DNA of 64,000 nucleotides. Source: Gemmatimonadales bacterium. GTDB lineage: Bacteria > Gemmatimonadota > Gemmatimonadetes > Gemmatimonadales > GWC2-71-9. Positions 1 to 64,000 of this stretch are shown here, in pieces. The number at the start of each line of letters is the position of its first letter. Position 1 is the first letter of the stretch. Both the position numbers and the translations under genes were made by a program. The notes beneath the pieces were generated by a model. The model was not told where the DNA came from. It did not search any database and was given only the letters and a program-made list of their open reading frames with translations. The stretch is from the NCBI GenBank assembly GCA_050733215.1, contig JBOHSN010000005.1:5322-69321 (forward strand). Reading direction: 5' to 3'.

Positions 1-857
1 TCCGCCGCCGTCGGAGCTCACCGTGATCCGCTCGCGCGGGAGGCCCGCATCCCAGTAGCGGACCAGCGCGTCCGCGGCCCCCCATGCATCCTCATCCTCC
101 GCGACCAGAAACGCGGTGACGTCGATCGTCACGCCGCGGTCGGCCAGCTCCAATGCTTCCTCGAAGAGCCCGCGGCGCCGGTTCACGTGGGTGGGGTTGA
201 ACACCCGCGCCGGGATCTCGCTCCGGTCCAGCGCCTCCCGCACGAGGTCCAGTCCCCGCGGTCCGTCGCCCACGTGCAGATGCAGGATTCCTGCCTTGCC
301 GCTCATCAATCCGCCGACGTGCGCCTCGCTCGCCAGCCGGAGCAGCTCGTCGAGCGTCGGCTGACTGGAACGATGGTCGCTGACGGCGATCTCGCCGACG
401 CCGATGATCGCCTCCACCAGCGCGATGTCGCCGCGCACGGTGCCGGTGAGTGTCGTGGGCGGGAGATGATATCCGCCGGTATGGCAAAACGCGGTGAGGC
501 CGAGCCGATCGAGCCCGCGCGCGGTGGCGACCAGCTCGGCCGTGGTGCGGGTGACGTCGTCGGTGCCGAGCACCCCGATGGCGGTGGTGACGCCGGCGCG
601 GGTGATCGCACCGGAGGAGAGCGGGGGAACGCGGGTGTGCGGGCCGGCTTCGCCGCCGCCGCCGGTCAGGTGCGCGTGGCCGTCGATGAAGCCCGGGACC
701 ACGCGCCGGCCACCCAGATCGGTCTCTTCCGCCTCGAGCGCCGCCGGGAGGGCTGGGAGCTCGTCGCCGATCCAGACGATCCGCTCGCCGGCCACCACGA
801 GGTCCTGGAGGCCGCGCGGCTCCGGCGCGTAGACCTCGGCATTGCGGAGGAGGTGGA

Positions 858-861
<4 letters not shown>
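1..861 (-). CDS. iadA: isoaspartyl (beta-aspartyl) dipeptidase, amidohydrolase superfamily; C-terminal end lies beyond the window start
   Basis: Own reverse translation from GTG (859-861): [67 protein letters not shown]. This is collinear with E. coli IadA as I remember it. The frame stays open to nt 1, so it is absent from the ORF track. GTGA overlap with the stop of the upstream MCP gene. Confidence 0.8.
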
Positions 862-2150
<1,289 letters not shown>

Positions 2151-2247
2151 GCGCCTCCGAAGAGCGAATGGCAACGGAACGAGTGAAAAGCTAAAGGTTT
2201 GCGCGCATGCGGGGCAAGCGTGCTGCCGCGGAGGAGCCTCGGCCGGC

Positions 2248-2276
2248 TTGACCGCCCGCGGGTTCCGCCGTATATG
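2248..2276 (+). promoter_or_regulatory. candidate sigma70-type promoter for the TonB-dependent receptor gene
   Basis: TTGACC (2248-2253), a 17-nt spacer, then TATATG (2271-2276). This AT-rich hexamer is conspicuous in a GC-rich spacer about 105 nt upstream of ATG 2382. Confidence 0.4.
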
Positions 2277-2381
2277 ATTCCACGACAAACTTGTCGAGCC
2301 TGGGGCTCGCGCCGTAGCCTCTCCTGCATTCATCTCGCCAGCCACCGTTCGGGTATCGCGGCTTCCACTTGGGAGGTCTGC

Positions 2382-4916
2382 ATGTCAAAGCGTGCAGTGT
2401 CTGGGTTCCATACCTGGCTCCGTTCCGTCGCTCTGGCCGTCCTGGCCGCTCTCCTTCCCAGCATCACGACCGCGCAGCAGTCGGGTACAGTCACCGGAAC
2501 GGTGACCCGGGCCGAAGGCGGGGGCGCGCTGGCGGGCGTATCCGTATCGGTGCAGGGCACCGGCCAGACTACGGCCAGCCGTGGCGACGGCCGATACACG
2601 CTTCGCAACGTGCCCGCCGGCCCCCGGACCATCGTGTTCCGCTGGCTGGGGTATCGGCCCACTGAGCTGCCGGTGACGGTGGAACCCGGTGGGAGCGCTA
2701 CGCTGGATGCTGCGCTCGAGCCGGCGCCGGCGATCCTCAGCGACCTGGTGGTGCAGGGCGCCTCCCGCGCACCGGAGCGCATCGTCGAAGCGCCGGCGGC
2801 CATCTCGGTGGTCGAGCCCCGACTGCTCGAGGCCAACACGATTACCGGCCAGGTGCCGATGGCGCTGAAGGAAACGCCCGGCGTGGACCTGGTGCAGAGC
2901 GGCGTCAACGACTTCAACGTCAATACCCGCGGGTTCAACTCATCGCTCAACCGCCGCATGCTGGTGCTCCAGGACGGACGCGATCTCGCCATCGCGTTCC
3001 TCGGCTCGCAGGAGTGGAACACGCTCTCCGTTCCGCTCGAGGAGCTGGGACGCATCGAGGTGGTGCGCGGGCCGGGGTCGGCGCTCTACGGCGCGAACGC
3101 CTTCAGCGGCGTCATCGCGCTCACCACCCCGGCCGCGCGGGAGATCGTGGGGACCAAGCTCACGATCGGCGGCGGCGAGCTGGAGTCGCTCCGCGGCGAT
3201 CTGAGCCACGCCGGCGTCGCGGGCGGTGGACGGTTCGGCTACCGGGTGAACGGTGGCTACTACCGGAGCGACACGTTCACCCGCTCCCGGACGCTCCTCG
3301 ACCGCTCGAGCCTCGCGACGGAGTACGCGCCCGCTACCGACGCCGCCATCGGCCCGGCGCGGGAGGCACGGCCGCTCTCGGGGCAGACCCTCGACCCGGT
3401 GACCGGCGCGCCGCTGGGCGACCGCGACGACCTCCAGAACATCTACGGCTCGGCCCGGGTCGATTACTACACCCCTGGCGGCTCGGTGGTCAGCGCGGAC
3501 GGCGGCGCGGCCCGGGTGGAGAACGAAGTGCTCGTCACCGGCATCGGCCGGGTGCAGATTGAGAAGGCACTCCGTCCGTGGGCCCGGCTGGCCTGGGCCG
3601 GCGAGCGGTTCAATGTGTTCGGGTTCTGGAACGCACGCCGGACCCTCGATCCCCAGTTCTCGCTGGCGTCGGGCGCGCCGCTCCGCGAGACATCCGACAT
3701 CTTCCACGTGGAAGGGCAGACCAACTTCCGCTTCCTCGAGGAGCGGGGCCGGGTGGTGGTCGGGACGTCGTACCGGAACACCAACGTGGACACCGAGCTC
3801 ACCCTGATGGAGGCGGCGAACGACAACCGGAGCGACGATCTCTACGCGGGCTATGGCCAGGTGGAGTTCGACATCATTCCCAAGCTGAAGCTGGTCGCGG
3901 CGGCGCGCATCGACGACGGCACGCTGATCAGCACCCAGTTCTCGCCCAAGGGCGCCATCGTCTTCAGCCCGAACGAGAATCACTCCATCCGGGCGACAGT
4001 GAACCAGGCGTTCCAGACGCCCAACTACTCCGAGTTCTTCCTCCGGGTGGCGGCGGGCGCGCCGGCCAACTTCACCGCGCTCGAGACCGGGCTCCGGGCC
4101 TCAGCGCTCGGCCCGGCGCTCGCGGGCGTCCCGGTGGGGACGCTCTTTACCACGTCGGCGGCGGTGCCGGTGTTCGCCCGCGGCAACGCCGGGCTCGACG
4201 TCGAGTCCACCACCGGATACGAGCTGGGCTACAAGGGGGCGTTCGCGAACCGAGTGTATGTCACGCTGGATCTGTACTACAACGCAATCAGCGACTTCGT
4301 GACCGACCTCCTCCCCGGCGTGAATCCGGCGTACGGCCCCTGGACCGCGCCGGACGCCGTGCCGCCGCAGTTCCGGCCGGCGCTCGAGGCGGCGGTGCGA
4401 AACAGTCTCGCGCCGATCAACCCGATCGCCGCGGCGGGACTCACACGGGTGAATGGCAACACCGAGATCGTGCTGTCCTACACCAACGCCGGCCAGGTGG
4501 ACCAGTACGGCGCCGAGCTCGGTGTCGGTGTCCAGATTACCGACGAGGTCCGGGCGGACGGCTCGCTCAGCCTGTTCGACTTCGAGGTCGAGGCGGGCAG
4601 CCAGGCGGTGGGCGACCAGCTCCTGGCCAACACGCCCAGCACGAAGGGGACGCTGGGCGTCTCGTACACCGGGCGGCAGGGGCTCGACCTCGGCGCCAGC
4701 GTCCGGATCGTGGACAGCTACCAGTGGGCCGCGGGCGTGTTCGTGGGCGAAGTGCCCTCGAGTGAGTCGGTGGACGTGAACGCGGGGTACCGGATCAACC
4801 ACAACTTCCGGGTGTTCGCGCTGGCGACGAACGTGTTCGATCAGGAGCGGTATCACCTGTTCGGCGGGTCGGTGATCGGGCGGCGGGTGTTGGGCGGTAT
4901 CACCGTACAGTTCTAA
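2382..4916 (+). CDS. TonB-dependent outer-membrane receptor with N-terminal carboxypeptidase-regulatory-like domain
   Basis: ORF 2199..4916. Start set at ATG 2382 with GGGAGG at 2371-2376. Signal peptide, then [45 protein letters not shown], a plug region, a beta-barrel with alternating pattern, and C-terminal ..GGITVQF (terminal Phe). Confidence 0.9.
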
Positions 4917-4929
4917 CAAGAGGCTGGCG

Positions 4930-5122
4930 GCTATCCGCTATCCGCTTGTTCACGCGGCCCTCCGATGTCCTTGACGTCGGGGGGCCGCGGTGCATCGTCC
5001 CGTGGATAGCGGATAGCGGATAGCGGATAGCGGATAGCGGATAGCGGATAGCGGATAGCGGATAGCGGATAGCGGATAGCGGATAGCGGATAGCGGATAG
5101 CGGATAGCGGATAGCGGATAGC
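4930..5122. repeat. tandem-repeat-armed palindrome A: 2 x GCTATCC, GC hairpin core, 17 x GGATAGC
   Basis: Left arm 4930-4943 (GCTATCC x2). Core 4954-4988 is GCGGCCCTCCGATG..CGTCGGGGGGCCGC, a 14-bp stem with G-U pairs. Right arm 5004-5122 is exactly 17 perfect GGATAGC heptamers (119 nt), ending 16 nt before the leuS ATG. Confidence 0.95.
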
Positions 5123-5137
5123 TGCTACATTTCCGCC

Positions 5138-7657
5138 ATGTCCAGCAGCCCGACTCCCGCCCGCTCCCGCCCGCTCCCGCCCGCTCCCGACCCGGGCGGT
5201 TACGATCCGACCGCCGTCGAAGCGAAATGGCAGGCCCGCTGGGCCGAGCAGCGCACCAACGAGCCCGATCTCGACGGCGCGGCGCGTCCGTTCTTCAACC
5301 TGATGATGTTCCCGTACCCCTCGGCTGAGGGCCTCCACGTCGGGAACATGTTCGCCTTCACCGGCAGCGACGCCTTCGGGCGGTTCCAGCGGCTGCGTGG
5401 TCATGACGTCTTCGAGCCGATCGGCTTCGACGCGTTCGGCATCCACAGCGAGAACTACGCGATCAAGGTCGGCATCAACCCGGCCGAGCTGATCCCGCGC
5501 AACATCGTGAACTTCCGGCGCCAGCTCGTCCGGATCGGCGGAATGTTCGACTGGTCGCACGCGCTCGCCACCACTGACCCCGCGTACTACAAGTGGACCC
5601 AGTGGATCTTCCTCCAGCTGCTGAAGGCGGGGAAGGCGTACCGAAAGGCTGCGGCGGTCAACTGGTGCCCCAGGGACCAGACCGTGCTCGCCAACGAGCA
5701 GGTCATCAACGGACGCTGCGAGCGCTGCGACACGCCGGTCGAGCAGCGGACGCTTGAGCAGTGGTTCTTCCGCATCACCGAGTACGCCGGCCGCCTGCTG
5801 GCCGACCTCGACGATCCGGCCAGGATGGACTGGTCCGACAGCACGGCCACCGCTCAGCGGAACTGGATCGGCCGGTCCGAAGGCGCCGAGATCGAGTTCA
5901 CGGTGGGCGGCGCGGAAGACCAGGCGGACGGCGCCTCCGACGAGCGGCGCATCCGCGTCTTCACCACCCGGCCGGACACGCTGTTCGGCGCCACGTTCAT
6001 GGTGCTCGCGCCCGAGCATCCGCTCCTGCTGGAGATCGTCACGCCCGAGCAACGCGCGGCCGTGCTGGCGTACCGTCAGGCCGCGCAGGCCAAGGACCTG
6101 GTCTCACGCAAGGTCGGCGACCGCGACAAGAGTGGCGTCTTCACCGGCGCGTTCGCGACCAACCCCGCCACCGGCGCGCTCATCCCCGTGTGGACCGCCG
6201 ACTACGTGCTCATGGAGTACGGCACCGGCGCCATCATGGCCGTGCCGGGCCACGACGAGCGCGACTTCGAGTTCGCGCGGAAGCACGGTCTCGAGATCGT
6301 TCGAGTGCTGGCGCCGGAGGGACAGCCGGCCAATGCGCCGCTCGAGGCCGCCGAGACCGAGACCGCCGGGTACCGGATGGTGAATTCGGGTCCGTTCAAC
6401 GGCCGGCCTGCGGATGCGGGCAAGCGCGACATCATCCGCTGGCTGGAGTCGTCAGGCCACGGCAAGGGTGTCGTGCAGTACCGGCTGCACGACTGGTGCA
6501 TCTCCCGCCAGCGGTACTGGGGCCCGCCGATCCCGATCATCTACTGCGAGCGCTGCGGCCCGGTGCCGGTCCCGGAGGAGGACCTGCCCGTACTGCTACC
6601 CGCGATCGACGACTTCCGCCCCGACGACACGGGTGTGTCGCCGCTCGCGCGGGTGAAGGAGTGGTACCACGTTGCCTGCCCGCAATGCGGCGGTCCCGCG
6701 CGCCGGGAGACCGACGTCTCCGACACGTTCCTCGACTCGGCGTGGTACTTCCTGCGCTACCCGAGCACGGACTTCGACGACCGGCCGTTCGATCCCGCGC
6801 GCACCCAGAAGTGGCTGCCGGTGGCCACGTATATCGGCGGCAACGAGCACGCCGTGCTCCACCTGCTCTACTCCCGCTTCATCACGATGGTGCTGCACGA
6901 TCTCGGCCATCTCGACTTCGACGAGCCGTACCGAACGTTTCGCGCGCACGGGCTGATCGTGAAGGACGGCGCGAAGATGTCCAAGTCGCGCGGCAACGTC
7001 GTCGTGCCCGACGACTACATCGCACGCTGGGGGGCCGACGCCTTCCGGATGTACCTGATGTTCCTGGGTCCGTTCCAGGAGGGCGGCGACTTCCGCGACG
7101 ACGGCCTCAACGGCCCGCGGCGGTTCCTCGACAAGCTGTGGGCGCTGGTGGGTCAGAGCCTGCGGGAGGATGCGGCGGGGGGTGAGATCCACCACCCCAT
7201 CCTGGTGAAGTGGCATCAGACCAGGAAGAAGGCGACGCACGACATCGAGCGGCTGAGCTACAACACCGCGATCGCCGCGCAGATGGAGCTGCTCAACACG
7301 ATGCGCGAGGCGAACTGCGCCGAGCGCGCCGTGGTCGAGGACATGGTGCTCATGGTAGCGCCGTTCGCGCCCCACTTCGCCGAGGAGTGCTGGGAGCGGC
7401 TCGGCCACGACGGCTCGATCTTCGACGGCCGCTGGCCCGAGTGGGACGAGGCGCTGACGGTGGAGGACACGGTCGAGATCGCGGTCCAGGTGAACGGCAA
7501 GACGCGGGGCAAGGTGACGGTGCGGCGGGACGCAAGCGAGGACGAGGCGGTGAAGGCGGCCAGCGCGGAACCGTCGATTCGGAAGTTCCTCGACGGGAAG
7601 ACGGTGAAGAAGGTGATCCTGGTTCCCAACCGGCTGCTCAATCTTGTGGTGCAGTGA
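5138..7657 (+). CDS. leuS: leucine--tRNA ligase
   Basis: 839-aa ORF. Motifs: YDPTAVEAKWQARW, HVGNMFAFTGSDAFGRFQRLRGHDV (HIGH-type motif), the editing domain, and GAKMSKSRGNVV (KMSKS). Confidence 0.97.
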   Translation: MSSSPTPARSRPLPPAPDPGGYDPTAVEAKWQARWAEQRTNEPDLDGAARPFFNLMMFPYPSAEGLHVGNMFAFTGSDAFGRFQRLRGHDVFEPIGFDAFGIHSENYAIKVGINPAELIPRNIVNFRRQLVRIGGMFDWSHALATTDPAYYKWTQWIFLQLLKAGKAYRKAAAVNWCPRDQTVLANEQVINGRCERCDTPVEQRTLEQWFFRITEYAGRLLADLDDPARMDWSDSTATAQRNWIGRSEGAEIEFTVGGAEDQADGASDERRIRVFTTRPDTLFGATFMVLAPEHPLLLEIVTPEQRAAVLAYRQAAQAKDLVSRKVGDRDKSGVFTGAFATNPATGALIPVWTADYVLMEYGTGAIMAVPGHDERDFEFARKHGLEIVRVLAPEGQPANAPLEAAETETAGYRMVNSGPFNGRPADAGKRDIIRWLESSGHGKGVVQYRLHDWCISRQRYWGPPIPIIYCERCGPVPVPEEDLPVLLPAIDDFRPDDTGVSPLARVKEWYHVACPQCGGPARRETDVSDTFLDSAWYFLRYPSTDFDDRPFDPARTQKWLPVATYIGGNEHAVLHLLYSRFITMVLHDLGHLDFDEPYRTFRAHGLIVKDGAKMSKSRGNVVVPDDYIARWGADAFRMYLMFLGPFQEGGDFRDDGLNGPRRFLDKLWALVGQSLREDAAGGEIHHPILVKWHQTRKKATHDIERLSYNTAIAAQMELLNTMREANCAERAVVEDMVLMVAPFAPHFAEECWERLGHDGSIFDGRWPEWDEALTVEDTVEIAVQVNGKTRGKVTVRRDASEDEAVKAASAEPSIRKFLDGKTVKKVILVPNRLLNLVVQ
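5151..5190. repeat. C-rich decamer array (CCGCTCCCGC x about 4) inside the leuS N-terminal extension
   Basis: cgactcccgc ccgctcccgc ccgctcccgc ccgctcccga. It encodes ..[15 protein letters not shown].., which lies before the conserved LeuRS core. Confidence 0.9.
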
Positions 7658-7749
7658 GCGGTAAGCGGTGAGCCGGCCAAACAAAGCGGGGGTCCGGTTC
7701 ACGCCGGATCTCCCCGCCTACCGCTCACCGCTCACCGCTTACCGCTCAC
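7654..7749. repeat. tandem-repeat-armed palindrome B: 3 x GTGAGCG, core, 5 x CGCTCAC; spans stop codon to stop codon
   Basis: Left arm 7654-7674 (gtgagcg gtaagcg gtgagcc) contains the leuS TGA (7655-7657). Imperfect GC core GCGGGGGTCCGG..GCCGGATCTCCCCGC. Right arm 7715-7749 (cgcctac cgctcac cgctcac cgcttac cgctcac) contains the stop (7746-7748) of the convergent oxidase gene. Confidence 0.95.
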
Positions 7750-8888
7750 CTCTTCGCCACCACCTCCGACACCGTGAAGAGCGACTGCATCCCCATATCC
7801 AGGTGTGGCGCCACGTGGCAGTGGAACATCCACACGCCCGGGTTGTCCGGCACCATGTCCGCCACCAGCATCTGCATCGCCATCAGGTGCACCATGTCGG
7901 TTCGCATGTGGTGCGCCACGACCGTCTGGCCGTGCCAGTGCGGCGTGTGGATCTCGAAATTCGAGTTGGCGAAGACGTACCAACGTACCCGCTCGCCCTT
8001 CTGCATCGTCAGTCCGGGGGTGTGCCCGAAGCTCAGCCCATTGATCGTCTCCCGCAGGTTGACCAGGTAGGCCGGATCGGCGAAGGTCACGTTCCGCGGC
8101 ACCTTGGCCGAGTCCGCGTAGGTCTTTGCGTTGTGCTCGAAGTACCAGCTCACGTTCTCGTCGAACTCACCGAACAGCGTCACGATCTCCCGGTCCACGT
8201 CTTTGGGCGTGCCGTCCGGACGGCTGCCGCCCTTGGCCGTGATGATCATCGGCCCGACCAGCCCCGCATTGACGTCCTTCCCCTCCTCGACATGCGAATG
8301 GTACATCCAGATGATCGAGCTGCCCTCCCCCGGCGCCGGACCCGCCCGCGCCGGTACCGGCCAGAGGTAGACGTGGGTCCCCCCGGCCGGCACGCCATCG
8401 TCCGCCTTGTCGGCGCCGCTGGTGCCGTCTGCGTACGGCGCACCTTCGGATGACTTCGTGTAGATGACGCCGTGCGGGTGCAGGCTGTAGGGATGGCTCG
8501 CGTTGTTCCGGAACACTACGCGGATGGTGTCGCCCACCTCGGCGCGGAGCAGCGGGCCGAGGATGCCGAGGTGCTCCCAGGCGGCCGGCCTCGGCTTGAC
8601 CGTGCTGAAGCCGCTGTCGGTGTACTCGCGGTAGATGGCCTTCTTGTACACCCGCCCGATCCGGTCCGGTGCGCTCGACGTGAGCACACTCTGGAAGCCC
8701 TCGAACGGGTGGCCGGTGATGGCGTTCGTGCCGCTCGGCGCGTAGTCCCACGCCACTTCCTCAGCGGCGACGTAATAGGTCCTGACGCGGCCGGCGGCGG
8801 GCAGATTCGCGGTGTACCAGCCCGCGATGGCCAGCGCGACGGCGCCGCCGGCGGCCAGGGCGACGAACGGGGCGATCCTGCGTGGCAT
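7746..8888 (-). CDS. multicopper oxidase, two cupredoxin domains, ceruloplasmin-like, N-terminal membrane anchor
   Basis: ORF 7746..8912. Start set at ATG 8888 (MPRRIAPFVALAAGG), with GGAGG upstream. Copper ligand motifs HPHGV, WMYHSHV, HTPHWHG and FHCHVAPHLDMGM (type 1 Cu site HCH..H..M). Confidence 0.85.
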   Translation of the reverse strand: MPRRIAPFVALAAGGAVALAIAGWYTANLPAAGRVRTYYVAAEEVAWDYAPSGTNAITGHPFEGFQSVLTSSAPDRIGRVYKKAIYREYTDSGFSTVKPRPAAWEHLGILGPLLRAEVGDTIRVVFRNNASHPYSLHPHGVIYTKSSEGAPYADGTSGADKADDGVPAGGTHVYLWPVPARAGPAPGEGSSIIWMYHSHVEEGKDVNAGLVGPMIITAKGGSRPDGTPKDVDREIVTLFGEFDENVSWYFEHNAKTYADSAKVPRNVTFADPAYLVNLRETINGLSFGHTPGLTMQKGERVRWYVFANSNFEIHTPHWHGQTVVAHHMRTDMVHLMAMQMLVADMVPDNPGVWMFHCHVAPHLDMGMQSLFTVSEVVAKR

Positions 8889-8929
8889 ATGGACCTCCAA
8901 GGATGCCGCCAAGATACGTCGCGGGGGCC

Positions 8930-9063
8930 GCTATGCGCTATCCGCTATCCGCCCTGGCCGCGGTCATCCCAAAACTGCCGCGACCACCGAGCGACGGCGG
9001 TGCGCGCGAATAGCGGATAGCGGATAGCGGATAGCGGATAGCCGATAGCGGATAGCCGATAGC
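8930..9063. repeat. tandem-repeat-armed palindrome C: 3 x GCTATCC, core, 8 x GGATAGC
   Basis: Left arm 8930-8950 (gctatgc gctatcc gctatcc). 57-nt GC core. Right arm 9008-9063 (gaatagc, ggatagc x4, cgatagc, ggatagc, cgatagc) ends at the stop of the VIT gene (9064-9066). Same heptamer as element A. Confidence 0.95.
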
Positions 9064-10179
9064 TCACAACCACCTAACCATCCATTCCCCGAGCACATAG
9101 CCCACCCCCGCTACGCCCAGCCCGACCACGAACATGTCCATGCCGCTCCGGATCACCCCGCGGCCGGTGAACGCGCTCCGGGCGGCGCCGACCGCGAAGT
9201 GCGACAGCATCGCGAGCGCGAACGCGGTCCAGATCGCCCAGCGTCCGGTGCTCACCAGGAACGGCGCGACCGGGATGAACGCGCCGAGCGCGGTGGCCGT
9301 CCCCGTGACCCACGCCTCGCGCATCGGACTGCCCGGCTCTCCCGCGATACCCAGCTCCTCCCGCGCCTGCTCGGCCAGCGCGCGGTCCGGATCCGACATC
9401 ACCTGCTCGGCGAGCGCGTGCGCCTGCGGCGGCCGGAGCCCCTTCGCCTGGTAGACCAGGCTCAGCTCCTCCCGCTCGAGCTCCGGCATCAGGCGGATCT
9501 CCTCGCGCTCCATGGACAGCTCGTGGTCCAGCACCTCCCGCTCACTCTTCGCCGCCAGGTAGCCCGAGCTTCCCATCGAGAGCGCGTCGGCCACCATCCC
9601 CGCCACGCCTGCTACGAGCACGGCGTGGCTCGCCTCGCCGAAGCCGGCCTGGGCGCCGATCATACCGGCCACGAGTCCGAAATTGGCGGTGAGGCCATCG
9701 TTGAAGCCGTAGACCACATTCCGGAGGATGCCGCCCGCCCCGTGCCGGTGCCATGGCTCGGGGCCCGCGCCGGTGATGGTGGCGAGGCGGTCGGCGTGCT
9801 GCTTCGACTCCCGCGCCAGCTGGAGGGCAGTGGGTCCCGCCGCCCCGTCGGGCTGGTCCCGGTACAGGTCCAGGTAGCCCTTCACCTCCCGACCCTCTTC
9901 CCGGAGCAGGAGCGGCAGGAGGAGCCGCCCCCCGAACCGGCGGGCGACCCAGGCTCGGAACCGGGCCCCGCCCGACGGCACCGGTTCGGGCGCGGAGTGC
10001 CCCTGCTCGGCCAGGAGCGCGCGCCAGGCGGCGACGTGCCGGTCCTCGACCCCCGCGAGCTGCCGGTAGATCTCCCGCCGGCCGGGGTCGGGCTCGACGC
10101 CGGCGAGCTCCCGGTAGAGGAAGGCGGCGTCGGCCTCATCCTGGAGGTGGTGGAGCCAGGCCGCGGGGGCGGGCGTCAT
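9064..10179 (-). CDS. VIT1/CCC1-family Fe/Mn transporter with N-terminal ferritin-like (rubrerythrin-type) domain
   Basis: 371-aa ORF. N-terminal EADAAFLYRELAG..EDRHVAAW, then LRNVVYGFNDGLTANFGLVAGMIGA and C-terminal TM helices typical of the VIT family. Confidence 0.85.
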   Translation of the reverse strand: MTPAPAAWLHHLQDEADAAFLYRELAGVEPDPGRREIYRQLAGVEDRHVAAWRALLAEQGHSAPEPVPSGGARFRAWVARRFGGRLLLPLLLREEGREVKGYLDLYRDQPDGAAGPTALQLARESKQHADRLATITGAGPEPWHRHGAGGILRNVVYGFNDGLTANFGLVAGMIGAQAGFGEASHAVLVAGVAGMVADALSMGSSGYLAAKSEREVLDHELSMEREEIRLMPELEREELSLVYQAKGLRPPQAHALAEQVMSDPDRALAEQAREELGIAGEPGSPMREAWVTGTATALGAFIPVAPFLVSTGRWAIWTAFALAMLSHFAVGAARSAFTGRGVIRSGMDMFVVGLGVAGVGYVLGEWMVRWL

Positions 10180-10191
10180 GCCTCGAAGTAT

Positions 10192-10287
10192 AGAAGAGCA
10201 GAAGAGCGGAAGAGCAGAAGAGCCGCTGGACGGCCCCGTGGAAGCGGTTCCATCCGCTCTTCGGCTCTTCCGCTCTTCTGCTCTTCC
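10192..10287. repeat. tandem-repeat-armed palindrome D: 4 x AGAAGAGC, core, 4 x GCTCTTCN (octamers)
   Basis: Left arm 10192-10223 (agaagagc agaagagc ggaagagc agaagagc). 32-nt core containing GGAAGCGGTTCC. Right arm 10256-10287 (gctcttcg gctcttcc gctcttct gctcttcc). It lies between divergent starts (VIT 10179, ECF sigma 10332). Confidence 0.95.
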
Positions 10288-10331
10288 AGGATTTGCGACT
10301 CTCCGTCCGCCCCCCGCATCTTTAACCCGTC

Positions 10332-10886
10332 ATGACACGTACGCTCTCCATGGACTCGTTTCTGCTCGCCGATGCCCGGAGCGTCGTCGCCCAGGCCAAG
10401 GCGGGCGACCCCGCCGGCTTCGAGGCCCTGTACCGCGCGTTTGAAGCCCCCGTCTACAACCTGTCCCGCCGGATCTGCCGCACCGCGGAGGATGCCGAGG
10501 ACGTGCTCCAGGAGACCTTCCTCGAGGTTTGCCGGAGCATCGGGCAGTACCGGGAGGACGGCAGCCTCTGGGGCTGGGTTCGCACCATCGCCGCGAGCAA
10601 AGCGCTCATGCGGCTCCGCCGAAACAAGTATCGGGATACCGACGAGTTGCACGACGAGGTCGTGGGCCGGGTGCGGGATGATTACCACCTCCGGATGGAC
10701 CTCGAGGCCGCGCTCGAGCGGCTGCCCGAGGTGTCCCGGGCCGTGGTCTGGCTCCATGATGTCGAGGGATATACCCACGAGGAAATCGCCGGCATGATGG
10801 GCAAGACCACGAGCTTCTCCAAGTCCCAGCTCGCCCGGGCGCACGGACGGCTGCGCCGGTGGTTGGGGGAGGAGTCCGTCGCATGA
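10332..10886 (+). CDS. ECF-type RNA polymerase sigma-70 family factor
   Basis: 184-aa ORF. Region 2: AEDAEDVLQETFLEVCRSIGQYREDGSLWGWVRTIAASKALMRLRR. Region 4: VVWLHDVEGYTHEEIAGMMGKTTSFSKSQLARA. The start could instead be ATG 10350. Confidence 0.9.
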   Translation: MTRTLSMDSFLLADARSVVAQAKAGDPAGFEALYRAFEAPVYNLSRRICRTAEDAEDVLQETFLEVCRSIGQYREDGSLWGWVRTIAASKALMRLRRNKYRDTDELHDEVVGRVRDDYHLRMDLEAALERLPEVSRAVVWLHDVEGYTHEEIAGMMGKTTSFSKSQLARAHGRLRRWLGEESVA

Positions 10887-11494
10887 CGCATCTCACCATG
10901 GACCAGCTGATCGCGCTCCGGGAGCCGGGCCTCGAGCCGGGCGATCAGGCGGCTCGTAATCACCTCGACGCCTGCGAGTCGTGCCGAGACGAGTTGGATC
11001 GGCTGCACCAGCGGGTGGCACGGCTCAAGGCGCTTCCCACTCTCCGCCCGTCGCGCGACCGATGGCCCGCCGTGCAGGCGCAGCTCGCGGCTGAGCGGCG
11101 GGCCTACCGGCTCCACCGGGCCCGCCGTATCTCCTTTGCCGGACTGGTCGCCGCCGCCTCGATCGCCGTCGCGGCGTCGCTCGGCGGGGTCAAGGGACCC
11201 AAGCCCGCGGTCGCGACGACGGAGATTTCGCGCGCGATGGAGCGCTCGCGCGCACTCGAGGAGGCGATCGACTTCTACAACCCGGACGCCCGCGTGCTCG
11301 ACGGCCGTACGGCACGGGTGGCGCAGGAGATCGAGGACCGGATCGCGGCGCTCGACCAGGAGCTGGAGTTGCTGGACGTCACCCCCGACGCGTCACGCGA
11401 GAACCGGCAGCTGCAGCTCTGGCGGGAGCGGGTGGGATTGCTGGACGCGCTGGTGGACGTCCACGTCACCCGCGCCAGCAACGTGGGGCTCTGA
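10883..11494 (+). CDS. anti-sigma factor (zf-HC2 type) with one TM helix
   Basis: Frame of ORF 10859..11494. ATG 10883 overlaps the sigma stop (ATGA). N-terminal HLDACESCRDELDRLH zinc-finger-like motif. TM helix ISFAGLVAAASIAVAASLG. Confidence 0.8.
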   Translation: MTHLTMDQLIALREPGLEPGDQAARNHLDACESCRDELDRLHQRVARLKALPTLRPSRDRWPAVQAQLAAERRAYRLHRARRISFAGLVAAASIAVAASLGGVKGPKPAVATTEISRAMERSRALEEAIDFYNPDARVLDGRTARVAQEIEDRIAALDQELELLDVTPDASRENRQLQLWRERVGLLDALVDVHVTRASNVGL

Positions 11495-11497
11495 GTC

Positions 11498-12361
11498 GTG
11501 CGCGGGTCCTTTCTGGCGGTCGCCGCGCTGGCCTCCACGCTGCCCGCTGCCCGAGCGGCGGCACAGGACCCCCGCCAGCCGGACCAGGCCGAGCTCCGGG
11601 TCGAGGCCCTCCCCGACGTCATCATCTCCCGCCGCGCCCGCCTGGGGCTCAAAGTCAACCTCCAGGCGCGCGAGAGCGACTCGATCGGTGCCTACGTGGA
11701 CCTCGTCACCCCGGGCGGGCCCGCCGCCGATGCCGGGTTGCGCGCCGGCGACGTCATCACCCGGCTCGATGGACAGGCCCTCTTCGAGTCCCCCCTCGAT
11801 CGCGGCCAGCGCGGGCGCTCCCTCCCCGGGCTCCGTCTCATCCGGCTCGCCGCCCGGCTGGAGCCCGGGGATACCGTCTCAGTGGACTACCGCCGGGGCA
11901 CCGAGCGGCGCACGACCTCCCTCGTGACCGACGCCGACCAGCTGGTGCATATGGAGGGCAGGCGGCTGCCACGGGGTCTGTCGATGGTTGTCGGCCCCGG
12001 GATGCGCGGTGTTCCGCTGTTCGAGGGCCGGCCGATCGAGCTGCCCGCGCCGGCCTTCGAGCTCTTCGTCGCGGGTGATCTCGCGGAGCTCGAGCTCGCG
12101 CCCCTCAACGCCGATCTGGGCCAGTACTTCGGCACCGAGGACGGCGTCTTGGTCATCAACGCTCCTCGGGGCTCCCGGCTGGGCGTTCGGGGCGGGGACG
12201 TCGTGCTCGCGGTGGATGGCCGGAAGCCGGACGGCCCGCTGCACCTGCTGCGGATCCTCCGGAGCTACGACGGTGGCGAGCGCTTCAAGCTGGATATCAT
12301 GCGGAACCGCAAACGGGAGAGTCTGACCGCCAGCCTGGCCGCGCCCACCGAAGAGCGCTAG
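11498..12361 (+). CDS. secreted protein with two PDZ domains and no protease domain
   Basis: 287-aa ORF with GTG start 3 nt after the anti-sigma stop. Signal peptide ..LPAARAAAQ. PDZ-like GAYVDLVTPGGPAADAGLRAGDVITRLDG and GVLVINAPRGSRLGVRGGDVVLAVDG. Confidence 0.8.
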   Translation: MRGSFLAVAALASTLPAARAAAQDPRQPDQAELRVEALPDVIISRRARLGLKVNLQARESDSIGAYVDLVTPGGPAADAGLRAGDVITRLDGQALFESPLDRGQRGRSLPGLRLIRLAARLEPGDTVSVDYRRGTERRTTSLVTDADQLVHMEGRRLPRGLSMVVGPGMRGVPLFEGRPIELPAPAFELFVAGDLAELELAPLNADLGQYFGTEDGVLVINAPRGSRLGVRGGDVVLAVDGRKPDGPLHLLRILRSYDGGERFKLDIMRNRKRESLTASLAAPTEER

Positions 12362-12436
12362 TCCCGCCGTGTGCGCCCGCTCACAGAGGGCGCCGCATGG
12401 GCGATCTATATCTCTGGTCCACCCCCCGGAGGGCTT

Positions 12437-12703
12437 ATGGACTTCCTGTGGACCTTGATCATCGGCTTGATCGTTGGCGCCATCGCCAAGCTGCTCATGC
12501 CGGGCCGCGACCCGGGCGGCTTCATCGTGACCATGCTGTTGGGCGTAGCGGGTGCGCTGCTAGCGGGTTTCCTCGGCCGCGCCATGGGTTGGTACGACAA
12601 CCCGGGCTCGGGTCCCGGAATCATCGCGTCCGTTCTCGGCGCCATGCTGTTGCTGTTCCTCTACCGGCTCTTCGTCGGGCGGCGCCGGACCACAGTACCC
12701 TGA
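12437..12703 (+). CDS. GlsB/YeaQ/YmgE-family (transglycosylase-associated) small stress membrane protein
   Basis: Frame of ORF 12371..12703. ATG 12437 has GGAGGG upstream. MDFLWTLIIGLIVGAIAKLLMPGRDPGGFIVTMLLGVAGALLAGFLG. Confidence 0.85.
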   Translation: MDFLWTLIIGLIVGAIAKLLMPGRDPGGFIVTMLLGVAGALLAGFLGRAMGWYDNPGSGPGIIASVLGAMLLLFLYRLFVGRRRTTVP

Positions 12704-12704
12704 A

Positions 12705-12780
12705 GTGTGAGTGCGAGTGTGAGTGACGAGGGGCGCCTGAGTCACCCCTCACACTCACACTCACACTCACACTCACACTC
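12705..12780. repeat. tandem-repeat-armed palindrome E: about 3.5 x GTGTGA, core hairpin, 5 x ACACTC (hexamers); stop to stop
   Basis: gtgtga gtgcga gtgtga gtga (12705-12726). Core cGAGGGGcgcctgagtcaCCCCTC. Then acactc x5 (12751-12780). Flanked by the TGA at 12701-12703 and the convergent stop at 12782-12784. Confidence 0.95.
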
Positions 12781-12781
12781 C

Positions 12782-14497
12782 TCAAGCAGGAACCAGCCGG
12801 GCCCGCTCCGCCCGCCCGGGATGCACCTGCCGGGCCAGCTCCGCGAACTGCTCGGGGTTGAGGCTCTGGTACCCGTCGCTCAGCGCCTTCGACGGGTCGG
12901 GGTGCACTTCGACGATCAGGCCGCACGCCCCCGCGGCGAGCGCGCCGGCACTCAGGGGAATCACCAGCGACGCCACCCCCGCCGCATGGCTCGGGTCCAC
13001 CACCACCGGCAAGTGGGTGCGCTCGCGCACCAGCGCGACCGCGTTCAGGTCCAGTGTGTGCCGCGTCGCCCGCTCGAACGTCCGGATGCCGCGCTCGCAG
13101 AGCACCACGTTTGGGTTGCCTTCCGCCAGCACGTACTCCGCTGCCATAAGCCACTCTTCGACCGTGGCTCCCGCGCCCCGCTTGAGCAGGATCGGCTTGC
13201 CGCTCCGGCTCGCCGCGCGCAACAGCGAGAAGTTCTGCATGTTGCGCGCGCCGATCTGGAGCATGTCGGCGAAATGCGCCACGAGCGGCACTTCCTCCCA
13301 GCTCAGCACCTCGGTCACCACCGGCAGGCCGGTGCGCTCGCGGGCGATGGCCAGATAGCGTAGCCCCTTCACACCGAGACCCTGGAAATCGTACGGCGAC
13401 GTGCGCGGCTTGTACGCGCCGCCACGGAGCATGTCGCCGCCCGAGCCCGCCACGACCTGCGCGGTCTCGAGGATCATCGCCTCGCTTTCCACCGAGCAGG
13501 GGCCGCCGATGAGTACCGGCTCCGAGCCCCCGAACCGGAGCCGGCCGACCTCCACCACCGTGCCCTCCGGCCTGCGGCGCCGGTCCACCAGCGGGACCTC
13601 CGGCTTCTTCATGTGATGCGCCGGCGTGGGGATGGGCGCGGCGAACCGGAGTGCGCCATCGGGCGACGCCTCGTACGTCCCCAGGATCACGAGCTCCGCT
13701 GCGAGCGCTTCGATCTCCTCCAGCGCTTCGGCCACGCGCGGGTCCGTGGCCGAACCGGCGACGTCCACGTAGAACCGATAGGTCCATGGCCTGGAGCGCT
13801 CGGGCCGGGATTGCAGGGCCATGACGTTGACTCCTCGCGCGCCGAACGCCTGCAGGGTGAGCGCGAGGCTCCCGGGCTTGTGGTCCACGCAGACGATGAG
13901 CGAGGTCTTGAACGGCTGCGCCGCGTCCTGCGGGGGTGCATCGTCCGCCCGTGCGAAGGCGAGGAAACGCGTCTGGTTGGTCGGGTCGTCCTCGATGCGC
14001 TCGGCCAGCGGCACCAGGCCGTACGCGTCGGCCGCGTGGCGCGAGGCGATCGCCACGAACGCCGGATTGCCCTCGCGCGCCACGATCTCGACGCTTCCCG
14101 CCGTGTCCCACGCGCTGACCAGCTCCGCTTCCGGCAGGTGCTTGCCGAGCCAGACGCGACACTGCCCGAGCGCCACCGGGTGCGAGAGTACCCGGCGGAC
14201 CTGTTCCAGCGTCGCGCCCGGCAGTCCGATGAGCGTGTGATGCACCGGTAGGAGGATCTCGTGCGTGAGCTGAAGGCGCCCGTCGCCGAACGCCTCGTGC
14301 AACAAATCGTACGTGGTGGTCACCGAGCCGATGAGCGAGTTCTCGATGGGGAGAATGCCGGCGTCGGCACTCGCTTCCCGGACCGCCGTGACCACGTCCT
14401 GCACGTCCCGGCAGGGGACCGCCTCGAGCTCGGGCCACCGGCAACGGGCGGCGGCTTCGCTGAAGGAGCCAACGGCTCCCTGGATGGCTACGCGCAT
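12782..14497 (-). CDS. fusion protein: prephenate dehydratase (PDT + ACT) with 3-deoxy-7-phosphoheptulonate (DAHP) synthase, class I-beta
   Basis: ORF 12782..14527; start set at ATG 14497 ([16 protein letters not shown]..). N-terminal half: [12 protein letters not shown], then the ACT region [22 protein letters not shown]-terminal half: [41 protein letters not shown], a KDO8PS/DAHPS I-beta barrel. Confidence 0.9.
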
Positions 14498-14520
14498 ACG
14501 GGTGTCTGCTCCGCGATGGT

Positions 14521-14562
14521 GAACCAAACACGACGCCCCGCCGGAAGGCCGGCGGGGCGTCG
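14521..14562 (-). terminator. intrinsic terminator/attenuator hairpin in the leader of the PDT-DAHPS gene
   Basis: Perfect 14-bp stem CGACGCCCCGCCGG / CCGGCGGGGCGTCG (14531-14544 and 14549-14562) with a 4-nt loop. On the minus-strand RNA it is followed by UGUUUGGUUC. It sits 34 nt upstream of ATG 14497, just 5' of the GGAG ribosome-binding site. Confidence 0.65.
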
Positions 14563-14583
14563 AAGGGTCCGTTCTCGAGTGGG

Positions 14584-14673
14584 CTAGCGCGCGCTACCAC
14601 CGGAACCGGACGGCCGTCGAGCCGCGCCGGGACAGGCAAAGTAGAAGAACCAGTAGCAGCGGGTGCCTTGCAT
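14584..14673 (-). CDS. 29-codon leader peptide with six consecutive aromatic codons ([29 protein letters not shown])
   Basis: Translated codon by codon from ATG (14671-14673) to TAG (14584-14586). TAC TGG TTC TTC TAC TTT occupy 14638-14655. Located between a candidate promoter and the terminator hairpin. Below the ORF-track length cutoff. Confidence 0.6.
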
Positions 14674-14681
14674 CGTTTGAG

Positions 14682-14710
14682 AGTCTACCCCGCGGCGGAG
14701 ACGGCGTCAA
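14682..14710 (-). promoter_or_regulatory. candidate sigma70-type promoter driving the aromatic leader (near-leaderless)
   Basis: On the minus strand: TTGACG (14710-14705), a 17-nt spacer, TAGACT (14687-14682). The leader ATG begins 8 nt after the -10 hexamer, so the leader ORF would be translated from a leaderless or near-leaderless 5' end. Confidence 0.45.
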
Positions 14711-14786
14711 GCAGGAGCGGCGGCGCGGGCACCCATCCGCCTATCTTTGAACATCATCGGCACCATCCCGTCTCACGGAGCAGCGC

Positions 14787-15797
14787 TTGCCAACGCCAAC
14801 TGCCAGTCGCTCGGCGCGTCGACGATTGCGTTCCGGAGCCGCCCGGTGGCGGCTCGCGCTCGGTCTCCTGCTTGGATGTCCCTCGGCGGGCGCCGGCCAG
14901 GGGCTCCCGGCATGGGCCCCCATCAATCCGGCTGCCGCGAGTCGCAGCGCGCTCGGGTTCCAGCCGTATGTGGATCCCGCACCCGGCCGCTGGCGTGCCA
15001 GCATCCGCCTCGATTACGGAAGCGCCATCGAGTACAACCTTCCGTTCCCGCAGCCGAGCTGGCTGCTCGATGCGGAGCTGATGCGGCTCGAGCTCGGCGT
15101 GGTGCGAGATCTGGGCTCGCGCACGTTCGCCATCGCCGAGCTGCCGGTCCTGGGAGCCTACGATGGGTTCCTCGACGGCTTCCTGGAGTGGTACCACGAC
15201 CTCTTCGGCATCGCGATGCCCGAGCGCGACGCCCGGCCCCGCAATGCGTTCGCGTACGACCTGACCGCGCCGTCGGGCACCCGCGTGGTCCGCGACCGCT
15301 CCGGGCTCTTCCTCGGCGACCTCAGACTCGGCGTCGGCTACCGCTTCAACTCGGTGCTCCAGACGGTCGGATCCGTCACGCTGCCGACCAGCATCGGTCC
15401 GGACGGCTACGGCCGCGGCACGGTCTCGGTGAACGCGGTGACGACGCTTCGCGCGCCGTTCTCGTCCCGCTTCATCTACGAGGGCAGCCTCGGCGTGGGC
15501 TTCACGCCGAGCGAAGGAGCGCTCGCCGACTTCCACCGGGAGCTCTTCCTGTCGGCGACGTCGGGATTGCGGTTCCGTTTCTGGGGCCGGCAGTCCCTGT
15601 TCGCCAACTTCTTCTATCACTCGCCGTACTACGACGACGTGATGCTGCCGGCGCTGGACCAGCACGACCTGGCCCTGGATTTCGGGTGGATTCTCGCCAC
15701 CCGCGGCGGGCGCGAGTGGCGCATCGGTATGGTGGAAGATCTGGAGCCGAGCGGGCCCGGCATCGATCTGGTGTTCCGGCTGGGGGCCACCTTCTAA
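14787..15797 (+). CDS. DUF3187-like outer-membrane protein (hypothetical)
   Basis: 336-aa ORF with a TTG start. An alternative TTG at 14826 gives MRSGAARWRLALGLLLGC.. signal/lipobox. The sequence is rich in alternating beta-strand patterns and ends ..LVFRLGATF. The family assignment is from memory of DUF3187 sequences and is tentative. Confidence 0.6.
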   Translation: MPTPTASRSARRRLRSGAARWRLALGLLLGCPSAGAGQGLPAWAPINPAAASRSALGFQPYVDPAPGRWRASIRLDYGSAIEYNLPFPQPSWLLDAELMRLELGVVRDLGSRTFAIAELPVLGAYDGFLDGFLEWYHDLFGIAMPERDARPRNAFAYDLTAPSGTRVVRDRSGLFLGDLRLGVGYRFNSVLQTVGSVTLPTSIGPDGYGRGTVSVNAVTTLRAPFSSRFIYEGSLGVGFTPSEGALADFHRELFLSATSGLRFRFWGRQSLFANFFYHSPYYDDVMLPALDQHDLALDFGWILATRGGREWRIGMVEDLEPSGPGIDLVFRLGATF

Positions 15798-15798
15798 T

Positions 15799-15822
15799 GC
15801 GAGTGCGGGTGTGAGTGGGAGT
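15799..15822. repeat. one-armed hexamer array (GCGAGT GCGGGT GTGAGT GGGAGT)
   Basis: Four GNGRGT units directly after the TAA at 15795-15797, between convergent genes. No inverted partner before the yggX stop at 15839. Confidence 0.8.
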
Positions 15823-15838
15823 GGCGCCGTCGCACCGG

Positions 15839-16081
15839 TCATCGCTCCGCGGCGGGTTGGAAGAGGAATTGCTCCATCTGCTTGAATAGAAAGTCCTTCG
15901 CCTGCGGGTCGCGAAGGTTCAGTGCGTAGTGGTTGATGAGCTGTTGCTGGGTGCGGAGCCACTCGCTCCAGCACACGGTGCAGATCTCCGAAAAGGCGCG
16001 GCGTCCGAGCTCGTTGGCAAACGGCTGGAACGCCATGCGGTCTCGCTCGTGTTGGCAGCGGACGCAGTGCACGGTGGCCAT
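15839..16081 (-). CDS. yggX: Fe(2+)-trafficking / oxidative-damage protection protein YggX
   Basis: C-terminal 80 codons of ORF 15839..16336, starting at ATG 16081: MATVHCVRCQHERDRMAFQPFANELGRRAFSEICTVCWSEWLRTQQQLINHYALNLRDPQAKDFL. The upstream part of the ORF is Arg/Pro/Gly junk. Confidence 0.85.
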   Translation of the reverse strand: MATVHCVRCQHERDRMAFQPFANELGRRAFSEICTVCWSEWLRTQQQLINHYALNLRDPQAKDFLFKQMEQFLFQPAAER

Positions 16082-16152
16082 GGCGGAATCATAGCGCGGG
16101 CCGCGGCCCTGTGACAGCGCGCACCGCACTACCGTCTCCGGGGGTATAACGC

Positions 16153-16449
16153 TCAAGGCAGTAGCTGTCGCTGACTCCAATCGGCGCGGTCCAGGGCTCG
16201 CACGCCACTTGCGGTCCCCATGCCGGTACCCAGTGCGACCGCGGCGACGAACATGGTGCCGAGCGGCACGAGCGGCAGCAGGGTCAGGGGGAGAGCCAGC
16301 AGCGCGGCGGCGGCCCCGGCAATCCAGGGCGCCCAAGGCGACCGTACGGCATCGACGAAGCGCAGCCGCCGGCGGACGAAGTCACGAGCAATCCGATAAC
16401 CACCGTAACCGGCGGCTATACTGAGAACGAGAGCGAGCGTTGCGTACAT
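16153..16449 (-). CDS. small hypothetical membrane protein (3 predicted TM helices)
   Basis: 98-aa ORF: MYATLALVLSIAAGYGGYRIARDF..WIAGAAAALLALPLTLLPLVPLGTMFVAAVALGTGMG. Hydrophobic periodicity. No family recognised. Confidence 0.55.
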   Translation of the reverse strand: MYATLALVLSIAAGYGGYRIARDFVRRRLRFVDAVRSPWAPWIAGAAAALLALPLTLLPLVPLGTMFVAAVALGTGMGTASGVRALDRADWSQRQLLP

Positions 16450-16542
16450 GAGCGGGCTCGGTGACAGGGTTGAACGGGCACGTTACAGTACGGAACATAC
16501 TGCCGAAAGATTCAGACACCTGTGGACCCACGGAGGCCTGCC

Positions 16543-16962
16543 ATGCCCAAGCATCCGGTCGTCCAGGTACCCGATATCGGACCGATGGACCACGCGTGGG
16601 ACCTGCTCGGTGAATGGCGGACCGAGCTGGATCTTCCGAACGGCGAGGACACGTTGCACGGGACCGTCAATTTCCGGACGTGGGCGAATGCGGAGCTGGC
16701 GTTCGACCCGCTCGAGGCGGCGATGGCCGGCATCCCGGCGAGCGTACCGCTGGAGCGGGCCAGCGACATCCACCTGACGGATGCGGGCGGCGGGGCGTTG
16801 CAGTGGGTGCTGGTCGCGCCGTCGTGCAACTGGTCGCTCCAGGCCACGATGTGGCCCGGCTCGCTGCACCTGTTCGTGCACGACGTGGAGGACGACGACG
16901 AGGAGCTCTACCGCGCCCGGGCGACGCGCACGGCGGAGTACTACGCGAGGAAATACCCTTGA
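16543..16962 (+). CDS. hypothetical protein
   Basis: Frame of ORF 16522..16962. ATG 16543 has GGAGG 6 nt upstream. GC3-rich codon usage. No family recognised. Confidence 0.55.
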   Translation: MPKHPVVQVPDIGPMDHAWDLLGEWRTELDLPNGEDTLHGTVNFRTWANAELAFDPLEAAMAGIPASVPLERASDIHLTDAGGGALQWVLVAPSCNWSLQATMWPGSLHLFVHDVEDDDEELYRARATRTAEYYARKYP

Positions 16963-16963
16963 C

Positions 16964-17019
16964 GAGTGTGAGTGTGAGTGTCCTCGCACTCGCACTCGCA
17001 CTCGCACTCGCACTCACAG
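16964..17019. repeat. tandem-repeat-armed palindrome G: 3 x GAGTGT, CC, 5 x TCGCAC + TCACAG (hexamers); stop to stop
   Basis: gagtgt x3 (16964-16981), cc, tcgcac x5, tcacag (16984-17019). The arms pair through G-U (GAGTGT with GCACTC). Bounded by the TGA at 16960-16962 and the fabH TAG at 17020-17022. Confidence 0.95.
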
Positions 17020-18015
17020 CTACCAGCGCAACGCCGCACTGCCCCAGAGGAAGCCGCTGCCGAACGCCGTGAGGACCACCAGATCGCCGGGGTGCACCCG
17101 CCCCGCGCGCACGCATTCGTCCAGCGCGATCGGAATGGTGGCGGCGGTGGTGTTGCCGTAGCGCTCGATGTTGTTGTACACCTGGTCGTCCCGGAGGCCC
17201 AGGCCGCGCTGGATCATCTCGGAGATCCGCTGGTTGGCCTGGTGCGCCACGAGCAATCCCACCTCCTCCAGCCGCTCGCCTGCGGCGGCGAGCACCGCCC
17301 GCACCGATTCGGGCATCCGCGCCACGGCGTGGCGAAACACTTCCTTGCCGTCCATCTCGAGATAGTGGCGACCGGCGTCGAGGTGTTGCCGGCTGATGCG
17401 CGGATGGTACATCGAGCCCGGCGCATCAACCCAGAGCTTCTCCGCGTATTCACCGTCGGAGTGGAGGTCGAACGCGAGAATGCCGCGTCCCGGCTCGTCG
17501 GTCGGCGAGAGCACCACGGCGCCCGCGCCGTCCGCGAAGAGGACCGCGGTGTTCCGGCCTCGCGTGCTCACGTCCATCCCGGTGGACTGGATCTCGCCTC
17601 CCACGACGAGCACCCGCCGGTAGGAGCCCGTGCGCACCCACGCGTCGGCCACGGACAGCGCGTACACGAAGCCGCTGCACTGGGTGCGGACATCCAGGGC
17701 CGGGATCTGCCGGCAGCCCAGCAGCCGCTGGAGGTACACGCCGTTGCCCGGGGCGAAGTGATCCGGCGTGGACGTGGCGAATACGATGGCGTCGAGGTCG
17801 GACGGCTGGAGCTCGGCGGCCTCCATCGCCTTGAGCGCGGCGCGGCAGCCCAGCGCCGCGCCGGTGTCCCCCTCCCGTGCCCATCGCCGCTCGGCGATGC
17901 CCGTGCGGGCACGGATCCATTCGTCGCTCGTGTCCATCAGCGCCGAGAGATCGTGATTGGTGACGATGCGGTCGGGCACGGCGAACCCGGTGCCCAGGAT
18001 GCGTGTGCGCGGCAT
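17020..18015 (-). CDS. fabH: 3-oxoacyl-[ACP] synthase III
   Basis: ORF 17020..18183; start set at ATG 18015 (MPRTRILGTGFAVPDRIVTNHDL). Active-site context TQCSGFVYAL, HQANQRI, GNTTAATIPIAL. Confidence 0.92.
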   Translation of the reverse strand: MPRTRILGTGFAVPDRIVTNHDLSALMDTSDEWIRARTGIAERRWAREGDTGAALGCRAALKAMEAAELQPSDLDAIVFATSTPDHFAPGNGVYLQRLLGCRQIPALDVRTQCSGFVYALSVADAWVRTGSYRRVLVVGGEIQSTGMDVSTRGRNTAVLFADGAGAVVLSPTDEPGRGILAFDLHSDGEYAEKLWVDAPGSMYHPRISRQHLDAGRHYLEMDGKEVFRHAVARMPESVRAVLAAAGERLEEVGLLVAHQANQRISEMIQRGLGLRDDQVYNNIERYGNTTAATIPIALDECVRAGRVHPGDLVVLTAFGSGFLWGSAALRW

Positions 18016-18080
18016 GTAACTCCGGGGAAGGCGGTCCGTAGAGAGGACCGATATTGTCTCCCGGAACAGGAGTTTGGCAA

Positions 18081-18812
18081 GTGAGCCCAATCGTGAGATC
18101 CAGCCTTGGACCGACGCTCGTCTCCGCCGCGCTCGCCCTTGGGGCAACCGGCGCGGCGTGCGCCCAGTCGGGCCGCGTAGCATCCGCCGATTCCGCGCTT
18201 CCGCCGGCGCGGCGTCCGGTGGCCGGCATCGCCTCGACAGCCTGGGACACCGAGGTCCGCCGCGACCGCGTGGGAGAGGCGGACCGGGTGTTCACATTGC
18301 TTGCGCTCGCGCCGGGCACCCGCGTCGCCGACATCGGGGCCGGGGCAGGTTACTACACCACGCGACTCGCCCGGCGGCTCGGATCCGGGGCCACGGTATA
18401 CGCCGAGGATATCCACCAGACGATCCTTGATACGCTCGCCGCGCGGCTGGCGCGCGAGCGCATCGCCGGCGTGACGCTGATGCTCGGGGAGCCGGACGAC
18501 CCGAAGCTGCCCCCGGCGTCCGTGGACCTGGCCCTGCTCTCCCATATGTACCACGAGATCGCCCGGCCCTACGATTTCCTGTTCAACCTGCATCCCGCGC
18601 TCGCGCCCGGGGCAAGGGTCGCCGTCATCGATTCGGACCGCCCCACGGAGTCCCACGGCACGCCGCCGGCGCTGCTCCGCTGCGAGATGGCGGCGCTGGG
18701 GTACCGTGAGGTCTCGTTCGACAAGCTCGAGCCCGCCGAGGGGTACCTCGCCGTCTTTGCGGCGCCGGACACCTTGCCCCGCCCGGCCGCCGTGGTGGCC
18801 TGCACGTCGTGA
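18081..18812 (+). CDS. class I SAM-dependent methyltransferase with N-terminal signal sequence
   Basis: Frame of ORF 18054..18812. GTG 18081 has AGGAG 8 nt upstream. SAM motif I VADIGAGAGYYTTRLA. The start is uncertain (18054 or 18081). Confidence 0.8.
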   Translation: MSPIVRSSLGPTLVSAALALGATGAACAQSGRVASADSALPPARRPVAGIASTAWDTEVRRDRVGEADRVFTLLALAPGTRVADIGAGAGYYTTRLARRLGSGATVYAEDIHQTILDTLAARLARERIAGVTLMLGEPDDPKLPPASVDLALLSHMYHEIARPYDFLFNLHPALAPGARVAVIDSDRPTESHGTPPALLRCEMAALGYREVSFDKLEPAEGYLAVFAAPDTLPRPAAVVACTS

Positions 18813-19051
18813 CCTCCGGCGACGCCGATTTCCTCGACGAAGAGTTTCCGCTCGGCGACGGCACGGCGGAGACCGGCGCGATGGTCGTCTGCCCCTACTG
18901 CGGCGAGGCGGTGGAGATCGCGCTCGATCCTGGCGGCGGGGCAGCGCAGAAGTACGTGGAGGATTGCGAGGTCTGCTGCCGTCCCTGGCGGGTGATCGTG
19001 CGGTACGCCGCGGACGGCTCGGCCGAGGTACTGGTCGACTCAGCGGAGTGA
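18809..19051 (+). CDS. CPXCG-motif cysteine-rich small protein (zinc-ribbon-like)
   Basis: 80-aa ORF: ..[37 protein letters not shown]. 4-nt overlap with the methyltransferase stop. Confidence 0.75.
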
Positions 19052-20320
19052 GGCGATGACCTCGCGTGCCGCCCGCTGGCCGGTTTCGATGGCGCCGTGC
19101 ACCGACGCGTGCTCCCCACCGGTGTGCGTCGCTTCTCCCGCAAAGAAGAGCGTTCCCTCCACCGGCTCGGCGAGCCGCGACTGCGCGCCTTCGCCGCCGG
19201 CGATCGGGTAGCTGTACGCGCCGCGGGCCCATGGGTCCGCGGACCAGTCGTGCGTGCGCCCATCCACGAGGAGCTCACGGAGCCGGGCTGTGGAGAGCCC
19301 GAACGCGGTCGCCAGCGTGTCCATGCCCGTGGCGATCACCGCGTCGTCCTCCCATCCCGCAAAGCGCGCCGCAGCGGGACCGCCGGCCCAACCCACCAGC
19401 AGCGGAGCGCGGACCGGGGCAGGGGTCCACCACGTGGGCAACGAAGCGTCGGGCAGGTGGATGAAACCGACCGGAGCGTCCGCGTGCTGAGCCCCCGGCA
19501 GCTCATCCCACCAGCTCGTGCGGAACCTGAGCACGACCCGAACGGCGGCCCCGGTGGCGATATCCCTGAGCGCGGCATCTTTCGCCGGCAGCGCGGGATC
19601 GAACGTCGGCCCCGCGCGGCCCGCGAGCACCGCGGCCGGGACGGTGACCACCACCGCCCGCGCGCGTATCGGCGCGCCAGTCGCACGCTCGACGTCGGCG
19701 GAGCCCGGCGCCCAGCGGATGCGGGTCACCGCCGCACCGAGCTCGACCGCCTCGGCCGGGAGGCCGCGGCGCAGGTGATCGACGAGCGATGCGTAGCCGC
19801 TCAGGATGCGGAACCCGGTGCTGAACCCGGAGCCTTCGCCGCTCTCGACCTTGGCGAATGCGCGGGCGCTCGCCCGCTCGGCGTCCGCCGCGTGAAACCC
19901 CTCGACGTACCGGAGCAGCACGGCGGCCGCATCGGGCGTGAGCGACATTCCCCGGAGCAGATCCGCGATCGGCCGGTCGACGTCGAGGGCGAGGGCTCGC
20001 GTCGTCAGTTCCGCGAGCGGGCCGCCCAGGCTGGGAGCGGGAACCAGGCCGCCGTCCCGCGCGAGGTCGTGTCGCTCACCGACCGCGACGATCGCGAGGC
20101 CGGCCGCTCGCACGACCTCCCAGATCTCGCCGGGGCAGCCGTGGACGAACTCGGCGCCGAGCTCGAGCGGGAGGGGAAAGCCGGGCGCGTGGTGGGTGAG
20201 GATGCGCCCGCCGATCCGGTCTCGTGCCTCGAGCACCTGGACGGCGAGTCCGGCGGCGACAAGCGAGCGGGCGGCCGCAAGCCCGGCGGCGCCCGCGCCC
20301 ACGACGACGACATCGGTCAT
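19040..20320 (-). CDS. FAD-dependent amine oxidase (flavin monoamine oxidase family)
   Basis: 426-aa ORF. N-terminal dinucleotide fold [40 protein letters not shown]-terminal LFFAGEATH. Confidence 0.85.
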
Positions 20321-20329
20321 ACAGCCAGC

Positions 20330-20357
20330 GGATAGCCGAGAGCGGATAGCGGATAGC
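20330..20357. repeat. one-armed heptamer array (GGATAGC CGAGAGC GGATAGC GGATAGC)
   Basis: Same GGATAGC unit as elements A and C. It fills the 39-nt spacer between the permease stop (20360) and the amine-oxidase start (20320). No inverted partner. Confidence 0.9.
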
Positions 20358-20359
20358 GT

Positions 20360-21574
20360 TCACTCATATCTCAACGCCACGACGGGATCCAACCGCGCTG
20401 CTCGGCGCGCCGGCCAGATGCCGAAGAAGAGTCCCACCGCGGCGCTGAACACGAACGCCACCGCCACCGCATACGGCGAGATGAGCGTGTTCCACTGGAG
20501 GAAGCGCGAGAGCGCGACCGCCGCGCCGGTGCCGACGACGATGCCGAGCATGCCGCCGGCGACGCAGAGCACCAGCGCCTCGATCAGGAACTGGAGCTGG
20601 ATGTTGCCACGAGTGGCGCCGAGCGCCATCCGCACCCCGATCTCGCGGGTCCGCTCGGTGACCGAGACCAGCATGATGTTCATGATGCCGATGCCGCCGA
20701 CCAGCAGGCTCACGGCCGCAATGCTGGCCAGCAGGTAGGTGAACACCTCGGTGGCCTGCTGCTGGGTGGCGAGGAGGTCGCGCTGGTCGCGAATCGTGAA
20801 GTCGTTCGGCTGCCCGGGCCGGATGCGGTGCTCGCGGCGCAGCACCCGCTCCACGTCCACCATCCCCTGCTCGACCGGCACGCCGTCCCGCACTTCCAGC
20901 GCGAGCGAGCGGAGCCGCTTGGTGCCGAACAGCCGGTACTGCGCAGTGTTCAGCGGGATGAGGATCTGCTCGTCGGGGTTCATGAACCCGCCCGCGGCCC
21001 CCTTCGCGCTCAGCACGCCGATGATCTCGAACGGCACGCCGCCGATGTCCAGGGTCTGATTGACCATCGCGGCCGGATTGCCGCCGAGCATCTCCGGCAC
21101 CGACGCACCGAGCACCGCGTAGCGCCGGCGGGCGCCGTTGTCTCCCGCCGTGAACATCCGCCCGTACGTCACCGTGTAGTTCCGCACCGGCAGGTACTCC
21201 GGCGTCGTACCGACGAGTTGGAGGTTGGCGTTCTGGTTGCCGTACTTGACCTGCGAGTTCTGCGACATCTCCGGCACCACGGCCGAGAGGAGGGTCGCGT
21301 CGCGCTGGAGCGCGGCGTAATCGTCGGTGGAGAGGACCGTGGCGTCGGCGATCCGCACCATCCCGCTCCGCGCCTGGCCCGCGAAGACGGTGAAGACGTT
21401 GGCGCCGAGTGCCGCGATCCGGTCTTCCACGGCCCTCTGCGCCCCGCGTCCGAGCGCCAGCATCGTGATCACGGCCCCGACGCCGATTACGATGCCGAGC
21501 GCGGTGAGCATGGAACGCAACGCGTTGGCGCGGATCGACTGGAGCGCGGCGGCGATGATCTCTCCGAGCAGCAT
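20360..21574 (-). CDS. ABC transporter permease, MacB/FtsX family
   Basis: 404-aa ORF. N-terminal TM helix LRSMLTALGIVIGVGAVITMLALG, a large periplasmic domain, and a C-terminal FtsX-type 3-TM bundle (EIGVRMALGA). Confidence 0.9.
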   Translation of the reverse strand: MLLGEIIAAALQSIRANALRSMLTALGIVIGVGAVITMLALGRGAQRAVEDRIAALGANVFTVFAGQARSGMVRIADATVLSTDDYAALQRDATLLSAVVPEMSQNSQVKYGNQNANLQLVGTTPEYLPVRNYTVTYGRMFTAGDNGARRRYAVLGASVPEMLGGNPAAMVNQTLDIGGVPFEIIGVLSAKGAAGGFMNPDEQILIPLNTAQYRLFGTKRLRSLALEVRDGVPVEQGMVDVERVLRREHRIRPGQPNDFTIRDQRDLLATQQQATEVFTYLLASIAAVSLLVGGIGIMNIMLVSVTERTREIGVRMALGATRGNIQLQFLIEALVLCVAGGMLGIVVGTGAAVALSRFLQWNTLISPYAVAVAFVFSAAVGLFFGIWPARRAARLDPVVALRYE

Positions 21575-21585
21575 GAGCGGGCCGT

Positions 21586-23013
21586 TCAGCGCGGCGGGGT
21601 GGCGGGGGCGGCTCCCGAGGCGGGCGCGGCCTGCTGACGCATGCCTGGAAGGCCGCCGCCGCCGGTGACCCGGTTCATCCGCTCGCGCATCTCCTGCTGC
21701 GACTGAACCAGGCTCGCGCTCGGCAGCACCAGCACCGAATCTCCGGGCGCGAGCCCGTCGAGCACCTCGGTGTAGTCGAGGTCGGTGAGACCGGTGGTCA
21801 CCCAGACCGGCCGGGGCTCCGCGCTGTCCTTGACGAACACGATGTAGCGGGCGGTCTGGCCGGCCGGGCGGCCGGGCGGGCGGGCGGGCAGTGAGTCTCC
21901 GCTCCGCGCCGGCATCCGCTCGGTCCGCATCTCCCGCGTTGCGACGACCGGGGTATCGCGCCCGCCCGCCCGCCTGCCATCCTGTCCATTGGCCCGCCGG
22001 CCCGCCGGCCCCCCGGACGCCAGCTGCTCCTGCACCGCCCGGGCATCGAGCCCCAGCACCGCTGCCGCCGAGCCCGCGTCACGCTGGGTGCGGAGCGCGG
22101 CGTTCGGCACCGCGAGCACGTCGCGCCGCTCGCCCACATGGATCTCGATGTCGGCGTTCATTCCCGGGCGGAGCCGCCCGCCCTTATTGTCGATGCGGAT
22201 GCGTACGGGAAACGTGGTCACATTCTGGTTGACCACGGCCTGCGGCTCGATCTTGAGCACCGTGCCTTCGAACGGCCGGTTGGGATACGCGTCCACGGTC
22301 ACCGTGGCCTGCTGGCCCTTTGCCACCTTGCCGATGTCGGTCTCGTCCACCTGCGAGGTGACCTGCACCAGCTCGAGGTCGGCCATCTTGAGGAGGGTCG
22401 TGCCGCCGCCGACGTTCTGGGTGGCAGACGCAATCACCGAGCCGCGCTCGACACCCTTCTCGATGATGGTGCCGTCGATGGGCGCGCGGACGTCGGTGTC
22501 CTCCAGCTGGATCCGGGCGTTCTCCAGCGCCACCCTGGCCCGCACGACCGCAGCTTTCGCGTTCGCGTAGCTCAGGAGCACGTTCTCGCGGTCCTGCGCC
22601 GTGATGGCGCCGCTCCGGAACAGCTCTTCGGCGCGGTCCCGCTGCGCCTGGGTCGTGGTCTGCTGCGCGAGGGCCGCCTCGAGATCCGCCTGGGCCTGTG
22701 CAACCGCGTTCCGCAGCTGGCGTGGATCGATGCGAAGCAGCAGAGTTCCCCGCCGCACGGTCTGGCCGGTCTCGACCTTCACCTCCAGTACCTCGCCGGC
22801 GGCCCGGGTCTTCACTTCCACGGTGGTATCGGGCTGCACGGTGCCGCTCGCGTTGGCGGTGACCACGATGTCGCGCGGCCCGACGGCGACGGCCTGCCAG
22901 GGCGGGGGGATCGGCTGCTCCCGGCACCCCAGACCCAGGGCGAGCCAGGCCAGCGCTGCGAAGCGCCCGCTCCCGCCCGCTCCCGCCCTCTCCCGCCCTC
23001 GTCTCCTCCTCAC
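21586..23013 (-). CDS. efflux transporter periplasmic adaptor (HlyD/MacA family) lipoprotein
   Basis: 475-aa ORF. Its GTG start overlaps the ATPase stop (GTGA). Lipobox LALGLGC. Coiled-coil segment [27 protein letters not shown], then beta-barrel domains. Confidence 0.88.
22965..23000. repeat. C-rich decamer array inside the 5' end of the adaptor gene
   Basis: gcccgc tcccgcccgc tcccgccctc tcccgccctc. It encodes the n-region [13 protein letters not shown] of the signal peptide. Confidence 0.85.
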
Positions 23014-23753
23014 GTCGCGAAGTCCCGCTCCACCCGTCCGTCCTTCAGATGGATCTGGCGGGAGGCATGCACCGCGATGTCGGCCTCGTGCGTCACGAGC
23101 AGGATCGTCTGGCCCTGCGCGTGCAGCTCCTCGAAGAAGCCCATGATCTCCTGACTCGTGGTGGAATCGAGGTTGCCGGTCGGCTCATCGGCGAGCAGCA
23201 GGCTCGGCCGGTTGACCAGCGCCCGCGCGATCGCCACCCGCTGCCGCTGCCCGCCGGACAGCTCGTTGGGGCGATGGTGCATGCGGTCGGCGAGGCCTAC
23301 CCGCGTGAGTGCCGTCTCCGCCATGCTGCGCCGCTCCTTCGCGCCGATCCCGGCGTACACCAGTGGCAGCTCCACGTTGTGCAGCGCCGATGCGCGGGGC
23401 AGCAGGTTGAAGGTCTGGAAGACGAACCCAATCTCCTTGTTCCGGATGCGCGCGAGCTCGTTGTCCTCCAGCTCCGACACCCGGTGACCGTTGAGCCAGT
23501 ATTCGCCGGCGGTGGGGCTGTCGAGGCAGCCGACCAGATTCATCAAGGTGGACTTGCCGGACCCCGACGCGCCCATGATGGCGACGAACTCGTTCCGTCG
23601 GATCACCAGGTCCACTCCCTGGAGGGCCCGCACCACCTCCCCGCCCATGGCGTATTCACGGCGCAGATTGCGGGTGACGATGATCGCGTCCCGGGGAACG
23701 TCCGGGGGCAGCTGGGCCATCCGCTCGGCGGTGCTTTCCAGGGTGGCGGCCAT
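23010..23753 (-). CDS. ABC transporter ATP-binding protein (MacB/LolD type)
   Basis: ORF 23010..23894; start set at ATG 23753 (MAATLEST..). Walker [10 protein letters not shown], signature [15 protein letters not shown], Walker [13 protein letters not shown]. Confidence 0.92.
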
Positions 23754-23811
23754 GTGTCTACTCCGATGCGTGCCGGGGAACTTTCGTCGCAGCCGCGGAC
23801 GAACAGCTTTG

Positions 23812-23962
23812 GCCGCGAATGAACGCGAACAACGCGAATACATCAAATAAAGCCGCGGATCGACGCAGATGAACGCTGATGTTGTTGGCGTCATCCGCGT
23901 TGATCAGCGTTCATCCGCGGCTGGATGTTGTTGATTCGCGTTCATTCGCGTTCATTCGCGGC
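23812..23962. repeat. nested tandem-repeat palindrome H built from CGCGAATGAA-type decamers
   Basis: Outer arms gccgcgaatgaacgcgaacaacgcgaatacatc (23812-23843) and gatgttgttgattcgcgttcattcgcgttcattcgcggc (23924-23962). Inner palindrome agccgcggat[cgacgca]gatgaacgctgat .. atcagcgttcatccgcggct. It shares ttgattcgcgttcattcgcggct with element I. Confidence 0.9.
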
Positions 23963-23974
23963 TGCAGTTGAATG

Positions 23975-25037
23975 CTAGCGGGGCACGAAGTCGGTCTCGC
24001 TGTCCACTGAACGGGCGAACGCCGCCAGCAGCCGAGCGGCCCGCTCGAGATCCTCCAGCGCCACCATCTCGTTCGGGCTGTGCATGTAGCGGTTCGGCAC
24101 CGAGACGAGGCCGGTGGCGATCCCGCGATGCGCCGTGTAGATGGCGTCGGCGTCCGTTCCGGTGTACTTCGGCGCCGCCTGAATGGTGAACGGGATCTGC
24201 TCCCGCTCGGCGGCCGCGACCAGCAGATCGAACACCGCCCCGTTCACCGCGGATCCGCGGGAGAGCACCACACCGGCGCCCAGCCGGATGTCGCCATGGC
24301 GCTTCTTCTCGATGCCGGGATAGTCGGTGGCGTGGGTCACGTCCACCACGATCGCGGCCTGGGCATCGAGCGACACCGCCGACGTGCGGGCCCCGCCACC
24401 CGTCGTGTAGGCGATCTCCTCCTGCGTTGTGGCCACGGCGGTCACCTGGCCCCCGGGACGGTCGGTCGCGAGGAGCCGCAGCGCCTCCAGCACCACGAAC
24501 GCGCCGATCCGGTTGTCGAGACTGCGGCTCACGATCCGTCCGTTGGGCAACTCCTGCACGGTCGCGGCCAGCACGCCGGCGTCGCCCACCCGGAGCCGGG
24601 TCTCGGCGTCGGCGCGATTGGAGGCGCCGATGTCGATCCAGAGGTCCTCGGGCTTCGAGACCTTGTCGCGGTCGGCCTTCTCCATGAGATGGATCGCCCG
24701 CTTGCCGATCACGCCCGGCACCAGCCCGGTCCGGCCCAGCAGGAGCACCCGCTGCCCGACGAACACCTGGCTGTCCCACCCGCCGATCGGATCGAAGTGG
24801 GCGTAGCCCTCGTCGTCGATGTGGACGACCATGAGCCCGATCTCGTCGATGTGCCCGGCGAACATTAGCCGCGGCGTCCCGCCCGGGTTGATCGTGGCGA
24901 GGGAGTTGCCGCCGACGTCGGCTCGCACCGCGTCGGCGAATTCCTCCGCCTCCGCGCGCCAGACCCGGGCGGGTGCGGTCTCGAAGCCGCGGGGTGTCGA
25001 GTAGCGACCGGAGGAACCTGAGCGAACGATCGTTCAT
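23975..25037 (-). CDS. M42-family metallopeptidase (glutamyl aminopeptidase/FrvX-like), interrupted by an apparent 1-nt frameshift near 24987-24992
   Basis: ORF 23975..24928 carries the body (MFAGHIDEIGLMVVHIDDEGY.. etc.). The expected N-terminus MNDRSLRFLRSLLDTP is in another frame (ORF 23952..25037), starting at ATG 25037, which overlaps the nhaP stop (ATGA). After ..DTP the reading GFETAPARVWRAEAEEFADAVRADVGG continues in the body frame. Confidence 0.75.
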
Positions 25038-26644
25038 GTAGTGTCCCCTGAGGCGTCAGGCCGCACGTGGGCGAGGCCGTGTCGCACCGCTTCGCGGTCC
25101 AGCTCCTGCTCCAGCGTGAGCAGCACCTCGTCGCTGATGTCGCCGCGGTCGCGCAGCTCGATCAGCGCCCCCCGCTCGGCCGCGAGCGTCTCGTGCCGTG
25201 CCCGCTTGAAGGCGGCCTCCGCCAGCGACGAGCTGCGCGGCGCGCCCGCGCGCAGCTCCGCGATGGCGCGCTTGCGCTCCTGATAATCGTCGCGCAGGTC
25301 TGCTACCGCGTGGTGCTCCACGATGCCCGGCATCGCCTCGAGCCGGGCGAGCGCGGCGGCCGCGGCCTGCTCCCGGGCGTGCGCCTCCTCCTGTTCCAGA
25401 TGCGTGTCCTCCGGCAGGCGCAGTCTCCGGATCAGCGGGGCCAGGCTCAACCCCTGCACCACGAGCGTCACGACGATCACGATGAACGTGATCAGGATCA
25501 GCTCGGCCCGGGACGGGAGCGGCGTGCCGTCGGCGGTGGTGAACGGCAGCGCGAGCGCCGCGGCCAGCGACACGATCCCCCTGAGCCCCGTCCACCCAAG
25601 CAGGAAAATGCTGGACCAGGGTGGCATCGGGTCGCGGGCGCGCAGGCTCGGGATCAGGCGTGGCGCAGCGGTGGCGATCGGCACCCAGACGAGCCGGGTG
25701 CCGATCGCGGCGGCGCTGACGATGAGTCCCTCGATGATGAGCGAGGGCAGCTCGCCGGGAGCCACCGATCCGGCCAGCGCCCGGAGCGACAGGCCGATCA
25801 GGATGAAGATGACGCCGTTCAGCGCGAAGAGGAGGAGGTCCCAGACCGCCCGCCCCTGGAGCCGGGTGGCTGGCGCGACGACCCGGCTGAAGTGCCGGCG
25901 CAGCAGCAGCCCGCCCGCGACGCACGCGAGCACGGCCGATGTGTGCGCCCGCTCCGCGAGCGACCACGCGATGTACGGCGCGAGCAGGGTGATGGCGATC
26001 TCGGTGAGCGAGTCGTGGAGGCGGTCCATGGCCAGCAGTGCGATCCACCCCACCGCGAGCCCGATGACGACGCCGCCGACGGCCGCCAGGACGAACCCGC
26101 CCACCGCGTCGCCCAGGCTGAACGACCCGGTCACCATCGCCACAACCGCCGTTCGGTAGAGCACCAGCGCGGTCGCGTCGTTGACCAGGCTCTCGCCCTC
26201 GAGGATCACGAGCACGCGATGCGGGATTCTCAGGCGGCGGAGCACCGCGGCCGCCGCCACCGCGTCCGGCGGCGAGACGATCGCGCCCAGCGCGACGGCG
26301 GCGGGCCACCCGAGTCCCGGCACCACCGCGCGCGCGACCACGGCCACCACCGCGGTGGTGGCCAGCACCAGTCCGATGGCAAGCAGCCCGATGGGCCGCA
26401 GGTTCGCCTTGAAATCGCGGAAGGACGTGAAGAAGGCCGCCGCCCAGAGGACGGGCGGCAGGAAGACGAAGAAGACAATGTCGGGGTTGATGCGCACCGG
26501 CGGAAGCCCGGGAACGAAGCCGAGCACGAGGCCGCCGAGCACCAGCAGAATGGGATAGGGGACGACGAGCCAGCGCGCGACCGCGGCCAGCGCGAGCACC
26601 GCCGCGAACAGCAGCGCGATCAGCTCGACGACCTGTTCCGTCAT
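25034..26644 (-). CDS. nhaP: Na+/H+ antiporter, CPA1 (NhaP-type) with C-terminal cytoplasmic domain
   Basis: 536-aa ORF. About 12 TM helices. PILLVLGGLVLGFVPGLP..DIVFFVFLPPVLWAAAFF, typical of the CPA1 N-terminus. Confidence 0.88.
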   Translation of the reverse strand: MTEQVVELIALLFAAVLALAAVARWLVVPYPILLVLGGLVLGFVPGLPPVRINPDIVFFVFLPPVLWAAAFFTSFRDFKANLRPIGLLAIGLVLATTAVVAVVARAVVPGLGWPAAVALGAIVSPPDAVAAAAVLRRLRIPHRVLVILEGESLVNDATALVLYRTAVVAMVTGSFSLGDAVGGFVLAAVGGVVIGLAVGWIALLAMDRLHDSLTEIAITLLAPYIAWSLAERAHTSAVLACVAGGLLLRRHFSRVVAPATRLQGRAVWDLLLFALNGVIFILIGLSLRALAGSVAPGELPSLIIEGLIVSAAAIGTRLVWVPIATAAPRLIPSLRARDPMPPWSSIFLLGWTGLRGIVSLAAALALPFTTADGTPLPSRAELILITFIVIVVTLVVQGLSLAPLIRRLRLPEDTHLEQEEAHAREQAAAAALARLEAMPGIVEHHAVADLRDDYQERKRAIAELRAGAPRSSSLAEAAFKRARHETLAAERGALIELRDRGDISDEVLLTLEQELDREAVRHGLAHVRPDASGDTT

Positions 26645-26647
26645 CCG

Positions 26648-27061
26648 CTAGCGGTCGATGAGCCGGCCCGGGCCGTTCGCCACGAGGAGCGCGAGCGCGG
26701 CCGCCGCCACGATCAGACCCGCCTGACCGACCCCGATGAAGTAGAACACCGCACCTGCGAGCGCCGCCGACTCGAGGAGCGCCCAGACCGGGATCGCCCG
26801 GCGCAGGTTCGCGGCCCACCACGCGTCGTCGCTCGTGCCGGAGCCACGTGCCGGAATGCGCGCTTTGAGGAAAAGAGCCGCCGTCACGGTGGTGAGCGCC
26901 ACCACGATGAGCGCCGGGAGCAGCGCGGGGGGAGCCGGGGCAAGCCCGGTCCGGCCGGTGGCGCGCACAGCGAGCAACCCGCCGCTCGCGAGCACCACCC
27001 CGGACAGCAGCGCGAGGTGAATGATGCGCGCGCTGGCGGCTGCCGACGGCTGGCCGGCCAT
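26648..27061 (-). CDS. hypothetical membrane protein (4 TM helices)
   Basis: 137-aa ORF, strongly hydrophobic, sitting 3-5 nt from both neighbouring genes. No family recognised. Confidence 0.6.
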   Translation of the reverse strand: MAGQPSAAASARIIHLALLSGVVLASGGLLAVRATGRTGLAPAPPALLPALIVVALTTVTAALFLKARIPARGSGTSDDAWWAANLRRAIPVWALLESAALAGAVFYFIGVGQAGLIVAAAALALLVANGPGRLIDR

Positions 27062-27065
27062 CCGT

Positions 27066-29252
27066 TCAGCGCCTCGCCACCCGGTACAGTACGACCCCGA
27101 GCGCGACGAAGATCAGAATCGCGAAAAGGTCACTCGCGGCGACCGCCCCCGCGCTCCGCTGGAGCCCGACCGCGTGCGCGAGGTAATCGGCCGCGGGCAC
27201 GCCGGCCGCGTCCGCCCGCCGGGCGAGCATCGCCGCCAGGCCGGCGACGAAGATCCCGGCGATGGCGCCGCCCGCGATCAACCCGCTCGAGAAGAGCACG
27301 CCGGGACCCGATTCGGATCCGGCCGAGCGACCCTCGCGCGACAGTTGCCGCTCCACCAGCCAGCGGATCACGCCCCCCGCGAACATCGCCGACGACGTCG
27401 AGATCGGCAGGTAGACCCCGACCGCCACCGGCAGCGACTGGAGTCCCATCAGCTCGATGGCGAGCGTGATGAACACGCCGATCAGGATGAGCGCCCACGG
27501 CAGCTGCTGCGTGAGGATGCCGTCGGTCACCAGCGCCATGATCGTTGCCTTGGGCGAGTCGAGCTTGGTGACCGGGGACCCGTTCAGCTCCTTCACCCTG
27601 CCGCCGATGCCGGGGTCCACCAGGAAGGCGATCTCGTTCGTCTTCGGATCCACCAGGTATTTGCCGGGGGCCACGCCCTCGGTCGGGAGGTTCACGCGGA
27701 GCACGCGGTATTCCTGCCCCGCGTGCGCCATGTTCTCGCCGTAGAAGGTGTAGCTCCGCTGGTCGGACGGGGTGTCCTCCATCCGGAACTCGACGCCCGC
27801 GTGCGGCTCGGGCACGACCGTGGTGTATGTGTTGTTGAGCAGCGTCAGCGTCCAGCCGATAGCGAGCGCGGACGTCACCGTGCCGATCAGCACCGCGAGC
27901 TGCTGAGAGCGCGGCGTGGCACCCACCAGGAAGCCGGTCTTGAGGTCCTGGCTCGTGGCGCCGGCATTGGCGGCGCTCACCGCGATCACCGCCGCGATCG
28001 AGATCGCCGCCACTCGGTAGTCGATGCCGGTCCAGCCGATCGCGAAGAAGATCACCGTCGTCCCGATCAGCGCGGCGATCGTCATGCCGGAGATCGGGTT
28101 CGCGCTGACGCCGATCTCACCGGTGATCCGGGAGCTGACGGTGACGAAGAAGAAGCCGAACACCACGATCAGCGCGGCGCCGAGCAGGTTCACCCCGACC
28201 TGGGGGAGCACCGAGATCAGGAGCGCCAGGGCGAGCGCGCCGCCGACGGTGACCCAGATGGGCAGATCGTTGTCGGTGCGGAGCCGCGAGGCGGCTTCGC
28301 CCATCGAGCCGCGGAGGTCCTGGAAGCCGTGGCGGAACGCTGACGCGATCGTCGGGAGCGCGCGGATGAGCGCGATGATCCCGGCCGACGCCACCGCGCC
28401 CGCCCCGATGTAGAACACGTAGTTCGCCCGGATCTGGCTGGGGCTCATCTCGGAGATGAGCGTCGTGGCCGGGAAGATCGGCGACGTGAGGCCGCTGCCG
28501 AACAGACTGATCGCCGGGATGAGCACGAGGTAGGCGAGCGTGCCGCCCGCGAACAGGAAGCCGGCGATGCGCGGGCCGATGATGTATCCCACGCCCATGA
28601 GCTCGGGCGAGACCTCCGCGGCGATCGAGGCGCCCGGGTAGCCGGGGATCGCGCGGCCGGGAACTTCCTTCCACGCCTTGAGCCCGGCCATCAGGAACTT
28701 GTAGGCGAAGGCGAGGCCGAACGCCTGGAACAGGAGCCGCGCGCGCAGGCCGCCTTGCTCGCCCGCGACCAGCACTTCGGCGCAGGCGGTGCCCTCCGGA
28801 TACGGGAGCCGTCCGTGCTCCTTCACGATCAGCGCCCGTCGGAGCGGGATCATCAGCAGCGCGCCGAGCACGCCGCCCACCAGCGCGATCACCGTCACTT
28901 TCGCGATGCTCAGGTCGTAGCCCATGAGCAGGATCGCGGGGATGGTGAACACGATGCCGGCCGCGATCGACTCGCCGGAGGAGCCGGTCGTCTGCACGAT
29001 GTTGTTCTCGAGGATCGTGGAGCGGCCGAGGGTGCGGAAGAAGGCGACGGCGAGGACGGCGATGGGAATCGAGGCGCTGACCGTGAGTCCGATCTTGAGC
29101 GCGAGGTACACGCTCGACGCGGCGAAGACGATCCCGAGGATCGCGCCGAGTGCCAGGGACCTGGGTGTGAACTCGGCCGGATGCTGGCTGGGTGGCACGT
29201 AGGGCTGGAACGCGGGCGCCTCGGGCTGAGGCGGCGGGGCGACGGTCGCCAT
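27066..29252 (-). CDS. OPT-family oligopeptide transporter
   Basis: ORF 27066..29417; start set at ATG 29252 (MATVAPPPQPEAPAFQPYVP..EFTPRSLALGAILGIVFAASSVYLALKIGLTVSASIP..QTTGSSGESIAAG). The many-TM topology is typical of the OPT family. Confidence 0.9.
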   Translation of the reverse strand: MATVAPPPQPEAPAFQPYVPPSQHPAEFTPRSLALGAILGIVFAASSVYLALKIGLTVSASIPIAVLAVAFFRTLGRSTILENNIVQTTGSSGESIAAGIVFTIPAILLMGYDLSIAKVTVIALVGGVLGALLMIPLRRALIVKEHGRLPYPEGTACAEVLVAGEQGGLRARLLFQAFGLAFAYKFLMAGLKAWKEVPGRAIPGYPGASIAAEVSPELMGVGYIIGPRIAGFLFAGGTLAYLVLIPAISLFGSGLTSPIFPATTLISEMSPSQIRANYVFYIGAGAVASAGIIALIRALPTIASAFRHGFQDLRGSMGEAASRLRTDNDLPIWVTVGGALALALLISVLPQVGVNLLGAALIVVFGFFFVTVSSRITGEIGVSANPISGMTIAALIGTTVIFFAIGWTGIDYRVAAISIAAVIAVSAANAGATSQDLKTGFLVGATPRSQQLAVLIGTVTSALAIGWTLTLLNNTYTTVVPEPHAGVEFRMEDTPSDQRSYTFYGENMAHAGQEYRVLRVNLPTEGVAPGKYLVDPKTNEIAFLVDPGIGGRVKELNGSPVTKLDSPKATIMALVTDGILTQQLPWALILIGVFITLAIELMGLQSLPVAVGVYLPISTSSAMFAGGVIRWLVERQLSREGRSAGSESGPGVLFSSGLIAGGAIAGIFVAGLAAMLARRADAAGVPAADYLAHAVGLQRSAGAVAASDLFAILIFVALGVVLYRVARR

Positions 29253-29317
29253 GCGAGATCCTGAGGAGAGCGGGGGTCCGGAAACGACGGGTGAGGAAGT
29301 GTACGGGGGTGAGCCGG

Positions 29318-29352
29318 GAGTGTCGAGTGTCGAGCGTCGAGGGCCGAGTGTC
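29318..29352. repeat. one-armed heptamer array (GAGTGTC x2, GAGCGTC, GAGGGCC, GAGTGTC)
   Basis: Five consecutive 7-nt units in the divergent spacer between the OPT start (29252) and the S8 protease start (29555). Confidence 0.85.
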
Positions 29353-29554
29353 GGGCGGCGGCGGTGGTCGTTGCGCGGCGGCCTCCGTGTGTCGCGCGGG
29401 CGACAGGGTGGACGCAACGGTCCTCCACCCCTGTCTAGCGGTTCGGCCGATGGGGACTATACTTGTGCCGCCGGTTCATCCAGCCCCGCAGGGCCTCGAA
29501 TTTGCGCGGCTGGTTGCGTTCCGGAACGTTCCCCTGCCGCGTGAAAGGGATCCC

Positions 29555-30991
29555 ATGAAGCGCAATTGTCTGCTCGCGCTCGGGCTCGCCCTGTTTGTCG
29601 CCGCCTGCGGTGACAACGCAGGGCCGACCGACGCCAATACCTCTCCCGACCTCGCTTCCTCCTCGCTCAAGAGTACCATTCGTATCAACGTCGTGTTCAA
29701 GGCTCCCGCTACCCAGGCGCAACTGGCCGAGCTGGGCAAGTACGGGTCGATCACGGACCGGATCGTCGAATTGAATGCGGTCCAGTTGAGGGCAAGGAGT
29801 TCGGCGCTCAGCGCCATCCGGGCGTTGCCATTCGTCGCCGCGGCGTCGCCCGACCGCGAGCGGAAGATTCCGCCCCACGTCAGTATCCCGCTCAACAACT
29901 TCGCGGGCGGGGTCAACACCTTCAACCTCGACGCAATTGACGTCACCAATTTCGGGGTCAGTCCAGCCCGTCAGGTCACGCAAACCGGTGCCGGCGTCTA
30001 TGTCGCCGTGCTCGACACAGGGCTGCTGGATAGATGGCGTTATTTCTTCCCGATCGCGCGCATTGCCACTCAGTACGCGAAGTCCTTCGGGGGCGGCGGC
30101 TCCGAGACCGGGAACGCGGCCATTTCGGAGCAACCCAACAAGTGGGAGCGCGATGCCAATGGCCACGGCACCCACGTTACCAGCATCATTCTGGGTTTCT
30201 TGATCCAGGGCGTGCCGGTGAACGGCGTCGCTCCCCAGGTCACCGTCATCCCGGTCAAGGTGCTCAACCAGAACGGCTCCGGCTCGTCGTTCGTGGTTGC
30301 TCACGGCATCGCCTACATCGGGGCGCTCAAGGCCGGGCCCCTGCACAATTCCCCGGTGGTCATCAACCTGAGTCTCGGTGGACCGGAGCTTGATGCGGCC
30401 GAGATGGCCGCGATCGACTTCGCCATCGCCCAGGGAGTGATCGTCGTCGCCGCCGCCGGCAACTCGGCACTCTCGGGAATGGACTTCCCGGGTGCGTATC
30501 CGCCGGTCATCTCGGCAGCGGCGGCGGGTTGGAAGGACCAGTGGAAGGCCTGCGGCGGCGGCCCCCCGGTTTTCCTCAACTGGTGGTTTGCCTGCAACGT
30601 GCCGGACCCGACGGCCGGCGCCGACTTCTTCATCGAGAACTTCTCCAGCCGGGAGCTCACCGGCCAGGACCTGGATGTGGCGGCGCCGGGCGCGTGGGTG
30701 GTGGGGCCGTTTGCGTTGGGCGCCCTTGGACAGCTGTCCTTCTTCTTCGTCCCCGGCACCTCGCAGGCCTCGCCCCATGTGGCGGGCTTGGCGGCGCTCC
30801 TGGCGCAGAAGAAGCCGAGCCTGACACAGGCGGAGGCGGAGCAGGTGCTGGAAAACACTGCCGTGCCCATTGCGCCCGGCTCGGCCAACGTGTTCGACCC
30901 GATCCTCAACGTGTTCGAGACGCTCGACTGGGGCGCCGACGCAACCGGGGCAGGCCTGATCAACGCGCCGGCGGCGCTCGGGGCGATTTAG
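29555..30991 (+). CDS. S8 (subtilisin-family) serine peptidase, lipoprotein, with N-terminal propeptide-like region
   Basis: Frame of ORF 29192..30991. ATG 29555 gives MKRNCLLALGLALFVAACGD (lipobox). Catalytic triad contexts VAVLDTGLL, NGHGTHVTSI, GTSQASPHVAGLAALL. Confidence 0.9.
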   Translation: MKRNCLLALGLALFVAACGDNAGPTDANTSPDLASSSLKSTIRINVVFKAPATQAQLAELGKYGSITDRIVELNAVQLRARSSALSAIRALPFVAAASPDRERKIPPHVSIPLNNFAGGVNTFNLDAIDVTNFGVSPARQVTQTGAGVYVAVLDTGLLDRWRYFFPIARIATQYAKSFGGGGSETGNAAISEQPNKWERDANGHGTHVTSIILGFLIQGVPVNGVAPQVTVIPVKVLNQNGSGSSFVVAHGIAYIGALKAGPLHNSPVVINLSLGGPELDAAEMAAIDFAIAQGVIVVAAAGNSALSGMDFPGAYPPVISAAAAGWKDQWKACGGGPPVFLNWWFACNVPDPTAGADFFIENFSSRELTGQDLDVAAPGAWVVGPFALGALGQLSFFFVPGTSQASPHVAGLAALLAQKKPSLTQAEAEQVLENTAVPIAPGSANVFDPILNVFETLDWGADATGAGLINAPAALGAI

Positions 30992-31010
30992 CCCGATCGT
31001 ACTAGGCAGG

Positions 31011-31044
31011 AAAGGCCCGCCGAGAGGCGGGCCTTTCTTTTTTT
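31011..31044 (+). terminator. intrinsic terminator
   Basis: AAAGGCCCGCC gaga GGCGGGCCTTT followed by CTTTTTTT. A perfect 11-bp stem, 20 nt after the TAG at 30989-30991. Confidence 0.85.
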
Positions 31045-31102
31045 GCGCCGGCTTGCGCGCGTCGGGTTCGATCGGTGGAGCGCTGCCGGTGCATCGTGGA
31101 GC

Positions 31103-32494
31103 ATGCCACCATCGTTGACAATCTGCGCCGTCGCCGCGGTCGTCCTGCTGCTCGGCTGCACCGACACGCCGTCGTCGCCATCGGAAAGGGTGGACGCCGC
31201 CGTCGGCCGTCTCGGCGGCGAGCGTCAGTACATCCTCGCCGGGCCCACAGACAAGCTTCCGGCGGCGCTGGGCCGCTCGGTGCAGGCCGCCGGCGGCCGG
31301 CTGATCGCCTCGTATCCGCAAGTGGGCCTCGCCATCGCGCGCTCGGGCAGCGGCGACTTCGCGACCAAGGCCGCCCGCATCGCGGGCATCGCACACGCTA
31401 TCGAAGACCGCCGCGTCGCGTGGCTTCCGCCGGCGCGCACCCGCGCAGCCGACAAGCCGGGTCGCAGCGTTGGTGGAACGGCCATCCAGGATGGCGCGTA
31501 CTTTTTCGCGCTCCAGTGGGCGCCGCAGGTGATCCAGGCCCCCGCGGCGTGGGCCGCCGGCAATCTGGGCCAGGGCGCTCGCGTCGCCATTCTCGACGGC
31601 GGTATCTGGGCGCCGCATCCGGATCTCGCACCCAACATCGACGTGGCACGCGCCGTGTCGTTCGCGACGGACGAAAACGGCAACCCTACCGATTGGGATG
31701 ACGACGTCGGCGGCTTCTGGCACGGCACGCACGTCGCCGGAATCGTGGCCGGTGCCGCCGCGCTGGGCACCATCGGCATCGCGCCCCGCGCCACGATCGT
31801 CCCGGTCAAGGTGCTGCACGACGGCGGGGGCACGTTCGGCGGCCTGATTCAGGGACTGCTCTACGCCTCGACGCCGCTCTCGCAGGGCGGCGGCGGCGCG
31901 CACATCATCAACCTGAGCCTCGGCGCCGATTTCGAGCGTCAGGGCCACGCTGCGGCGCAGCTCGCCTCGTTCCTCAGCCGCGTCACCAGCTTCGCCCGGC
32001 AGCAGGGCTCGCTGCTCATCGCCGCCGCCGGTAACGGAGGCGCGGACGGCGTTCCCTTCGACCTCGACCACACCAGCAACCTGATCAGCGTGCCGGCGCA
32101 GTCCGTCGGCGTCCTCGCGATCTCCGCCACCGGGCCGGTCAACGTCGCCGGCGGCGGCACCAACTTCGACCGCCCGGCCTCGTACTCGAACTTCGGCCAG
32201 TCGGCCATCGACTTCGCCGGTCCCGGGGGCGATTTCACGCTGTTCCCGAACGGTGACTGGTTCCTCGACCTGGTGCTGAGCACCAACGTCGGTGGCTGGG
32301 CGTTTTCCGCGGGCACCAGCATGTCATCCCCGGCGGCGGCCGGGGTGGCGGCGTTGATTGTCGGCAAGTTCGGGCCGTTGCAGCCTTCCCACCTGGAGGC
32401 CCGCCTCCGCGCCTCCGCCGACGACCTGGGCAAGCCTGGTAACGACGATCACTACGGGGCGGGACGGGTAAATGCACACAGGGCAGTGCAATAG
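31103..32494 (+). CDS. S8 (subtilisin-family) serine peptidase, lipoprotein (paralog of the upstream gene)
   Basis: Frame of ORF 31043..32494. Start moved to ATG 31103 (MPPSLTICAVAAVVLLLGCTD) because 31043 lies inside the terminator. Triad contexts VAILDGGIW, FWHGTHVAGI, GTSMSSPAAAGVAALI. Confidence 0.88.
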   Translation: MPPSLTICAVAAVVLLLGCTDTPSSPSERVDAAVGRLGGERQYILAGPTDKLPAALGRSVQAAGGRLIASYPQVGLAIARSGSGDFATKAARIAGIAHAIEDRRVAWLPPARTRAADKPGRSVGGTAIQDGAYFFALQWAPQVIQAPAAWAAGNLGQGARVAILDGGIWAPHPDLAPNIDVARAVSFATDENGNPTDWDDDVGGFWHGTHVAGIVAGAAALGTIGIAPRATIVPVKVLHDGGGTFGGLIQGLLYASTPLSQGGGGAHIINLSLGADFERQGHAAAQLASFLSRVTSFARQQGSLLIAAAGNGGADGVPFDLDHTSNLISVPAQSVGVLAISATGPVNVAGGGTNFDRPASYSNFGQSAIDFAGPGGDFTLFPNGDWFLDLVLSTNVGGWAFSAGTSMSSPAAAGVAALIVGKFGPLQPSHLEARLRASADDLGKPGNDDHYGAGRVNAHRAVQ

Positions 32495-32574
32495 GAGCCG
32501 GTGACAGCAGTCACCGCAGGCTTCGGGCGGCGGGCGCTATTCTCAGGTCCGACTGTCGCCATGTGAGGCTTGAC

Positions 32575-32724
32575 ATGCTCTGGACGATTTTCATCATCCT
32601 GCTGGTGCTGTGGCTGTTGGGGCTGGTGTCGGGGAGCACGTTCGGCGGATTCATCCACATCCTGCTGGTGCTGGCCATCGCCGTGGTGCTGATCCGCGTG
32701 ATTCAGGGTCGCCGCCCGGTCTGA
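32575..32724 (+). CDS. lmo0937-family small membrane protein (49 aa)
   Basis: Own translation: MLWTIFIILLVLWLLGLVSGSTFGGFIHILLVLAIAVVLIRVIQGRRPV. Below the ORF-track cutoff. The sequence pattern is typical of this family. Confidence 0.7.
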   Translation: MLWTIFIILLVLWLLGLVSGSTFGGFIHILLVLAIAVVLIRVIQGRRPV

Positions 32725-32735
32725 CGGACGTCGAA

Positions 32736-32960
32736 ATGAGACCGGGAGCCGTCGTTGGAGCGCTGCTGATCCTCGCAGGGATCATCATGTTCTCCACCGG
32801 CGGCTTCTCGTTCAGGAGCGAGGAACGGGTGGCGGAAGTAGGCCCCATCGAGGTCACCGCCGAGCGGGAGCGTTCGGTCCTGCTGTCACCGATGCTGGCC
32901 GGGCTGGCCGTCGTCGGAGGGCTCGTGCTGATCGTAGCGAGCAGCCGCCGAGCCCGCTGA
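32736..32960 (+). CDS. small hypothetical membrane protein (2 TM helices)
   Basis: Frame of ORF 32610..32960, from ATG 32736: MRPGAVVGALLILAGIIMFSTGGFSF..LSPMLAGLAVVGGLVLIVASS. It starts 11 nt after the previous small gene. Confidence 0.6.
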   Translation: MRPGAVVGALLILAGIIMFSTGGFSFRSEERVAEVGPIEVTAERERSVLLSPMLAGLAVVGGLVLIVASSRRAR

Positions 32961-32984
32961 AACAGCGCCGCCGCGGAGTTTCCC

Positions 32985-33019
32985 GGGCGCCCATCCTCGT
33001 CGGATGGGCGCCCTTTCGC
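32985..33019 (+). terminator. intrinsic terminator
   Basis: GGGCGCCCATCC tcgtc GGATGGGCGCCC followed by TTTCGCG. A perfect 12-bp stem, 25 nt after the stop at 32960. Confidence 0.75.
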
Positions 33020-33101
33020 GTGCGGGAGAACCGACCGCACGCCCCCCGGCGTTTCTCATCCGGCAGCACACCCACTCCACCACTCGACCAGCGAGGCGAA
33101 C

Positions 33102-33557
33102 ATGATCTGTCGGTTCCGCATCCCGGCCGTAGCATTGGTCATCGGCCTGGCCGCCACCCCGCTCGCGGCGCAGGAGACGATGACGAAGGAGAAGGACACG
33201 ATGGCGATGGCACCCCACGGCACGTTCGCCGGGGCGGAGGGGCACAAGGCGAAGGGCTCGTACGAGATCGCGACCGCCGGCGGGAAGACCCGGCTCAAGC
33301 TCGGCAGCGATTTCGCGGTCGAGAAAGGCCCGGACGTCTACGTGGTGTTGAGCCCGGCTGCCAAGATGCCCGCCAAGGGGGCGCTGTTCCTCGGCAAGCT
33401 CACGCGCTTCGACGGAGCGCAGGCGTTCGATGTGCCGGCCGGCACCGACCTGGGCGGGTACACCCACGTGGTGCTCTGGTGCAAGAAGTACTCGGTGGCG
33501 ATGGGCACGGCATCGCTCGCGGCGGGTGGGGCGATGATGGACAAGAGGGACAAGTGA
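33102..33557 (+). CDS. DM13-domain secreted protein
   Basis: 151-aa ORF with a signal peptide. HGTFAGAEGHKAKGSYEIATAGGKTRLKLGSDFAVEKGPDVYVVL..DLGGYTHVVLWCKKYSVAMG matches the DM13 pattern. Confidence 0.8.
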   Translation: MICRFRIPAVALVIGLAATPLAAQETMTKEKDTMAMAPHGTFAGAEGHKAKGSYEIATAGGKTRLKLGSDFAVEKGPDVYVVLSPAAKMPAKGALFLGKLTRFDGAQAFDVPAGTDLGGYTHVVLWCKKYSVAMGTASLAAGGAMMDKRDK

Positions 33558-33604
33558 CGGCCGGCCATCTGCCCCGGATGCGCCCGTGAGGTATCATCAC
33601 GGGG

Positions 33605-33775
33605 GCCTCGCCGCACGATGGAAGCCATGCCCTGTTTCTGGGCAAGTTCAGGCGGTTCGGGGGGACGCAGTGGTTCGACCTTCCACCGGGGATCGATTTG
33701 AGCCGGTTCAGCCACGTGGTGCTGTGGAGCAGGAAACCTCGGTGGCGATCGGCCCCGCCGCCGAAATGCCTGGGA
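33605..33775 (+). pseudogene. degenerate, frameshifted partial duplicate of the DM13 gene 3' half
   Basis: Own translation ALFLGKFRRFGGTQWFDLPPGIDLSRFSHVVLWSRK, then (after a +1 shift) TSVAIGPAA. This parallels GALFLGKLTRFDGAQAFDVPAGTDLGGYTHVVLWCKKYSVAMGTA of 33102..33557. The nucleotide similarity is visible. There is no start codon and no N-terminal half. Confidence 0.7.
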
Positions 33776-33809
33776 CCGCTGATGCCGGTCGGGGCGGAGT
33801 GACCGCGCG

Positions 33810-34433
33810 GTGACGCCGCCCCGCGGACAGCCGGCGCATCGGCCGGCGCCCGCGATCGCACTCGCGAGCCAGGCCGGCCTGCGGGCCCGGCTCGTGGCGC
33901 GCGACGAGCGGGCGCTCGTGGAGCTCATCGAGGTGGCGACCCCCTGGCTGCTCGGCCTGGTGCAAGGAATGTTGCAGGACCAGGATGAAGCGGAGGAAGT
34001 CGTGTCGCAGGTGTTCGCCACGGCGTGGGACCGGGTCGGCACGCTGGGGAACGAGTACGAAACGCTCATGCCGTGGCTGCTCCGCATCGCGCGGAACCGC
34101 GCCATCGACCACCTCCGCCGACGCGGACGCCTGCGGCGCAAGGCGGCGCGGCTCGAGGCGTACGAGGTCGCTGGGCCGGGGTCGGTGCCGTTCCGAGAGC
34201 CCGACGAATCGGCGCAGCCGGGCTGGCACGTGCATCGCGCGGTGCATGCAGCTCTGGGAGCCTTGCCGGAGGATCAGCGCGCCGTCGTGCGACTCGCCTA
34301 CTTCGCCGGCCTCACTCACTCCGAAATCGCAGAGGAGCTCGGCATTCCGATGGGCACGGTGAAGACCCGGCTCCGACTCGCCTTCGACAAGTTGCGTGCG
34401 GCCCTCGCGCCCATTCGGGATTGGGTGCCGTGA
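33810..34433 (+). CDS. ECF-type RNA polymerase sigma factor
   Basis: 207-aa ORF with a GTG start. Region 2: DEAEEVVSQVFATAWDRV..WLLRIARNRAIDHLRRR. Region 4: RAVVRLAYFAGLTHSEIAEELGIPMGTVKTRLRLA. Confidence 0.9.
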   Translation: MTPPRGQPAHRPAPAIALASQAGLRARLVARDERALVELIEVATPWLLGLVQGMLQDQDEAEEVVSQVFATAWDRVGTLGNEYETLMPWLLRIARNRAIDHLRRRGRLRRKAARLEAYEVAGPGSVPFREPDESAQPGWHVHRAVHAALGALPEDQRAVVRLAYFAGLTHSEIAEELGIPMGTVKTRLRLAFDKLRAALAPIRDWVP

Positions 34434-35155
34434 CGCCGCACGACTGGTATGTCGAGCACCGCGCGGCGTGGGTCGCCGGCGCGCTGGAGCCCAAGGAGGA
34501 GCGGCTCTTCGCCGACCATCTTCGCCGCTGCGAGGAGTGCCGTGCGGAAGTCGCCCGGCTCGAGCGCGAGCTCGCCTGGCTGCCGATGGCGACGGCGCCG
34601 GCCGCACCCCGGCCGGGATTCACCCGGCAGATGGCCGAGCGGGTGCTCCGCCGGCCGCGCGTCTGGCGGCGCTATGGCCCGGGTCTCGCGGCCGCGGCAA
34701 CCATCATCCTCGCCTCCGGGCTCGGCTTCAGCGAGCATCGCCGCCGCGCCGGCGTCGAATTGCTGCTAGCCGACAGCGACCGCCGGCTGGCCGCGCTCGA
34801 GGACACACTCTCGGTGATCCGTCGCGCCGCGCGCGTGGTCCATCACGAGATCGCGATGGACGGCCACCATGGCGGGCTCCTCATCTTTCAGGACGAGACG
34901 TCGCACCGCTGGAACGTGGTTGTGCACGGGCTTCCGGCGGCGCCGGCCGGCACGGTCTATCAGTTCTGGTTCGTGACGGAGGCGGGGATGGTGCGGTCAG
35001 TAGCGCTGCCGATGGACGGCAATCGCCCGGCGTTCGCGACGGTGTCGATGCCGGCGACGCCCGCGCCTGTGATGGGGGCCGCGCTCACCGTGGAGCCGAT
35101 GGCGGGGCGGTCAAACGAACCGAAGGGGCGGGAGATCGCGCATGTCGATTTTTGA
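34430..35155 (+). CDS. anti-sigma factor (zf-HC2 N-terminus, 1 TM helix, RskA-like extracytoplasmic domain)
   Basis: Frame of ORF 34025..35155. GTG 34430 overlaps the sigma stop (GTGA). HLRRCEECRAEVARLE. TM helix GLAAAATIILASGLGF. C-terminal YQFWFVTEAGMVRSVALP..ALTVEP, typical of anti-sigma-K-like domains. Confidence 0.8.
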   Translation: MTPHDWYVEHRAAWVAGALEPKEERLFADHLRRCEECRAEVARLERELAWLPMATAPAAPRPGFTRQMAERVLRRPRVWRRYGPGLAAAATIILASGLGFSEHRRRAGVELLLADSDRRLAALEDTLSVIRRAARVVHHEIAMDGHHGGLLIFQDETSHRWNVVVHGLPAAPAGTVYQFWFVTEAGMVRSVALPMDGNRPAFATVSMPATPAPVMGAALTVEPMAGRSNEPKGREIAHVDF

Positions 35156-35159
35156 TCTT

Positions 35160-36809
35160 CTATAAGCTGTCGCTCTCCGCGGGGATGTCACTCTCATCGC
35201 CACCCAGCGCCGGCTCCAGCGCGTCGGGCACGCTGTCGCTCGGGATGACCACGCCGTCCGCGCCGAGCAGCCGGAAGAGGCGCCACTGGGCCCGGCGAGC
35301 GGCCTGCTGCCGCGGCCCGTTGTAGATCAGGGCGACGATCAGCGTGCCCTCCGGACGGCCGAGATAGCCGACCACGCTCGCGGCGTTGCCGAGCGTTCCG
35401 GTCTTCGCCCGCACCACACCGCTTCCCGGAAAACCGGAGCCGAGTCGGTGCAGCGTGCCGCTGCCGTTGGGCGGCAGTAGCTGGGGGAAGTTCCGGCCCG
35501 CGGGAGTCGCGGGATAGTTCGCGAGATAGGAGATGAAGGTGGACGGCGCCACCCGGTTGTCGAACGAGAGGCCGCTGCCGTCCACGAGGGCGAGCCCGGG
35601 AGCGGTGTTCGTGACCTCGAGCACATGCGCGGCGAGCCGCTGGGGGCCCGCCTCCCGTCCGCCCGCCCACTGGAGCAGCAGCTCAGCCGCGTAGTTGAGG
35701 CTCCGGCGGTTGACTTCGCTCGCCAGCGAGTCGAGCGGCGGCGAGGACACCTCGGCCAGCACCCGGGGGGCGGCAGCCACCGGCGGAATGCCTGGCTGCG
35801 CCTTGGGATTCCAGGCGATACCCGCGCGCTGGAGCGCCCGTGCCCATGCGGCGCTCAGCACTGCCTTGGGGTCGCGCATCGGCGCGCCGACCGTGCGCAC
35901 CCGTGCGCGGCGACCGATTGTGCCGGTAAGCGTCCAGCCCCCATCCGATCGCGGCTGGAGCGCGAGCCGCGACCGCCGCCCCGCGCGGGTCGTCGCCCTC
36001 ACGTTGACGAGCGAGAGGATGCCGTCCGGCGAGGCGCCGACGATGCGCGGTCTGGCTCCGCTCTTCGAGCCCGGTTGCACCGTCACCCAGATCACGTTCT
36101 CATGCAGCGTCAGCGGACCGATCGGCGGAGCGAACACCCGTCCGCGGTGTCGCGGCGACCACGCGGCCGGATAGATCGCGTCGGCCGGGCCGTCGGTACT
36201 CTGCACGTGGAGCGGACCGCCCAGCGTCCGGACACCGGTGCTCGCGAGCTGGAGCGCGAGGTCGTAAAGCATCGGCCCCTCGCCGGGCCCGCGTTCGAGC
36301 GACGGGTCGCCGTTGAGCTCGAGGCCCCAGGTCCCGATCCACTCACCCGTGGCGGGCTCCAACGTCCCGGCCCCGATCACCCGCGTCGGTCGTCGCGCGG
36401 TGCCACCCAGCACGCTCCGCGCGAAGCCGGTGGTGAACACCTTCACCGTCGATGCGGGAACCAGGGGCGTATCGGGATTCCGTGCCCAGAGCAGGCGACC
36501 GTTCTGGTCGGCGAGCGCGATGCCCCACTCACCCCGGGTGCGGGAAATGGTTTCGCGGTACCATGGCTCCACGATCCGATCGAGCCAGGCGCCATCCGGC
36601 GGCGGAGCGACGGCGGGCAGTGCGGCCGGCAGTGCGGCCGGCAGTGCGGCCGGCAGTGCGGCCGCCGTCGAGTCCTGCGCGGCGAGCGGCGCTGGGAGCA
36701 CGACTGCGGCAACGGCGCAACATCGTATCGCCCTCCGGAGATGGCGCCGGTGGCGCGAAGGCAGCAAATCCATGGACCCCGCAATCTGGGCTGGTCTAAC
36801 GGGTGACAC
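35160..36809 (-). CDS. dacB: D-alanyl-D-alanine carboxypeptidase/endopeptidase (PBP4, peptidase S13)
   Basis: 549-aa ORF with a GTG start. The SxxK motif is in PASTVKVFTTGFA. Overall collinear with the PBP4 family (..LHVQSTDG.., KTGTLGNASVVGY). Confidence 0.88.
   Translation of the reverse strand: MSPVRPAQIAGSMDLLPSRHRRHLRRAIRCCAVAAVVLPAPLAAQDSTAAALPAALPAALPAALPAVAPPPDGAWLDRIVEPWYRETISRTRGEWGIALADQNGRLLWARNPDTPLVPASTVKVFTTGFARSVLGGTARRPTRVIGAGTLEPATGEWIGTWGLELNGDPSLERGPGEGPMLYDLALQLASTGVRTLGGPLHVQSTDGPADAIYPAAWSPRHRGRVFAPPIGPLTLHENVIWVTVQPGSKSGARPRIVGASPDGILSLVNVRATTRAGRRSRLALQPRSDGGWTLTGTIGRRARVRTVGAPMRDPKAVLSAAWARALQRAGIAWNPKAQPGIPPVAAAPRVLAEVSSPPLDSLASEVNRRSLNYAAELLLQWAGGREAGPQRLAAHVLEVTNTAPGLALVDGSGLSFDNRVAPSTFISYLANYPATPAGRNFPQLLPPNGSGTLHRLGSGFPGSGVVRAKTGTLGNAASVVGYLGRPEGTLIVALIYNGPRQQAARRAQWRLFRLLGADGVVIPSDSVPDALEPALGGDESDIPAESDSL
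36616..36663. repeat. in-frame 12-nt tandem repeat x4 (GGCAGTGCGGCC) in dacB
   Basis: Four perfect copies. They encode (AALP)4 directly after the predicted signal peptide. Confidence 0.95.
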
Positions 36810-36905
36810 AACTCACAGCCCCCCTCCCAAACACGCAGGTATGATGCCGCCGGAGAGCCCGGGGCGGCGCACCGCCCGGGGCGGCCTAGCGACCGAGGAG
36901 GTGGG

Positions 36906-37268
36906 ATGAGAATCGACAACTGTGCGCGCTTCGCGCTCCTGGGGGCCCTGGTGGCCTCGCTGGCGTGTGCGCGCAACACCGAAAATGGGGACGATACCGG
37001 CGCGACCGGCCGCGTGACGACGGCCGATACGGGGGCCACCGTCAGAGTGCGTCCTGATACGACCGTGAGTCCCGATACGGTCGGGCGCGCACACCCCGAC
37101 TCGGCCACCGGCGGGGGAGCGCCAGTGCGCCCCGGCACCGCTGACTCGGCCCAGCCCGGTATCACACCGGTCGACACCGCCATGGCGGACACCTCCGCGG
37201 GCCCGGGGTGGCCGGTCGACACCATGCAGGGTGGTGGCTGGGCGACGCCGCCCGATTCGGGACAGTGA
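36906..37268 (+). CDS. hypothetical lipoprotein, low-complexity (Thr/Asp/Gly/Pro-rich)
   Basis: 120-aa ORF with GAGGAGG upstream. Lipobox LVASLAC. Internal imperfect repeat TGATGRVTTADTGATVRVRPDTTVSPDT. Confidence 0.65.
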   Translation: MRIDNCARFALLGALVASLACARNTENGDDTGATGRVTTADTGATVRVRPDTTVSPDTVGRAHPDSATGGGAPVRPGTADSAQPGITPVDTAMADTSAGPGWPVDTMQGGGWATPPDSGQ

Positions 37269-37269
37269 T

Positions 37270-37391
37270 GTGAGCGGTGAGCGGTGAGCGGTGAGCGGTG
37301 AGCAGTAAGCAGTGAGCAGTAAGAAGGGGCTCCCGAGCCGTGTAGCCGGAGCCCCTTCCGCTCACCGTTTACCGCTCACCGCTCACCGCTA
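37270..37391. repeat. tandem-repeat-armed palindrome J: about 7.7 x GTGAGCG, perfect 10-bp core hairpin, about 4.8 x CCGCTCA; stop to stop
   Basis: Left arm 37270-37323 (gtgagcg x4, gtgagca, gtaagca, gtgagca, gtaag). Core AAGGGGCTCC..GGAGCCCCTT (37324-37357). Right arm 37358-37391 contains the TAG (37389-37391) of the convergent acyl-CoA dehydrogenase gene. The left arm begins 2 nt after the TGA at 37266-37268. Same unit as element B. Confidence 0.95.
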
Positions 37392-38552
37392 CCTGAGCAG
37401 CATTTTCGCGATCGTCTGCAGCTGCATGTTGCTGGTGCCCTCGTAGATCGTGCCGATCTTCGCGTCGCGATAGAACTTCTCCGCCGGATATTCCGTCGAG
37501 TAGCCGTAGCCGCCGAACAGCTCGAGGCACTTCGACGTGGTGCGGTCGGCCACCTGGGAACTCAGCAGCTTGGCCATCGCAGCCTCCCGCGCAAACGGCC
37601 GGCCGGCATCCTTCAACCGCGCGGCGTTGTACACCATGAGCCGCGCCGACTCGAGCTCGGTCGCCATCTGCGCGAGCTGGAACTGCACGCCCTGGAACTC
37701 CGCGATCGCCTTGCCGAACTGCTTGCGCTCCTTCACGTAGGTCGCGGCAGCCTCGAGCGCGCCGGTTCCCACGCCGATCATCTGGGCGCCAATGCCGATC
37801 CGCCCCTCGTTCAGCGTCTCGATCGCGATCCTGTAACCCTGGCCCACCGGTCCCAGCACGTTCTCGTCCGGCACCCGGCACTGCTCCAGGATCAGCTCGA
37901 CCGTGCTGGAAGCCCGGATGCCGAGCTTGCTCTCCCGCTTGCCGATGGAAAAGCCGGGAACGTCGCGCTCCACCAGGAACGCGGTGATGCCCTTGTACCC
38001 CTTCGCGAAATCCGTATTGGCGAAGACGATGAAGAAGCCGGCTTCGGCGCCGTTGGTGATCCAGAACTTCCGGCCGGTGAGCGACCAGCCGCCGTCCGCC
38101 CGCTCTGCCTTCGTTTCGAGGGCGAACGCGTCGCTGCCGCTCGCGGGCTCCGAGAGCGCGAAGGCCCCCAGCAGCTCGGTGGTGAGGCGCGGGAAGAACC
38201 GCGCCTTCTGCTCGTCGGTGCTCCAGCGCCCTACCGCGTTGTTGACCAGCGTGTTGTGCACGTCCACGTAGATGGCCGCCGACGCGTCCACCCGGGCCAG
38301 CTCCTCGATGGCCAGCGTGGCCATGAAGATCGATCCGCCGGCCCCGCCGTACTGCTCCGGCACTCCGATGCCCATGAGGCCGAGCTCGAAGAACTTGGCG
38401 ATGAGGTCGGGCCGGAAGCACCCCGCCTCGTCCATCTCCGTCACGTGCGGGCGGACCTCGGATTCGGCAAACTCGCGGACGGTGGAGCGGAAGAGCTCCT
38501 CTTCCTCGCTCAGCATGCTGAGGGCGGGTGCGGCGCTGGTGACGTCGGTCAT
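37389..38552 (-). CDS. acyl-CoA dehydrogenase (short/branched-chain type)
   Basis: 387-aa ORF. ..FALSEPASGSDAFALETKA..WITNG..IYEGTSNMQLQTIAK. Collinear with the ACAD family throughout. Confidence 0.93.
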   Translation of the reverse strand: MTDVTSAAPALSMLSEEEELFRSTVREFAESEVRPHVTEMDEAGCFRPDLIAKFFELGLMGIGVPEQYGGAGGSIFMATLAIEELARVDASAAIYVDVHNTLVNNAVGRWSTDEQKARFFPRLTTELLGAFALSEPASGSDAFALETKAERADGGWSLTGRKFWITNGAEAGFFIVFANTDFAKGYKGITAFLVERDVPGFSIGKRESKLGIRASSTVELILEQCRVPDENVLGPVGQGYRIAIETLNEGRIGIGAQMIGVGTGALEAAATYVKERKQFGKAIAEFQGVQFQLAQMATELESARLMVYNAARLKDAGRPFAREAAMAKLLSSQVADRTTSKCLELFGGYGYSTEYPAEKFYRDAKIGTIYEGTSNMQLQTIAKMLLR

Positions 38553-38610
38553 CGCTGGCTCGTGGAAGGTGTGCGTCTATGGCAGGAAGATAACTGCCGG
38601 AGGAACGATC

Positions 38611-39288
38611 ATGGCACCGAAGTTCCGGGTCTGGGGAAGGCGCGCCGCGCTGCTGCTGCTGGCCGGCGGGGGCACGCCCCTGGTCGCTCGAGCGCTCAAC
38701 GCACAGATCCAGGCGGCATCAGGGCAGCTCGTGTACGCCGTGTACGAGGGACAGGAGGCCGCCGCGGCCACGTTCGGCGGGCTCAGAGGATCGCTCGCCG
38801 CCGATCGCAACGGGGCATACGCCATCGTGGCGAAAGACTTGAGCGGTCAGATCACGGTGCAGGAACAGGTCGGCGGCACCCTCGGCCGCTCGGTGTTCCT
38901 GAGAGGGTTCACCGCGCTCCTGGGACCCAGCGGCGGGCAGGGGGAGGCCGGTACGAGCGTGGTCGACACCGTGCGCACCGCGCTGGCGCCGGGTAGCTCG
39001 GGTATCTTCGCGCTGGTGGATGCCGGGTGGATGGAGACGCTCAGGACGCTGCTGGAGCCGACCCGCCCAGTCGTGCTGGGCGTCACCGTCGTGGGTTCGA
39101 CCGCGCAAAGGGTTTCGTCTGAGGGTCAGGGCATCCGCGCCAGCCCCCCGGTGCACTCGACGGTTACGGGCTACACGCCCGGAACCGATTACGAGCCGGG
39201 TGTGGGTATCGAGCCTGGCACCGGGTATGCCCCAGGGGCCGGAATCCAGGCGGACACTGCCGACATGCCGAACGACGCCGACCGCTGA
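38611..39288 (+). CDS. hypothetical secreted protein
   Basis: Frame of ORF 38272..39288. ATG 38611 has GGAGGA upstream. Signal-like MAPKFRVWGRRAALLLLAGGG. C-terminal Gly/Pro/Thr/Tyr-rich tail. Weak resemblance to DUF1269-type proteins only. Confidence 0.55.
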   Translation: MAPKFRVWGRRAALLLLAGGGTPLVARALNAQIQAASGQLVYAVYEGQEAAAATFGGLRGSLAADRNGAYAIVAKDLSGQITVQEQVGGTLGRSVFLRGFTALLGPSGGQGEAGTSVVDTVRTALAPGSSGIFALVDAGWMETLRTLLEPTRPVVLGVTVVGSTAQRVSSEGQGIRASPPVHSTVTGYTPGTDYEPGVGIEPGTGYAPGAGIQADTADMPNDADR

Positions 39289-39382
39289 TCGGTGGGGCGC
39301 TCCGCGGCCGGTGCGCTCCGCGTAGCGCTGGCGGGCGGAGGGCTCGCCCGGCAGATTCGGGGCGTCCCCAACCGGCCGCCGC

Positions 39383-41620
39383 GTGCCCCAGACAACGGTC
39401 TCGCTCGCCCACGCTCTTCAGGATCGGTACGAGCTCGGGCGCGAGCTCGGCAGCGGCGGCATGGCCACGGTCTACCTCGCGCGCGACCTCCGGCACGACC
39501 GGCCGGTAGCCATCAAGGTGCTTCGCCCCGAGATCGCCGCGGGGGTCGGGGCGGAGCGGTTCCTCCGCGAAGTCCGCCTGGCGGCGCGGCTGCAGCATCC
39601 CCATATCCTCCCCGTGTTCGATTCCGGCGATGCGGCAGGGCGGCTCTGGTACGCCATGCCATACGTCGAGGGCGAAAGCCTGCGCCACCGGCTCGAGCGC
39701 GAGGGATGCCTGGGGCTCGACGACGCGCTGCGCCTGGCTCGCGAGGTGGCCGACGCGCTCGACTACGCCCACCGCCGCGGGGTCGTCCATCGGGACGTCA
39801 AGCCCGCCAACATTCTGCTCTCCGACGGTCATGCGCTGCTCGCCGACTTCGGTGTGGCCCGCGCCGCCGCCACCGAGCGCGAGTCCCTCACCCAGACCGG
39901 GCTCGCCATCGGCACGGCGGCCTACATGAGCCCGGAGCAGGCGATGGGCGCCGCGGAGCTGGACGGCCGCACCGATGTGTACGCCCTCGGCTGCGTGGTG
40001 TTCGAGATGCTGGCGGGCCACCCTCCGTACCGCGGGCCGAACGCGCAGGCGGTCGTCGCCAGACACATCACCGAGCCGGTGCCCTCGATGCGCTCCGCCA
40101 CCGACGGCGTCCCGGCCTGGGTGGACCGCGTGGTGCAGCGGGCGCTCGCGAAGACGCCCGATGAGCGCTTCTCGACTGCCGGCGATCTCGCGCGGGCGCT
40201 CGTGCCCGGCGCTCCCACCGAAGTCGTCTCCGCCCCGCGGGCGGAGCGCTCCATCGCGGTGCTCCCGTTCGCCAACCTGAGCCCGGATCCGGAGAACGAG
40301 TACTTCGCCGACGGCATGACCGACGAGCTGATCAACGCGCTCGCCAAGGTGCCGGGCCTCCGGGTCGTGTCGCGCACGTCCGCGTTCGCCTTCAAGGGCA
40401 GGCAGCAGGACGTGCGCAGCATCGGCAGCCAGCTCAACGTCGAATGCGTGCTCGAAGGCAGCGTGCGGCGGGCCGGCCGCCGCCTCCGCACCGCCGTCCA
40501 GCTCGTGAACGTGGCCGACGGCTATCAGCTCTGGTCGGAGACCTTCGACCGCGAGATGGAGGACGTGTTCGCCATCCAGGACGAGATTTCCCGCGGGATC
40601 GTGAGCGCCCTCAAGCTCCGCCTGCTGGGCGCGTCGTCGGGGTCGCTGGTCAAGTCCGCCACCGACGACTTCGAGGCGTACACGCTCTATCTCAAGGGAC
40701 GGCTGCTGTGGAACCGGCGGTCCGACGACGCGCTGCGCCACGGGCTGGCGTACTTCGAACAGGCGCTCGAGCGCGATCCGAACTATCCGCTCGCGCATAT
40801 CGGCCTGGCCGACTCTTACGTTCTGCTGGGCTTCTATACGGCGCTCCCGCCGGCGGAGGCATTCCCCCGCGCCAAAGTGGCGGCGGAAACGGCGTTGCGA
40901 CTCGATCCGACGCTCGGAGAAGCGTATCCGACGCTCGCCTACGTGAAGATGTATTACGAATGGGACTGGGCCGGCGCGCAGCGCAACTTTCGCCAGGCCA
41001 TCGAGCGCAACCCGGGCTACGCCACCGCGCACCAGTGGTACGGCAACTGCCTGGCGATCCTCGGCCGGTTCGACGAGTCGCTGGCCTCGTTCCAGCGCGC
41101 CGTCGATCTCGATCCGCTCTCGCCCATCAAGACCGCGGCGCTCGGCTGGGGCTACTACTTCGCGCGGCACTATCCCGAGGCGATCGCCCAGCAGCGGCGG
41201 GCCCTCGAGATCGACGCCGACCTGGCGGTGACCCATCTGTGGTACGGGCTCTCGCTGGAGCAGACCGGTGCGGCGGGCGAGGCGGTCGAACGGTTCAGCG
41301 ACGCGGTGCGGTTGCTCGGACGCGACCCCGTAGGGCTGTCATTTCTCGCCCATGGGCTGGCGCTGGCGGGACGGCGGGCTGAGGCGCAGGAGGTCGTGGA
41401 CGAGCTGCTTGCGATGGCGGAGCGCCGCTACGTCTCGGCGTACGACATCGCGGTGGCATTCACCGGCCTGGGCGCGCACGACGACGCGATCGCGTGGCTG
41501 GAGAAGGGGTACGCCGAGCGGACCCATTGGATGGCGCTGCTGAAGGTGGATCCGCGGCTGGACCCGCTCCGGTCCGATCCGCGCCTCGAGAGCATGCTCG
41601 GCCGGATGGCGTTCCCCTGA
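39383..41620 (+). CDS. Ser/Thr protein kinase with a TolB-N-like middle segment and C-terminal TPR repeats
   Basis: 745-aa ORF with a GTG start. Kinase motifs GSGGMATVYLARD, AIKVL, HRDVKPANILL, DFGVA, SPEQ. Then IAVLPFANLSPDPENEYFADGMTDELINAL and a TPR array. Confidence 0.92.
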   Translation: MPQTTVSLAHALQDRYELGRELGSGGMATVYLARDLRHDRPVAIKVLRPEIAAGVGAERFLREVRLAARLQHPHILPVFDSGDAAGRLWYAMPYVEGESLRHRLEREGCLGLDDALRLAREVADALDYAHRRGVVHRDVKPANILLSDGHALLADFGVARAAATERESLTQTGLAIGTAAYMSPEQAMGAAELDGRTDVYALGCVVFEMLAGHPPYRGPNAQAVVARHITEPVPSMRSATDGVPAWVDRVVQRALAKTPDERFSTAGDLARALVPGAPTEVVSAPRAERSIAVLPFANLSPDPENEYFADGMTDELINALAKVPGLRVVSRTSAFAFKGRQQDVRSIGSQLNVECVLEGSVRRAGRRLRTAVQLVNVADGYQLWSETFDREMEDVFAIQDEISRGIVSALKLRLLGASSGSLVKSATDDFEAYTLYLKGRLLWNRRSDDALRHGLAYFEQALERDPNYPLAHIGLADSYVLLGFYTALPPAEAFPRAKVAAETALRLDPTLGEAYPTLAYVKMYYEWDWAGAQRNFRQAIERNPGYATAHQWYGNCLAILGRFDESLASFQRAVDLDPLSPIKTAALGWGYYFARHYPEAIAQQRRALEIDADLAVTHLWYGLSLEQTGAAGEAVERFSDAVRLLGRDPVGLSFLAHGLALAGRRAEAQEVVDELLAMAERRYVSAYDIAVAFTGLGAHDDAIAWLEKGYAERTHWMALLKVDPRLDPLRSDPRLESMLGRMAFP

Positions 41621-41880
41621 ATGCCCCCGGAGCTGGTCCGTCTCCTTGCCGCGGATCCCGCGGGCCACGAGGCCTGGTCGGCGTTTCTCGGGGCGTTCAG
41701 TGAACCGATGCTGCGCGTCGCGCGGTCGCTGGGCGGCGATCACGACGCGGCGATGGGCCGCTACGGGTACGTGCTCGATCAGCTCCGGCAGGACGGCTGC
41801 CGGCGGCTCCGCGCGTACGATCGTCCGGCCGCGGGCGCGGCCGGCGAGGCGACCGAGCGGTTCAGGGAGGGGCGCGCCGG
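41621..41880 (+). pseudogene. possible truncated remnant of a sigma-70-like gene
   Basis: ATG follows the kinase TGA directly. MPPELVRLLAADPAGHEAWSAFLGAFSEPMLRVARSLGGDHDAAMGRYGYVLDQLRQDGCRRLRAYD has good GC3 codon usage and looks like the N-terminus of kinase-associated sigma-like proteins. After about 41830 the codon quality decays, and the frame has no stop until 42421, deep inside the next gene. The end coordinate is approximate. Confidence 0.3.
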
Positions 41881-41940
41881 CTTGGCCCGGGAAGCGGGAT
41901 TCTCCGGCCCGGCTTCGAGAGGCTGTTACGTTTCGGCCTC

Positions 41941-42819
41941 ATGCAGCCGATATCGGCGGCCCCCTCGCCGCCCGTCACGTCCGTGCTCCGCCGCCTGCGC
42001 GAAGACAGCCCCCTCCTCGCGGTCGAGCTCCGGCCCCCGCGCACCGGCCTCTCGTACGCCGAGAGCCTGGACGCCTGGATCGACGCCTACCACTCGATTC
42101 GGCGCCTCGCGCGGCACGACACGCTCATCTTCCTCACCGACAATGCCGTGGGCCAGTCGGAAGAGGAGAATCTCGCGCACCTCACCGCGAACCTCGCCGG
42201 CGAGCTCCCCACGGCCAAGGTGGTGCCGTTCCTCACCTGCAAGCACCCGCTCGACTACCTCCGCCTCTACGCGCTCCGGGCCGCCTCGCACGGCTTCGAG
42301 GCGGTCGCCGTGGTGGGCGGCGACCAGTCGGCCGGCCCGCCCCGCTGCGTCCCGCACGCCTACCAGCTCCGCCAGCGTGTGCGTGGCTGGGCTCCGTCGC
42401 TCAACCTCGGCGGCTGGGTGAATCCCCATCGCGACCCCGCCCGCCAGGTGGATTTCCTTCTGAATCCGGAGTTCGCCGGCGAGTTCTATCTCACGCAGAT
42501 CGTGTCGCACCACTCGGTCGCCGAGGTCGAGCGGTTCCTCGTGGAAGCGACACGTCGCGGCGTGACGTATCCCGGTGTGTTCGGCGTCTTCCTTTATCGG
42601 AGTGCGAATCCGCGCACGCTCGGGCAGCTCGGCGACTTCTTCCCGGTGCCGGCCGAAGGAGTGGCGCGCGACTTCGCCTCGGGACTCTCGCCCGAGGAGG
42701 TTTGCGCGCGATCGATCCGCGCGCTACGCGAGGTGGGCGTGGATAAGGTCTACGTGAGCAATCTGGGTTTCGAGGGGGCAGACGCCCGCTACCGGCGCAT
42801 CCTCGAGCTGATCACCTGA
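41941..42819 (+). CDS. methylenetetrahydrofolate reductase-like protein (MetF family, divergent)
   Basis: 292-aa ORF: LAVELRPPRTG..FLTDNAVG..VVPFLTCKH..AVAVVGGD..YLTQIVSHH. The family assignment is moderately confident. Confidence 0.7.
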   Translation: MQPISAAPSPPVTSVLRRLREDSPLLAVELRPPRTGLSYAESLDAWIDAYHSIRRLARHDTLIFLTDNAVGQSEEENLAHLTANLAGELPTAKVVPFLTCKHPLDYLRLYALRAASHGFEAVAVVGGDQSAGPPRCVPHAYQLRQRVRGWAPSLNLGGWVNPHRDPARQVDFLLNPEFAGEFYLTQIVSHHSVAEVERFLVEATRRGVTYPGVFGVFLYRSANPRTLGQLGDFFPVPAEGVARDFASGLSPEEVCARSIRALREVGVDKVYVSNLGFEGADARYRRILELIT

Positions 42820-44680
42820 TCGCGGAGGCGCGATGGGTCGGCGAGAGCCCCTCGAGCACCGCGAGGGCGACGGACACCTGACCGGACGGCGCGCTCACCT
42901 GCACTCCCTGCACCAGTCCCCGCACCGCGTCGAACATCTCTTGTGCGATGCGCACGCCTTCAGCGCGTGCAGCCTCCGGCCCGCGGCCGTCCGCCTGCCG
43001 CATCCGTTCGATCACGGCCGAAGGCACCGTGATGCCCGGCACTTCGTTGGCCAGGAACTCCGCGTTTCTCAGTGACGTCAGGGGCCAGATGCCCGCGATG
43101 ACGGGAATGGACGGCCGCGCGCGCTCCAGCACCCGGGCGAGCTGCTCGGGATCGAAGACCGGCTGGGTGGTCGCGAACTCTGCACCCGCGTCGAGCTTCC
43201 AGGCGAAGCGCTCCAGCTCGCGCTCCAAGTCCACAGCGCCTTGGTTTAGGGCCACCCCGATCACGAATCGGGTGGGCTGGTCCAGCGGGTTGCCGCCCGG
43301 GTCGAGCCCGCGGTTGAGCCGGTGCACCACGTTGGTGAGGCCGATGCTGTCGATGTCGAACACCGCGGTTGCATCGGGGTAGGGGCCCGCCGTCGGCGGA
43401 TCGCCGGTCACGATCAGGACATTCCGCAGCCCTCCCGCTGCGGCACCCAGGAGGTCGCTGAGCATGCCAAGCATGTTGCGGTCGCGGCAGGTGTAGTGGA
43501 AGATCGTCTCGATGCCGACCTCCCGCTCGATGATGAGAGCCGCGGGGAGCACCCCCATGCGACTCTGCGCCCGCGGGCCATCGAGCACGTTCACCGCGTC
43601 GATTCCCGCCACCTTCAGCGCGCGGCATTGCTCGAGCATCTCGGCCGGGTTCCAGCCGCGCGGCGGAACGACCTCGACGCACCTGACGAGTTCCCCGGCC
43701 GCGAGTCGTCCCCCCCAACGGGAACGCTTCGCGAGCGGGACGGGATCGCGTCCGACGTCAGTGGTGGATAGGGGAGCGTGGCGGTCGACAACGGTGATCC
43801 GGTGCGGGGCCGCGTCGGCCACGCATTCGCGAATCCGTCGGACATGCTCCGGCGTCGTGCCGCAGCATCCGCCGATGAAGCGCACCCCGGCCTGGATGAG
43901 CCGCCGCGCGTACTGCGCCATGTACTCGGGACTCGCGAGATAGATGCGCCGGTCCCCCACCGCGCGCGGCAGCCCCGCGTTCGGCTGGGCCGACAGGGGC
44001 CGGGTGGTCGTTGCCGCCATGCGCTCGATTGCGTCCAGCATCGGCGCGGGGCCAACCGAGCAGTTGAGCCCGATGACGTCAGTGGGCCATTCGGTGAGCC
44101 GCTGGGCCACGATTTCGACGGCCGTCCCGTACGAGGTAATGCCGTCCTCGCCCACCGTCATCTGCGCCAGGACCGGGAGATCGCTCAGGGCGCGCACCGC
44201 GCTGAGGGCTGCGTGCAGCTCGTCGAGGTCGCTGAAGGTCTCGAGCAGGAAGCCGTCGACCCCACCCTCGAGGAGGCCGGTGGCCTGACGCTTGAAATGG
44301 TCGACCGCTTCGTCGGTGGCGGTCGGGCCCCACGGCTCGATCCGGATGCCGAGCGGACCGATCGCTCCCACGATCAGCGCGCGCCCACGCGCCGCCCGCT
44401 TCGCGAGCCCCGCGGCGGCGCGATTGATCTCCTCGGTGCGCTCCTCGAGGCCGTAGGCGGAGAGCTTCACCGGGTTGGCACCGAAAGTGTTCGTTTCCAG
44501 GATCTCGGCGCCGGCGCGGACGTAGGCCTCGTGCACCTCCTGCACCAGGCCGGGCTGCTTCAGGTTGAGCTCGTCGTAGCAGACGTTCACGAATACGCCG
44601 CGGCCGTACAGCACGGTGCCCATGGCGCCGTCGAACACATGCACCCGGCCGTCGTTCAGGAGATCGCGGAAAGTCGGCAT
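42812..44680 (-). CDS. bifunctional homocysteine S-methyltransferase / methylenetetrahydrofolate reductase (YitJ-like fusion)
   Basis: ORF 42812..44704; start set at ATG 44680 (MPTFRDLLNDGRVHVFDGAMGT). HMT domain ending [15 protein letters not shown]-terminal MTHFR domain VEVVPPRG..FHYTCRDRN..VLIVTGDPP. Confidence 0.88.
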   Translation of the reverse strand: MPTFRDLLNDGRVHVFDGAMGTVLYGRGVFVNVCYDELNLKQPGLVQEVHEAYVRAGAEILETNTFGANPVKLSAYGLEERTEEINRAAAGLAKRAARGRALIVGAIGPLGIRIEPWGPTATDEAVDHFKRQATGLLEGGVDGFLLETFSDLDELHAALSAVRALSDLPVLAQMTVGEDGITSYGTAVEIVAQRLTEWPTDVIGLNCSVGPAPMLDAIERMAATTTRPLSAQPNAGLPRAVGDRRIYLASPEYMAQYARRLIQAGVRFIGGCCGTTPEHVRRIRECVADAAPHRITVVDRHAPLSTTDVGRDPVPLAKRSRWGGRLAAGELVRCVEVVPPRGWNPAEMLEQCRALKVAGIDAVNVLDGPRAQSRMGVLPAALIIEREVGIETIFHYTCRDRNMLGMLSDLLGAAAGGLRNVLIVTGDPPTAGPYPDATAVFDIDSIGLTNVVHRLNRGLDPGGNPLDQPTRFVIGVALNQGAVDLERELERFAWKLDAGAEFATTQPVFDPEQLARVLERARPSIPVIAGIWPLTSLRNAEFLANEVPGITVPSAVIERMRQADGRGPEAARAEGVRIAQEMFDAVRGLVQGVQVSAPSGQVSVALAVLEGLSPTHRASAIR

Positions 44681-44710
44681 CGCCGTCCCCGGCCATGAGA
44701 CCACATCACA

Positions 44711-44744
44711 TTGCGGTTCGCTGCGTCGCTGCGTCTCTGCGGTT
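44711..44744. repeat. short octamer array (TTGCGGTT CG CTGCGTCG CTGCGTCT CTGCGGTT) in the metH/HMT-MTHFR spacer
   Basis: Read directly from 44711-44744. Small and imperfect. Confidence 0.6.
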
Positions 44745-44771
44745 CAGCAGTTGTTTCGTAGCACATGAACG

Positions 44772-47700
44772 TCACCGCTCGTATGCGAGATTGGGAGCCA
44801 GCCACCGCTCGACGGCCGCCACGTCCATGCCCTTCCGGCGGGCATAATCCTCCACCTGATCCCGTCCGATCTTGCCCACGCCGAAGTAGCGCGCCTCGGG
44901 CCGCCAGAAGTACCACCCGCTCACCGAGGCCGTCGGCAGCATCGCGAAGCTCTCGGTGAGTTTCATGCCTGCCCCATTCTCGGCGCCGAGCAGATCGAAG
45001 AGCGTGCGCTTCTCGGTGTGATCCGGACACGCGGGGTACCCGGGGGCCGGCCGGATGCCCTGGTACGCTTCCTTGATCAGCGCCTCGTTCGCCAGCGACT
45101 CGTCACGCGCGTAGCCCCAGAGCTCGGTGCGCACCCGCTCGTGCAGCCGCTCGGCCAGCGCCTCGGCCAGCCGGTCCGCGAGCGCCTTCGCGAGGATCGC
45201 CGAGTAGTCGTCGTGCGCGGCCTCGTAGCGCGCGACGAGCACGTCCAGCCCGTGACCCGCGGTCACCGCAAAGGCGCCGACGTAGTCGGCGCCGCCGCCG
45301 TCGCGCGGCGCCACGTAGTCGGCGAGCGCGAGATTCGGCCGGCCGGCGCTCTTGGAGAGCTGCTGCCGAAGGGTGTACGCCACCGCGCGCACGTCGCGCC
45401 GGCTCTCGTCGGCGTAGAGCTCGATGTCGTCGCCGACCGCGTTGGCCGGGAAGAAGCCGACCGCGGCGCGGGCCTCGAGGCGCTCTCCCGAGACGATCTC
45501 GTCCAGCATCCGCTCCGCGTCCGCGAACAGGTTCCGCGCCGCCGCGCCGACCGTGGGGTCGTCGAGGATCGCGGGGTACCGGCCCGCGAGCTCCCAGGCC
45601 TGGAAGAACGGCGTCCAGTCGATGTACTGGACCAACTCGGCGAGCGGATACGGCGCAATGGTCCGGACGCCGAGGAAGCAGGGCCGCGGGGCAGGCGTCG
45701 TCGTGTCGACGACCAGCCGGTTGGTCCGTGCCTCTGTGATCGTCGGCCGTTCCCGCCCGCTGTCCCCCGCTGCCGCCCGCTGCTCCCTTATGGTCCGGTA
45801 CTGGTCGCGCACGCCGCGCACGAACTCCTCGTGCTGAGTGTCGCTCAGCAGACTGCTGGCCACTCCCACCGCGCGCGACGCGTCCAGCACGTGCACCGTC
45901 GGGCCGTGGTAGCGCGGCTCGATCTTCACCGCGGTGTGCATCCGCGAGGTCGTGGCGCCCCCGATGAGAAGCGGCACGCGGAACCCCTCGCGCTCGAGCT
46001 CGCCCGCCGTGAACGACATCTCCTCGAGTGAGGGCGTGATGAGCCCGGAGAGCCCGATGATGTCCACCTGCTCCGCGCGCGCCGTCTCGATGATCTTCGC
46101 CGCCGACACCATCACGCCCAGATCGATCACCTGATAGTTGTTGCACTGCAACACGACGCCCACGATGTTCTTGCCGATGTCGTGCACGTCCCCCTTCACG
46201 GTGGCCAGCAGCACTTTGCCCTTGGCGCGGGCGTCGTTCGCCGCCTGCTTCTCCGCCTCGATGTACGGGATCAGGTGCGCGACCGCCTTCTTCATGACGC
46301 GCGCGCTCTTCACCACCTGGGGCAGGAACATCTTCCCCGACCCGAACAGGTCGCCCACGACGTTCATCCCGTCCATGAGCGGCCCCTCGATGACCTGGAT
46401 GGGCCGGTCGAACAGACGCCGGGCTTCCTCGGTGTCCTCGACGATGTAGTCGGCGATGCCCTCGACCAGCGCGTGCGTGAGCCGCTCGCGCACCGGTGCC
46501 TGGCGCCATTCGAGGTGCTCCCGCCCTCTCTCGCCCTCTCCCGCCCTCTCTCGCCCGACGCGCTCGGCAATCTCCAGCAAGCGCTCGGTAGCATCCGCGC
46601 GTCGATTAAGCACCACGTCCTCGACCCGCTCGAGCAGATCGCGGGGAATGTCCTCGTAGATGGTCAGCTGGCCCGCGTTTACGATCCCCATGTCCATGCC
46701 CGCGCGGATCGCGTGGTAGAGAAACACGGAGTGGATTGCCTCGCGCACGACCTCGTTGCCGCGGAACGAGAACGACACGTTGCTCACGCCACCGCTCACC
46801 ATTGCGTGCGGCAGGGTCGCCTTGATCCGCCGCGTGGCCTCGATGTAGTCCACACCATACGCGGCGTGCTCCTCGATACCCGTCGCGATCGCGAAGATGT
46901 TCGGGTCGAGGATGATGTCCTCGGGCGGGAATCCTGCCTGCTCGGTGAGGATCCGGTACGCCCGCGCGGCGATCTCGACCTTGCGGTCGGCGGTGTCGGC
47001 CTGACCCCGCTCGTCGAACGCCATCACCACCGCGGCCGCGCCGTAGCGGCGCACCAGGCGGGCGTGCTCGAGGAACGGCGCCTCGCCCTCCTTCAGGCTG
47101 ATGGAATTGACGACGCACCTGCCTTGAACGCACTTGAGCCCGGCCTCGATCACCGACCACTTGGACGAGTCGATCATCACCGGCACGCGGCTGATATCCG
47201 GCTCCGCGGCGATGAGCCGGAGGAACGTGGTCATCGCGCGCTCGGAGTCGAGCATCCCCTCGTCCATGTTGACGTCGATGATCTGAGCCCCGTTCTCCAC
47301 TTGCTGGCGCGCGACGTCGAGCGCGGCCTCGTAGCTGCCGTCGAGGATCAGCTTGGCGAACTTGCGCGACCCCGTGACGTTGGTGCGCTCGCCGATATTG
47401 ACGAAGTTCGTTTGCGGTCCGATGACGAGCGGCTCGAGGCCCGACAGCCTGAGGCGGACGGGTGGGGTGGCCGGCCGGCGGGCGGGCAGCCCCTTCACCG
47501 CGTCCGCCATTGCCCGAATGTGCTCGGGCGTCGTGCCGCAACATCCACCCACCACATTCACGATGCCCAGCTCCGCGAACTCCCGAATGACCACGGCCAT
47601 CTGCTCGGCGGTCTCGTCGTAGCCCCCGAACGCGTTCGGCAGCCCCGCGTTCGGGTACGCCGTGATGAACACCGGCGCCACGCGCGAGAGCTCCTGCACG

Positions 47701-48494
47701 TACGGCCGGAGCTGGCGGGCGCCAAGGGCGCAGTTGAGGCCGATGGAAAGCGGGCGGGCGGGCATCACCGAGTACCAGAACGCCTCGGCGGTCTGCCCCG
47801 AGAGCGTGCGGCCGCTGGCGTCGGTGATGGTGCCCGAGATCATCACCGGCACCCGCTCGCCCTGCTCCTCGAACACGCCCTCGATCGCGAAGATCGCGGC
47901 CTTTGCGTTCAGGGTGTCGAAGATCGTCTCCACCAGCAGCACGTCCGCGCCGCCGTCCAGGAGCCCCCGGGCCTGCTCGGCGTAGGCCGCGGCTAGCTCG
48001 TCAAAGGTGACTGCCCGGAAGCCGGGGTCGTTGACGTCGGGCGAAATCGAGGCAGTACGGTTCGTGGGCCCCAGCGCGCCGGCGACGAACCGGGGCCGAT
48101 TGTCCCTCGCCTCGAACTCGTCCACGGCCGCGCGCGCGATCCGCGCGCCTTCGACATTCAGCTCGTACGCCAGCCCCTCGGTGCCGTAGTCGGCCTGCGC
48201 GATGGCCGTCGAGGTGAACGTGTTGGTCTCGATGATGTCGGCGCCCGCCGCGAGGTAGGCCCGGTGGATCTCTCCGACGATTCCCGGCTGGCTCAGGACG
48301 AGCAGATCGCTGTTGCCCCGGACGTCGCGGCTCCACCCGGCGAAGCGCTCGCCGCGGAACCCGGCCTCGTCCAGCGCGTAGCGCTGGATCATCGTGCCCA
48401 TGGCGCCGTCCAGCACCAGGATGCGCTCCTTGAGGAGCGGCACCAGGCGGGCAAGCCGTGCGTCGCGGGACGATGACGAGAGGGAACGGGTCAC
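44772..48494 (-). CDS. metH: cobalamin-dependent methionine synthase
   Basis: 1240-aa ORF with a GTG start. Hcy-binding domain ([11 protein letters not shown]), pterin-binding domain, B12-binding motif [26 protein letters not shown], and the C-terminal AdoMet activation domain. Confidence 0.97.
46521..46556. repeat. C-rich decamer array (CCGCCCTCTC TCGCCCTCTC CCGCCCTCTC TCGCCC) inside metH
   Basis: It encodes ..[18 protein letters not shown].. in the linker between the pterin-binding and cap/B12 domains. Confidence 0.9.
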
Positions 48495-48504
48495 GGGCGC
48501 TCCT

Positions 48505-48542
48505 GAAAACGAAAGACCCCGGGGGAGCCAAACGTCCCGGGG
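48505..48542 (-). terminator. terminator-like hairpin plus U-tract immediately upstream of the metH ribosome-binding site
   Basis: Minus-strand RNA: CCCCGGG acguuuggcucc CCCGGGG UCUUUCGUUUUC, then AGGAGcgcccGUG. A 7-bp GC stem. It could terminate yggU transcripts or attenuate metH. Confidence 0.4.
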
Positions 48543-48622
48543 GAGGCGTTTAGCAGGTTGTTTAACGTGGCCGCAAGCTGCCGCAAATCGCCACGGATCG
48601 ATTGTCGGACTCCGCCGGTAAC

Positions 48623-48928
48623 TTACCGGCTTTGCGGCCGAAAGTTCAAGAGGCCGAGCCTCGCCGCGGCCGCCTGGGGGGTGACACCGCTGACCAGGAC
48701 GACCTTGCTCCGGCCCGACGTGCCGGCGGCGAGCGTCACGGCCGCTCTCGGCACGGCCAGCCGCTCAGCCAGGAATCGGACCAGGGCCTCGTTGGCCGCT
48801 CCATCCACCGGTGGCGCGGCCACCCGGATCTTGAGCGCGCCGCCATGCTCACCCACCACCTCGGTGCGCGCCGCCCGGGGCTGAACCCGCACGAGCAGTC
48901 GTATCCCGTCGGGGGTCGGGGCGATCAC
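48623..48928 (-). CDS. yggU: DUF167 (YggU) family protein
   Basis: 101-aa ORF with a GTG start: [51 protein letters not shown]. Confidence 0.85.
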
Positions 48929-48938
48929 ACCAACAAGA

Positions 48939-49011
48939 AAGCCGCGAATTTGCGCGAATCAACGCGAACACAACCGCTCAATTCGCGTTGATTCGCGTTC
49001 ATTCGCGGCTT
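48939..49011. repeat. tandem-repeat-armed palindrome I: 3 x CGCGAATNNN decamers, loop, 3 x inverted decamers
   Basis: aagccgcgaat ttgcgcgaat caacgcgaac acaaccgctc aattcgcgtt gattcgcgtt cattcgcggctt. Same unit family as element H. It lies between the yggT stop (49035) and the yggU start (48928). Confidence 0.92.
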
Positions 49012-49034
49012 GGCTTTTCGGAAGCCGGCGCGGC

Positions 49035-49613
49035 TCAGATGAATGCCCCGACGATGACCCGCTCGGCGATCCAGAGAATGAAGTACGCCACCAGCGGGCT
49101 CAGATCGAGCGGGCCGAACGGCGGCAGCACCCGGCGGAGCGGCTCCAGCAGCCACTCGGTCAGGATCACGACCGGCCGCATCCACTTCGTGTACTGTGAG
49201 GCGCCGAACCACGAGGCGATCACCCGCACCAGCAGCGCGAAGCGCAGGATCGTGAACGTCCAGGAGAGCAGAGTGATCAGCCACGCCCGCGGCCCCGCTC
49301 CCGCCAGCATGCCCAGCGAGTACACGAACCCGATTCCCCAGTTCACCAGCGACACCAGGAGCAGCCCGCCGATCACGACGATCGCCAGCAGCCAGTACGG
49401 CGCGCTCTGCGGCATCCCGCCGGCGCGTACCAGCCGCCGTTCGATCGGCTGGAGCACCGGATCGCTCAGCCGACGCACCGTGCGCGGCCAGACGCCGAAC
49501 GGACTCAGCGTCTTGGACCGCACCGCCCAATGGGTGAGCGCCACGACCGCCCCGTACGCCAGCGCACCCACGACCAGCCATCGAACCACATCCATCAGCA
49601 GCGCGGCGGTCAC
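49035..49613 (-). CDS. yggT: YggT-family membrane protein (two YGGT repeats)
   Basis: ORF 49035..49661. The preferred start is GTG 49613, which overlaps the upstream gene's stop (GTGA). ATG 49595 is an alternative. TM-rich, with ..VILTEWLLEPLRRVLPPFGPLDLSPLVAYFIL. Confidence 0.8.
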   Translation of the reverse strand: MTAALLMDVVRWLVVGALAYGAVVALTHWAVRSKTLSPFGVWPRTVRRLSDPVLQPIERRLVRAGGMPQSAPYWLLAIVVIGGLLLVSLVNWGIGFVYSLGMLAGAGPRAWLITLLSWTFTILRFALLVRVIASWFGASQYTKWMRPVVILTEWLLEPLRRVLPPFGPLDLSPLVAYFILWIAERVIVGAFI

Positions 49614-50056
49614 GGGCCGGGGACCTCGTACTTGGCGATCGCACCGGATGTCGTGGTGCACACGAGCGTGAACTTCCCCTCGTTGAGGGCCGATTCCTCG
49701 AGGATCCGTGCGTTCGCCTCACACGACGCCACCATGCGCCCGCGGGGCTGCCGGTACCCGACCGTCACGACCGACGAGTCGCTCACGGTCGTGATCCGCC
49801 GAACGACCGGCCCGGCGAGGCTGTCGAGACCCATCTGCTTGAGGGAGCGGGGCGGCTTGCCCCGATGAGAACCCTTGTAGTCGGCGGCGCGATCCACGAG
49901 ATCGAAGATCTCGCGGCCCAGAAACGCGGCATCGCGCAGCTCGGGCGGGAGCGCGTCGAGCCCCCGCCCGCGGTCCGGACCCGCGTCCGACGCGGCGCCG
50001 CCGCAGCCCCAGAGCGCCGCGGCCAGCAGCACCCCCCGCGCGGCGCGGCGCGTCAT
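49610..50056 (-). CDS. hypothetical lipoprotein
   Basis: 148-aa ORF. Its ATG overlaps the desaturase stop (ATGA). Lipobox LAAALWGC. Confidence 0.65.
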   Translation of the reverse strand: MTRRAARGVLLAAALWGCGGAASDAGPDRGRGLDALPPELRDAAFLGREIFDLVDRAADYKGSHRGKPPRSLKQMGLDSLAGPVVRRITTVSDSSVVTVGYRQPRGRMVASCEANARILEESALNEGKFTLVCTTTSGAIAKYEVPGP

Positions 50057-51027
50057 TCCATCGCGAATTCGCGGTTGAACACGACGTCGAAGCTGAACGT
50101 CTTGGCCCGGCTCCGGGTCTCGATCAGCTCCGCGACACGGCGGAGCCGGTCCGGAATGGCCATGATCTTCTCCTGCGCCGCCCGGCCAAGCTCACTCAAG
50201 CCCGTGAGGCTCTCGATCTGCCAGTACCGGATCTGCTCCTGGACGATCTTGAGGTAGTCGCGCGGCCCGTAGATGCCGGCGCGCCGGATGACATCGGCCA
50301 GCTCCTTGAACCCCGGCATGCTCGCCCCGGGCATCTGAATGCTCGGCATGATCAGGGACGCCGAGTGGAGCGCCTGGTCGGGGTCGCGCTCGAGGATCTG
50401 GCTGAACACGTTCCGGTAGAACGTGTAGTGGCGCGCCTCGTCACGGGCGACGTTCGCCAGCACCTCGCCGATCGCCGGCTCGTACTCGCCGGCCACCTTG
50501 CCGGTCTCGGCATGCGAGAACTGGGTTGCCCGCTCCTGGAGGGTCGTGTACACGAACACCCGATAGGGGTCCTTGTCCCAGTCGGGATGGAAGCCCGCGC
50601 GGAGGTACTCGAACTGCATCTCCTCGAACACTCGCTGATCGAGAATCCGCGTCTCGCGGGTGTAGTCGTGCAACACCACCCCGTGGCGGTCCTCCTCGGC
50701 AGTCCAGAGGTTGTTCCAGATACGCCAGTAGCTGTCGTCCTCGAGGAACACCGCCAGCAGCCGGTGGAAGTGGGGCAAACCCTCCTCCGTCAGCGTATTG
50801 AGCGCCAGCGCCGCCCGGGCGGCGTCGGGGATCCCCGCGGCCCGCTTCCGAAGCTCGCCGTACCAGGTGTCGGGACAGGTTCCTGCCGGCGGACTGATGA
50901 GGTCGGAGGGATACCAGAGGTCGCGCTTCTGCTCGTGCGCGTCCATCATCTCCCGGACCTTGGCCTCGAGGTCCCGGAGCACTTCGATCTTGGAAAGCAG
51001 CACGCGTGCGGAGTCTGTCAGGCTCAT
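50053..51027 (-). CDS. soluble acyl-ACP desaturase (di-iron, DesA type)
   Basis: ORF 50053..51105; start set at ATG 51027 (MSLTDSARVLL..). Di-iron motifs TAEEDRHG and ARDEARHY, plus LNTLTEEGLPHF. Confidence 0.88.
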   Translation of the reverse strand: MSLTDSARVLLSKIEVLRDLEAKVREMMDAHEQKRDLWYPSDLISPPAGTCPDTWYGELRKRAAGIPDAARAALALNTLTEEGLPHFHRLLAVFLEDDSYWRIWNNLWTAEEDRHGVVLHDYTRETRILDQRVFEEMQFEYLRAGFHPDWDKDPYRVFVYTTLQERATQFSHAETGKVAGEYEPAIGEVLANVARDEARHYTFYRNVFSQILERDPDQALHSASLIMPSIQMPGASMPGFKELADVIRRAGIYGPRDYLKIVQEQIRYWQIESLTGLSELGRAAQEKIMAIPDRLRRVAELIETRSRAKTFSFDVVFNREFAME

Positions 51028-51062
51028 GGCGTATGTGTATGTCGCGGTCCAAAACGCAGGAA

Positions 51063-51092
51063 GACCAGCCCGCAAACATACTGCGGCTGGTC
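51063..51092 (-). terminator. probable intrinsic terminator after the GNAT gene
   Basis: Minus-strand RNA: GACCAGCCGCA guauguuu GCGGGCUGGUC, then UUCCUGCGUUUUGG. An 11-bp stem including G-U pairs. Confidence 0.5.
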
Positions 51093-51121
51093 CCCCGAAA
51101 GCCAATCGTCGCCGGAGGAGG

Positions 51122-51562
51122 TCAGGCGGTGTCAGGATCCGGCCGCAGGCCCTTTTCCATCAGCACCCAGGTGCGGTGCCCGATGTAGCCCTCACGCCGC
51201 AACACTATGCGCCACCCGAGGGCACCGAGCAGCGATTCGGACTCCAGGTCGTCGGTCCAGAACTCCGCCAGGTGGGCGCCGGCCTCGACCGCATGGCCCT
51301 CGAACGCTGCCAGCAATCGGTGCGCGTGGCCCTGGTGCCGCTCGGTCGGAAGTACCGCCAGATCTTCGAGATGCGCCACGCCGCCGCGCAGCGTGAAGTG
51401 GAGGCCGCCGATCCAGTCGCCGATGTCGTTACTCAGCACCAGATAGCGGTCTTCCGCCGCACGCCCGCTCGTCTCCGCCTCCTCGGTCTCGGCCAGCAGC
51501 TCCGAGAACCAGAGGGCGAAATCGCCGTCTTGTTCCATCTCGCGGATCTGTACGTCTCCCAT
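51122..51562 (-). CDS. GNAT-family N-acetyltransferase
   Basis: ORF 51122..51673; start set at ATG 51562. VAHLEDLAVLPTERHQGHAHRLLAAFEGHAVEAG matches the GNAT motif A region. Confidence 0.75.
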   Translation of the reverse strand: MGDVQIREMEQDGDFALWFSELLAETEEAETSGRAAEDRYLVLSNDIGDWIGGLHFTLRGGVAHLEDLAVLPTERHQGHAHRLLAAFEGHAVEAGAHLAEFWTDDLESESLLGALGWRIVLRREGYIGHRTWVLMEKGLRPDPDTA

Positions 51563-51703
51563 TGAACCAGCCCTGCCTTCCGGTGGTCCGGGGTCCATCA
51601 GCGCAACACTGGTGCCATTCCGGGACTTCGGCCCGTGTGCCGGGTCACCCGCTCCCTCTGGTATAGAACGCATACGAGATGCCGCAGGTTCGGCCGTTCC
51701 CGT

Positions 51704-53083
51704 CTACACGCCGATCGCAATCCCTACCATCACCGCCACCGCGCCCAGCCCGAACAGCGCAGCCCAGAGCGGGACGACGAAACGGAGCCACCGGTCGAAC
51801 GGCACGCCGGCGGCGGCGAGTATCGCCATCAGGGCGCCGTTGGTGGGCGTGAGGATCTCGCAGAGGCCGGTCCCGTACTGGTAGGCGAGCACGGTCACCT
51901 GTCGCGAGAGCTGGAGCAGGTCGGACAGGGGAACGAGAATCGGGATGGTGAGCACGGCCTGGCCGCTCACGCTGGGTACCGGGATATGGATGAGCGTGTG
52001 CGCCGCCATCATCCCGATCGCCGAGGCGGCCAGCGGCAGGTTCTCGAGCGGGGTAAACAGCGCGTAGACCAGGGAATCGAGGATCCGGCCTTCATCGAGC
52101 GCGATGTAGATGGCCCGGGCGAATCCGACCAGCAGCGCCGCCCCCGCCATCGCCCGGAAGCCCGACACGAACGCCTCGGCGGTGCCCGACCAGCCGAATC
52201 CCGCCACGAGCCCAGCCGCGACGCCCATCACGAAGAAAACCGCCGACAGCTCGTTGAATCCCCAGCCGAGCTGGAGAATCCCGAGCACCAAGAGCCCGAA
52301 GGCGAGGAGCACCATCGCGAGGATGACTCCGTGTTTGGCGGAATCCACGGAGGTCACGGCTGCAGGTGCGGACGCCCCAGCCACCTCCTGGTCCCGCCCT
52401 CTCCCGCCCTCTCCCGCCTGCGTCTTCCTGGCGTAGCGCATCGTCCCCGCCACCCAGATCCCGAGCGCCAGCAGCAGGAACACGTTGCGGAACGTGCCGC
52501 CGGAGAGCGGCGGGAGCTGCGCGAGGTGCTGGGCGATGCCGACCTGAAATAGATTGATCGGACTGAAGGCCGCGCCGACCGCCGCCGCCCCCGCGCTCAT
52601 CGCGACCGCAGTGAGCGGGTCGAAGCCGAGCCGGCGGACCAGGAGCAGAAGCACGGGCACGAACGCGATGATCTCCTCCTGCATGTTGAGCCCGATGCCC
52701 CCGAGCGCGAACGCCCCGCTCGCGATCGGGATCACCAGTGCTTCCCGCCGCGCCAGCCGCGCAACCAGCCAGCCGACAGCGCCGCTCAGCGCTCCGGTCT
52801 GCTCTACGACCGCGAAGGCGCCGCCCACGAGGAACACGAGGAACACCACCGAGGCCGCGTCGGCAAGGCCCTTCGGCACCGCGACAGCGGCCGCGAAGGG
52901 TCCGACCGGCGCCTGCTCGACCTGGTGGAAGGTGCCCGGCACCACGACCGTACGGCCAAGCTCGGGGTCTTCCCGCCGATCGTACCGACCGGCCGGCACG
53001 ACCCAGCTCGCCGCCGAGGCGATGGCGAGACAGGCGAGGAGCAGGACGAGGGGATGAGGCAGCCGCAGACGGGGCGCCGTCAC
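51704..53083 (-). CDS. YfcC-family (DcuC/ArcD-like) anion or amino-acid transporter
   Basis: ORF 51704..53533; start set at GTG 53083, which overlaps the upstream small gene's stop (GTGA). About 12 TM helices. ..FLVGGAFAVVEQTGAL..NMQEEIIAFVP..IHIPVPSVSGQAVLTIPILVPL. Confidence 0.82.
   Translation of the reverse strand: MTAPRLRLPHPLVLLLACLAIASAASWVVPAGRYDRREDPELGRTVVVPGTFHQVEQAPVGPFAAAVAVPKGLADAASVVFLVFLVGGAFAVVEQTGALSGAVGWLVARLARREALVIPIASGAFALGGIGLNMQEEIIAFVPVLLLLVRRLGFDPLTAVAMSAGAAAVGAAFSPINLFQVGIAQHLAQLPPLSGGTFRNVFLLLALGIWVAGTMRYARKTQAGEGGRGRDQEVAGASAPAAVTSVDSAKHGVILAMVLLAFGLLVLGILQLGWGFNELSAVFFVMGVAAGLVAGFGWSGTAEAFVSGFRAMAGAALLVGFARAIYIALDEGRILDSLVYALFTPLENLPLAASAIGMMAAHTLIHIPVPSVSGQAVLTIPILVPLSDLLQLSRQVTVLAYQYGTGLCEILTPTNGALMAILAAAGVPFDRWLRFVVPLWAALFGLGAVAVMVGIAIGV
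52391..52418. repeat. C-rich decamer array (GTCCCGCCCT CTCCCGCCCT CTCCCGCC) inside the YfcC gene
   Basis: It encodes ..TQAGEGGRGRDQEV.. in a predicted central loop. Confidence 0.85.
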
Positions 53084-53355
53084 AGCGTGCGGCACTCCTT
53101 CTCGACCGGGGGCGTGTTGCTGCACGCGATGGATGCGTTCATGCCCCTGGCCATCGGGCCGCACGCCGCCGTGCGGGCCTCCCGCTCCGCATCCTCGGCG
53201 GTAGCGCCGGACGCGACGGCGCCGTTCCGCCGGCCGTCGTACGCGACGAGCACCCGGCATTCCGCGCGCTGGGACCTGAGGGTGTTGTAGAGGAGGATCG
53301 CCGCAAACGCGGCGAGAGCGAGCAGGGTCACGACCGTGCTGCGGCGCATGAGCAT
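53080..53355 (-). CDS. small membrane-anchored protein with 4 Cys (hypothetical)
   Basis: 91-aa ORF: MLMRRSTVVTLLALAAFAAILLYN.. then ECRV..ACGP..ACSN..ECR. Translationally coupled to the YfcC gene. Confidence 0.55.
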   Translation of the reverse strand: MLMRRSTVVTLLALAAFAAILLYNTLRSQRAECRVLVAYDGRRNGAVASGATAEDAEREARTAACGPMARGMNASIACSNTPPVEKECRTL

Positions 53356-53393
53356 CCGGACGCGGGGGAGGGTGCGTACAGTATCTTCGGACT

Positions 53394-53942
53394 ATGACCC
53401 GCCGCACAAGCATCCCGCTCCTGCTGCTCGTGCTCGCCGGTATCGCCGTGGCGTGGCGCCCCCCTCTGGAGCCCGCCATCGCGCTGCCCCGCGCCGTACG
53501 CGACTCGATGAGCGTCGTCTTCCGCACCTTCAACCGGAACTGGGATCACCTCGCCGATCTCAACACCCTGGAGAAGATGCTCGGCACGATCCGGCCCACG
53601 CAGCGGGAGTACCTCGGCTGCCTTGTCGGGCGGGTGGAGGGGGGCATCGTGCACCTAGCCGGCTGGGTGCCCGCGCGGAACATGAAGCAGCTCCAGCTCG
53701 CCGTGGCGGGCAGCTGCGACAGCATCCCGGGGGTGGTGGGCACGTGGCACACCCACCCGTACCGAGCCGACCTCAACAACCTGCCGGTGAAGGAGCGCTC
53801 ACTCTCGGCGCAGGATCTGGAGACGTTCGCGGCGAGCCGGTGGCCTGCCAGCCTAGTCATGTGGGACGAAGACTCCATTGACGCGGCGGCACGCGGCCCT
53901 GCCGGCACCCTGGCGCATCCGGTAGCCGTCCGCATCGAGTGA
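53394..53942 (+). CDS. secreted or membrane-anchored protein with a JAB/MPN-like metalloprotease signature (tentative)
   Basis: 182-aa ORF. N-terminal TM/signal IPLLLLVLAGIAVAW. EYLGCLVGRVEGG .. GTWHTHPY..(14 aa)..SAQD resembles E..HxH..SxxD of the JAMM motif, but with longer spacing. Confidence 0.6.
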   Translation: MTRRTSIPLLLLVLAGIAVAWRPPLEPAIALPRAVRDSMSVVFRTFNRNWDHLADLNTLEKMLGTIRPTQREYLGCLVGRVEGGIVHLAGWVPARNMKQLQLAVAGSCDSIPGVVGTWHTHPYRADLNNLPVKERSLSAQDLETFAASRWPASLVMWDEDSIDAAARGPAGTLAHPVAVRIE

Positions 53943-54038
53943 TCGATGGCGCAACTTGCACGAAGCCGCGGCGCACGGGCGGGATCGTAGCGCGGCAAGA
54001 CGAAAGCTGCACAACCGCTTAGCGCGTTGTTGCAACGG

Positions 54039-54054
54039 TGGTATGTGATTTGCC
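54039..54054 (+). promoter_or_regulatory. candidate sigma54 (-24/-12) promoter upstream of the chemosensory operon
   Basis: TGGTATGTGATTTGCC. GG at 54040-54041 and GC at 54052-54053 have the canonical 12-nt register of TGGCAC-N5-TTGC. It lies about 130 nt upstream of the cheY ATG at 54182. Confidence 0.3.
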
Positions 54055-54181
54055 CCCGCCTAAGTCGCCCTTCGGCAACAAGTTCGCGATCCGCTCATCG
54101 CTTGGTGGTCCCCCGGCCGCCGGTGGCGCGCAACGGAACGCACGCCGCTCGACGCCGTGCGACCTCCTGGAGGTCAGCTCG

Positions 54182-54586
54182 ATGACAACCGCCCGACCCG
54201 GCACGTTCCTCCTGGTCGATGATTCACCGCTCACCCACCAGATGTATCGGCTGGTGTTCTCCCGCGGGGCACTCGCGGGAAGTACGCTGCTCCACGCCAT
54301 GAACGGACGGGAGGGCTACGGTCTGCTCGCGGCGCATCCCGAGATCACCCTGGTCCTGCTCGACCTCAACATGGCCGAAATGAACGGGCTCGAGTTTCTC
54401 GAGCGCCGGCGGGCCGAGGCGCTGCACCCCGAAGTGCCGGTGGTACTGGTGACCACCGAGAGCACGCCGGAGGATGAAGCGCGCGGCCGCGCGGCCGGTG
54501 CCACCGACTATCTCCGCAAGCCATTCGTCCCCGCCGATCTCGAGCGTCTGATCGCCCGACTCCAGCGGGAGCGTCCCGCCGCCTGA
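54182..54586 (+). CDS. cheY: CheY-like single-domain response regulator
   Basis: Frame of ORF 54038..54586, from ATG 54182. FLLVDDS, VLLDLNMAEMNG, LVTTE, YLRKPF. Confidence 0.9.
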   Translation: MTTARPGTFLLVDDSPLTHQMYRLVFSRGALAGSTLLHAMNGREGYGLLAAHPEITLVLLDLNMAEMNGLEFLERRRAEALHPEVPVVLVTTESTPEDEARGRAAGATDYLRKPFVPADLERLIARLQRERPAA

Positions 54587-54589
54587 CCG

Positions 54590-56230
54590 ATGGATCGGGA
54601 CCACGCGTTCGCCGAGCTGATGCACGAGTACATCGCGGAGTGCCTGCCGCTCGCGGAAGGCGTGGCGGAGGCGCTGCTCACGGTGGAACGGCAGTGGCGC
54701 GCGGGTGACCGGGACGCCGGCGATCTCGGCGCGCTCAAGGGCCGGCTTCATACCCTGAAGGGCAATTCCGCGATGATGGGGCTCCGCCCCATGCAGATGG
54801 TGGCGCACGCGCTCGAAGACCTGTGTGTGCGCCTCCTCGCGGACCCGTCCGCCCGCAGCGAGGAGGCGGCGGCGCTGCTGGTCGAGGGGGGCGGGCTGCT
54901 CGCGGACCTGATCCGCGGCGCGCTCGAGTCCGACGGCGCCGCCGCGGCGGACACCTACGTCGCGCACGTCCGGTCGAGTGCCCAGGCACAACCGGCCGAG
55001 GCGGCGACGCCCGCGCCGCTCCGCCTCGAGCGGCGCCGCACGGATCGGGGCGTCGGCACCGACGCTGGCGGCACCATTCGGGTGGACTTCCGCCAGCTGG
55101 ATACGCTGCTGGAGATCTTCGGCGAAGCCATGATCGAGCAGTCCGGTCTGCCGGAGGTCCACCGGCGGCTCCGGGCCATTCTCGGGCATTGCGACGAGCT
55201 CGCCGAACTGGACCGCGTCATCGGCGCGGTCGGCGCGACCATGAAGCGGCTGGAGGGCGCGCTGATGCAGACGCGCCTCCTTCCGATCTCCACCGTGTTC
55301 GGCCGCTACGCGCGCATGGTGCGCGACGTGGCGCGCGACGAGCGCAAGCCGATCCACCTGGTCACCGAGGGCGGCGACACCCTGCTCGACAAGACGATTC
55401 TCGACCGGCTCGGCGAGCCGCTCGTGCACCTGCTCACCAACGCGGTGGTCCATGGCGTGGAGCCCGAGGCCGAGCGGCGCCGGCTGGGGAAGCCCGCGGA
55501 AGCGACGCTCACGCTGCGGGCCGCGACCGTGGCCGACCGGGCGGTGGTGGTCGTGGCGGACGACGGCCAGGGACTCGACACGGCGCGGATCCTCGCGAAA
55601 GCGCAGGCGCAGGGCCTCGACGCGCGCTCCGAGGCGGCCGACGACGTGCACCAGTTGATCTTCGTGCAGGGCTTCTCCACTACCGACCGGGTGACCGAGC
55701 TCGCCGGGCGCGGGGTGGGGCTGGATGCCGCGGCGACGGCGATCCACGGACTGGGTGGCTCGATCGAAGTCCGCAGCACACCAGGCGAAGGCACCGCGTT
55801 CGTGCTGTCGCTCCCGCTCACGCTCGCCATCGTGCGCTCGCTCATCGTCGAGGTGGACTGCGAACGGTTCGCCGTGCCGCTCAGCCACGTGGCCGAGACG
55901 TCCAGAGTGGAGCCGGGCGCCATGCACGAGATCGGCGGGCGTGGCGTGCTCATGTGGCGGGGTTCCACCGTCGGTGTGGCCGACGGCGGCACGCTGCTCG
56001 GCACCGCGCAGCGGCCCGGGAAGCGCGCCTACTGCGTGGTCCTCTTCGCGGGCGCGCGGCGGCGTGCCGTGCTGGTGGATCGCCTGGTGGGCCATCAGGA
56101 CGTTGTCGTGAAAGGACTCGACCCCTCGCTGGGCCGGCCGCAGCTCGTTTCGGGGACCACGATCCTGGGCGACGGCAGGGTGGCCTGCATTCTCGATGCG
56201 GCGGGCGTGGTCGCCCGCGAGGCGGCGTAA
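54590..56230 (+). CDS. cheA: chemotaxis histidine kinase CheA (short form: Hpt, dimerisation, HATPase, CheW-like; no P2 domain)
   Basis: 546-aa ORF. Hpt HTLKGNSAMMG. N box HLLTNAVVHG. G boxes DDGQGLD and GRGVGLD. C-terminal CheW-like domain. Confidence 0.93.
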   Translation: MDRDHAFAELMHEYIAECLPLAEGVAEALLTVERQWRAGDRDAGDLGALKGRLHTLKGNSAMMGLRPMQMVAHALEDLCVRLLADPSARSEEAAALLVEGGGLLADLIRGALESDGAAAADTYVAHVRSSAQAQPAEAATPAPLRLERRRTDRGVGTDAGGTIRVDFRQLDTLLEIFGEAMIEQSGLPEVHRRLRAILGHCDELAELDRVIGAVGATMKRLEGALMQTRLLPISTVFGRYARMVRDVARDERKPIHLVTEGGDTLLDKTILDRLGEPLVHLLTNAVVHGVEPEAERRRLGKPAEATLTLRAATVADRAVVVVADDGQGLDTARILAKAQAQGLDARSEAADDVHQLIFVQGFSTTDRVTELAGRGVGLDAAATAIHGLGGSIEVRSTPGEGTAFVLSLPLTLAIVRSLIVEVDCERFAVPLSHVAETSRVEPGAMHEIGGRGVLMWRGSTVGVADGGTLLGTAQRPGKRAYCVVLFAGARRRAVLVDRLVGHQDVVVKGLDPSLGRPQLVSGTTILGDGRVACILDAAGVVAREAA

Positions 56231-56757
56231 TGAGCCTCCCATTGCGGGCGCCCGGGCCGCTCGCCTTCGTGGACGAGCTGGCCGCCCAGGCGGCGGCGAC
56301 GCCCGAGCAGGCGGCCGTGCCGCTGCTGCATCTCATCGCGTTTCATCTCGACCGCGAGGAGTACGGCGTGCCGGTGGCGAGCGTGCGCGAAGTGAGCCGC
56401 GTCGGCGAGATCACCCGCGTGCCCCAGGCGCCCGACCACATCCGCGGGGTCATGAATCTGCGCGGGCGCATCCTCCCGGTGCTCGAGCTCCGCACCCGGC
56501 TCGGGCATGCGCCACTCGTGCCCGGGCCGAAGGCGCGGGTCGTGGTGGCGGAAGCGCACGGCCGCGTCCTCGGCCTGCTCGTGGACGCCGTGGCCCAGGT
56601 GCTCAAGGTCCCGTCGGATCGCGTCGTGCCGCCCCCGGACGACGCGCGCTCCGCCGCGGCCGATTATCTCACCGGCGTCGTCCAGCTCGATGGCCGGCTC
56701 ATCATCCTTCTCGACCTGGAGCGAATGCTCCAGCCGGGGCCTGTCCCTCACGCGTGA
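56230..56757 (+). CDS. cheW: CheW coupling protein
   Basis: Frame of ORF 54823..56757. ATG 56230 overlaps the cheA TAA by 1 nt. [50 protein letters not shown]. Confidence 0.9.
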
Positions 56758-56764
56758 ACCGGCC

Positions 56765-58237
56765 ATGACCCAAGCGCTCATCCAGCAGATTAAAGACTGG
56801 ACCATCCGCCGAAAGATTCTCACCGGCTTCGGCGCGGTCCTGTTCCTCACCGGGGTGCAGGGCTGGCTGGCGATTCGTCAGCTGGAACGAATGAGCGGTG
56901 CGGAAGGAGGGGCGGGGCTGTTCGACGCGTCGCGCTCGCTGATGCTCACCACGACGATAGTCACTGTCGCCGTCGGGCTCTGTCTCGCGGTCTTCCTCGC
57001 GCGACTCATCGCCGACCCGCTCGAAAACCTGGGGCGGCTCGCGGAAGAAGTGTCCAAGGGGAACCTGACGACCGACATCCGCAGCCAGTCGCGCGACGAG
57101 ATCGGCTGGCTCGAGCACTCGATGCGCCAGATGGTGAAGAACCTCCGCGTGATCGTCGGCCACATCTCCTCGTCCTCGCGCACGGTGGCCACCTCGGCGG
57201 AAGAGATCTCCGCCTCCAGCGAGCAGATGGCCAAGGGCGCGGAGGCGCAGACCAGTTCCACCGAGCAGACGTCGGCCACCATGGTGGAGATGGCCGCGCA
57301 GATGCAGCAGCTCGCGCGGAATGCCGAAGCGCTCGCGGCGAACGTGGACGAGACGTCGTCCTCGATCCAGCAGATGACCACCACGCTGGTGCAGACCTCG
57401 CAGCACGGTGAGGCGCTGCTCCAGTCGGTCGAGGAGGCGATGAACCGGCTCACCGCGATGATCGACAACGTGGGCGCGATCGCCTCGCGGGTGCATATGG
57501 TGGACGAGGTGTCCAAGGGCTCGGTGGTAGACGTCCGCGAGGGGGGCGACCGGCTCCGGGCTTCGATCCACGGCATCGGCCGGCAGTCGGAGGAGATCGG
57601 GAAGATCGTGAAGGCGATCGAGGGCATCGCCGACCAGACCAACCTCCTCTCGCTCAACGCCGCCATCGAGGCCGCCCGGGCCGGCGAGGCCGGCCGCGGG
57701 TTCGCCGTCGTGGCCGACGAGGTGCGCCGGCTCGCGGAGCGCTCGGTGCAGGCGACGCAGGAGATCGGCGGCGTCATCGACGCGGTGCAGGGTGAGACCC
57801 GAAGCGCGGTGGAGCTGATGGGCGCGGTGCTGGCCGCGATCGTCGAGGCCATCGAGCAAAACTCGAAGCTCGTCGCCGAGATGGCGCACGCCACGGAGGA
57901 GCACGCGGCCGGCGCCAAGGAGGTGCTCCGGATGGCCGGCAGCATGTCGGCGCTGTCGCGCCAGATCGCCGCGGCGGTCCGGGAGAACGCCGCCGGCGCG
58001 AAGGAGATCACGCGCGCGGCCGAGAAGATGAACCAGCTCACCCATCAGATGTCCGAAGCGGTGACCGAGCAGAAGCGCGGGGGCGAGCTGGTGGTCAAGG
58101 CGGTCGAATCGGTGGCGCTCGTGTCGCGCCAGAACCTGGCCGCGGTCGAGCAGATGAGTGCGGCGGCCAAGACGCTCGCCGGCGAGTCCGAGCTGCTCCG
58201 CCGCCGAGTGGACACGTTCCAGCTTCCCGCCGCCTGA
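56765..58237 (+). CDS. methyl-accepting chemotaxis protein (2 TM, about 25-aa external loop, HAMP, MA domain)
   Basis: Frame of ORF 56507..58237, from ATG 56765. Core [37 protein letters not shown]. Confidence 0.92.
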
Positions 58238-58248
58238 GGCGCGATTCC

Positions 58249-60228
58249 ATGCCGACCCCGAGCGCCACCCAGCGGCTGGCCGCACTCGACGCCGCGAACG
58301 GCCCCGACTGCGAAACAGTCATCCTCGCCGCGCTGGAGGACGATGCCCCGACGGTGCGCGAGCGTGCGGTCCGTCTCGCCGCCCGCTACGTGGAGCCGCA
58401 GGTGCTCGGCGCGATGGTCGCCGACGGGGTCAACGCGGCCCGGCGGAACGGCGCCCTCTCCGCCCTGGAGCGGCAGGGCCCCTACGCAGTGCCGCACCTG
58501 ACGGAGCTGCTGCACTCGACCGAGTCCGATGTCGTGATGTTCGCCCTCCAGGTGCTCGCCCGGATCGGCGACCCGGTGTCCACCAGCCGCATCCTTCCGC
58601 TGCTGGGACACGCCGACGCCAACGTGGCGCAGGCGGCGATCGAGGCGGTGGGCCGGATGCGCGCCGCCGACGCGGTTCCAGCCCTGCTCGATCTCCTGGA
58701 CCAGAACGTGTGGCTGCAGCTCGCCGCCGTGAACGCGCTCGGCGAGATCGGCGATCCGGCCGCGACGCTTCCGCTCCTCAAACTCGTGCCCGACAGTCTC
58801 GTGGCCGAGCAGGCGGTGCACGCGCTCCAGCGGATCACGGCGCCCGAGTCGCTGCCTCCGCTGCTCGATCTGCTGATCCGGGTTCGCGAGCGCCCGCTTC
58901 GGGACGCGATCCTCGAGGCATGCGGGGTGCTGCTCGAGCTGCATCCCGATCCGGGGGCGGTCGGGTGCAGGTTCACGGCCGGGCTCGATCAGGCGGCGCG
59001 CGCGGATGTCGTCGCGTTTCTCGGCGCTGCGCTGTCCGACGGCTCGGGGGCGGAGATGCCGTCCGAGGCTCCGGCACAGGCGGCCGGCGGCATCGCGCTC
59101 GTCGCCGGCCTCAGCGAGCTCTACGTGCCGGTGCTGCGCCGCGTTGCGGCGGGCTCGGCCTGGGCCGAGCCGCTCTGGGCGGCGCGGGCGCAGCCGAGCG
59201 ACGAGCAGGTGAGCGCGCTGCTGGGGCATGGCGACGCGCAGGTGCGGCGCGGCCTGCTCCTCGCCGGCCGCTTCGGACCCGCGGCGCTGCCGGGTCTCCT
59301 GGCGCGCCTGGACGATCCCGACGGCGAGGTCCGGGCGGCGGCGTGCCACGCGCTCGGCGCGCTGGGTGATGCCCGGGCGGCCGGCGTGCTGATCGAGCGG
59401 CTCAGAACGAGTGAGGGCGAGGAGCGGGACGAGGCGGCCGCGGCGCTGGGCCGGTTTCCCGCCGAGGCGCTGGGCGGCCTCGGGACCTGCCTGGATCCTC
59501 GCGCGGGTGATGCGGTCGCGATCGCCGCACTCGAGGCGGTGCGCCTGGCGCAGGCGCAGGCGTTCGAGCCCGAGGTGCTGGCGCTGACTCGCGCCCCCGC
59601 CGCCGACGTGCGGCTGGCGGCGCTGCGCGCCGCCGCGGCGCTGCCGGGATCGCGCACCGAGATGGTCCTCTTTCGCGCGCTCGCCGACCGGGAGGAGCGG
59701 GTGCAGATCGAGGCACTCGATCTCCTGGTGGACCGGGAAGGGGACAAGGCGGCGACCACGCTGATCGCGTTGCTTTCGGCGGCCGACTCGCTCCGGTTCC
59801 GGGTCATCCGGGCGCTGGGCCGGCTGCGCGTGCCGGCGGCGGCAACCAAACTCGAGTCGCTCTACGCCTCCGCGCCGCTGCATGAGCGGATCGAGATCGT
59901 CCGGGCGCTCGCCACCATCGCGCCGCCGGGCGTGACCGATTTTCTGCGCCTCCGCCTCCGCGCGCCGGAGCGGGAGCTGCGCCACGTCGCGGCGCTCGGG
60001 CTGGCCCGGGCGGCCGGCCCCGACGACCTCTCGACGTTGATCGCGATGGCCGCCGACGAGGACTGGACGCTCCGCAACCAGGCGGCTCAGGGGCTCGGCC
60101 GGCTGGGGCTCAGCGATGGCCGGACCACGCTTCTCACACTCACGCGGGACGTCGAGCCGGTGGTGGCGCGTACCGCCCGCCAGGCTCTGGCACTGATGGC
60201 CGAGCGGGCGGGATCCGCGGCGGCATGA
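58249..60228 (+). CDS. HEAT-repeat (PBS-lyase-type) protein embedded in the che operon
   Basis: 659-aa ORF. More than 12 repeats of the pattern ..VRxxAaxALGxiGDPxAvpxLlxLL.. (for example WLQLAAVNALGEIGDPAATLPLLKLV and VRAAACHALGALGDARAAGVLIERL). Confidence 0.88.
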   Translation: MPTPSATQRLAALDAANGPDCETVILAALEDDAPTVRERAVRLAARYVEPQVLGAMVADGVNAARRNGALSALERQGPYAVPHLTELLHSTESDVVMFALQVLARIGDPVSTSRILPLLGHADANVAQAAIEAVGRMRAADAVPALLDLLDQNVWLQLAAVNALGEIGDPAATLPLLKLVPDSLVAEQAVHALQRITAPESLPPLLDLLIRVRERPLRDAILEACGVLLELHPDPGAVGCRFTAGLDQAARADVVAFLGAALSDGSGAEMPSEAPAQAAGGIALVAGLSELYVPVLRRVAAGSAWAEPLWAARAQPSDEQVSALLGHGDAQVRRGLLLAGRFGPAALPGLLARLDDPDGEVRAAACHALGALGDARAAGVLIERLRTSEGEERDEAAAALGRFPAEALGGLGTCLDPRAGDAVAIAALEAVRLAQAQAFEPEVLALTRAPAADVRLAALRAAAALPGSRTEMVLFRALADREERVQIEALDLLVDREGDKAATTLIALLSAADSLRFRVIRALGRLRVPAAATKLESLYASAPLHERIEIVRALATIAPPGVTDFLRLRLRAPERELRHVAALGLARAAGPDDLSTLIAMAADEDWTLRNQAAQGLGRLGLSDGRTTLLTLTRDVEPVVARTARQALALMAERAGSAAA

Positions 60229-61058
60229 ACGCCGCCGACGAGGCGGAGTGCAAGCTCCTTTCCGATCTCGTCCAGGAACATTTCGGGCTCTCGTTCTCGG
60301 GCGTGCGCCGCGACATCCTCGCGTCGCGGGTTCGGCCGCGGGTGGCCGCGCTCCGCCTGGGCTCGCTGCTGGACTACTACCACTATCTCCGGTCCCATCC
60401 CCAGCGCGACGGCGAGCTCGATCAGCTCGCCCGCCATCTCACCAACAACGAGAGCTATTTCTTCCGCGAGCCGCATCATTTCGACATCGTGGTTCGGCAC
60501 GTGATTCCGCCGCTCATGCCCGAGCTGCGCCAGCGTCCGCTCCGGGTGCTGTGCGCCGGCTGCTCCTCGGGCGAAGAGCCGTACACGCTCTCGATCGCGC
60601 TGCACGATGCCGGGCTCGAGCTCCGGGGCGTCTCGTGGGAGATCGACGCCTGCGACCTCAACCGCGACCGCCTCGCGCGCGCGCGGGAGGCGTCCTATGA
60701 CGGGGGAGCGCTCCGCGCCTGCAGTGACGAGGCCCTCCGCCGCTGCTTCGAGGAGCGGGACGGCCGCCGCGTGCTCCGCGACCGCTTCCGGAAGGGCGTG
60801 CGGTTCTTCGAGGCCAATCTCGCCACCGCCGCGTCGGTGGGACGGCCGCCGTACGACGTGGTGCTCTGTCGCAACTTGCTGATCTACTTCGATGACGCCG
60901 GCTTCGACCGCACGGTGCGCGTGCTGGCGCGCGCCCTCGCTCCCGACGGCTATCTCCTGCTCGGCCACTCCGAGTCGCTGATTGACCGGAGCGACGAATT
61001 CAGCCCGGTCTGGCTGGAAGGCGCCATGGTCTACCGGAAGCGCGAGGGCCGGGCATGA
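60225..61058 (+). CDS. cheR: chemotaxis protein methyltransferase CheR
   Basis: 277-aa ORF with an ATGA overlap to the HEAT gene. TNNESYFFRE, LRVLCAGCSSGEEPYTLSI, VVLCRNLLIYFDD. Confidence 0.93.
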   Translation: MNAADEAECKLLSDLVQEHFGLSFSGVRRDILASRVRPRVAALRLGSLLDYYHYLRSHPQRDGELDQLARHLTNNESYFFREPHHFDIVVRHVIPPLMPELRQRPLRVLCAGCSSGEEPYTLSIALHDAGLELRGVSWEIDACDLNRDRLARAREASYDGGALRACSDEALRRCFEERDGRRVLRDRFRKGVRFFEANLATAASVGRPPYDVVLCRNLLIYFDDAGFDRTVRVLARALAPDGYLLLGHSESLIDRSDEFSPVWLEGAMVYRKREGRA

Positions 61059-62137
61059 TCAGGGTCTTCGTGGTGGACGATTCGGCCTTTGCACGGCGGG
61101 CGACGAGCAAGGTGCTCGCGGCCGACCCCGGGGTGCAGGTGGTGGGCGAGGCAGCCGGCGGCGCCGAGGCGCTGGCCCGCATTCCCGCCCTGTGTCCCGA
61201 CGTGGTCACGCTCGACCTCGACATGCCGGGCATGAACGGGCTCGCGGTGCTCCGCGCGCTCCTCGCGCGCGATCCCACGCTCCGCGTGGTGATGCTGTCC
61301 GCCCACACGCAGGAGGGCGCCGAGGCCACGCTGGAAGCGCTCGCGGCGGGCGCGGCGGACTTCCTCGACAAGTCGCGCTTCGGGCTGATGGACCTCGAGG
61401 GGTTCGGGCGCGAGCTCCGCGAGCGCGTGAAGGCGCTCGCAGCGGGCAGGCGGGCAGGCGGGCAGGCGGGCCGAGACACTGGGTCCGTGGTTCGCGCGGG
61501 GGCAAGGCGTTCACCCCTGCTCGCCTGCCCGCCTGCCCGCCTGCCCGCCCTGGACCTCTGCGTCCTCGGTGCGTCCACCGGCGGGCCGGCCGCGATCCAG
61601 CTCGTGCTCGAGCAGCTCCCGGCGGACTTCCCCGCGCCGATTGCGATCGTGCAGCATATGCCGCCGGGCTTCACCCGGCCGTTCGCCGTGCGGCTCGACG
61701 CGCACTGCCGGCTCAAGGTCAGCGAGGCGGAGGATGGGAAGCGGCTCGTGCCGGGGCAGGTCGTGATCGCCCCGGCGGGACGTCACCTCACCTTCACGCC
61801 CGGTCTCGGCGTCGTGCTCTCAACCGAGCCCGCCGCGGCCCGGCACATCCCGAGCGTCACCGTGATGATGCTGTCCGCCGCGCGGGTGCGGCCGGGCCGC
61901 GTCCTCGGCGTCCTGCTCACGGGGATGGGCGACGACGGTGCGGACGGGATGGTCGCGATCCGGGCCAGCGGCGGCGTCACGGTCGCGGAGAGCGAGGAGA
62001 GCTGCGTGGTCTACGGCATGCCGCGCGCGGCGGCCGAGCGGGGCGGGGCGGAGCGCCTGTTGCCGATCGGGGCTCTTGCCGAGTGGCTCGCGGCCGTCAG
62101 AGCAGCGTCCCCCGAAGCAGCGCCAGCGCCACGGTGA
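61055..62137 (+). CDS. cheB: chemotaxis response regulator protein-glutamate methylesterase CheB
   Basis: 360-aa ORF with an ATGA overlap to cheR. REC domain VFVVDDS..VTLDLDMPGMNG. Esterase GASTGGP, HMPPGFT, LTGMGDDGADG. Confidence 0.93.
   Translation: MIRVFVVDDSAFARRATSKVLAADPGVQVVGEAAGGAEALARIPALCPDVVTLDLDMPGMNGLAVLRALLARDPTLRVVMLSAHTQEGAEATLEALAAGAADFLDKSRFGLMDLEGFGRELRERVKALAAGRRAGGQAGRDTGSVVRAGARRSPLLACPPARLPALDLCVLGASTGGPAAIQLVLEQLPADFPAPIAIVQHMPPGFTRPFAVRLDAHCRLKVSEAEDGKRLVPGQVVIAPAGRHLTFTPGLGVVLSTEPAAARHIPSVTVMMLSAARVRPGRVLGVLLTGMGDDGADGMVAIRASGGVTVAESEESCVVYGMPRAAAERGGAERLLPIGALAEWLAAVRAASPEAAPAPR
61441..61549. repeat. tandem-repeat-armed palindrome inside the cheB linker: 4 x GGCGGGCA, 45-nt core, 4 x TGCCCGCC (octamers)
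   Basis: Left arm agcgggca ggcgggca ggcgggca ggcgggcc (61441-61472). Right arm tgctcgcc tgcccgcc tgcccgcc tgcccgcc (61518-61549). 32-nt arms with about 3 mismatches. Translated in frame as AAGRRAGGQAGRDTGSVVRAGARRSPLLACPPARLPALD. Confidence 0.95.
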
Positions 62138-63503
62138 AGTAGATCACCACGCCGGTGACGTCCACCAGCGTGGCGACGAACGGGGCGGAGGCGCTGGCCG
62201 GGTCGAAACCGAGCCGCCGCAGCAGGAACGGCAACATCGAGCCCGTCAGCGACCCGAACACCACCACGCCCACGAGCGAGATTCCGACGGTGAGCGCCAC
62301 CAGCGCGTAGTGCGGACCGTAGTCGTACCAGCCGAATTCCTGCCACAGCAGGATCCGGGTCACTCCGATGAGGCCAAGGATCGAGCCGAGAGCCAGCCCC
62401 GCGGGCAGCTCGCGGAAGGCGACGCGCCACCAGTCGCGGAGCGTTACCTCACGGAGCGCCATCGCTCGGATGATGAGCGACGTTGCCTGCGAACCCGAGT
62501 TGCCCCCGCTGCTGATGATGAGTGGGATGAAGAGCGCCAGCACTACGGCCTGACTGATCTCGTGCTCGAACCGGCCCATGGCGGTCGCGGTCAGCATCTC
62601 GCCGATGAACAGCGCGGCGAGCCAGCCGGCGCGCTTCCGGACCATCTTGGGCAGGCCGATGTGCATGTACGGCTCATCCAACGCTTCCATGCCGCCGAAC
62701 TTCTGGACGTCCTCGGTGGACTCGCGCACCAGCGCGTCGATCACGTCGTCCACCGTCACGATGCCGAGCACGTGGCCGCCATCGTCGAGGACGGGAATCG
62801 CGAGCAGGTCGTACTTCGAGATCAGCCGGGCGACCTCCTCGCGGTCAGTGAGCGGCTTGACCGTGACCGGCTTCCGGCTCTCGCCCACCTCGAGCACCCG
62901 CCGGTCGGGCTCGGCGAGCATGATGTCGCGGAGCGACACCACGCGAACCAGCCGCTGGTCCCGCGGATCGAGCACGTAGATCGCGTATACGGTTTCCTTC
63001 GCGGCCGCGACCTCGCGGATGTGGGTCTTCACCTGCTCGGCGGTCCAGGTGGACGGCACGCCCACGAACTCCGTGGTCATGATCCCGCCCGCGGTGTGAG
63101 GCGGAAACCGAAGGAGGAGGTTGAGGACTTCCCGCGTGGGAGCGGCGAGCAGGTGAATGAGCCGGGCGCGAGCCTCGTCGGTCAGCTCGCGGAAGAGCTC
63201 CACCTGCTGGTCGGCGGACAGCGCCTCGATCAGCGGCGTCGCGCGGCCGGTCTCCATGCCGCCCACCAGCTCGCCGCGCCGCTGGAGCTGCGGCTCGTCG
63301 AACACCTGTACCGCGCGGTGGAACGGCAGTGCGGTCGCCACCTTGATCGCCGCTTCCACCGGCAGCCCGTTCAGCCCCTCCGCGATGTCCGCCGGGAGAA
63401 ACTCGGCGCAGGCGGCCTCGAAGTCCTCCTCGTCGCCCGAGAGGAGGTACAGCAGTTCGGGGGAGAGTGGCGTCGGACCGGTCTGGGTGGTGGGAGCGGT
63501 CAT
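62097..63503 (-). CDS. mgtE: magnesium transporter MgtE
   Basis: ORF 62097..63686; start set at ATG 63503, which overlaps the cutA stop (ATGA). N-domain, two CBS domains, TM domain with SSGGNSGSQA. The 3' end overlaps the cheB 3' end by 41 nt (convergent). Confidence 0.92.
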   Translation of the reverse strand: MTAPTTQTGPTPLSPELLYLLSGDEEDFEAACAEFLPADIAEGLNGLPVEAAIKVATALPFHRAVQVFDEPQLQRRGELVGGMETGRATPLIEALSADQQVELFRELTDEARARLIHLLAAPTREVLNLLLRFPPHTAGGIMTTEFVGVPSTWTAEQVKTHIREVAAAKETVYAIYVLDPRDQRLVRVVSLRDIMLAEPDRRVLEVGESRKPVTVKPLTDREEVARLISKYDLLAIPVLDDGGHVLGIVTVDDVIDALVRESTEDVQKFGGMEALDEPYMHIGLPKMVRKRAGWLAALFIGEMLTATAMGRFEHEISQAVVLALFIPLIISSGGNSGSQATSLIIRAMALREVTLRDWWRVAFRELPAGLALGSILGLIGVTRILLWQEFGWYDYGPHYALVALTVGISLVGVVVFGSLTGSMLPFLLRRLGFDPASASAPFVATLVDVTGVVIYFTVALALLRGTLL

Positions 63504-63817
63504 CGCACGCACTCCTCGATCCAGGCGAGATAGGCGGGCAGGGCCGCCACGATCGGCACCGCGATGATTTCGGGGGTCTCGTACGGGTGAAGCTCGCGCA
63601 GCCGCGCCTCGAGCGCCGGATAGCGCGCCCGGGTGGTCTTGCAGTGGCAGTACCACTCGGTCGCGCGCTCGACCGCGCCCTGCCACCGGTACGTGCTCGC
63701 GATGGGCCCGGCGATCTGCGCGCAGGCGGCCAGCCGCTCCTCGACCAAGGTGGCGGCGATCCGCTCGGCCTCAGCCTGGGTGGCGACCGTGGTGGTGACC
63801 TGGCAGCAGTCGGCCAC
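63500..63817 (-). CDS. cutA: divalent-cation tolerance protein CutA
   Basis: Frame of ORF 63500..63931. Start set at GTG 63817, downstream of the preceding gene's TAG at 63838-63840. VTTTVATQAEAERIAATLVEERLAACAQI..YRWQGAVE..E. Confidence 0.8.
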   Translation of the reverse strand: MADCCQVTTTVATQAEAERIAATLVEERLAACAQIAGPIASTYRWQGAVERATEWYCHCKTTRARYPALEARLRELHPYETPEIIAVPIVAALPAYLAWIEECVR

Positions 63818-63837
63818 GCGCTCGAGCGACGCCGGAG

Positions 63838-64000
63838 CTACTTCGCCGGCGCCGCGCCTCCCGCCGCGGGGAGCCCGGGAGTATCCGCCCCGCGCTTGCC
63901 GTCGTCGATCGGCAGCACCGCGACGCGCCATCCGCTCGCGAATTGGACGGTCAGCCGATAGCCCAGGGAGTCAGCCACGACGCTCTTCACATCGGGGAGC
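63838..64000 (-). CDS. 3' end of an unidentified gene (N-terminus beyond the window end)
   Basis: Own reverse translation: ..LPDVKSVVADSLGYRLTVQFASGWRVAVLPIDDGKRGADTPGLPAAGGAAPAK, then TAG at 63838-63840. GC3-rich codons. Function unknown. Confidence 0.45.
   Translation of the reverse strand, partial: LPDVKSVVADSLGYRLTVQFASGWRVAVLPIDDGKRGADTPGLPAAGGAAPAK

What the first reader, a model, noticed from the sequence alone, without database searches (positions are those of the whole stretch)
14521..14710. Aromatic-codon leader peptide (..YWFFYF..) with promoter and terminator: a candidate ribosome-mediated attenuator of the PDT-DAHPS gene
On the minus strand, in order, there are four elements. 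First, TTGACG-N17-TAGACT. Second, 8 nt later, an ATG opening a 29-codon ORF whose codons 7-12 are TAC TGG TTC TTC TAC TTT. Third, a GC-rich segment (CCGGCGCGGCUC) partly complementary to the 5' arm of the terminator, which could serve as an antiterminator. Fourth, a perfect 14-bp hairpin followed by UGUUUGGUUC, then the GGAG ribosome-binding site and the ATG of a gene encoding prephenate dehydratase plus DAHP synthase. Tyr, Trp and Phe codons together fit an enzyme pair that controls both entry to the common aromatic pathway and the Phe branch. This is the logic of the E. coli pheA and trp leaders. Here it appears in a distant GC-rich lineage, apparently with a leaderless leader ORF, which I have not seen described.
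Basis: partly seen in the sequence, partly recalled or inferred. Interest (0 to 1): 0.75.

Follow-up and report, generated by a model that had tools for sequence, protein, structure and literature searches.

The report
Aromatic leader-peptide attenuator of PDT-DAHPS gene
Upstream of a fused phenylalanine-branch/shikimate-entry enzyme gene in a Gemmatimonadales bacterium sits a conserved mini-gene packed with Tyr/Trp/Phe codons, plus a terminator and a competing RNA fold; this is a textbook-style ribosome-sensed attenuator, apparently not yet described in this phylum, and not a new mechanism.

Summary
These are the promoter, a 29-codon ORF with YWFFYF, the CCGGCGCGGC segment, a 14-bp terminator, GGAG, and a 571-aa PDT-ACT-DAHPS gene.

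The 6/6 aromatic run is unique in all six frames of the 64-kb window (expected 0.0004).

The architecture recurs upstream of the orthologous gene in 77/77 Gemmatimonadales genome loci, in about 100 metagenome contigs, and in eight relatives at 68-70% protein identity:
- An in-frame ATG lies 5-9 nt after the -10 box in 76/77 loci, so the leader ORF is probably leaderless.
- The stop codon sits at one alignment column and varies TAG/TGA/TAA.
- A long antiterminator hairpin pairs the segment just after the last Phe codon with the terminator's 5' arm.

Leader content drifts between clades, from Phe-only to Tyr/Phe to Tyr/Trp/Phe.

No Rfam family matches. The mechanism is the classical trp/pheA/ilv type. 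A Phe-Tyr-Phe leader before a DAHP synthase gene (C. glutamicum aroR) and leaderless leader ORFs in Actinobacteria are already published.

Verdict: real and well supported in silico; a new member of a known kind; moderate interest. No expression data exist.

The parts
14705..14710 (-). -35 hexamer TTGACG (TTGACA in 72 of 77 relatives)
14682..14687 (-). -10 hexamer TAGACT (TAGGTT/TACGTT/TAGCTT in relatives). It lies 8 nt before the leader ATG here and 6 nt before it in 60 of 76 relatives, which implies a leaderless transcript.
14584..14673 (-). Leader ORF, 29 codons plus TAG: [29 protein letters not shown]
   Evidence: Start, frame and stop are conserved in 76 of 77 loci. The stop falls at one alignment column in 72 of 77, as TAG 64, TGA 7, TAA 6.
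14638..14655 (-). Regulatory codons TAC TGG TTC TTC TAC TTT (Y W F F Y F)
   Evidence: The last TTT is invariant in 77 of 77, and the preceding codons are TTC/TAC/TGG/TAT in most loci.
14650..14661 (-). Region 1, CGCUGCUACUGG (codons 5-8): 5' strand of the 12-bp outer helix of the anti-antiterminator hairpin
   Evidence: MFE fold. Relatives use CUGGUAC:GUACCAG or CUUUACC:GGUAGAG instead.
14592..14603 (-). Partner of region 1, CCGGUGGUAGCG. In the antiterminator fold this segment pairs elsewhere.
14606..14630 (-). Inner hairpin of the anti-antiterminator, CCGG-C-GCGGCU-CGAC-GGCCGU-CCGG. It sequesters the antiterminator 5' strand in the terminating state.
   Evidence: alignment columns 129-134:147-153 are paired in 87-100% of sequences, 67-77 of 77
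14549..14630 (-). Antiterminator: a long imperfect hairpin. CCGGCG(C)GGCUCGA (14630-14617) pairs with UCGA(C)GCC(C)CGCCGG, which is the terminator 5' arm. The TAG stop codon (14586-14584) lies in its apical loop.
   Evidence: Pre-3'-arm folds. 85% of cells are paired against 30-50% in slid controls. There is three-way co-variation in distant clades.
14531..14562 (-). Intrinsic terminator hairpin, 14 bp, loop CCUU, dG -32.4 kcal/mol
14521..14530 (-). Terminator tail UGUUUGGUUC. It is weak here; most relatives have UUUUUGUUUU.
14509..14512 (-). Shine-Dalgarno GGAG of the structural gene (positions G204, G205, A206 and G207 of the window row: two invariant, two in at least 90% of sequences in the alignment). 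It lies outside the terminator.
12782..14497 (-). Regulated gene: a 571-aa fusion of prephenate dehydratase, ACT and DAHP synthase (DAHP_synth_1 family). It is monocistronic, with a convergent PDZ-domain gene downstream and a divergent DUF3187 gene upstream.

Best explanation
This is a classical ribosome-mediated transcription attenuator with a three-hairpin logic, controlling a monocistronic PDT-ACT-DAHPS gene in a Gemmatimonadales bacterium.

Proposed sequence of events:
1. Transcription starts at or within about 2 nt of the leader ATG, so the leader ORF is translated from a leaderless mRNA.
2. With ample Phe-, Tyr- and Trp-tRNA, the ribosome runs through the aromatic codons. It unwinds the 5' strand of the antiterminator and halts at the stop codon, which sits in the antiterminator's apical loop.
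3. The antiterminator therefore cannot nucleate. Its 5' strand is recaptured in the local anti-antiterminator hairpin (14661-14592), the 14-bp terminator forms, and transcription ends before the gene.
4. If any of the three charged tRNAs is scarce, the ribosome stalls in codons 7-12. That occludes or destabilises the outer helix of the anti-antiterminator but leaves CCGGCGCGGCUCGA free.
5. The long antiterminator (14630-14549) then zips up and sequesters the terminator's 5' arm before the 3' arm is made, and RNA polymerase reads into the gene.

Shown: all sequence elements, their conservation, and the competing folds.

Inferred: the transcription start site, translation of the ORF, the kinetic order of folding, and the response to amino-acid supply.
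For: Elements and gene identity. The aromatic run is unique in the window.

Conservation:
- All 77 Gemmatimonadales genome loci with enough upstream DNA carry a 22-30 codon ORF with 3-6 aromatic codons in the best 6-codon window (76 of 77 have at least 4). It starts (leader ATG) 152-185 nt before the orthologous gene's ATG.
- 102 of 120 metagenome hits to the RNA core lie 100-260 nt upstream of the same gene. They give 91 distinct leader peptides, 84 with at least 4 of 6 aromatic.
- Relatives at 68-70% protein identity keep the layout.

Coding signature:
- An ATG is in frame in 76 of 77 loci, at 5-9 nt from the -10 box.
- The stop codon falls at one column in 72 of 77 and varies TAG/TGA/TAA.
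- Indels inside the ORF occupy blocks of three alignment columns (109-111, 112-114, 162-164), so they are mostly whole codons.
- Aromatic positions interchange TAC/TTC/TGG/TAT.
- W is present in 61 of 77 leaders, Y in 74 and F in 76 of the 76 with an in-frame ATG (the last TTT is invariant in all 77).

Structures:
- Full-length MFE shows the terminator in 66 of 77 sequences.
- Before the 3' arm exists, the 5' arm is paired upstream in 71-76 of 77, and to the segment right after the last Phe codon in 143 of 144 unique sequences.
- Antiterminator pairs are 85% paired against 30-50% for slid controls. Hairpin A plus terminator are 90.5% paired against 33-49%.
- Compensatory changes occur at pairs 139:211, 143:206, 144:205 and 223:232.
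- Strand 2a, the terminator 5' arm and the 3' arm change together between clades: GGCUCGA / UCGACGCC / GGCGUCG, versus GGCCU / AGGCC / GGCCUU, versus CGGCGGCGCGUC / GACGCCUCGCCG.
- The estimated refolding barrier from hairpin A to the antiterminator drops from 18 kcal/mol (22 in the window) to 10.5 and 7.5 (9.4 and 7.0 in the window) when a ribosome footprint is placed on the aromatic codons.

Necessity: only about 33 nt separate the terminator from the gene ATG, and the upstream gene is divergent. Expression therefore requires read-through.

Precedent: the aroR-aroF attenuator (PMC4046766, PMC11802643).
Against: - There are no transcript, TSS, Term-seq or ribosome data. All relatives are MAGs or metagenome contigs.
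- In this 70% GC RNA, alternative pairings are cheap. After shuffling the 40 nt that follow the last Phe codon, 51% of shuffles still pair at least 60% of the terminator 5' arm. The existence of an antiterminator fold is therefore weak evidence on its own.
- Sequence conservation is so high that true covariation is sparse.
- The cognate versus non-cognate duplex test gives z = -6.2 and -6.7 for the antiterminator stems, but only -3.5 for the outer anti-antiterminator helix, against -3.2 for an unrelated control pair. That helix is not independently supported.
- Equilibrium folding with a ribosome placed at the stop codon still allows the lower antiterminator stem. Discrimination must therefore be kinetic, which I could only approximate.
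- The window's own U-tract is poor.
- Some relatives have only 3 aromatic codons (L201, L204, L195).
Confidence: 0.85

Rival explanations
1. The conserved RNA is a switch read by something other than the ribosome, such as an RNA-binding regulatory protein (TRAP- or PyrR-like), a small-molecule riboswitch, or uncharged tRNA. On this view the small ORF is incidental.
For: The RNA downstream of the aromatic run is conserved at the nucleotide level, far more than the peptide would require. The terminator/antiterminator alternative would serve any such sensor.
Against: - No Rfam family, including T-box and known riboswitches, matches even at E <= 10.
- The ATG sits at a fixed distance from the -10 box and in frame in 76 of 77 loci. 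The stop codon is kept at one column while varying among TAG/TGA/TAA.
- Indels within the ORF are mostly whole codons (blocks of three alignment columns).
- The variable positions are held to aromatic codons that differ in sequence (TAC/TTC/TGG), and distant clades swap to Phe-only runs. This is a pattern of selection on codon identity, not on a binding motif.
Confidence: 0.06
2. The mini-ORF encodes a functional small hydrophobic peptide or sRNA transcription unit with its own ordinary terminator. On this view the PDT-DAHPS gene is expressed independently or by constitutive leaky read-through, without amino-acid sensing.
For: The peptide's C-terminal part (AGAARxPSGxG) is conserved. Leader peptides with trans functions exist (peTrpL, PMC7298713). 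The window's weak U-tract could allow constitutive leak.
Against: - The conserved C-terminal codons coincide exactly with the strands of the competing helices, which explains their conservation.
- There is no room for a promoter in the roughly 33 nt between terminator and gene ATG, and the upstream gene is divergent.
- The element is found only in front of this aromatic-pathway gene: 102 of 120 pattern hits, with the rest being contig ends, chance matches inside coding sequence, or one divergent relative (L195) with the gene 313 nt downstream.
- The only strongly selected peptide feature is aromatic codon content, which changes with clade.
Confidence: 0.05
3. The attenuation is translational or Rho-dependent rather than by intrinsic termination. 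On this view the hairpin acts mainly on ribosome access or on transcript stability.
For: Mycobacterial leaderless poly-Cys sORFs act by unmasking the downstream ribosome-binding site rather than by termination (bioRxiv 10.1101/834739). The window's tail, UGUUUGGUUC, is a poor U-tract.
Against: - GGAG (14512-14509) lies 18 nt beyond the hairpin and is not paired with it in the window's own folds, and it is not part of any consensus helix across the alignment.
- Most relatives have canonical U-rich tails directly after the stem, as expected for intrinsic terminators.
Confidence: 0.04

Closest known systems
Corynebacterium glutamicum aroR-aroF attenuator (Neshat et al. 2014, as described in PMC4046766 and PMC11802643)
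   Same: A leader peptide with mixed aromatic residues (Phe-Tyr-Phe) lies directly upstream of a DAHP synthase gene, and read-through is enhanced by ribosome stalling. It occurs in a high-GC lineage where leader ORFs can lack a ribosome-binding site.
   Different: It belongs to a different phylum and no sequence relationship was tested. The leader here is longer and richer (up to six consecutive aromatic codons, including Trp in 61 of 77 loci). The regulated enzyme is a PDT-ACT-DAHPS fusion. The stop codon sits in the antiterminator's apical loop.
E. coli pheL-pheA and trpL-trpEDCBA attenuators (Rfam Phe_leader, Trp_leader)
   Same: It uses the same logic: a leader ORF with cognate codons, mutually exclusive 1:2, 2:3 and 3:4 pairings, and an intrinsic terminator before a prephenate dehydratase gene (pheA).
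   Different: There is no detectable Rfam similarity. The E. coli leaders have SD-led translation and sense a single amino acid. Sister clades here (L205-L208) do have Phe-only leaders resembling pheL in content.
Multivalent attenuators of E. coli ilvGMEDA/ilvBN and thr operons (own knowledge)
   Same: One leader peptide mixes codons for several end products of a shared pathway, so starvation for any one of them relieves termination.
   Different: Those sense branched-chain amino acids or Thr/Ile. This one would sense the three aromatic amino acids, which fits DAHPS as the common entry step.
Leaderless leader ORFs of Actinobacteria: the C. glutamicum ilvBNC three-hairpin attenuator (PMC11857589; Morbach 2000) and the mycobacterial poly-Cys sORFs (bioRxiv 10.1101/834739)
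   Same: The sensory short ORF begins at the 5' end of the transcript with no Shine-Dalgarno sequence. The C. glutamicum case has the same three-hairpin arrangement of anti-antiterminator, antiterminator and terminator.
   Different: They sense different amino acids and occur in a different phylum. The mycobacterial elements act on translation initiation of the next gene, not on termination.

Membership tests
Classical leader-peptide (ribosome-mediated) transcription attenuators | A short ORF upstream of a biosynthetic gene, enriched in codons for that pathway's amino acid(s) | tested here: met
   The window has YWFFYF, unique in 64 kb. It is conserved in 77 of 77 genome loci and in 84 of 91 distinct metagenome leaders at 4 or more of 6 aromatic.
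Classical leader-peptide (ribosome-mediated) transcription attenuators | An intrinsic terminator between the leader ORF and the structural gene | tested here: met
   A 14-bp GC hairpin with a T-rich tail. Stem pairs are conserved (91%), and the full-length MFE contains the terminator in 66 of 77 sequences. The U-tract is weak in the window and strong in most relatives.
Classical leader-peptide (ribosome-mediated) transcription attenuators | An antiterminator that shares a strand with the terminator (mutually exclusive folds) | tested here: met
   The 5' arm pairs with CCGGCG(C)GGC... in 71-76 of 77 sequences, and in 143 of 144 unique sequences. Cells are 85% paired against 30-50% slid. There is three-way co-variation across clades. 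Caveat: the chance background is high in GC-rich RNA.
Classical leader-peptide (ribosome-mediated) transcription attenuators | An anti-antiterminator (1:2) pairing that includes or abuts the regulatory codons, so that ribosome position selects the fold | tested here: inconclusive
   The window has a 12-bp helix, CGCUGCUACUGG:CCGGUGGUAGCG, covering codons 5-8. Relatives have CUUUACC:GGUAGAG. A footprint on the aromatic codons lowers the refolding barrier by 8-15 kcal/mol. However, the covariation test for the outer helix is no better than the control.
Classical leader-peptide (ribosome-mediated) transcription attenuators | The leader ORF is actually translated, with start, frame and stop under selection | tested here: met
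   This is the in-silico signature only. An ATG is in frame in 76 of 77 loci at 5-9 nt from the -10 box. The stop falls at one column in 72 of 77, as TAG 64, TGA 7, TAA 6. Indels within the ORF are mostly whole codons (blocks of three alignment columns). Translation itself cannot be tested here.
Classical leader-peptide (ribosome-mediated) transcription attenuators | Read-through responds to the supply of the cognate charged tRNA | not testable with these tools
   This needs Term-seq, Northern blots or reporter assays under Phe/Tyr/Trp limitation.
Rfam Phe_leader / Trp_leader and other curated leader, T-box or riboswitch families | A match to the family covariance model | tested here: not met
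   cmscan of 13500-16000, both strands, at E <= 10 returned only three sub-threshold chance hits (sR22, Flavi_TBFV_SL6, P15).
Leaderless sensory short ORFs | The transcript starts at the start codon, with no 5' UTR or SD | tested here: inconclusive
   Geometry only. The -10 box ends 6 nt before the ATG in 60 of 76 loci (range 5-9; 8 in the window), leaving no room for an SD. The TSS has not been measured.
C. glutamicum aroR-type attenuator | Sequence or structure homology to aroR | not tested
Only functional analogy is claimed.

The most novel reading that the evidence does not exclude
The Gemmatimonadales carry a lineage-wide, previously undescribed family of leaderless, multivalent aromatic attenuators. 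A single leader senses Phe, Tyr and Trp together for a fused PDT-DAHPS enzyme. The leader's stop codon is placed in the antiterminator's apical loop so that a terminating ribosome blocks nucleation. The amino-acid specificity is retuned between clades by codon turnover (Phe-only, Tyr/Phe, Tyr/Trp/Phe). This would be a natural series for studying how attenuator specificity evolves.
Probability: 0.55. Interest if true: 0.55.

Novelty: new member of a known kind. Interest (0 to 1): 0.42.

Why it matters
- It extends leader-peptide attenuation to Gemmatimonadota. No paper in the searched library links the phylum with leader peptides or attenuation. A 2010 survey knew such systems only from Proteobacteria and Actinobacteria, and added Firmicutes (PMC2965389).
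- About 180 natural variants are now in hand. Their leader content shifts from Phe-only to Tyr/Trp/Phe while the RNA switch stays fixed. That makes them useful material for asking how sensing specificity evolves and how a leaderless ORF couples to transcription.
- It predicts that the unusual PDT-ACT-DAHPS fusion is the regulated control point of aromatic biosynthesis in this poorly studied soil phylum.
- It flags an unannotated small ORF that gene callers miss.
- It does not reveal a new mechanism.

Tried and rejected
- RNAalifold on the raw MAFFT alignment gave almost no structure, because gaps misregister the helices. I replaced it with per-sequence folds mapped to alignment columns.
- Equilibrium folding with a ribosome mask at the stop codon did not discriminate terminator from antiterminator. 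I therefore fell back on a findpath barrier estimate.
- The cognate versus non-cognate duplex test also turned out significant for an unrelated control pair (z = -3.2). Only the antiterminator and terminator results (z about -6) are counted, and the outer helix of hairpin A is left inconclusive.
- The metagenome pattern scan was meant to find the leader in front of other genes. It found none. The 18 non-conforming hits were contig ends, chance matches inside coding sequence, or one divergent relative.
- I tested the idea that the AAGATAA motif is the -10 box of a divergent promoter paired with TTGTCA on the other strand. I rejected it because the spacer would be only about 9 nt (own inspection of the alignment).
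- A search of the window for other leaderless promoter-plus-ATG mini-ORFs found only this one.
- I found no paper on a PDT-DAHPS fusion.
Full report
**Observation**

- TTGACG (14710-14705), a 17-nt spacer, and TAGACT (14687-14682). The promoter scan picked this pair up independently.
- 8 nt later, ATG at 14673 opens a 29-codon [32 protein letters not shown], 14673-14584.
- Codons 7-12 are TAC TGG TTC TTC TAC TTT.
- CCGGCGCGGC lies at 14630-14621.
- A perfect 14-bp hairpin lies at 14562-14531, followed by TGTTTGGTTC.
- GGAG lies at 14512-14509 and the gene ATG at 14497.
- The 571-aa product has PDT, ACT and DAHP_synth_1 domains.

The window is 70% GC, so aromatic codons are rare: 3.9% of codons over all six frames. 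The only 6-codon windows with at least 5 aromatic residues anywhere in the 64 kb are the three overlapping this run. A 6/6 window is expected 0.0004 times, and none appeared in 100 randomisations.

**Organism and context**

The closest proteins are from Gemmatimonadales MAGs, and the PDT-ACT-DAHPS fusion is the norm there. Codon-position GC and Pfam show that the gene stands alone. A DUF3187 gene is transcribed divergently upstream (14787-15797, + strand), and a PDZ-domain gene converges downstream. Only about 33 nt separate the terminator tail from the gene's ATG. The gene can therefore only be expressed by read-through of the hairpin.

**Conservation**

I fetched 80 loci, from a genome collection holding one genome per species, that encode the orthologue at 76-94% identity. 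All 77 with at least 260 nt of upstream DNA carry the element.
- Each has a 22-30 codon ORF with an aromatic run, for example YWFFYF, FWYFYF, YWFFF, WFYFYF or YFAFYF. The ORF's ATG lies 152-185 nt before the gene's ATG.
- The alignment (A2) shows a near-invariant CTTGACAA, a 17-18 nt spacer, and a TAnnnT box.
- The first in-frame ATG comes only 5-9 nt after that box (6 nt in 60 of 76). This leaves no room for a 5' UTR or a Shine-Dalgarno sequence, so the leader ORF is most probably leaderless.
- The single exception, L021, has a 1-nt insertion.
- The stop codon falls in the same alignment column in 72 of 77 loci while varying TAG 64, TGA 7, TAA 6.
- Indels inside the ORF occupy blocks of three alignment columns (109-111, 112-114, 162-164), so they are mostly whole codons.
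- The last Phe codon is invariant. The preceding positions alternate among TTC, TAC, TGG and TAT.
- Trp occurs in 61 of 77 leaders, Tyr in 74 and Phe in 76 of the 76 with an in-frame ATG.

A scan of metagenome contigs for the RNA core returned 120 loci.
- 102 have the PDT-DAHPS gene 100-260 nt downstream.
- The rest are contig ends, chance matches inside coding sequence, or a divergent relative.
- These add 91 distinct leader peptides, 84 with at least 4 of 6 aromatic.

Stepping out to proteins only 68-70% identical to the window's shows the same promoter, ATG, leader, hairpin layout. The content differs:
- L205-L208 are Phe-only (GFFFFF, FFQFF, FFFFSF).
- L201 and L204 are Tyr/Phe.
- L202 and L203 are Tyr/Trp/Phe.

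This is the pattern expected if selection acts on codon identity in a sensory ORF.

**Structures**

The window's full-length minimum-energy fold has two parts (z = -3.0 against shuffles).
- An upstream hairpin whose 12-bp outer helix pairs CGCUGCUACUGG (codons 5-8) with CCGGUGGUAGCG. It encloses an inner hairpin, CCGG-C-GCGGCU/GGCCGU-CCGG.
- The terminator.

Folding each of the 77 RNAs and mapping pairs to alignment columns gives two alternative states.
- State T is the anti-antiterminator hairpin A (columns 121-134:147-161) plus the terminator (213-223:232-242).
- The other state appears when the transcript is cut just before the terminator's 3' arm. The RNA then folds into one long hairpin. 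CCGGCG(C)GGC..., which begins 7 nt after the last Phe codon, pairs with ...GCC(C)CGCCGG, the terminator 5' arm. The leader's stop codon sits in the apical loop.

In the window this antiterminator spans 14630-14549. Supporting counts:
- Antiterminator pairs are 85% paired against 30-50% when partners are slid. Hairpin A plus terminator are 90.5% paired against 33-49%.
- Because three constraints overlap (coding plus two pairings), the sequence is nearly frozen and compensatory changes are few: 139:211, 143:206, 144:205 and 223:232.
- The distant clades help. The antiterminator strand, the terminator 5' arm and the 3' arm change together: GGCUCGA / UCGACGCC / GGCGUCG in the window type, GGCCU / AGGCC / GGCCUU in L201-L204, and CGGCGGCGCGUC / GACGCCUCGCCG in L205.
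- Across 144 unique sequences with a detectable terminator, 143 pair at least 6 nt of the 5' arm to the 40 nt after the last Phe codon.

**Caveats on the structural evidence**

- In such GC-rich RNA, 51% of shuffles of those 40 nt still pair at least 60% of the arm. It is the conserved register and the co-variation that carry weight, not the mere existence of a fold.
- A cognate versus non-cognate duplex test gives z of about -6 for the antiterminator stems and the terminator. It gives only -3.5 for the outer helix of hairpin A, against -3.2 for an unrelated control. I treat that helix as not independently supported.
- Equilibrium folding with a ribosome mask at the stop codon does not by itself abolish the lower antiterminator stem. 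The choice must therefore be kinetic.
- A findpath estimate of the barrier for refolding from hairpin A to the antiterminator is 18 kcal/mol for naked RNA (22 in the window). It falls to 10.5 and 7.5 (9.4 and 7.0 in the window) with a footprint on the middle or last aromatic codon. This is consistent with stalling licensing the switch. It is a heuristic, not a simulation of co-transcriptional folding.

**Mechanism proposed**

1. Transcription starts at the leader ATG, and a ribosome loads on the 5'-terminal AUG.
2. If it passes the aromatic codons, it melts the 5' strand of the antiterminator and pauses at the stop codon in the apical loop. That blocks nucleation while RNA polymerase transcribes the terminator, about 63 nt further on. 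The freed 5' strand is recaptured in the local hairpin, and termination follows.
3. If it stalls in codons 7-12, it destabilises hairpin A but leaves CCGGCGCGGCUCGA exposed. The antiterminator then zips from its apex and sequesters the terminator's 5' arm, and polymerase reads into the PDT-DAHPS gene.
4. Codons for Phe, Tyr and Trp occur together in 60 of 77 leaders. The element would therefore be multivalent, which fits DAHPS as the common entry step and PDT as the Phe branch.

The sequence elements, their conservation and the competing folds are shown. The TSS, translation, kinetics and physiological response are inferred.

**Comparison with known systems**

No Rfam family matches the region even at E <= 10, so it is not a member of the curated Phe or Trp leader, T-box or riboswitch families. 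Functionally it is the classical trp/pheA/ilv type. The closest published cases are:
- The C. glutamicum aroR leader (Phe-Tyr-Phe) before the DAHP synthase gene aroF (PMC4046766; PMC11802643).
- Leaderless leader ORFs in C. glutamicum ilvBNC (three-hairpin model, PMC11857589; Morbach 2000, cited in PMC4046766).
- Leaderless poly-Cys sORFs in mycobacteria (bioRxiv 10.1101/834739).

I found no paper linking Gemmatimonadota with leader peptides or attenuation. A 2010 survey knew such systems only from Proteobacteria, Actinobacteria and, newly then, Firmicutes (PMC2965389).

**Verdict**

This is a real, strongly conserved regulatory element and a new member of a known kind. It has three mildly distinctive traits:
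- Three aromatic amino acids are sensed in one leader.
- The stop codon sits in the antiterminator loop.
- Specificity drifts from clade to clade.

Interest is moderate at 0.42. It is useful for annotation and for studying attenuator evolution, but it is not mechanistically new and has not been tested experimentally.

Noticed in passing
L205:539-622, L206:537-620, L207:530-610, L208:536-619 (leader ORFs); compare L201-L204: In sister clades (68-70% protein identity) the leader is Phe-only (GFFFFF, FFQFF, FFFFSF, GFFFF) or Tyr/Phe only (YRYCPF, YRFCPF), while the RNA switch is retained. The apparent sensing specificity drifts between clades.
   Followed up: partly
window 14742-14747 (- strand); alignment A2 columns about 10-35 in relatives: An A[AG]GATA motif, rare in 70% GC DNA, lies upstream of the -35 box in 62 of 77 loci. 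It is usually 6-8 nt upstream, but 31 nt in the window. It could be an UP-element-like or regulator site. A divergent-promoter reading was rejected on spacing.
   Followed up: partly
window 12782-14497 (- strand): A fusion of prephenate dehydratase, ACT and DAHP_synth_1-family DAHP synthase in one 571-aa protein is standard in Gemmatimonadales: both searches were capped at 8,000 scored candidates, all with E <= 1e-30. I found no paper describing this fusion. The ACT domain might give Phe feedback on both activities.
   Followed up: partly
L021:2783-3006: This is the only locus of 77 where the ATG next to the -10 box is out of frame with the aromatic run, because of a 1-nt insertion. It could be a MAG assembly error or a decayed leader.
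   Followed up: no
L201-L204 about 2386-3101; L205-L208 about 2398-3101: Gene neighbourhood differs by clade. A convergent prephenate dehydrogenase (PDH_N/PDH_C) abuts the gene in L201-L204. A co-directional DJ-1/PfpI gene (absent in L208) and a pyridoxal-dependent decarboxylase gene (tyrosine-decarboxylase-like) follow it in L205-L208, so the attenuator may control an operon there.
   Followed up: no
L195:8025-8409: This divergent relative has a degenerate leader, MKRYRAYDVFTGSGAAQSASGSEGAA (3 scattered aromatic codons), and an extra roughly 170 nt between terminator and gene.
   Followed up: no
window 12621-14639 (- strand) and other long ORFs overlapping real genes: Long spurious ORFs in alternative frames, typical of 70% GC DNA, overlap the leader and the gene (for example the 672-aa ORF 12621-14639). 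Codon-position GC shows they are not coding.
   Followed up: yes

What the first reader, a model, noticed from the sequence alone, without database searches (positions are those of the whole stretch)
37270..37391. Best-formed example: 8 x GTGAGCG, a perfect 10-bp hairpin, 5 x inverted units, exactly between two stop codons
The left arm shows a mutation gradient. Four perfect GTGAGCG units are followed by GTGAGCA, GTAAGCA, GTGAGCA moving toward the core. The right arm also has variants (CCGTTTA). The unit is identical to that of element B 30 kb away, although the cores are unrelated. Shared units with unrelated cores argue against simple transposition of a whole element. They favour local array growth from a small seed, or unit-specific recruitment.
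Basis: partly seen in the sequence, partly recalled or inferred. Interest (0 to 1): 0.6.

Follow-up and report, generated by a model that had tools for sequence, protein, structure and literature searches.

The report
Repeat-armed hairpin between two gene ends
The 120-base gap between two facing genes of a soil Gemmatimonadales bacterium is filled by a long hairpin whose arms are runs of the 7-base unit GTGAGCG; it is one of about 260 such elements in this genome, a repeat type already reported in Xanthomonas and Geobacter, and it most likely acts as a two-way gene-end hairpin.

Summary
The element has 7 full GTGAGCG-type units plus a partial one, a perfect 11-bp stem-loop, then 4 full and 1 truncated inverted units. 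It fills the whole spacer between the stop codons of a small lipoprotein gene and an acyl-CoA dehydrogenase gene.

It is not special in this genome. There are 262 inverted array pairs against 3 direct pairs, in 54 unit families. Of these, 55 are GTGAGCG-type, all with the purine-rich arm first.

Whole-element transposition is unlikely here. One relative has only a plain A-tract/hairpin/T-rich terminator at this site. Two others carry different units or copy numbers.

Two claims fail. The unit variants are shared by 17-37 loci, not private. The core stem motif CGGAGCCC recurs in 16 of 55 cores, and element B sits in a 15-member core cluster.

New here: unit identity changes genome-wide. The sister genome carries GTGAGAG at this locus and at 11 of 24 other orthologous loci. 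That points to homogenisation between loci on top of local slippage.

The likely function is a bidirectional terminator or RNA 3'-end hairpin.

The parts
36906..37268 (+). Small lipoprotein gene (120 aa; signal peptide with lipobox ...SLAC). Its TGA stop at 37266-37268 lies 1 nt before the left arm.
   Evidence: ORF. It is conserved at 52-59% identity, with the same lipobox and C-terminus GPGWP..GGW.TP.DSG, in the three closest genomes.
37270..37318 (+). Left (purine-rich) arm of 7 full heptamers: GTGAGCG x4, GTGAGCA, GTAAGCA, GTGAGCA.
37319..37322 (+). Partial unit GTAA. It forms a bulge between the arm and the core stem.
   Evidence: Sequence; fold.
37323..37358 (.). Core hairpin: an 11-bp perfect stem GAAGGGGCTCC / GGAGCCCCTTC with a 14-nt loop CGAGCCGTGTAGCC. 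On the - strand it is followed by CUUCUUACUGCU.
   Evidence: The stem motif is shared with other loci.
37359..37386 (+). Right (pyrimidine-rich) arm of 4 full inverted units: CGCTCAC, CGTTTAC, CGCTCAC, CGCTCAC.
37387..37392 (+). Truncated outer unit CGCTAC. It contains the stop codon (cta, read as TAG) of the dehydrogenase gene.
37389..38552 (-). Acyl-CoA dehydrogenase gene (387 aa), convergent with the lipoprotein gene.
   Evidence: ORF. Orthologues were found in 40 of 41 related genomes.
7654..7749 (.). 'Element B', with the same unit family (3+4 units). Its core GGCCAAACAAAGCGGGGGTCCGG...CCGGATCTCCCC belongs to the 15-member core cluster.

Best explanation
**What it is (shown).** This is one copy of a genome-wide class of 'palindromic microsatellite' elements. 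Each has a locus-specific GC-rich stem-loop flanked by two inverted tandem arrays of a short unit, always with the purine-rich array on the 5' side of either strand. This copy fills the spacer between two convergent genes.

**What it does (inferred).** Transcripts coming from either gene end in the same kind of very long hairpin, starting at the stop codon. I think this hairpin acts as a bidirectional, U-tract-poor transcription terminator and/or a barrier to 3' exonucleases.
- The arrays take the place of the A-tract and U-tract of an ordinary two-way terminator.
- This would explain the fixed polarity. The arm transcribed last is pyrimidine-rich, which by established nucleic-acid thermodynamics gives the weaker RNA:DNA hybrid.

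**How it evolves (partly shown).**
- Copy number changes by local slippage, independently in the two arms.
- Unit sequence is homogenised between the arms and between loci, most simply by ectopic gene conversion among arrays.
- As a result a whole genome drifts from one unit (GTGAGCG) to another (GTGAGAG), while the elements stay at the same gene boundaries.
For: **Class and polarity**
- 262 inverted array pairs against 3 direct pairs, in 54 unit families.
- Polarity is 100% fixed within every family.
- GTRAGCR arrays: 55 convergent pairs, 0 divergent.
- All 10 pairs found in about 670 kb of other Gemmatimonadales DNA are also purine-first.

**Position**
- Array edges sit a median of 1 nt from an adjacent stop codon, but 27 nt from an adjacent start codon.
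- Convergent spacers hold 53 of 228 intergenic elements (23%) against 12% of all spacers. Divergent spacers hold 18 (8%) against 12%.
- The GTGAGCG family has 15 convergent, 32 tandem and 4 divergent loci.

**Terminator link**
- The array-less orthologue in G010 reads AAAAA-GGGGTCCGGA-loop-TCCGGACCC-GCTCTACTTAT.
- 261 non-array intergenic hairpins show the same A/purine 5' and T/pyrimidine 3' flank polarity: 136 against 87, P = 1e-4. The control gives 104 against 96.
- All five strong T-tracts in GTGAGCG-family cores lie 3' of the hairpin in the sense of the upstream gene.
- Sense-strand folds are more stable than antisense folds, 92 against 63, P = 0.005.

**Evolution**
- Arm lengths are uncorrelated between the two arms (rho 0.13). 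The variant units are shared by 17-37 loci.
- In 180 Gemmatimonadales loci, the same dehydrogenase 3' end carries nine different inverted-array elements with eight different units. Most start at or over the stop codon.
- Unit families are genome-specific. GTGAGCG: 122 hits in the own genome, 15 in G005. GTGAGAG: 37 in the own genome, 206 in G005.
- Of 24 orthologous GTGAGCR loci, G005 has GTGAGAG in both arms at 11. Three are mosaics, 8 keep the same unit and 2 carry another family.
Against:
- The consensus scan finds no canonical terminator here.
- In half of the tandem contexts the next start codon lies within 27 nt of the element. That leaves no room for a promoter, so many copies must sit inside operons and cannot be full terminators.
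- The largest family, GGATAGC (56 loci), has the opposite polarity, pyrimidine-rich arm first. The terminator argument does not explain this.
- 25 of 262 pairs lie inside ORFs.
- The two arms are unequal in length, so much of an arm is unpaired.
- T-tract orientation over all tandem cases is not significant: 15 against 11 in the GTGAGCG family and P = 0.11 over all families.
- Gene conversion is inferred from patterns. No conversion tract was demonstrated.
Confidence: 0.55

Rival explanations
1. It is a neutral or selfish by-product of replication. Palindromic microsatellites arise by slippage and by template switching within hairpins wherever sequence is free to vary. They have no role in gene expression.
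For: - Arm lengths are uncorrelated.
- Units, periods and copy numbers differ at orthologous sites in the sister genome.
- 25 of 262 pairs sit inside ORFs.
- Cores are recognisably conserved in only 4 of 15 orthologous pairs.
- G010 manages at this site with a plain hairpin.
Against: - Polarity is absolute in 54 families and across the order. A strand-symmetric copying error does not predict this.
- Elements dock tightly to stop codons but not to start codons.
- Positions persist while the sequence turns over.
- There is a sense-strand fold bias.
Confidence: 0.2
2. It is a mobile or dispersed repeat of MITE or REPIN type. A hairpin element with repeat arms is copied to new gene boundaries, perhaps by the genus's single-copy Y1 (RAYT-like) transposase. 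In that case the shared units simply reflect common descent.
For: - The GGATAGC family has a clearly conserved ~60-nt core at 56 loci and many copies in G005.
- One third of GTGAGCG cores have a significant relative, and 15 of them form one cluster.
- The inner arm-core junction has the same phase in 85 of 107 arms.
- One Y1_Tnp gene is present and inherited vertically in 16 of 17 other genomes of the genus, besides this one.
- Unit families are patchy across genomes.
Against: - This element's core has no significant relative (P = 0.07).
- There is no target-site duplication.
- The orthologous site already holds a hairpin without arrays in G010.
- The Y1 gene is not flanked by arrays.
- Its presence does not track the three array families. 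G010 has the gene but none of them. Genomes of other families in the order lack the gene but have some arrays.
Confidence: 0.13
3. The arrays are binding sites for sequence-specific proteins (as proposed for the paired tandem-repeat sites of Geobacter), or they are laid down by a trans-acting, unit-specific factor. The hairpin potential would be secondary.
For: - Unit identity is uniform within a genome and differs between sister genomes, also at orthologous loci. Co-evolution with a trans factor would give this pattern.
- Fixed convergent orientation is typical of paired protein sites.
- Aklujkar et al. 2009 (PMC2700814) interpreted the Geobacter pairs this way.
Against: - 54 unit families coexist in one genome, which would need many factors.
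- Copy number is unconstrained, from 2 to 18.
- The sites lie at gene ends, not at promoters.
- Mosaic arrays mix units within one arm.
- No candidate factor was found.
Confidence: 0.12

Closest known systems
Convergent GGGAATC heptamer arrays of Xanthomonas (Rehm et al. 2015, PMC4692102; read)
   Same: - Tandem heptamers, mostly intergenic.
- They lie closer to the upstream ORF than to the downstream one.
- There are 70-75 cases per genome of two arrays in convergent orientation on opposite strands, with the G-rich array first.
- Repeat lengths are not conserved between related species.
   Different: - Xanthomonas has essentially one unit, with GGG runs that form G-quadruplexes in vitro.
- GTGAGCG has no G-run.
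- This genome has 54 unit families.
- The pairs here enclose a distinct GC-rich stem-loop core and abut stop codons.
Paired tandem-repeat sites, classes 1-3, of Geobacter metallireducens (Aklujkar et al. 2009, PMC2700814; read)
   Same: - Several unit families occur in one genome. Class 2 has three repeats of TCTCCGTS[Y]. Class 3 has five heptanucleotide repeats MTYCTGA.
- Each occurs as pairs on opposite strands with a variable distance between them, drawn as hairpins by the authors.
   Different: - They were interpreted as binding sites of global regulators.
- Copy number is fixed (3 or 5) rather than variable.
- There is no report of docking to stop codons or of unit switching between species.
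   Same: - They are placed between convergent genes directly after the stops.
- They have a GC-rich stem-loop with a purine-rich 5' flank and a pyrimidine-rich 3' flank that pair and extend the stem.
- The array-less orthologue in G010 has exactly this form.
   Different: - There is no run of U.
- The flanks are 30-50 nt heptamer arrays.
- The fold is about -95 kcal/mol, far beyond a normal terminator.
- Many family members sit inside operons.
REP/BIME elements and REPINs with RAYT transposases; STRR heptamer repeats of cyanobacteria (both from my own knowledge; no paper read for them)
   Same: - They are abundant extragenic hairpin-forming repeats at gene ends that can stabilise upstream mRNA.
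- This genus has one vertically inherited Y1 transposase gene.
- STRRs are tandem intergenic heptamers.
   Different: - REPs are single imperfect palindromes with a conserved tetranucleotide, not tandem arrays.
- The Y1 gene here is not flanked by the repeats.
- STRRs are not defined by inverted pairing.

Membership tests
Paired (convergent) short-unit tandem arrays, Xanthomonas/Geobacter type | Tandem array of a 7-9 nt unit with at least 3 copies | tested here: met
   There are 7 full units in the left arm and 4 in the right.
Paired (convergent) short-unit tandem arrays, Xanthomonas/Geobacter type | A second array of the reverse-complement unit close by, in convergent (G-rich first) orientation | tested here: met
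   The arms are 40 nt apart. Genome-wide there are 55 convergent GTRAGCR pairs and 0 divergent.
Paired (convergent) short-unit tandem arrays, Xanthomonas/Geobacter type | Many copies per genome, mostly intergenic and nearer to the upstream ORF's end | tested here: met
   There are 262 pairs, 228 of them intergenic. The median distance is 1 nt from stop codons and 27 nt from start codons.
Paired (convergent) short-unit tandem arrays, Xanthomonas/Geobacter type | G-runs able to form G-quadruplexes (a feature of the Xanthomonas/Nostoc units only) | tested here: not met
   GTGAGCG has no run of two or more G within a unit, apart from the GG at unit junctions. It is therefore not a member of the G4-forming subclass.
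Intrinsic (bidirectional) terminator | GC-rich stem-loop directly downstream of the stop codon(s) | tested here: met
   An 11-bp perfect GC-rich stem is extended by the arms, and the spacer is fully occupied.
Intrinsic (bidirectional) terminator | U-rich tract immediately 3' of the stem | tested here: not met
   The consensus scan found 0 sites. There is only a pyrimidine-rich tail, CUUCUUACUGCU, on the dehydrogenase strand.
Intrinsic (bidirectional) terminator | Transcript 3' ends map to the element | not testable with these tools
MITE / dispersed mobile repeat | Internal sequence conserved among copies | tested here: inconclusive
   This core's best hit has P = 0.07 and shares only the stem motif. 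However, 20 of 55 family cores have a significant relative, and CGGAGCCC is in 16 of 55.
MITE / dispersed mobile repeat | Target-site duplication at the ends | tested here: not met
   The flanks are ...CAGTGAT | element | CTGAGCAG..., with no direct repeat.
REP/REPIN with RAYT | RAYT gene flanked by the repeats, with repeat presence tracking the gene | tested here: not met
   The single Y1_Tnp gene at C157:3351-3800 has no arrays beside it. Its distribution does not follow the array families.
Rfam RNA families | Match at or above a family's gathering score | tested here: not met
   Only sub-threshold matches to long miRNA-precursor hairpins were found, at most 45.7 bits against 168.

The most novel reading that the evidence does not exclude
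Unit identity and polarity are set genome-wide by a dedicated process, not by chance conversion. This could be a trans-acting factor, such as a templated repeat-adding or repeat-copying enzyme or a unit-specific binding protein. It would maintain expandable hairpin arms at gene ends. A change in that factor would rewrite both arms at a large share of the loci (GTGAGCG to GTGAGAG between two sister species) while the elements stay in place.
Probability: 0.12. Interest if true: 0.85.

Novelty: new member of a known kind. Interest (0 to 1): 0.42.

Why it matters
Taken alone, this element is an ordinary member of a repeat class that is abundant in its genome and was already described in two other phyla. 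The value lies in what the family shows.

- Polarity is absolute, elements dock to stop codons, and an array-less terminator sits at the orthologous site. Together these give a concrete, testable idea of how high-GC bacteria that lack U-tracts may end or protect transcripts.
- Eleven of 24 orthologous loci switch from GTGAGCG to GTGAGAG in the sister species, in both arms. This is a clean case of concerted evolution among dispersed bacterial non-coding elements.
- These arrays also break MAG assemblies. Contigs of relatives end at them.

Tried and rejected
- **Reads and RNA evidence.** There is therefore no test of transcript ends or of copy-number polymorphism.
- **Canonical terminator scan.** Nothing found.
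- **Rfam.** Only generic hairpin noise.
- **More close relatives of this locus.** Scans of genome contigs and metagenome contigs gave nothing closer than the 91% genome already in hand.
- **Orthologous cores retained while arms switch.** This looked true by eye at a few loci. Statistically only 4 of 15 core pairs are alike. I do not claim it as general. Saturated neutral divergence explains the rest.
- **T-tract orientation.** 10 against 2 in the first small set fell to 15 against 11 in the fuller set. I kept only the observation that all five strong T-tracts are sense-oriented.
- **RAYT link.** The Y1 gene neither neighbours arrays nor tracks the array families.
- **A general 'mutation gradient'.** It is weak family-wide.
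- **Stop codons as the cause of polarity.** Rejected as a general cause. Families whose units have no stop in any frame, such as AGAGGGCGGG, are also G-first.
- **Literature on Gemmatimonadetes repeats.** None in the held library.

Full report
**1. The observation**

The sequence is as described, with small corrections.
- The left arm has seven full heptamers at 37270-37318: GTGAGCG x4, GTGAGCA, GTAAGCA, GTGAGCA. A 4-nt partial unit GTAA follows.
- The core is a perfect 11-bp stem, GAAGGGGCTCC (37323-37333) paired with GGAGCCCCTTC (37348-37358), around a 14-nt loop.
- The right arm is CGCTCAC, CGTTTAC, CGCTCAC, CGCTCAC (37359-37386), then a truncated CGCTAC.

The flanking genes end at the element.
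- The + strand ORF 36906-37268 ends in TGA one base before the array.
- The - strand ORF 37389-38552 is an acyl-CoA dehydrogenase. It ends in TAG inside the truncated last unit.
- The 120-aa ORF is a real gene. It has a lipoprotein signal peptide and is conserved at 52-59% identity in the three closest genomes.

The element is not a chance feature.
- The two-unit pattern occurs 9 times in the window against 0.10 expected.
- Either strand folds at about -92 to -95 kcal/mol, z near -10 to -11.

**2. The element is one of a large class**

The window comes from a 3.97-Mb, 69.6% GC draft genome. Record titles of its relatives place it in soil Gemmatimonadales.
- A genome-wide TRF screen found 262 pairs of arrays with reverse-complementary units within 200 bp. 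It found only 3 same-orientation pairs. The pairs fall into 54 unit families.
- A stricter scan for GTRAGCR arrays found 55 convergent pairs, 0 divergent pairs and 30 solo arrays. Most solo arrays are 2-unit matches or hybrids with GTGAGAG.
- Polarity is completely fixed within every family. Nearly all families have the G- or purine-rich arm first.
- The exception is the largest family, GGATAGC, together with two single-locus variants of it. One 7-locus family has equal G and C in its unit.
- In about 670 kb from other Gemmatimonadales, all 10 pairs found are purine-first.

**3. Position**

I used a crude gene caller of my own (3,584 genes, 86.6% coding).
- The pairs lie in tandem (157), convergent (53) and divergent (18) spacers, and inside ORFs (25). 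Nine more sit at contig edges.
- Convergent spacers are about twofold enriched.
- Array edges sit a median of 1 nt from an adjacent stop codon and 27 nt from an adjacent start codon.
- For units with a stop in all three frames, such as GTGAGCG, part of this is mechanical. The same docking holds for arms without stops.
- 'Exactly between two stop codons' is therefore the rule for the class, not a peculiarity of this copy.

**4.

(a) Variants.
- Among 477 units in 110 arms, GTGAGCG makes up 50%.
- GTAAGCG makes up 17% (37 loci), GTGAGCA 13% (24 loci) and GTAAGCA 5% (17 loci).
- Only GTAAGAA is private, and GTAAACG is at 2 loci. The variants here are the family's standard ones.

(b) Gradient.
- Family-wide, 42% of the units next to the core are consensus, against 50-56% at the next four positions out. 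The trend is weak.
- In this copy the A-variants in the left arm are T-variants just 3' of the core hairpin on the dehydrogenase strand: CUUCUUAC UGCUCAC UGCUUAC.
- Arm lengths are uncorrelated between the two arms (rho 0.13).

(c) Cores.
- 20 of 55 cores have a relative above the null's 99th percentile.
- CGGAGCCC occurs in 16 of 55 cores against 0.55 expected.
- 15 cores, including element B, form one cluster. Many of these read hairpin plus CTTCTTTGG on one strand, which is a terminator signature.
- This element's own core shares only the stem, with best-hit P = 0.07.
- Short GGGCTCC...GGAGCCC hairpins occur only inside array elements, with three different unit families.
- The inner arm-core junction has one phase in 85 of 107 arms. 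I cannot explain this.
- GGATAGC cores are plainly homologous.

**5. History of this locus**

The dehydrogenase tree gives ((own, G005), (G014, G010)). All four genomes have the convergent lipoprotein gene. Downstream of the dehydrogenase they differ.
- G010 has no arrays. Its spacer reads AAAAA-GGGGTCCGGA-loop-TCCGGACCC-GCTCTACTTAT inside an 8-bp outer inverted repeat.
- G014 has 3+4 GTRAGCA units.
- G005 has 4+9 GTGAGAA/GTGAGAG units. Two extra codons and the stop of the dehydrogenase lie in the array.
- All four cores begin GGGG(N)(C)TCCGG or similar.

Across 180 Gemmatimonadales loci, this same gene end carries nine distinct inverted-array elements with eight different units. Most start at or over the stop codon.

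**6. Units change genome-wide**

Counts of three-unit windows differ sharply between genomes.

| Unit | Own | G005 | G009 | G010 | G014 | G006 | G016 |
|---|---|---|---|---|---|---|---|
| GTGAGCG | 122 | 15 | 0 | 1 | 11 | 0 | 0 |
| GTGAGAG | 37 | 206 | 124 | 0 | 0 | 26 | 0 |
| GGATAGC | 325 | 389 | 0 | 0 | 0 | 75 | 42 |

I located 24 further own-genome GTGAGCR loci in G005 by their flanks. Their state in G005 is as follows.
- 11 now have GTGAGAG in both arms.
- 3 are mosaics.
- 8 keep GTGAGCR.
- 2 carry GAGTTAC-type units.

Other points bear on this.
- Hybrid arrays also exist within the own genome.
- Other families show the same lability at syntenic sites. There are different copy numbers, a hexamer against a heptamer at one site, and a core that is inverted between the genomes.
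- Cores are detectably alike in only 4 of 15 orthologous pairs. I attribute this to saturated neutral divergence, not replacement, but I cannot prove it.
- Independent parallel mutation at a dozen loci is implausible. Arrays must therefore exchange sequence between loci, or respond to a common factor.

**7. Function (inferred)**

No transcript data were available. The case for a two-way terminator or 3'-end protective hairpin rests on five points.
- Placement.
- The array-less terminator at the orthologous site.
- The same purine-5'/pyrimidine-3' flank polarity at 261 ordinary intergenic hairpins: 136 against 87, P = 1e-4. The control gives 104 against 96.
- Sense-oriented strong T-tracts in family cores, 5 of 5.
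- A modest sense-strand stability bias, 92 against 63.

Five points count against it.
- There is no U-tract.
- Many copies lie too close to the next start codon to be full terminators.
- The GGATAGC family has reversed polarity.
- Some copies lie inside ORFs.
- The arms are unequal in length.

**8. Comparison and novelty**

- Convergent heptamer array pairs were described in Xanthomonas (PMC4692102).
- Multi-family paired tandem-repeat sites were described in Geobacter metallireducens (PMC2700814).
- I found nothing on Gemmatimonadetes in the held library.
- The element is a new member of that known kind.
- The absolute polarity, the docking to stop codons and the genome-wide unit switching are, as far as I could find, undescribed properties of the class.
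- The single-copy, vertically inherited Y1 transposase-like gene of this genus shows no link to the arrays.

Noticed in passing
window 4930-5122 and 8928-9063 (56 loci genome-wide): The GGATAGC family is the largest in the genome. It is the main one with reversed polarity (GCTATCC arm first). It has a clearly conserved ~60-nt core, with a ~72-nt subfamily, so it behaves as an ordinary dispersed repeat. One arm at 5004-5122 has 17 perfect units. The family is present in only 4 of 18 genomes of the genus.
   Followed up: partly
window 10192-10287 versus L192 (G005:C313) around 15080-15185: The core of the AGAAGAGC element is inverted between this genome and its sister: GCGGTTCCATC against GATGGAACCGC. 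Recombination between the inverted arms would produce this.
   Followed up: partly
window 12704-12780 and 16964-17015 versus G005:C313: Elements at the same gene boundary in the two genomes use different units, and even different periods: hexamer GAGTGY against heptamer GAGTTAC, and GAGTGT against CTAGTG. In the second case the own-genome arms pair through G-U on the + strand only.
   Followed up: partly
genome contigs C17:28732, C26:31472, C113:39, C190:826: This is another small repeat family: a 41-nt GGGCTCCGCCGGGGCGCTG...CGGAGCCC hairpin with conserved flanks (gcgctcccgcc...aggtga / ggggcaaa...ccccggtctcctc). It is unrelated to the arrays.
   Followed up: no
window 36611-36664 (- strand gene 35160-36809): A 12-nt tandem repeat CGGCCGGCAGTG x4.5 lies in frame near the N-terminus of the D-Ala-D-Ala carboxypeptidase-like gene. 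It encodes AALPAALPAALPAALP just after the signal region.
   Followed up: no
G000 C157:3351-3800 (locus L031:1405-1857, - strand): This is a single-copy 150-aa Y1 (IS200/RAYT-like) transposase gene between atpH and a ferredoxin-like gene. It is present once in 16 of 17 other genomes of the genus, with identities that follow the species tree. It is absent from the other two families sampled in the order. It looks domesticated.
   Followed up: partly
G005:C316:1-1099 versus window 4000-5098: One contig of the sister MAG is 100% identical to the window, while the syntenic contig C313 is only about 86% identical. G005 (8% contamination) therefore seems to hold some contigs from this genome's own population.
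   Followed up: no
G010 contigs C126, C82 and C330 (loci L194-L196): Contigs of related MAGs end close to where the array elements lie in the window. The repeats appear to break short-read assemblies.
   Followed up: no
L008 (G009), just downstream of the dehydrogenase stop: There are same-strand direct repeats of TTGGCTAT-type units (GGTCTTTGGCTATTGGCTTTTGGCTATTGG) and no inverted partner at the orthologous gene end.
   Followed up: no
G000 C30:3395 and C48:13738, right flanks: Two GTGAGCG-type elements lie directly beside tRNA genes. The flanks contain GGTTCGAATCC T-arm sequences. The class is therefore not restricted to protein-gene boundaries.
   Followed up: no

What the first reader, a model, noticed from the sequence alone, without database searches (positions are those of the whole stretch)
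61441..61549. A complete repeat-armed palindrome is translated in frame as the CheB inter-domain linker
A 32-nt arm (4 x GGCGGGCA), a 45-nt core and a 32-nt inverted arm (4 x TGCCCGCC) lie wholly inside cheB, exactly between the receiver and methylesterase domains. They are read as AAGRRAGGQAGRDTGSVVRAGARRSPLLACPPARLPALD. This is the intergenic architecture, tolerated where a flexible linker accepts any sequence. There are two possible consequences. A roughly 30-bp GC stem in the mRNA could pause or uncouple translation or transcription of the two CheB domains. Unit slippage (8 nt, not a multiple of 3) would frameshift and yield a REC-only product, which is a potential phase switch of adaptation activity.
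Basis: partly seen in the sequence, partly recalled or inferred. Interest (0 to 1): 0.7.

Follow-up and report, generated by a model that had tools for sequence, protein, structure and literature searches.

The report
Swappable repeat-armed hairpin inside cheB linker
A 109-base DNA hairpin whose arms are runs of an 8-base repeat is read in frame as the floppy linker of the chemotaxis enzyme CheB in a soil Gemmatimonadales bacterium. Close relatives carry different hairpins at the same spot, and one carries a repeat-count variant that breaks the gene, so a core signalling gene holds a fast-changing and possibly switchable cassette.

Summary
Window 61441-61549 is a palindrome with 30 paired bases per arm (97% complementary), built from about four 8-nt units per arm around a 45-nt core. 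It is translated in frame as CheB residues 129-165, between the receiver and methylesterase domains, in a segment AlphaFold models as disordered.

It is not a simple 109-nt insertion: this linker is only 9-27 nt longer than hairpin-free linkers of the same clade. It belongs to a Gemmatimonadales-specific class of repeat-armed hairpins: 11 in 206 kb of this clade, 0 in 879 kb of other phyla.

- **Turnover.** Eight syntenic cheB alleles carry hairpins of five different 8-nt unit families. The family distribution disagrees with flank phylogeny: the window and L082 have 95% identical flanks but unrelated hairpins.
- **Shared families.** The same unit families recur at other loci, including a second in-frame site in a macA-like gene.
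- **Reading-frame filter.** Only stop-free units occur inside cheB.
- **Frameshift allele.** L172 has 3 left and 2 right units and is frameshifted. Removing one unit restores both frame and symmetry.

Best reading: a tolerated, rapidly exchanged hairpin repeat, filtered only for an open frame, with slippage frameshifts as a by-product. Selected phase switching or an RNA-level role remains unproven.

The parts
61055..62137 (+). cheB (360 aa): receiver domain, linker, methylesterase domain. It is the last gene of a cheY-cheA-cheW-mcp-HEAT-cheR-cheB operon.
   Evidence: ORF and translation. Pfam PF00072 at aa 4-107 and PF01339 at aa 170-344. Exact match to P0001, a Gemmatimonadales MAG CheB. Synteny in L081, L082 and L166.
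61441..61472 (+). Left arm: four 8-nt units (AGCGGGCA GGCGGGCA GGCGGGCA GGCGGGCC), read as AGRRAGGQAGR.
61473..61517 (+). 45-nt core (loop) with small internal stems. It is 88-92% conserved with L081 only.
61518..61549 (+). Right arm: four inverted units (TGCTCGCC TGCCCGCC x3), read as LLACPPARLPA.
61064..61375 (+). Coding region of the receiver (REC) domain, aa 4-107. Helix alpha5 runs on to about aa 135.
61562..62086 (+). Coding region of the CheB methylesterase domain, aa 170-344.
60225..61058 (+). cheR, which overlaps the cheB start by 4 nt.
62097..63503 (-). Convergent mgtE. Its 3' end overlaps the cheB 3' end by 41 nt, leaving no intergenic room for a terminator after cheB.
21847..22016 (-). 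Second in-frame G-rich palindrome (GGCGGGC-type, decayed), inside a macA-like adaptor gene (21586-23013). It is read as [20 protein letters not shown]...[12 protein letters not shown].
4923..5122 (.). Class member: GCTATCC x2.4, core, GGATAGC x17. Intergenic, ending 16 nt before the leuS ATG.
7654..7749 (.). Class member with GTGAGCG arms (20 nt, 100% complementary), between convergent leuS and a multicopper oxidase gene.
8928..9063 (.). Class member with CCGCTAT / GCGGATA arms. Intergenic.
10165..10314 (.). Class member with AGAAGAGC arms (31 nt, 97% complementary), in a divergent intergenic region. This is the unit family found in the cheB linker of L165.
12704..12780 (.). Class member with GAGTGT / CTCACA arms, between convergent genes.
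16964..17015 (.). Class member with GAGTGT / CTCGCA arms, between convergent genes.
23812..23962 (.). Class member with CGCGAATnAA arms. Intergenic.
37270..37390 (.). Class member with GTGAGCG arms (31 nt, 94% complementary), directly after the stop codon of an acyl-CoA dehydrogenase gene.
48939..49011 (.). Class member with CGCGAATnAA arms (30 nt, 90% complementary), after the stop of a YGGT gene and upstream of the metH SAM riboswitch.

Best explanation
The cheB palindrome is an in-frame copy of a Gemmatimonadales-specific class of dispersed hairpin repeats. In this class the conserved part is a short arm unit (6-10 nt, repeated in tandem and mirrored), and the core differs from copy to copy. 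It survives inside cheB because the REC-methylesterase linker is disordered and accepts almost any stop-free sequence.

The cassette changes in three ways:
1. Replication slippage changes unit number.
2. Copying from one arm to the other (intramolecular template switching) keeps the arms mirror images.
3. The whole cassette is replaced between lineages by recombination, with other alleles or with other genomic copies of the same unit families.

Selection acts only to keep the frame open and the linker at a workable length. Frameshifted, catalytically dead alleles arise as a by-product of 8-nt slippage.

What is shown: the anatomy, the in-frame position, the disorder, lineage restriction, allele turnover, family sharing, the stop-codon filter, and one frameshift allele.

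What is inferred: the slippage, template-switch and recombination mechanisms, and the absence of a dedicated function.
For: 1. **Class membership.** There are 11 periodic-arm palindromes in 206 kb of Gemmatimonadales loci and 0 in 879 kb of cheB loci from other phyla. All nine unit families are absent from the other phyla, and eight of the nine occur at two or more non-orthologous loci. One case is L166, where the cheB linker and a trx/dcuC intergenic hairpin share RGACGGYC units but have different cores.
2. **Tolerance.** pLDDT is below 50 at aa 133-156, with no secondary structure at 136-167. Ortholog linkers are hypervariable.
3. **Turnover at one site.**
   - Eight syntenic alleles carry five arm families: GGCGGGCA, GGATGAGC, AGAAGAGC, RGACGGTC and GATGGAC.
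   - Six of them fold with z of -4.5 or lower, whereas none of 159 control linkers is below -3.
   - Family distribution disagrees with flank identity:
     - window and L082 are 95.3% identical in flanks but carry different families;
     - L081 and L165 are 93.2% identical but carry different families;
     - window and L081 are 85% identical and carry the same family;
     - L082 and L164 are 86% identical and carry the same family.
   - Across 12.9 kb of window-L082 alignment (93.2% identity), the linker is one of only two blocks below 60% identity.
4. **Mirror copying.** The L164 arms are 37/37 complementary, including the order of unit variants.
5. **Open-frame filter.**
   - The cheB families are stop-free in all frames on both strands.
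   - GGATGAGC is the exception. The unit that would be read GGA-TGA is GGAGGAGC in both L082 and L164, and in L164 that change is mirrored at the paired position.
   - The intergenic-only families GGATAGC, GTGAGCG and CGCGAATnAA contain stops in all frames.
6. **Slippage.** L172 has 3 left and 2 right units and a frameshift. Deleting one unit restores both frame and arm symmetry.
7. **A second in-frame site.** The macA-like gene shows the same behaviour, and peptides in its orthologs point to the same families.
8. **Known general mechanism.** Template switching homogenises inverted-repeat arms and can create and maintain hairpins (PMC8794818, PMC8604942).
Against: - No enzyme or mobility mechanism was identified. 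No target-site duplication is visible. No transposase was seen among the 23 ORFs scanned.
- Stable hairpins persist through sequence replacement, which is also what selection on structure would produce.
- Between the window and L081, one paired position changed on both sides but to a G-G mismatch, so there is no clean covariation signal either way.
- The frameshift allele is a single 1.9-kb metagenome contig. A 1-nt assembly error would also explain its frame.
- All sequences come from MAGs or metagenome contigs.
Confidence: 0.55

Rival explanations
1. Selected contingency locus. The 8-nt repeats are kept in cheB because slippage switches the methylesterase ON and OFF heritably. This gives subpopulations with different chemotactic adaptation.
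For: - The unit length is not a multiple of 3, and every single-unit change shifts the frame.
- All five cheB arm families have 8-nt units, although intergenic copies use 6, 7, 8 or 10 nt.
- L172 is a frameshifted allele with an otherwise intact catalytic domain. One unit deletion repairs it.
- The further short REC products P0121 and P0123 diverge after the left-arm peptide.
Against: - There are only about four units per arm, few for high-rate slippage (own knowledge of contingency loci).
- About 60 database orthologs are intact, against one confirmed frameshift.
- Intact orthologs without repeats exist (L168-L170, L084).
- A palindrome is not needed for a switch.
- The same cassettes sit in macA and between genes.
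- The OFF product would carry a nonsense tail of 110-230 aa.
Confidence: 0.2
2. RNA-level regulatory hairpin. Selection keeps a long GC stem in the cheB mRNA. It would act as an RNase III or processing site, as a 3'-end stabiliser of the upstream operon transcript, or as a translational brake that sets the CheB dose. Sequence is free to change as long as the structure is kept.
For: - Structure is kept while sequence is replaced: six alleles with z of -4.5 or lower across four of the five arm families.
- The stop-avoiding unit change in L164 is matched at the paired position.
- cheB overlaps convergent mgtE by 41 nt, so the operon has no downstream space for a hairpin.
- Intergenic class members sit directly after stop codons, like 3'-end hairpins.
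Against: - L167 (z = -0.7), L165 (z = -2.3) and L083 show decay.
- L168-L170 and L084 lack a significant hairpin, yet keep the same gene order and the same cheB/mgtE overlap.
- There is no U-tract terminator and no Rfam family.
- Arm-to-arm templated copying explains the mirrored changes without selection.
Confidence: 0.13
3. A single ancient MITE- or RPE-like insertion, inherited vertically and simply drifting in sequence.
For: - It is an in-frame palindromic element in a permissive loop, as with Rickettsia palindromic elements.
- GGCGGGCA-type arms occur in lineages as far apart as 72% flank identity (window, L081, L083, L172). That fits an old origin for this family.
Against: - Alleles with 93-95% identical flanks carry unrelated arm families that differ at 5 of 8 unit positions.
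- Family distribution is discordant with flank phylogeny.
- The arms stay 94-100% complementary within an allele while the alleles differ from each other.
- Net length gain is only 9-27 nt.
Confidence: 0.07
4. Chance low-complexity GC-rich sequence, or an assembly artefact.
For: The genome is 70% GC, and shuffled sequences also fold strongly. All data are MAG or metagenome assemblies.
Against: - No shuffle reaches the observed pattern count or the observed fold energy.
- The hairpin recurs in frame at the same site in nine independent assemblies.
- No control linker among 159 reaches z below -3.
Confidence: 0.02

Closest known systems
Rickettsia palindromic elements (RPEs)
   Same: Hairpin-forming repeats of about 100-150 bp, inserted in frame into unrelated protein-coding genes at positions compatible with the fold and translated as extra peptide (PMC10969869). 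Here cheB and a macA-like gene are both affected.
   Different: - RPE families are defined by a conserved full-length sequence and peptide. Here only the short arm unit is shared and the cores differ.
- The arms here are tandem repeats.
- Alleles at one site are swapped between close relatives.
- The host is Gemmatimonadales, not Rickettsia.
REP doublets (REPINs / BIMEs) mobilised by RAYT transposases
   Same: Dispersed families in which two inverted copies of a conserved short sequence flank a less conserved spacer and form a hairpin. They lie mostly just outside genes, often after stop codons (PMC3733652; own knowledge).
   Different: - No GTAG/CGTC-tagged REP sequence is present.
- The arms are tandem arrays of 6-10-nt units.
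- Some copies lie inside ORFs.
- No RAYT gene was identified.
Simple-sequence-repeat contingency loci (phase-variable genes of Haemophilus, Neisseria and Campylobacter; own knowledge)
   Same: An in-ORF tandem repeat whose unit is not a multiple of 3, where a change in unit number toggles the frame. One natural out-of-frame allele was found.
   Different: - Only about four units per array.
- Two inverted arrays form a hairpin.
- No evidence of reversible high-rate switching.
- The host is an environmental soil lineage and the gene is a cytoplasmic signalling gene, not a surface gene.
Hairpins created and maintained by replication template switching
   Same: Arm homogenisation and long perfect stems arising without point-by-point compensatory substitution (PMC8794818, PMC8604942). 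This matches the exact mirror order of unit variants in L164.
   Different: The published cases are single events in rRNA or yeast genes. They are not a dispersed family with tandem-repeat arms and allele swapping.
Foldback (FB) transposons of eukaryotes (own knowledge; one search returned only eukaryotic examples)
   Same: Long inverted arms built from tandem subrepeats around a variable central loop.
   Different: They are kilobase-scale, eukaryotic and transposase-associated. No homology or mobility evidence was found here. The resemblance is in architecture only.

Membership tests
CheB (response-regulator methylesterase) | N-terminal receiver domain plus C-terminal CheB methylesterase domain, in a che operon next to cheR. 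| tested here: met
   PF00072 E = 1.3e-22 and PF01339 E = 8.2e-62. PDB 6ymz and 1a2o match at E about 1e-64. cheR lies upstream.
Rickettsia palindromic elements (RPE) | Palindromic element of about 100-150 bp that can form a stable hairpin. | tested here: met
   109 nt, -94.7 kcal/mol, z = -5.1.
Rickettsia palindromic elements (RPE) | Inserted in frame in an ORF, outside the folded domains. | tested here: met
   Codons 129-165, between the Pfam domains. pLDDT below 50 at aa 133-156.
Rickettsia palindromic elements (RPE) | Copies share a conserved full-length sequence and encoded peptide. | tested here: not met
   Copies share only the 6-10-nt unit. The cores are unrelated, and five different arm families occur at the same cheB site.
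REP / REPIN (RAYT-associated) | Conserved 20-40-nt imperfect palindrome with a GTAG or CGTC head. | tested here: not met
   By reading the sequence, the cheB arms are pure 8-nt tandem units and no GTAG/CGTC-tagged REP is present.
REP / REPIN (RAYT-associated) | A cognate RAYT (Y1 transposase) gene in the genome. | not tested
   Only 23 window ORFs were scanned against Pfam and none is a transposase. The whole genome is not available.
MITE | Terminal inverted repeats flanked by a target-site duplication. | tested here: not met
   Inverted arms are present. The flanks ...GCTCGCA | GCGGGC...GCCCGCC | CTGGAC show no direct duplication. There is no clean empty site, because hairpin-free alleles differ throughout the linker.
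SSR contingency (phase-variable) locus | Tandem repeat inside the ORF with a unit length that is not a multiple of 3. | tested here: met
   8-nt unit, 3.8 and 4.2 copies. Single-unit changes shift the frame.
SSR contingency (phase-variable) locus | Natural variation in repeat number that toggles the reading frame. | tested here: inconclusive
   One allele, L172, has 3 versus 2 units and is out of frame, and one unit deletion repairs it. It is a single short metagenome contig, so an assembly error is not excluded.
SSR contingency (phase-variable) locus | High-frequency reversible switching within a clone. | not testable with these tools
   Needs reads or cultures.
Intrinsic (rho-independent) terminator | GC-rich stem followed by a U-tract. 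| tested here: not met
   No terminator-like sites in 60900-62300. The sequence after the stem is CCTGGACCTCTGCG.
Any curated RNA family (Rfam 15) | Match at the gathering score. | tested here: not met
   The only hit in the window is SAM_alpha at 48531-48604.

The most novel reading that the evidence does not exclude
Gemmatimonadales have an unrecognised copy-and-paste or conversion system. It writes a small repertoire of short unit families as mirrored tandem arrays at hairpin sites across the genome. Where such a cassette lands in a disordered protein segment (the CheB linker, a macA-like adaptor), it becomes an in-frame, strain-variable and slippage-prone cassette. That cassette gives heritable ON/OFF switching of chemotactic adaptation.
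Probability: 0.2. Interest if true: 0.8.

Novelty: new variant of a known kind. Interest (0 to 1): 0.68.

Why it matters
If this holds, it adds a new kind of bacterial dispersed repeat, defined by a short mirrored tandem unit rather than by a conserved element sequence. It also shows that such repeats can live inside essential-pathway genes by occupying disordered linkers.

It gives a natural example of a protein segment whose sequence is dictated by DNA-level hairpin dynamics rather than by protein function.

It also marks cheB, and a macA-like gene, as candidate phase-variable loci in an environmental phylum where contingency loci have not been described, as far as six full-text searches could show.

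In practice these cassettes are strain markers, likely assembly breakpoints, and a source of spurious pseudogene calls in Gemmatimonadales MAGs.

Tried and rejected
1. **Collection scans.** They returned only distant CheBs (at most 61% identity). Those loci were reused as negative controls.
2. **Simple 109-nt insertion.** Rejected. The linker is only 9-27 nt longer than hairpin-free linkers of the clade and about 11 aa longer than 6ymz.
3. **Gradual in-place drift of the arms.** Rejected. Flanks that are 93-95% identical carry unrelated units.
4. **Independent origin from random seeds at each locus.** Rejected. The same unit families recur at non-orthologous loci and in different genomes, and never in other phyla.
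5. **Hairpin universal in the orthogroup.** Not supported. L168-L170 and L084 have z between -0.9 and -2.3, within the control range. Only L168 shows a suggestive G-left/C-right skew (0.82, exceeded by 0.6% of controls).
6. **Clean compensatory-substitution test.** Not obtained. Between the window and L081, one pair changed on both sides to G-G, plus two G-U wobbles.
7. **Terminator, promoter and Rfam scans.** Nothing at the site.
8. **Literature.** Six full-text searches found no description of such repeats in Gemmatimonadetes or other bacteria.
9. **L171.** Here REC plus the left arm joins directly to purM. I did not use it as evidence, because a chimeric assembly across the repeat is as likely as a real rearrangement.
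10. **Formal covariation count on an alignment.** Not attempted. The alleles cannot be aligned except by their own structures, which would be circular.
Full report
**1. The observation**

Window 61441-61549 reads AGCGGGCA GGCGGGCA GGCGGGCA GGCGGGCC, then a 45-nt core, then TGCTCGCC TGCCCGCC TGCCCGCC TGCCCGCC. The repeat finder reports arms 61442-61471 and 61519-61548: 30 nt, 97% complementary, 47 nt apart. TRF reports two period-8 arrays of 3.8 and 4.2 copies.

Two adjacent units with up to 2 mismatches occur 11 times in the window against 0.44 expected, and no shuffle reached 11. The segment folds at -94.7 kcal/mol as RNA (z = -5.1) and -54.4 kcal/mol as DNA (z = -5.4). No shuffle folds as well.

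The element lies inside ORF 61055-62137(+). This ORF is a CheB: Response_reg at aa 4-107 and CheB_methylest at aa 170-344, with PDB matches 6ymz and 1a2o at E about 1e-64.

**2. Organism and context**

The CheB is identical to a protein of a Gemmatimonadales MAG (P0001). The window is 70% GC.

cheB is the last gene of a che operon. Its 3' end overlaps convergent mgtE by 41 nt.

The window holds at least nine other palindromes whose arms are tandem repeats of other short units: GGATAGC, GTGAGCG, AGAAGAGC, GAGTGT and CGCGAATnAA. Nearly all lie between genes. Many sit directly after a stop codon or between convergent genes.

A scan for palindromes with periodic arms finds 11 in 206 kb of Gemmatimonadales loci. 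It finds none in 879 kb of cheB loci from other phyla. None of the nine unit families occurs in those other phyla. No Rfam family matches.

**3. The linker**

AlphaFold2 with 46 orthologs gives confident domains. pLDDT is below 50 at aa 133-156, with no secondary structure at aa 136-167. Ortholog linkers are hypervariable.

The palindrome is not a simple addition. Measured between fixed anchor residues:

| Group | Linker length |
|---|---|
| Window | 129 nt |
| Hairpin-bearing relatives | 126-150 nt |
| Clade relatives without a significant hairpin | 102-120 nt |
| 159 CheBs of other phyla | median 114 nt |

Against 6ymz the excess is about 11 residues. The palindrome-encoded peptide therefore largely is the linker.

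**4. The main result: the same site, different hairpins**

I retrieved the DNA of syntenic cheB alleles (cheR-cheB-mgtE-cutA) from independent assemblies. Eight alleles carry a repeat-armed hairpin in the linker, with five different 8-nt unit families:

| Allele(s) | Arm unit family |
|---|---|
| Window, L081, L083 | GGCGGGCA |
| L082, L164 | GGATGAGC / GGAGGAGC |
| L165 | AGAAGAGC |
| L166 | RGACGGTC |
| L167 | GATGGAC |

Six of the eight fold with z between -4.5 and -10.3. None of 159 control linkers falls below -3: the mean is -0.23 and the minimum -2.97.

The family does not follow the phylogeny of the flanks:
- Window and L082 are 95.3% identical in flanks but carry GGCGGGCA and GGATGAGC.
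- L081 and L165 are 93.2% identical but carry GGCGGGCA and AGAAGAGC.
- Window and L081 (85%), L082 and L164 (86%), and window and L172 (72%) each share a family.

Over 12.9 kb of collinear window-L082 alignment (93.2% identity), only two blocks fall below 60% identity. One is a 39-nt hairpin indel and the other is the cheB linker. L082 keeps a GGCGGGCAGG remnant at its left edge. This suggests a GGCGGGCA cassette was overwritten there.

Gradual drift cannot explain this pattern. Replacement of the cassette by recombination can.

**5. Where the cassettes come from**

Eight of the nine unit families recur at non-orthologous loci, and six recur in different genomes.

In L166 the cheB linker and an intergenic hairpin 9 kb away, between trx and dcuC, share RGACGGYC units. 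Their cores are unrelated. AGAAGAGC is in the L165 cheB linker and in the window at 10165-10314.

At the SBP-aldehyde dehydrogenase spacer, L082 and L165 carry a one-sided (GGATAGC)x9 array. L081 carries the mirrored form with a core. L166, L169 and L170 carry nothing.

A macA-like adaptor gene in the window (21586-23013, minus strand) contains a second in-frame G-rich palindrome at 21847-22016. It lies in a segment that does not align to MacA or AcrA structures. In its orthologs that segment is hypervariable. Their peptides, such as DGWSDGRM...PSDHPSIRP and KSRRAEEP...SSAPRLFRS, look like translations of the GATGGAC and AGAAGAGC families. That last point rests on protein sequence only.

So this is a dispersed repeat class. 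The arm unit is the conserved part and the core is not.

**6. Signs of selection and of mechanism**

Because an 8-nt unit passes through all three frames, an in-ORF array must be stop-free in every frame on both strands.

The families GGCGGGCA, AGAAGAGC, GGACGGTC and GATGGACC meet this condition. The intergenic-only families GGATAGC, GTGAGCG and CGCGAATnAA do not.

GGATGAGC contains TGA. In both L082 and L164, the one unit that would be read GGA-TGA is GGAGGAGC instead. In L164 the mirrored unit GCTCCTCC sits at the paired position. The L164 arms are 37/37 complementary, including the order of unit variants.

This shows a filter for an open frame. It also shows a process that copies one arm from the other. 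Template switching between inverted repeats is a documented process of that kind (PMC8794818, PMC8604942).

**7. The phase-switch idea**

In simulation:
- Adding one unit to either arm gives a 239-aa product.
- Removing one unit gives a 358-aa out-of-frame product.
- Opposite changes in the two arms keep the frame.

A search with the REC part alone found short products.

L172 is a cheR-cheB contig. Its GGCGGGCA hairpin has three left units and two right units. REC is in frame 0, and an otherwise intact catalytic domain is in frame 2. Deleting one left unit restores both the frame and the arm symmetry. This is what unit slippage predicts. However, it is one 1.9-kb metagenome contig, and a 1-nt error would also fix the frame.

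L171 joins REC plus the left arm directly to purM. That is either a rearrangement or a chimeric assembly at the repeat.

About 60 database orthologs are intact. Frameshift alleles therefore exist or are at least plausible. Selected, reversible switching has not been shown.

**8. RNA-level function**

There is no U-tract terminator or promoter at the site. Relatives with decayed hairpins (L167 at z = -0.7, L165 at z = -2.3) or none (L168-L170, L084) keep the same operon layout and the same cheB/mgtE overlap. The stem is therefore not required for cheB. A modulatory role cannot be excluded.

**9. Verdict**

The finding is real and more interesting than a one-off. The cheB linker, like a segment of a macA-like gene, is an in-frame landing or exchange site for a lineage-specific class of repeat-armed hairpins.

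My best explanation (0.55) is a tolerated, fast-exchanging passenger. It is shaped by slippage, arm-to-arm copying and recombination, and filtered only for an open frame and a workable linker length.

The rivals are a selected contingency switch (0.2), an RNA-level regulatory stem (0.13), and a single old insertion that drifts (0.07).

The closest known systems are Rickettsia palindromic elements (in-frame palindromes; PMC10969869), REPIN/BIME doublets, and SSR contingency loci. The element fails defining tests for membership in each of them: no conserved element sequence, no REP tag, no target duplication, and no demonstrated switching. I therefore rate it a new variant of a known kind.

All evidence comes from MAG and metagenome assemblies. 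Read-level and experimental tests are listed under next steps.

Noticed in passing
window 21586-23013 (-), segment 21847-22016: A macA-like periplasmic adaptor, in a macA/macB/ABC cluster, carries a second in-frame G-rich palindrome with a 16-bp perfect stem. The peptide reads [20 protein letters not shown]...[12 protein letters not shown]. It lies in a segment of about 60 aa that does not align to MacA or AcrA structures. Orthologs are hypervariable there, with peptides that look like other unit families.
   Followed up: partly
window 5004-5122 and 5148-5194: (GGATAGC)x17 ends 16 nt before the leuS ATG. A 10-nt repeat (GCCCGCTCCC x4.5) is translated within the N-terminal extension of LeuS, upstream of the conserved YDP motif. 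These are possible expression or frame-variable sites in an essential gene.
   Followed up: partly
L081 14747-14850; L082 about 18001-18063; L165 about 5794-5856: At the orthologous spacer between the SBP and aldehyde dehydrogenase genes, two genomes have a one-sided (GGATAGC)x9 array just upstream of the ATG. One genome has the mirrored palindromic form with a core, and three have nothing. This shows that one-sided arrays and palindromes interconvert.
   Followed up: partly
L166 1094-1218: A hairpin with the same RGACGGYC units as that genome's cheB linker lies between convergent trx and dcuC. Its left arm overlaps the last codons of trx.
   Followed up: partly
L171 1774-1850: The contig runs cheR, then the REC part of cheB, then the left GGCGGGCA arm, then directly into purM with no methylesterase domain. 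It is either a rearrangement at the palindrome or a chimeric assembly across the repeat.
   Followed up: partly
window 48531-48604 (-): An Rfam SAM_alpha riboswitch (49 bits against a gathering score of 36) lies upstream of a 1252-aa B12-dependent methionine synthase (metH). The family is described as alphaproteobacterial, but this is a Gemmatimonadales genome. A CGCGAATnAA-armed hairpin sits just upstream at 48939-49011.
   Followed up: partly
window about 51696, against L082 600-640: The only other strongly divergent block in 12.9 kb between the window and L082 is a 39-nt imperfect hairpin that L082 has and the window lacks.
   Followed up: no
window 62097-62137: cheB and convergent mgtE overlap by 41 nt at their 3' ends. 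The overlap is conserved in all relatives examined, so the che operon has no intergenic terminator region.
   Followed up: no
window 36611-36664: A 12-nt tandem repeat (CGGCCGGCAGTG x4.5, 97% matches) lies near the 5' end of a D-Ala-D-Ala carboxypeptidase (S13) ORF on the minus strand. Whether it is translated was not checked.
   Followed up: no
window 46518-46556, 52392-52418, 22964-22998, 45756-45787: Several 10-nt C-rich tandem repeats (CTCCCGCCCT-like) occur without an inverted partner. At least one lies inside the metH ORF range. They may be a further unit family.
   Followed up: no
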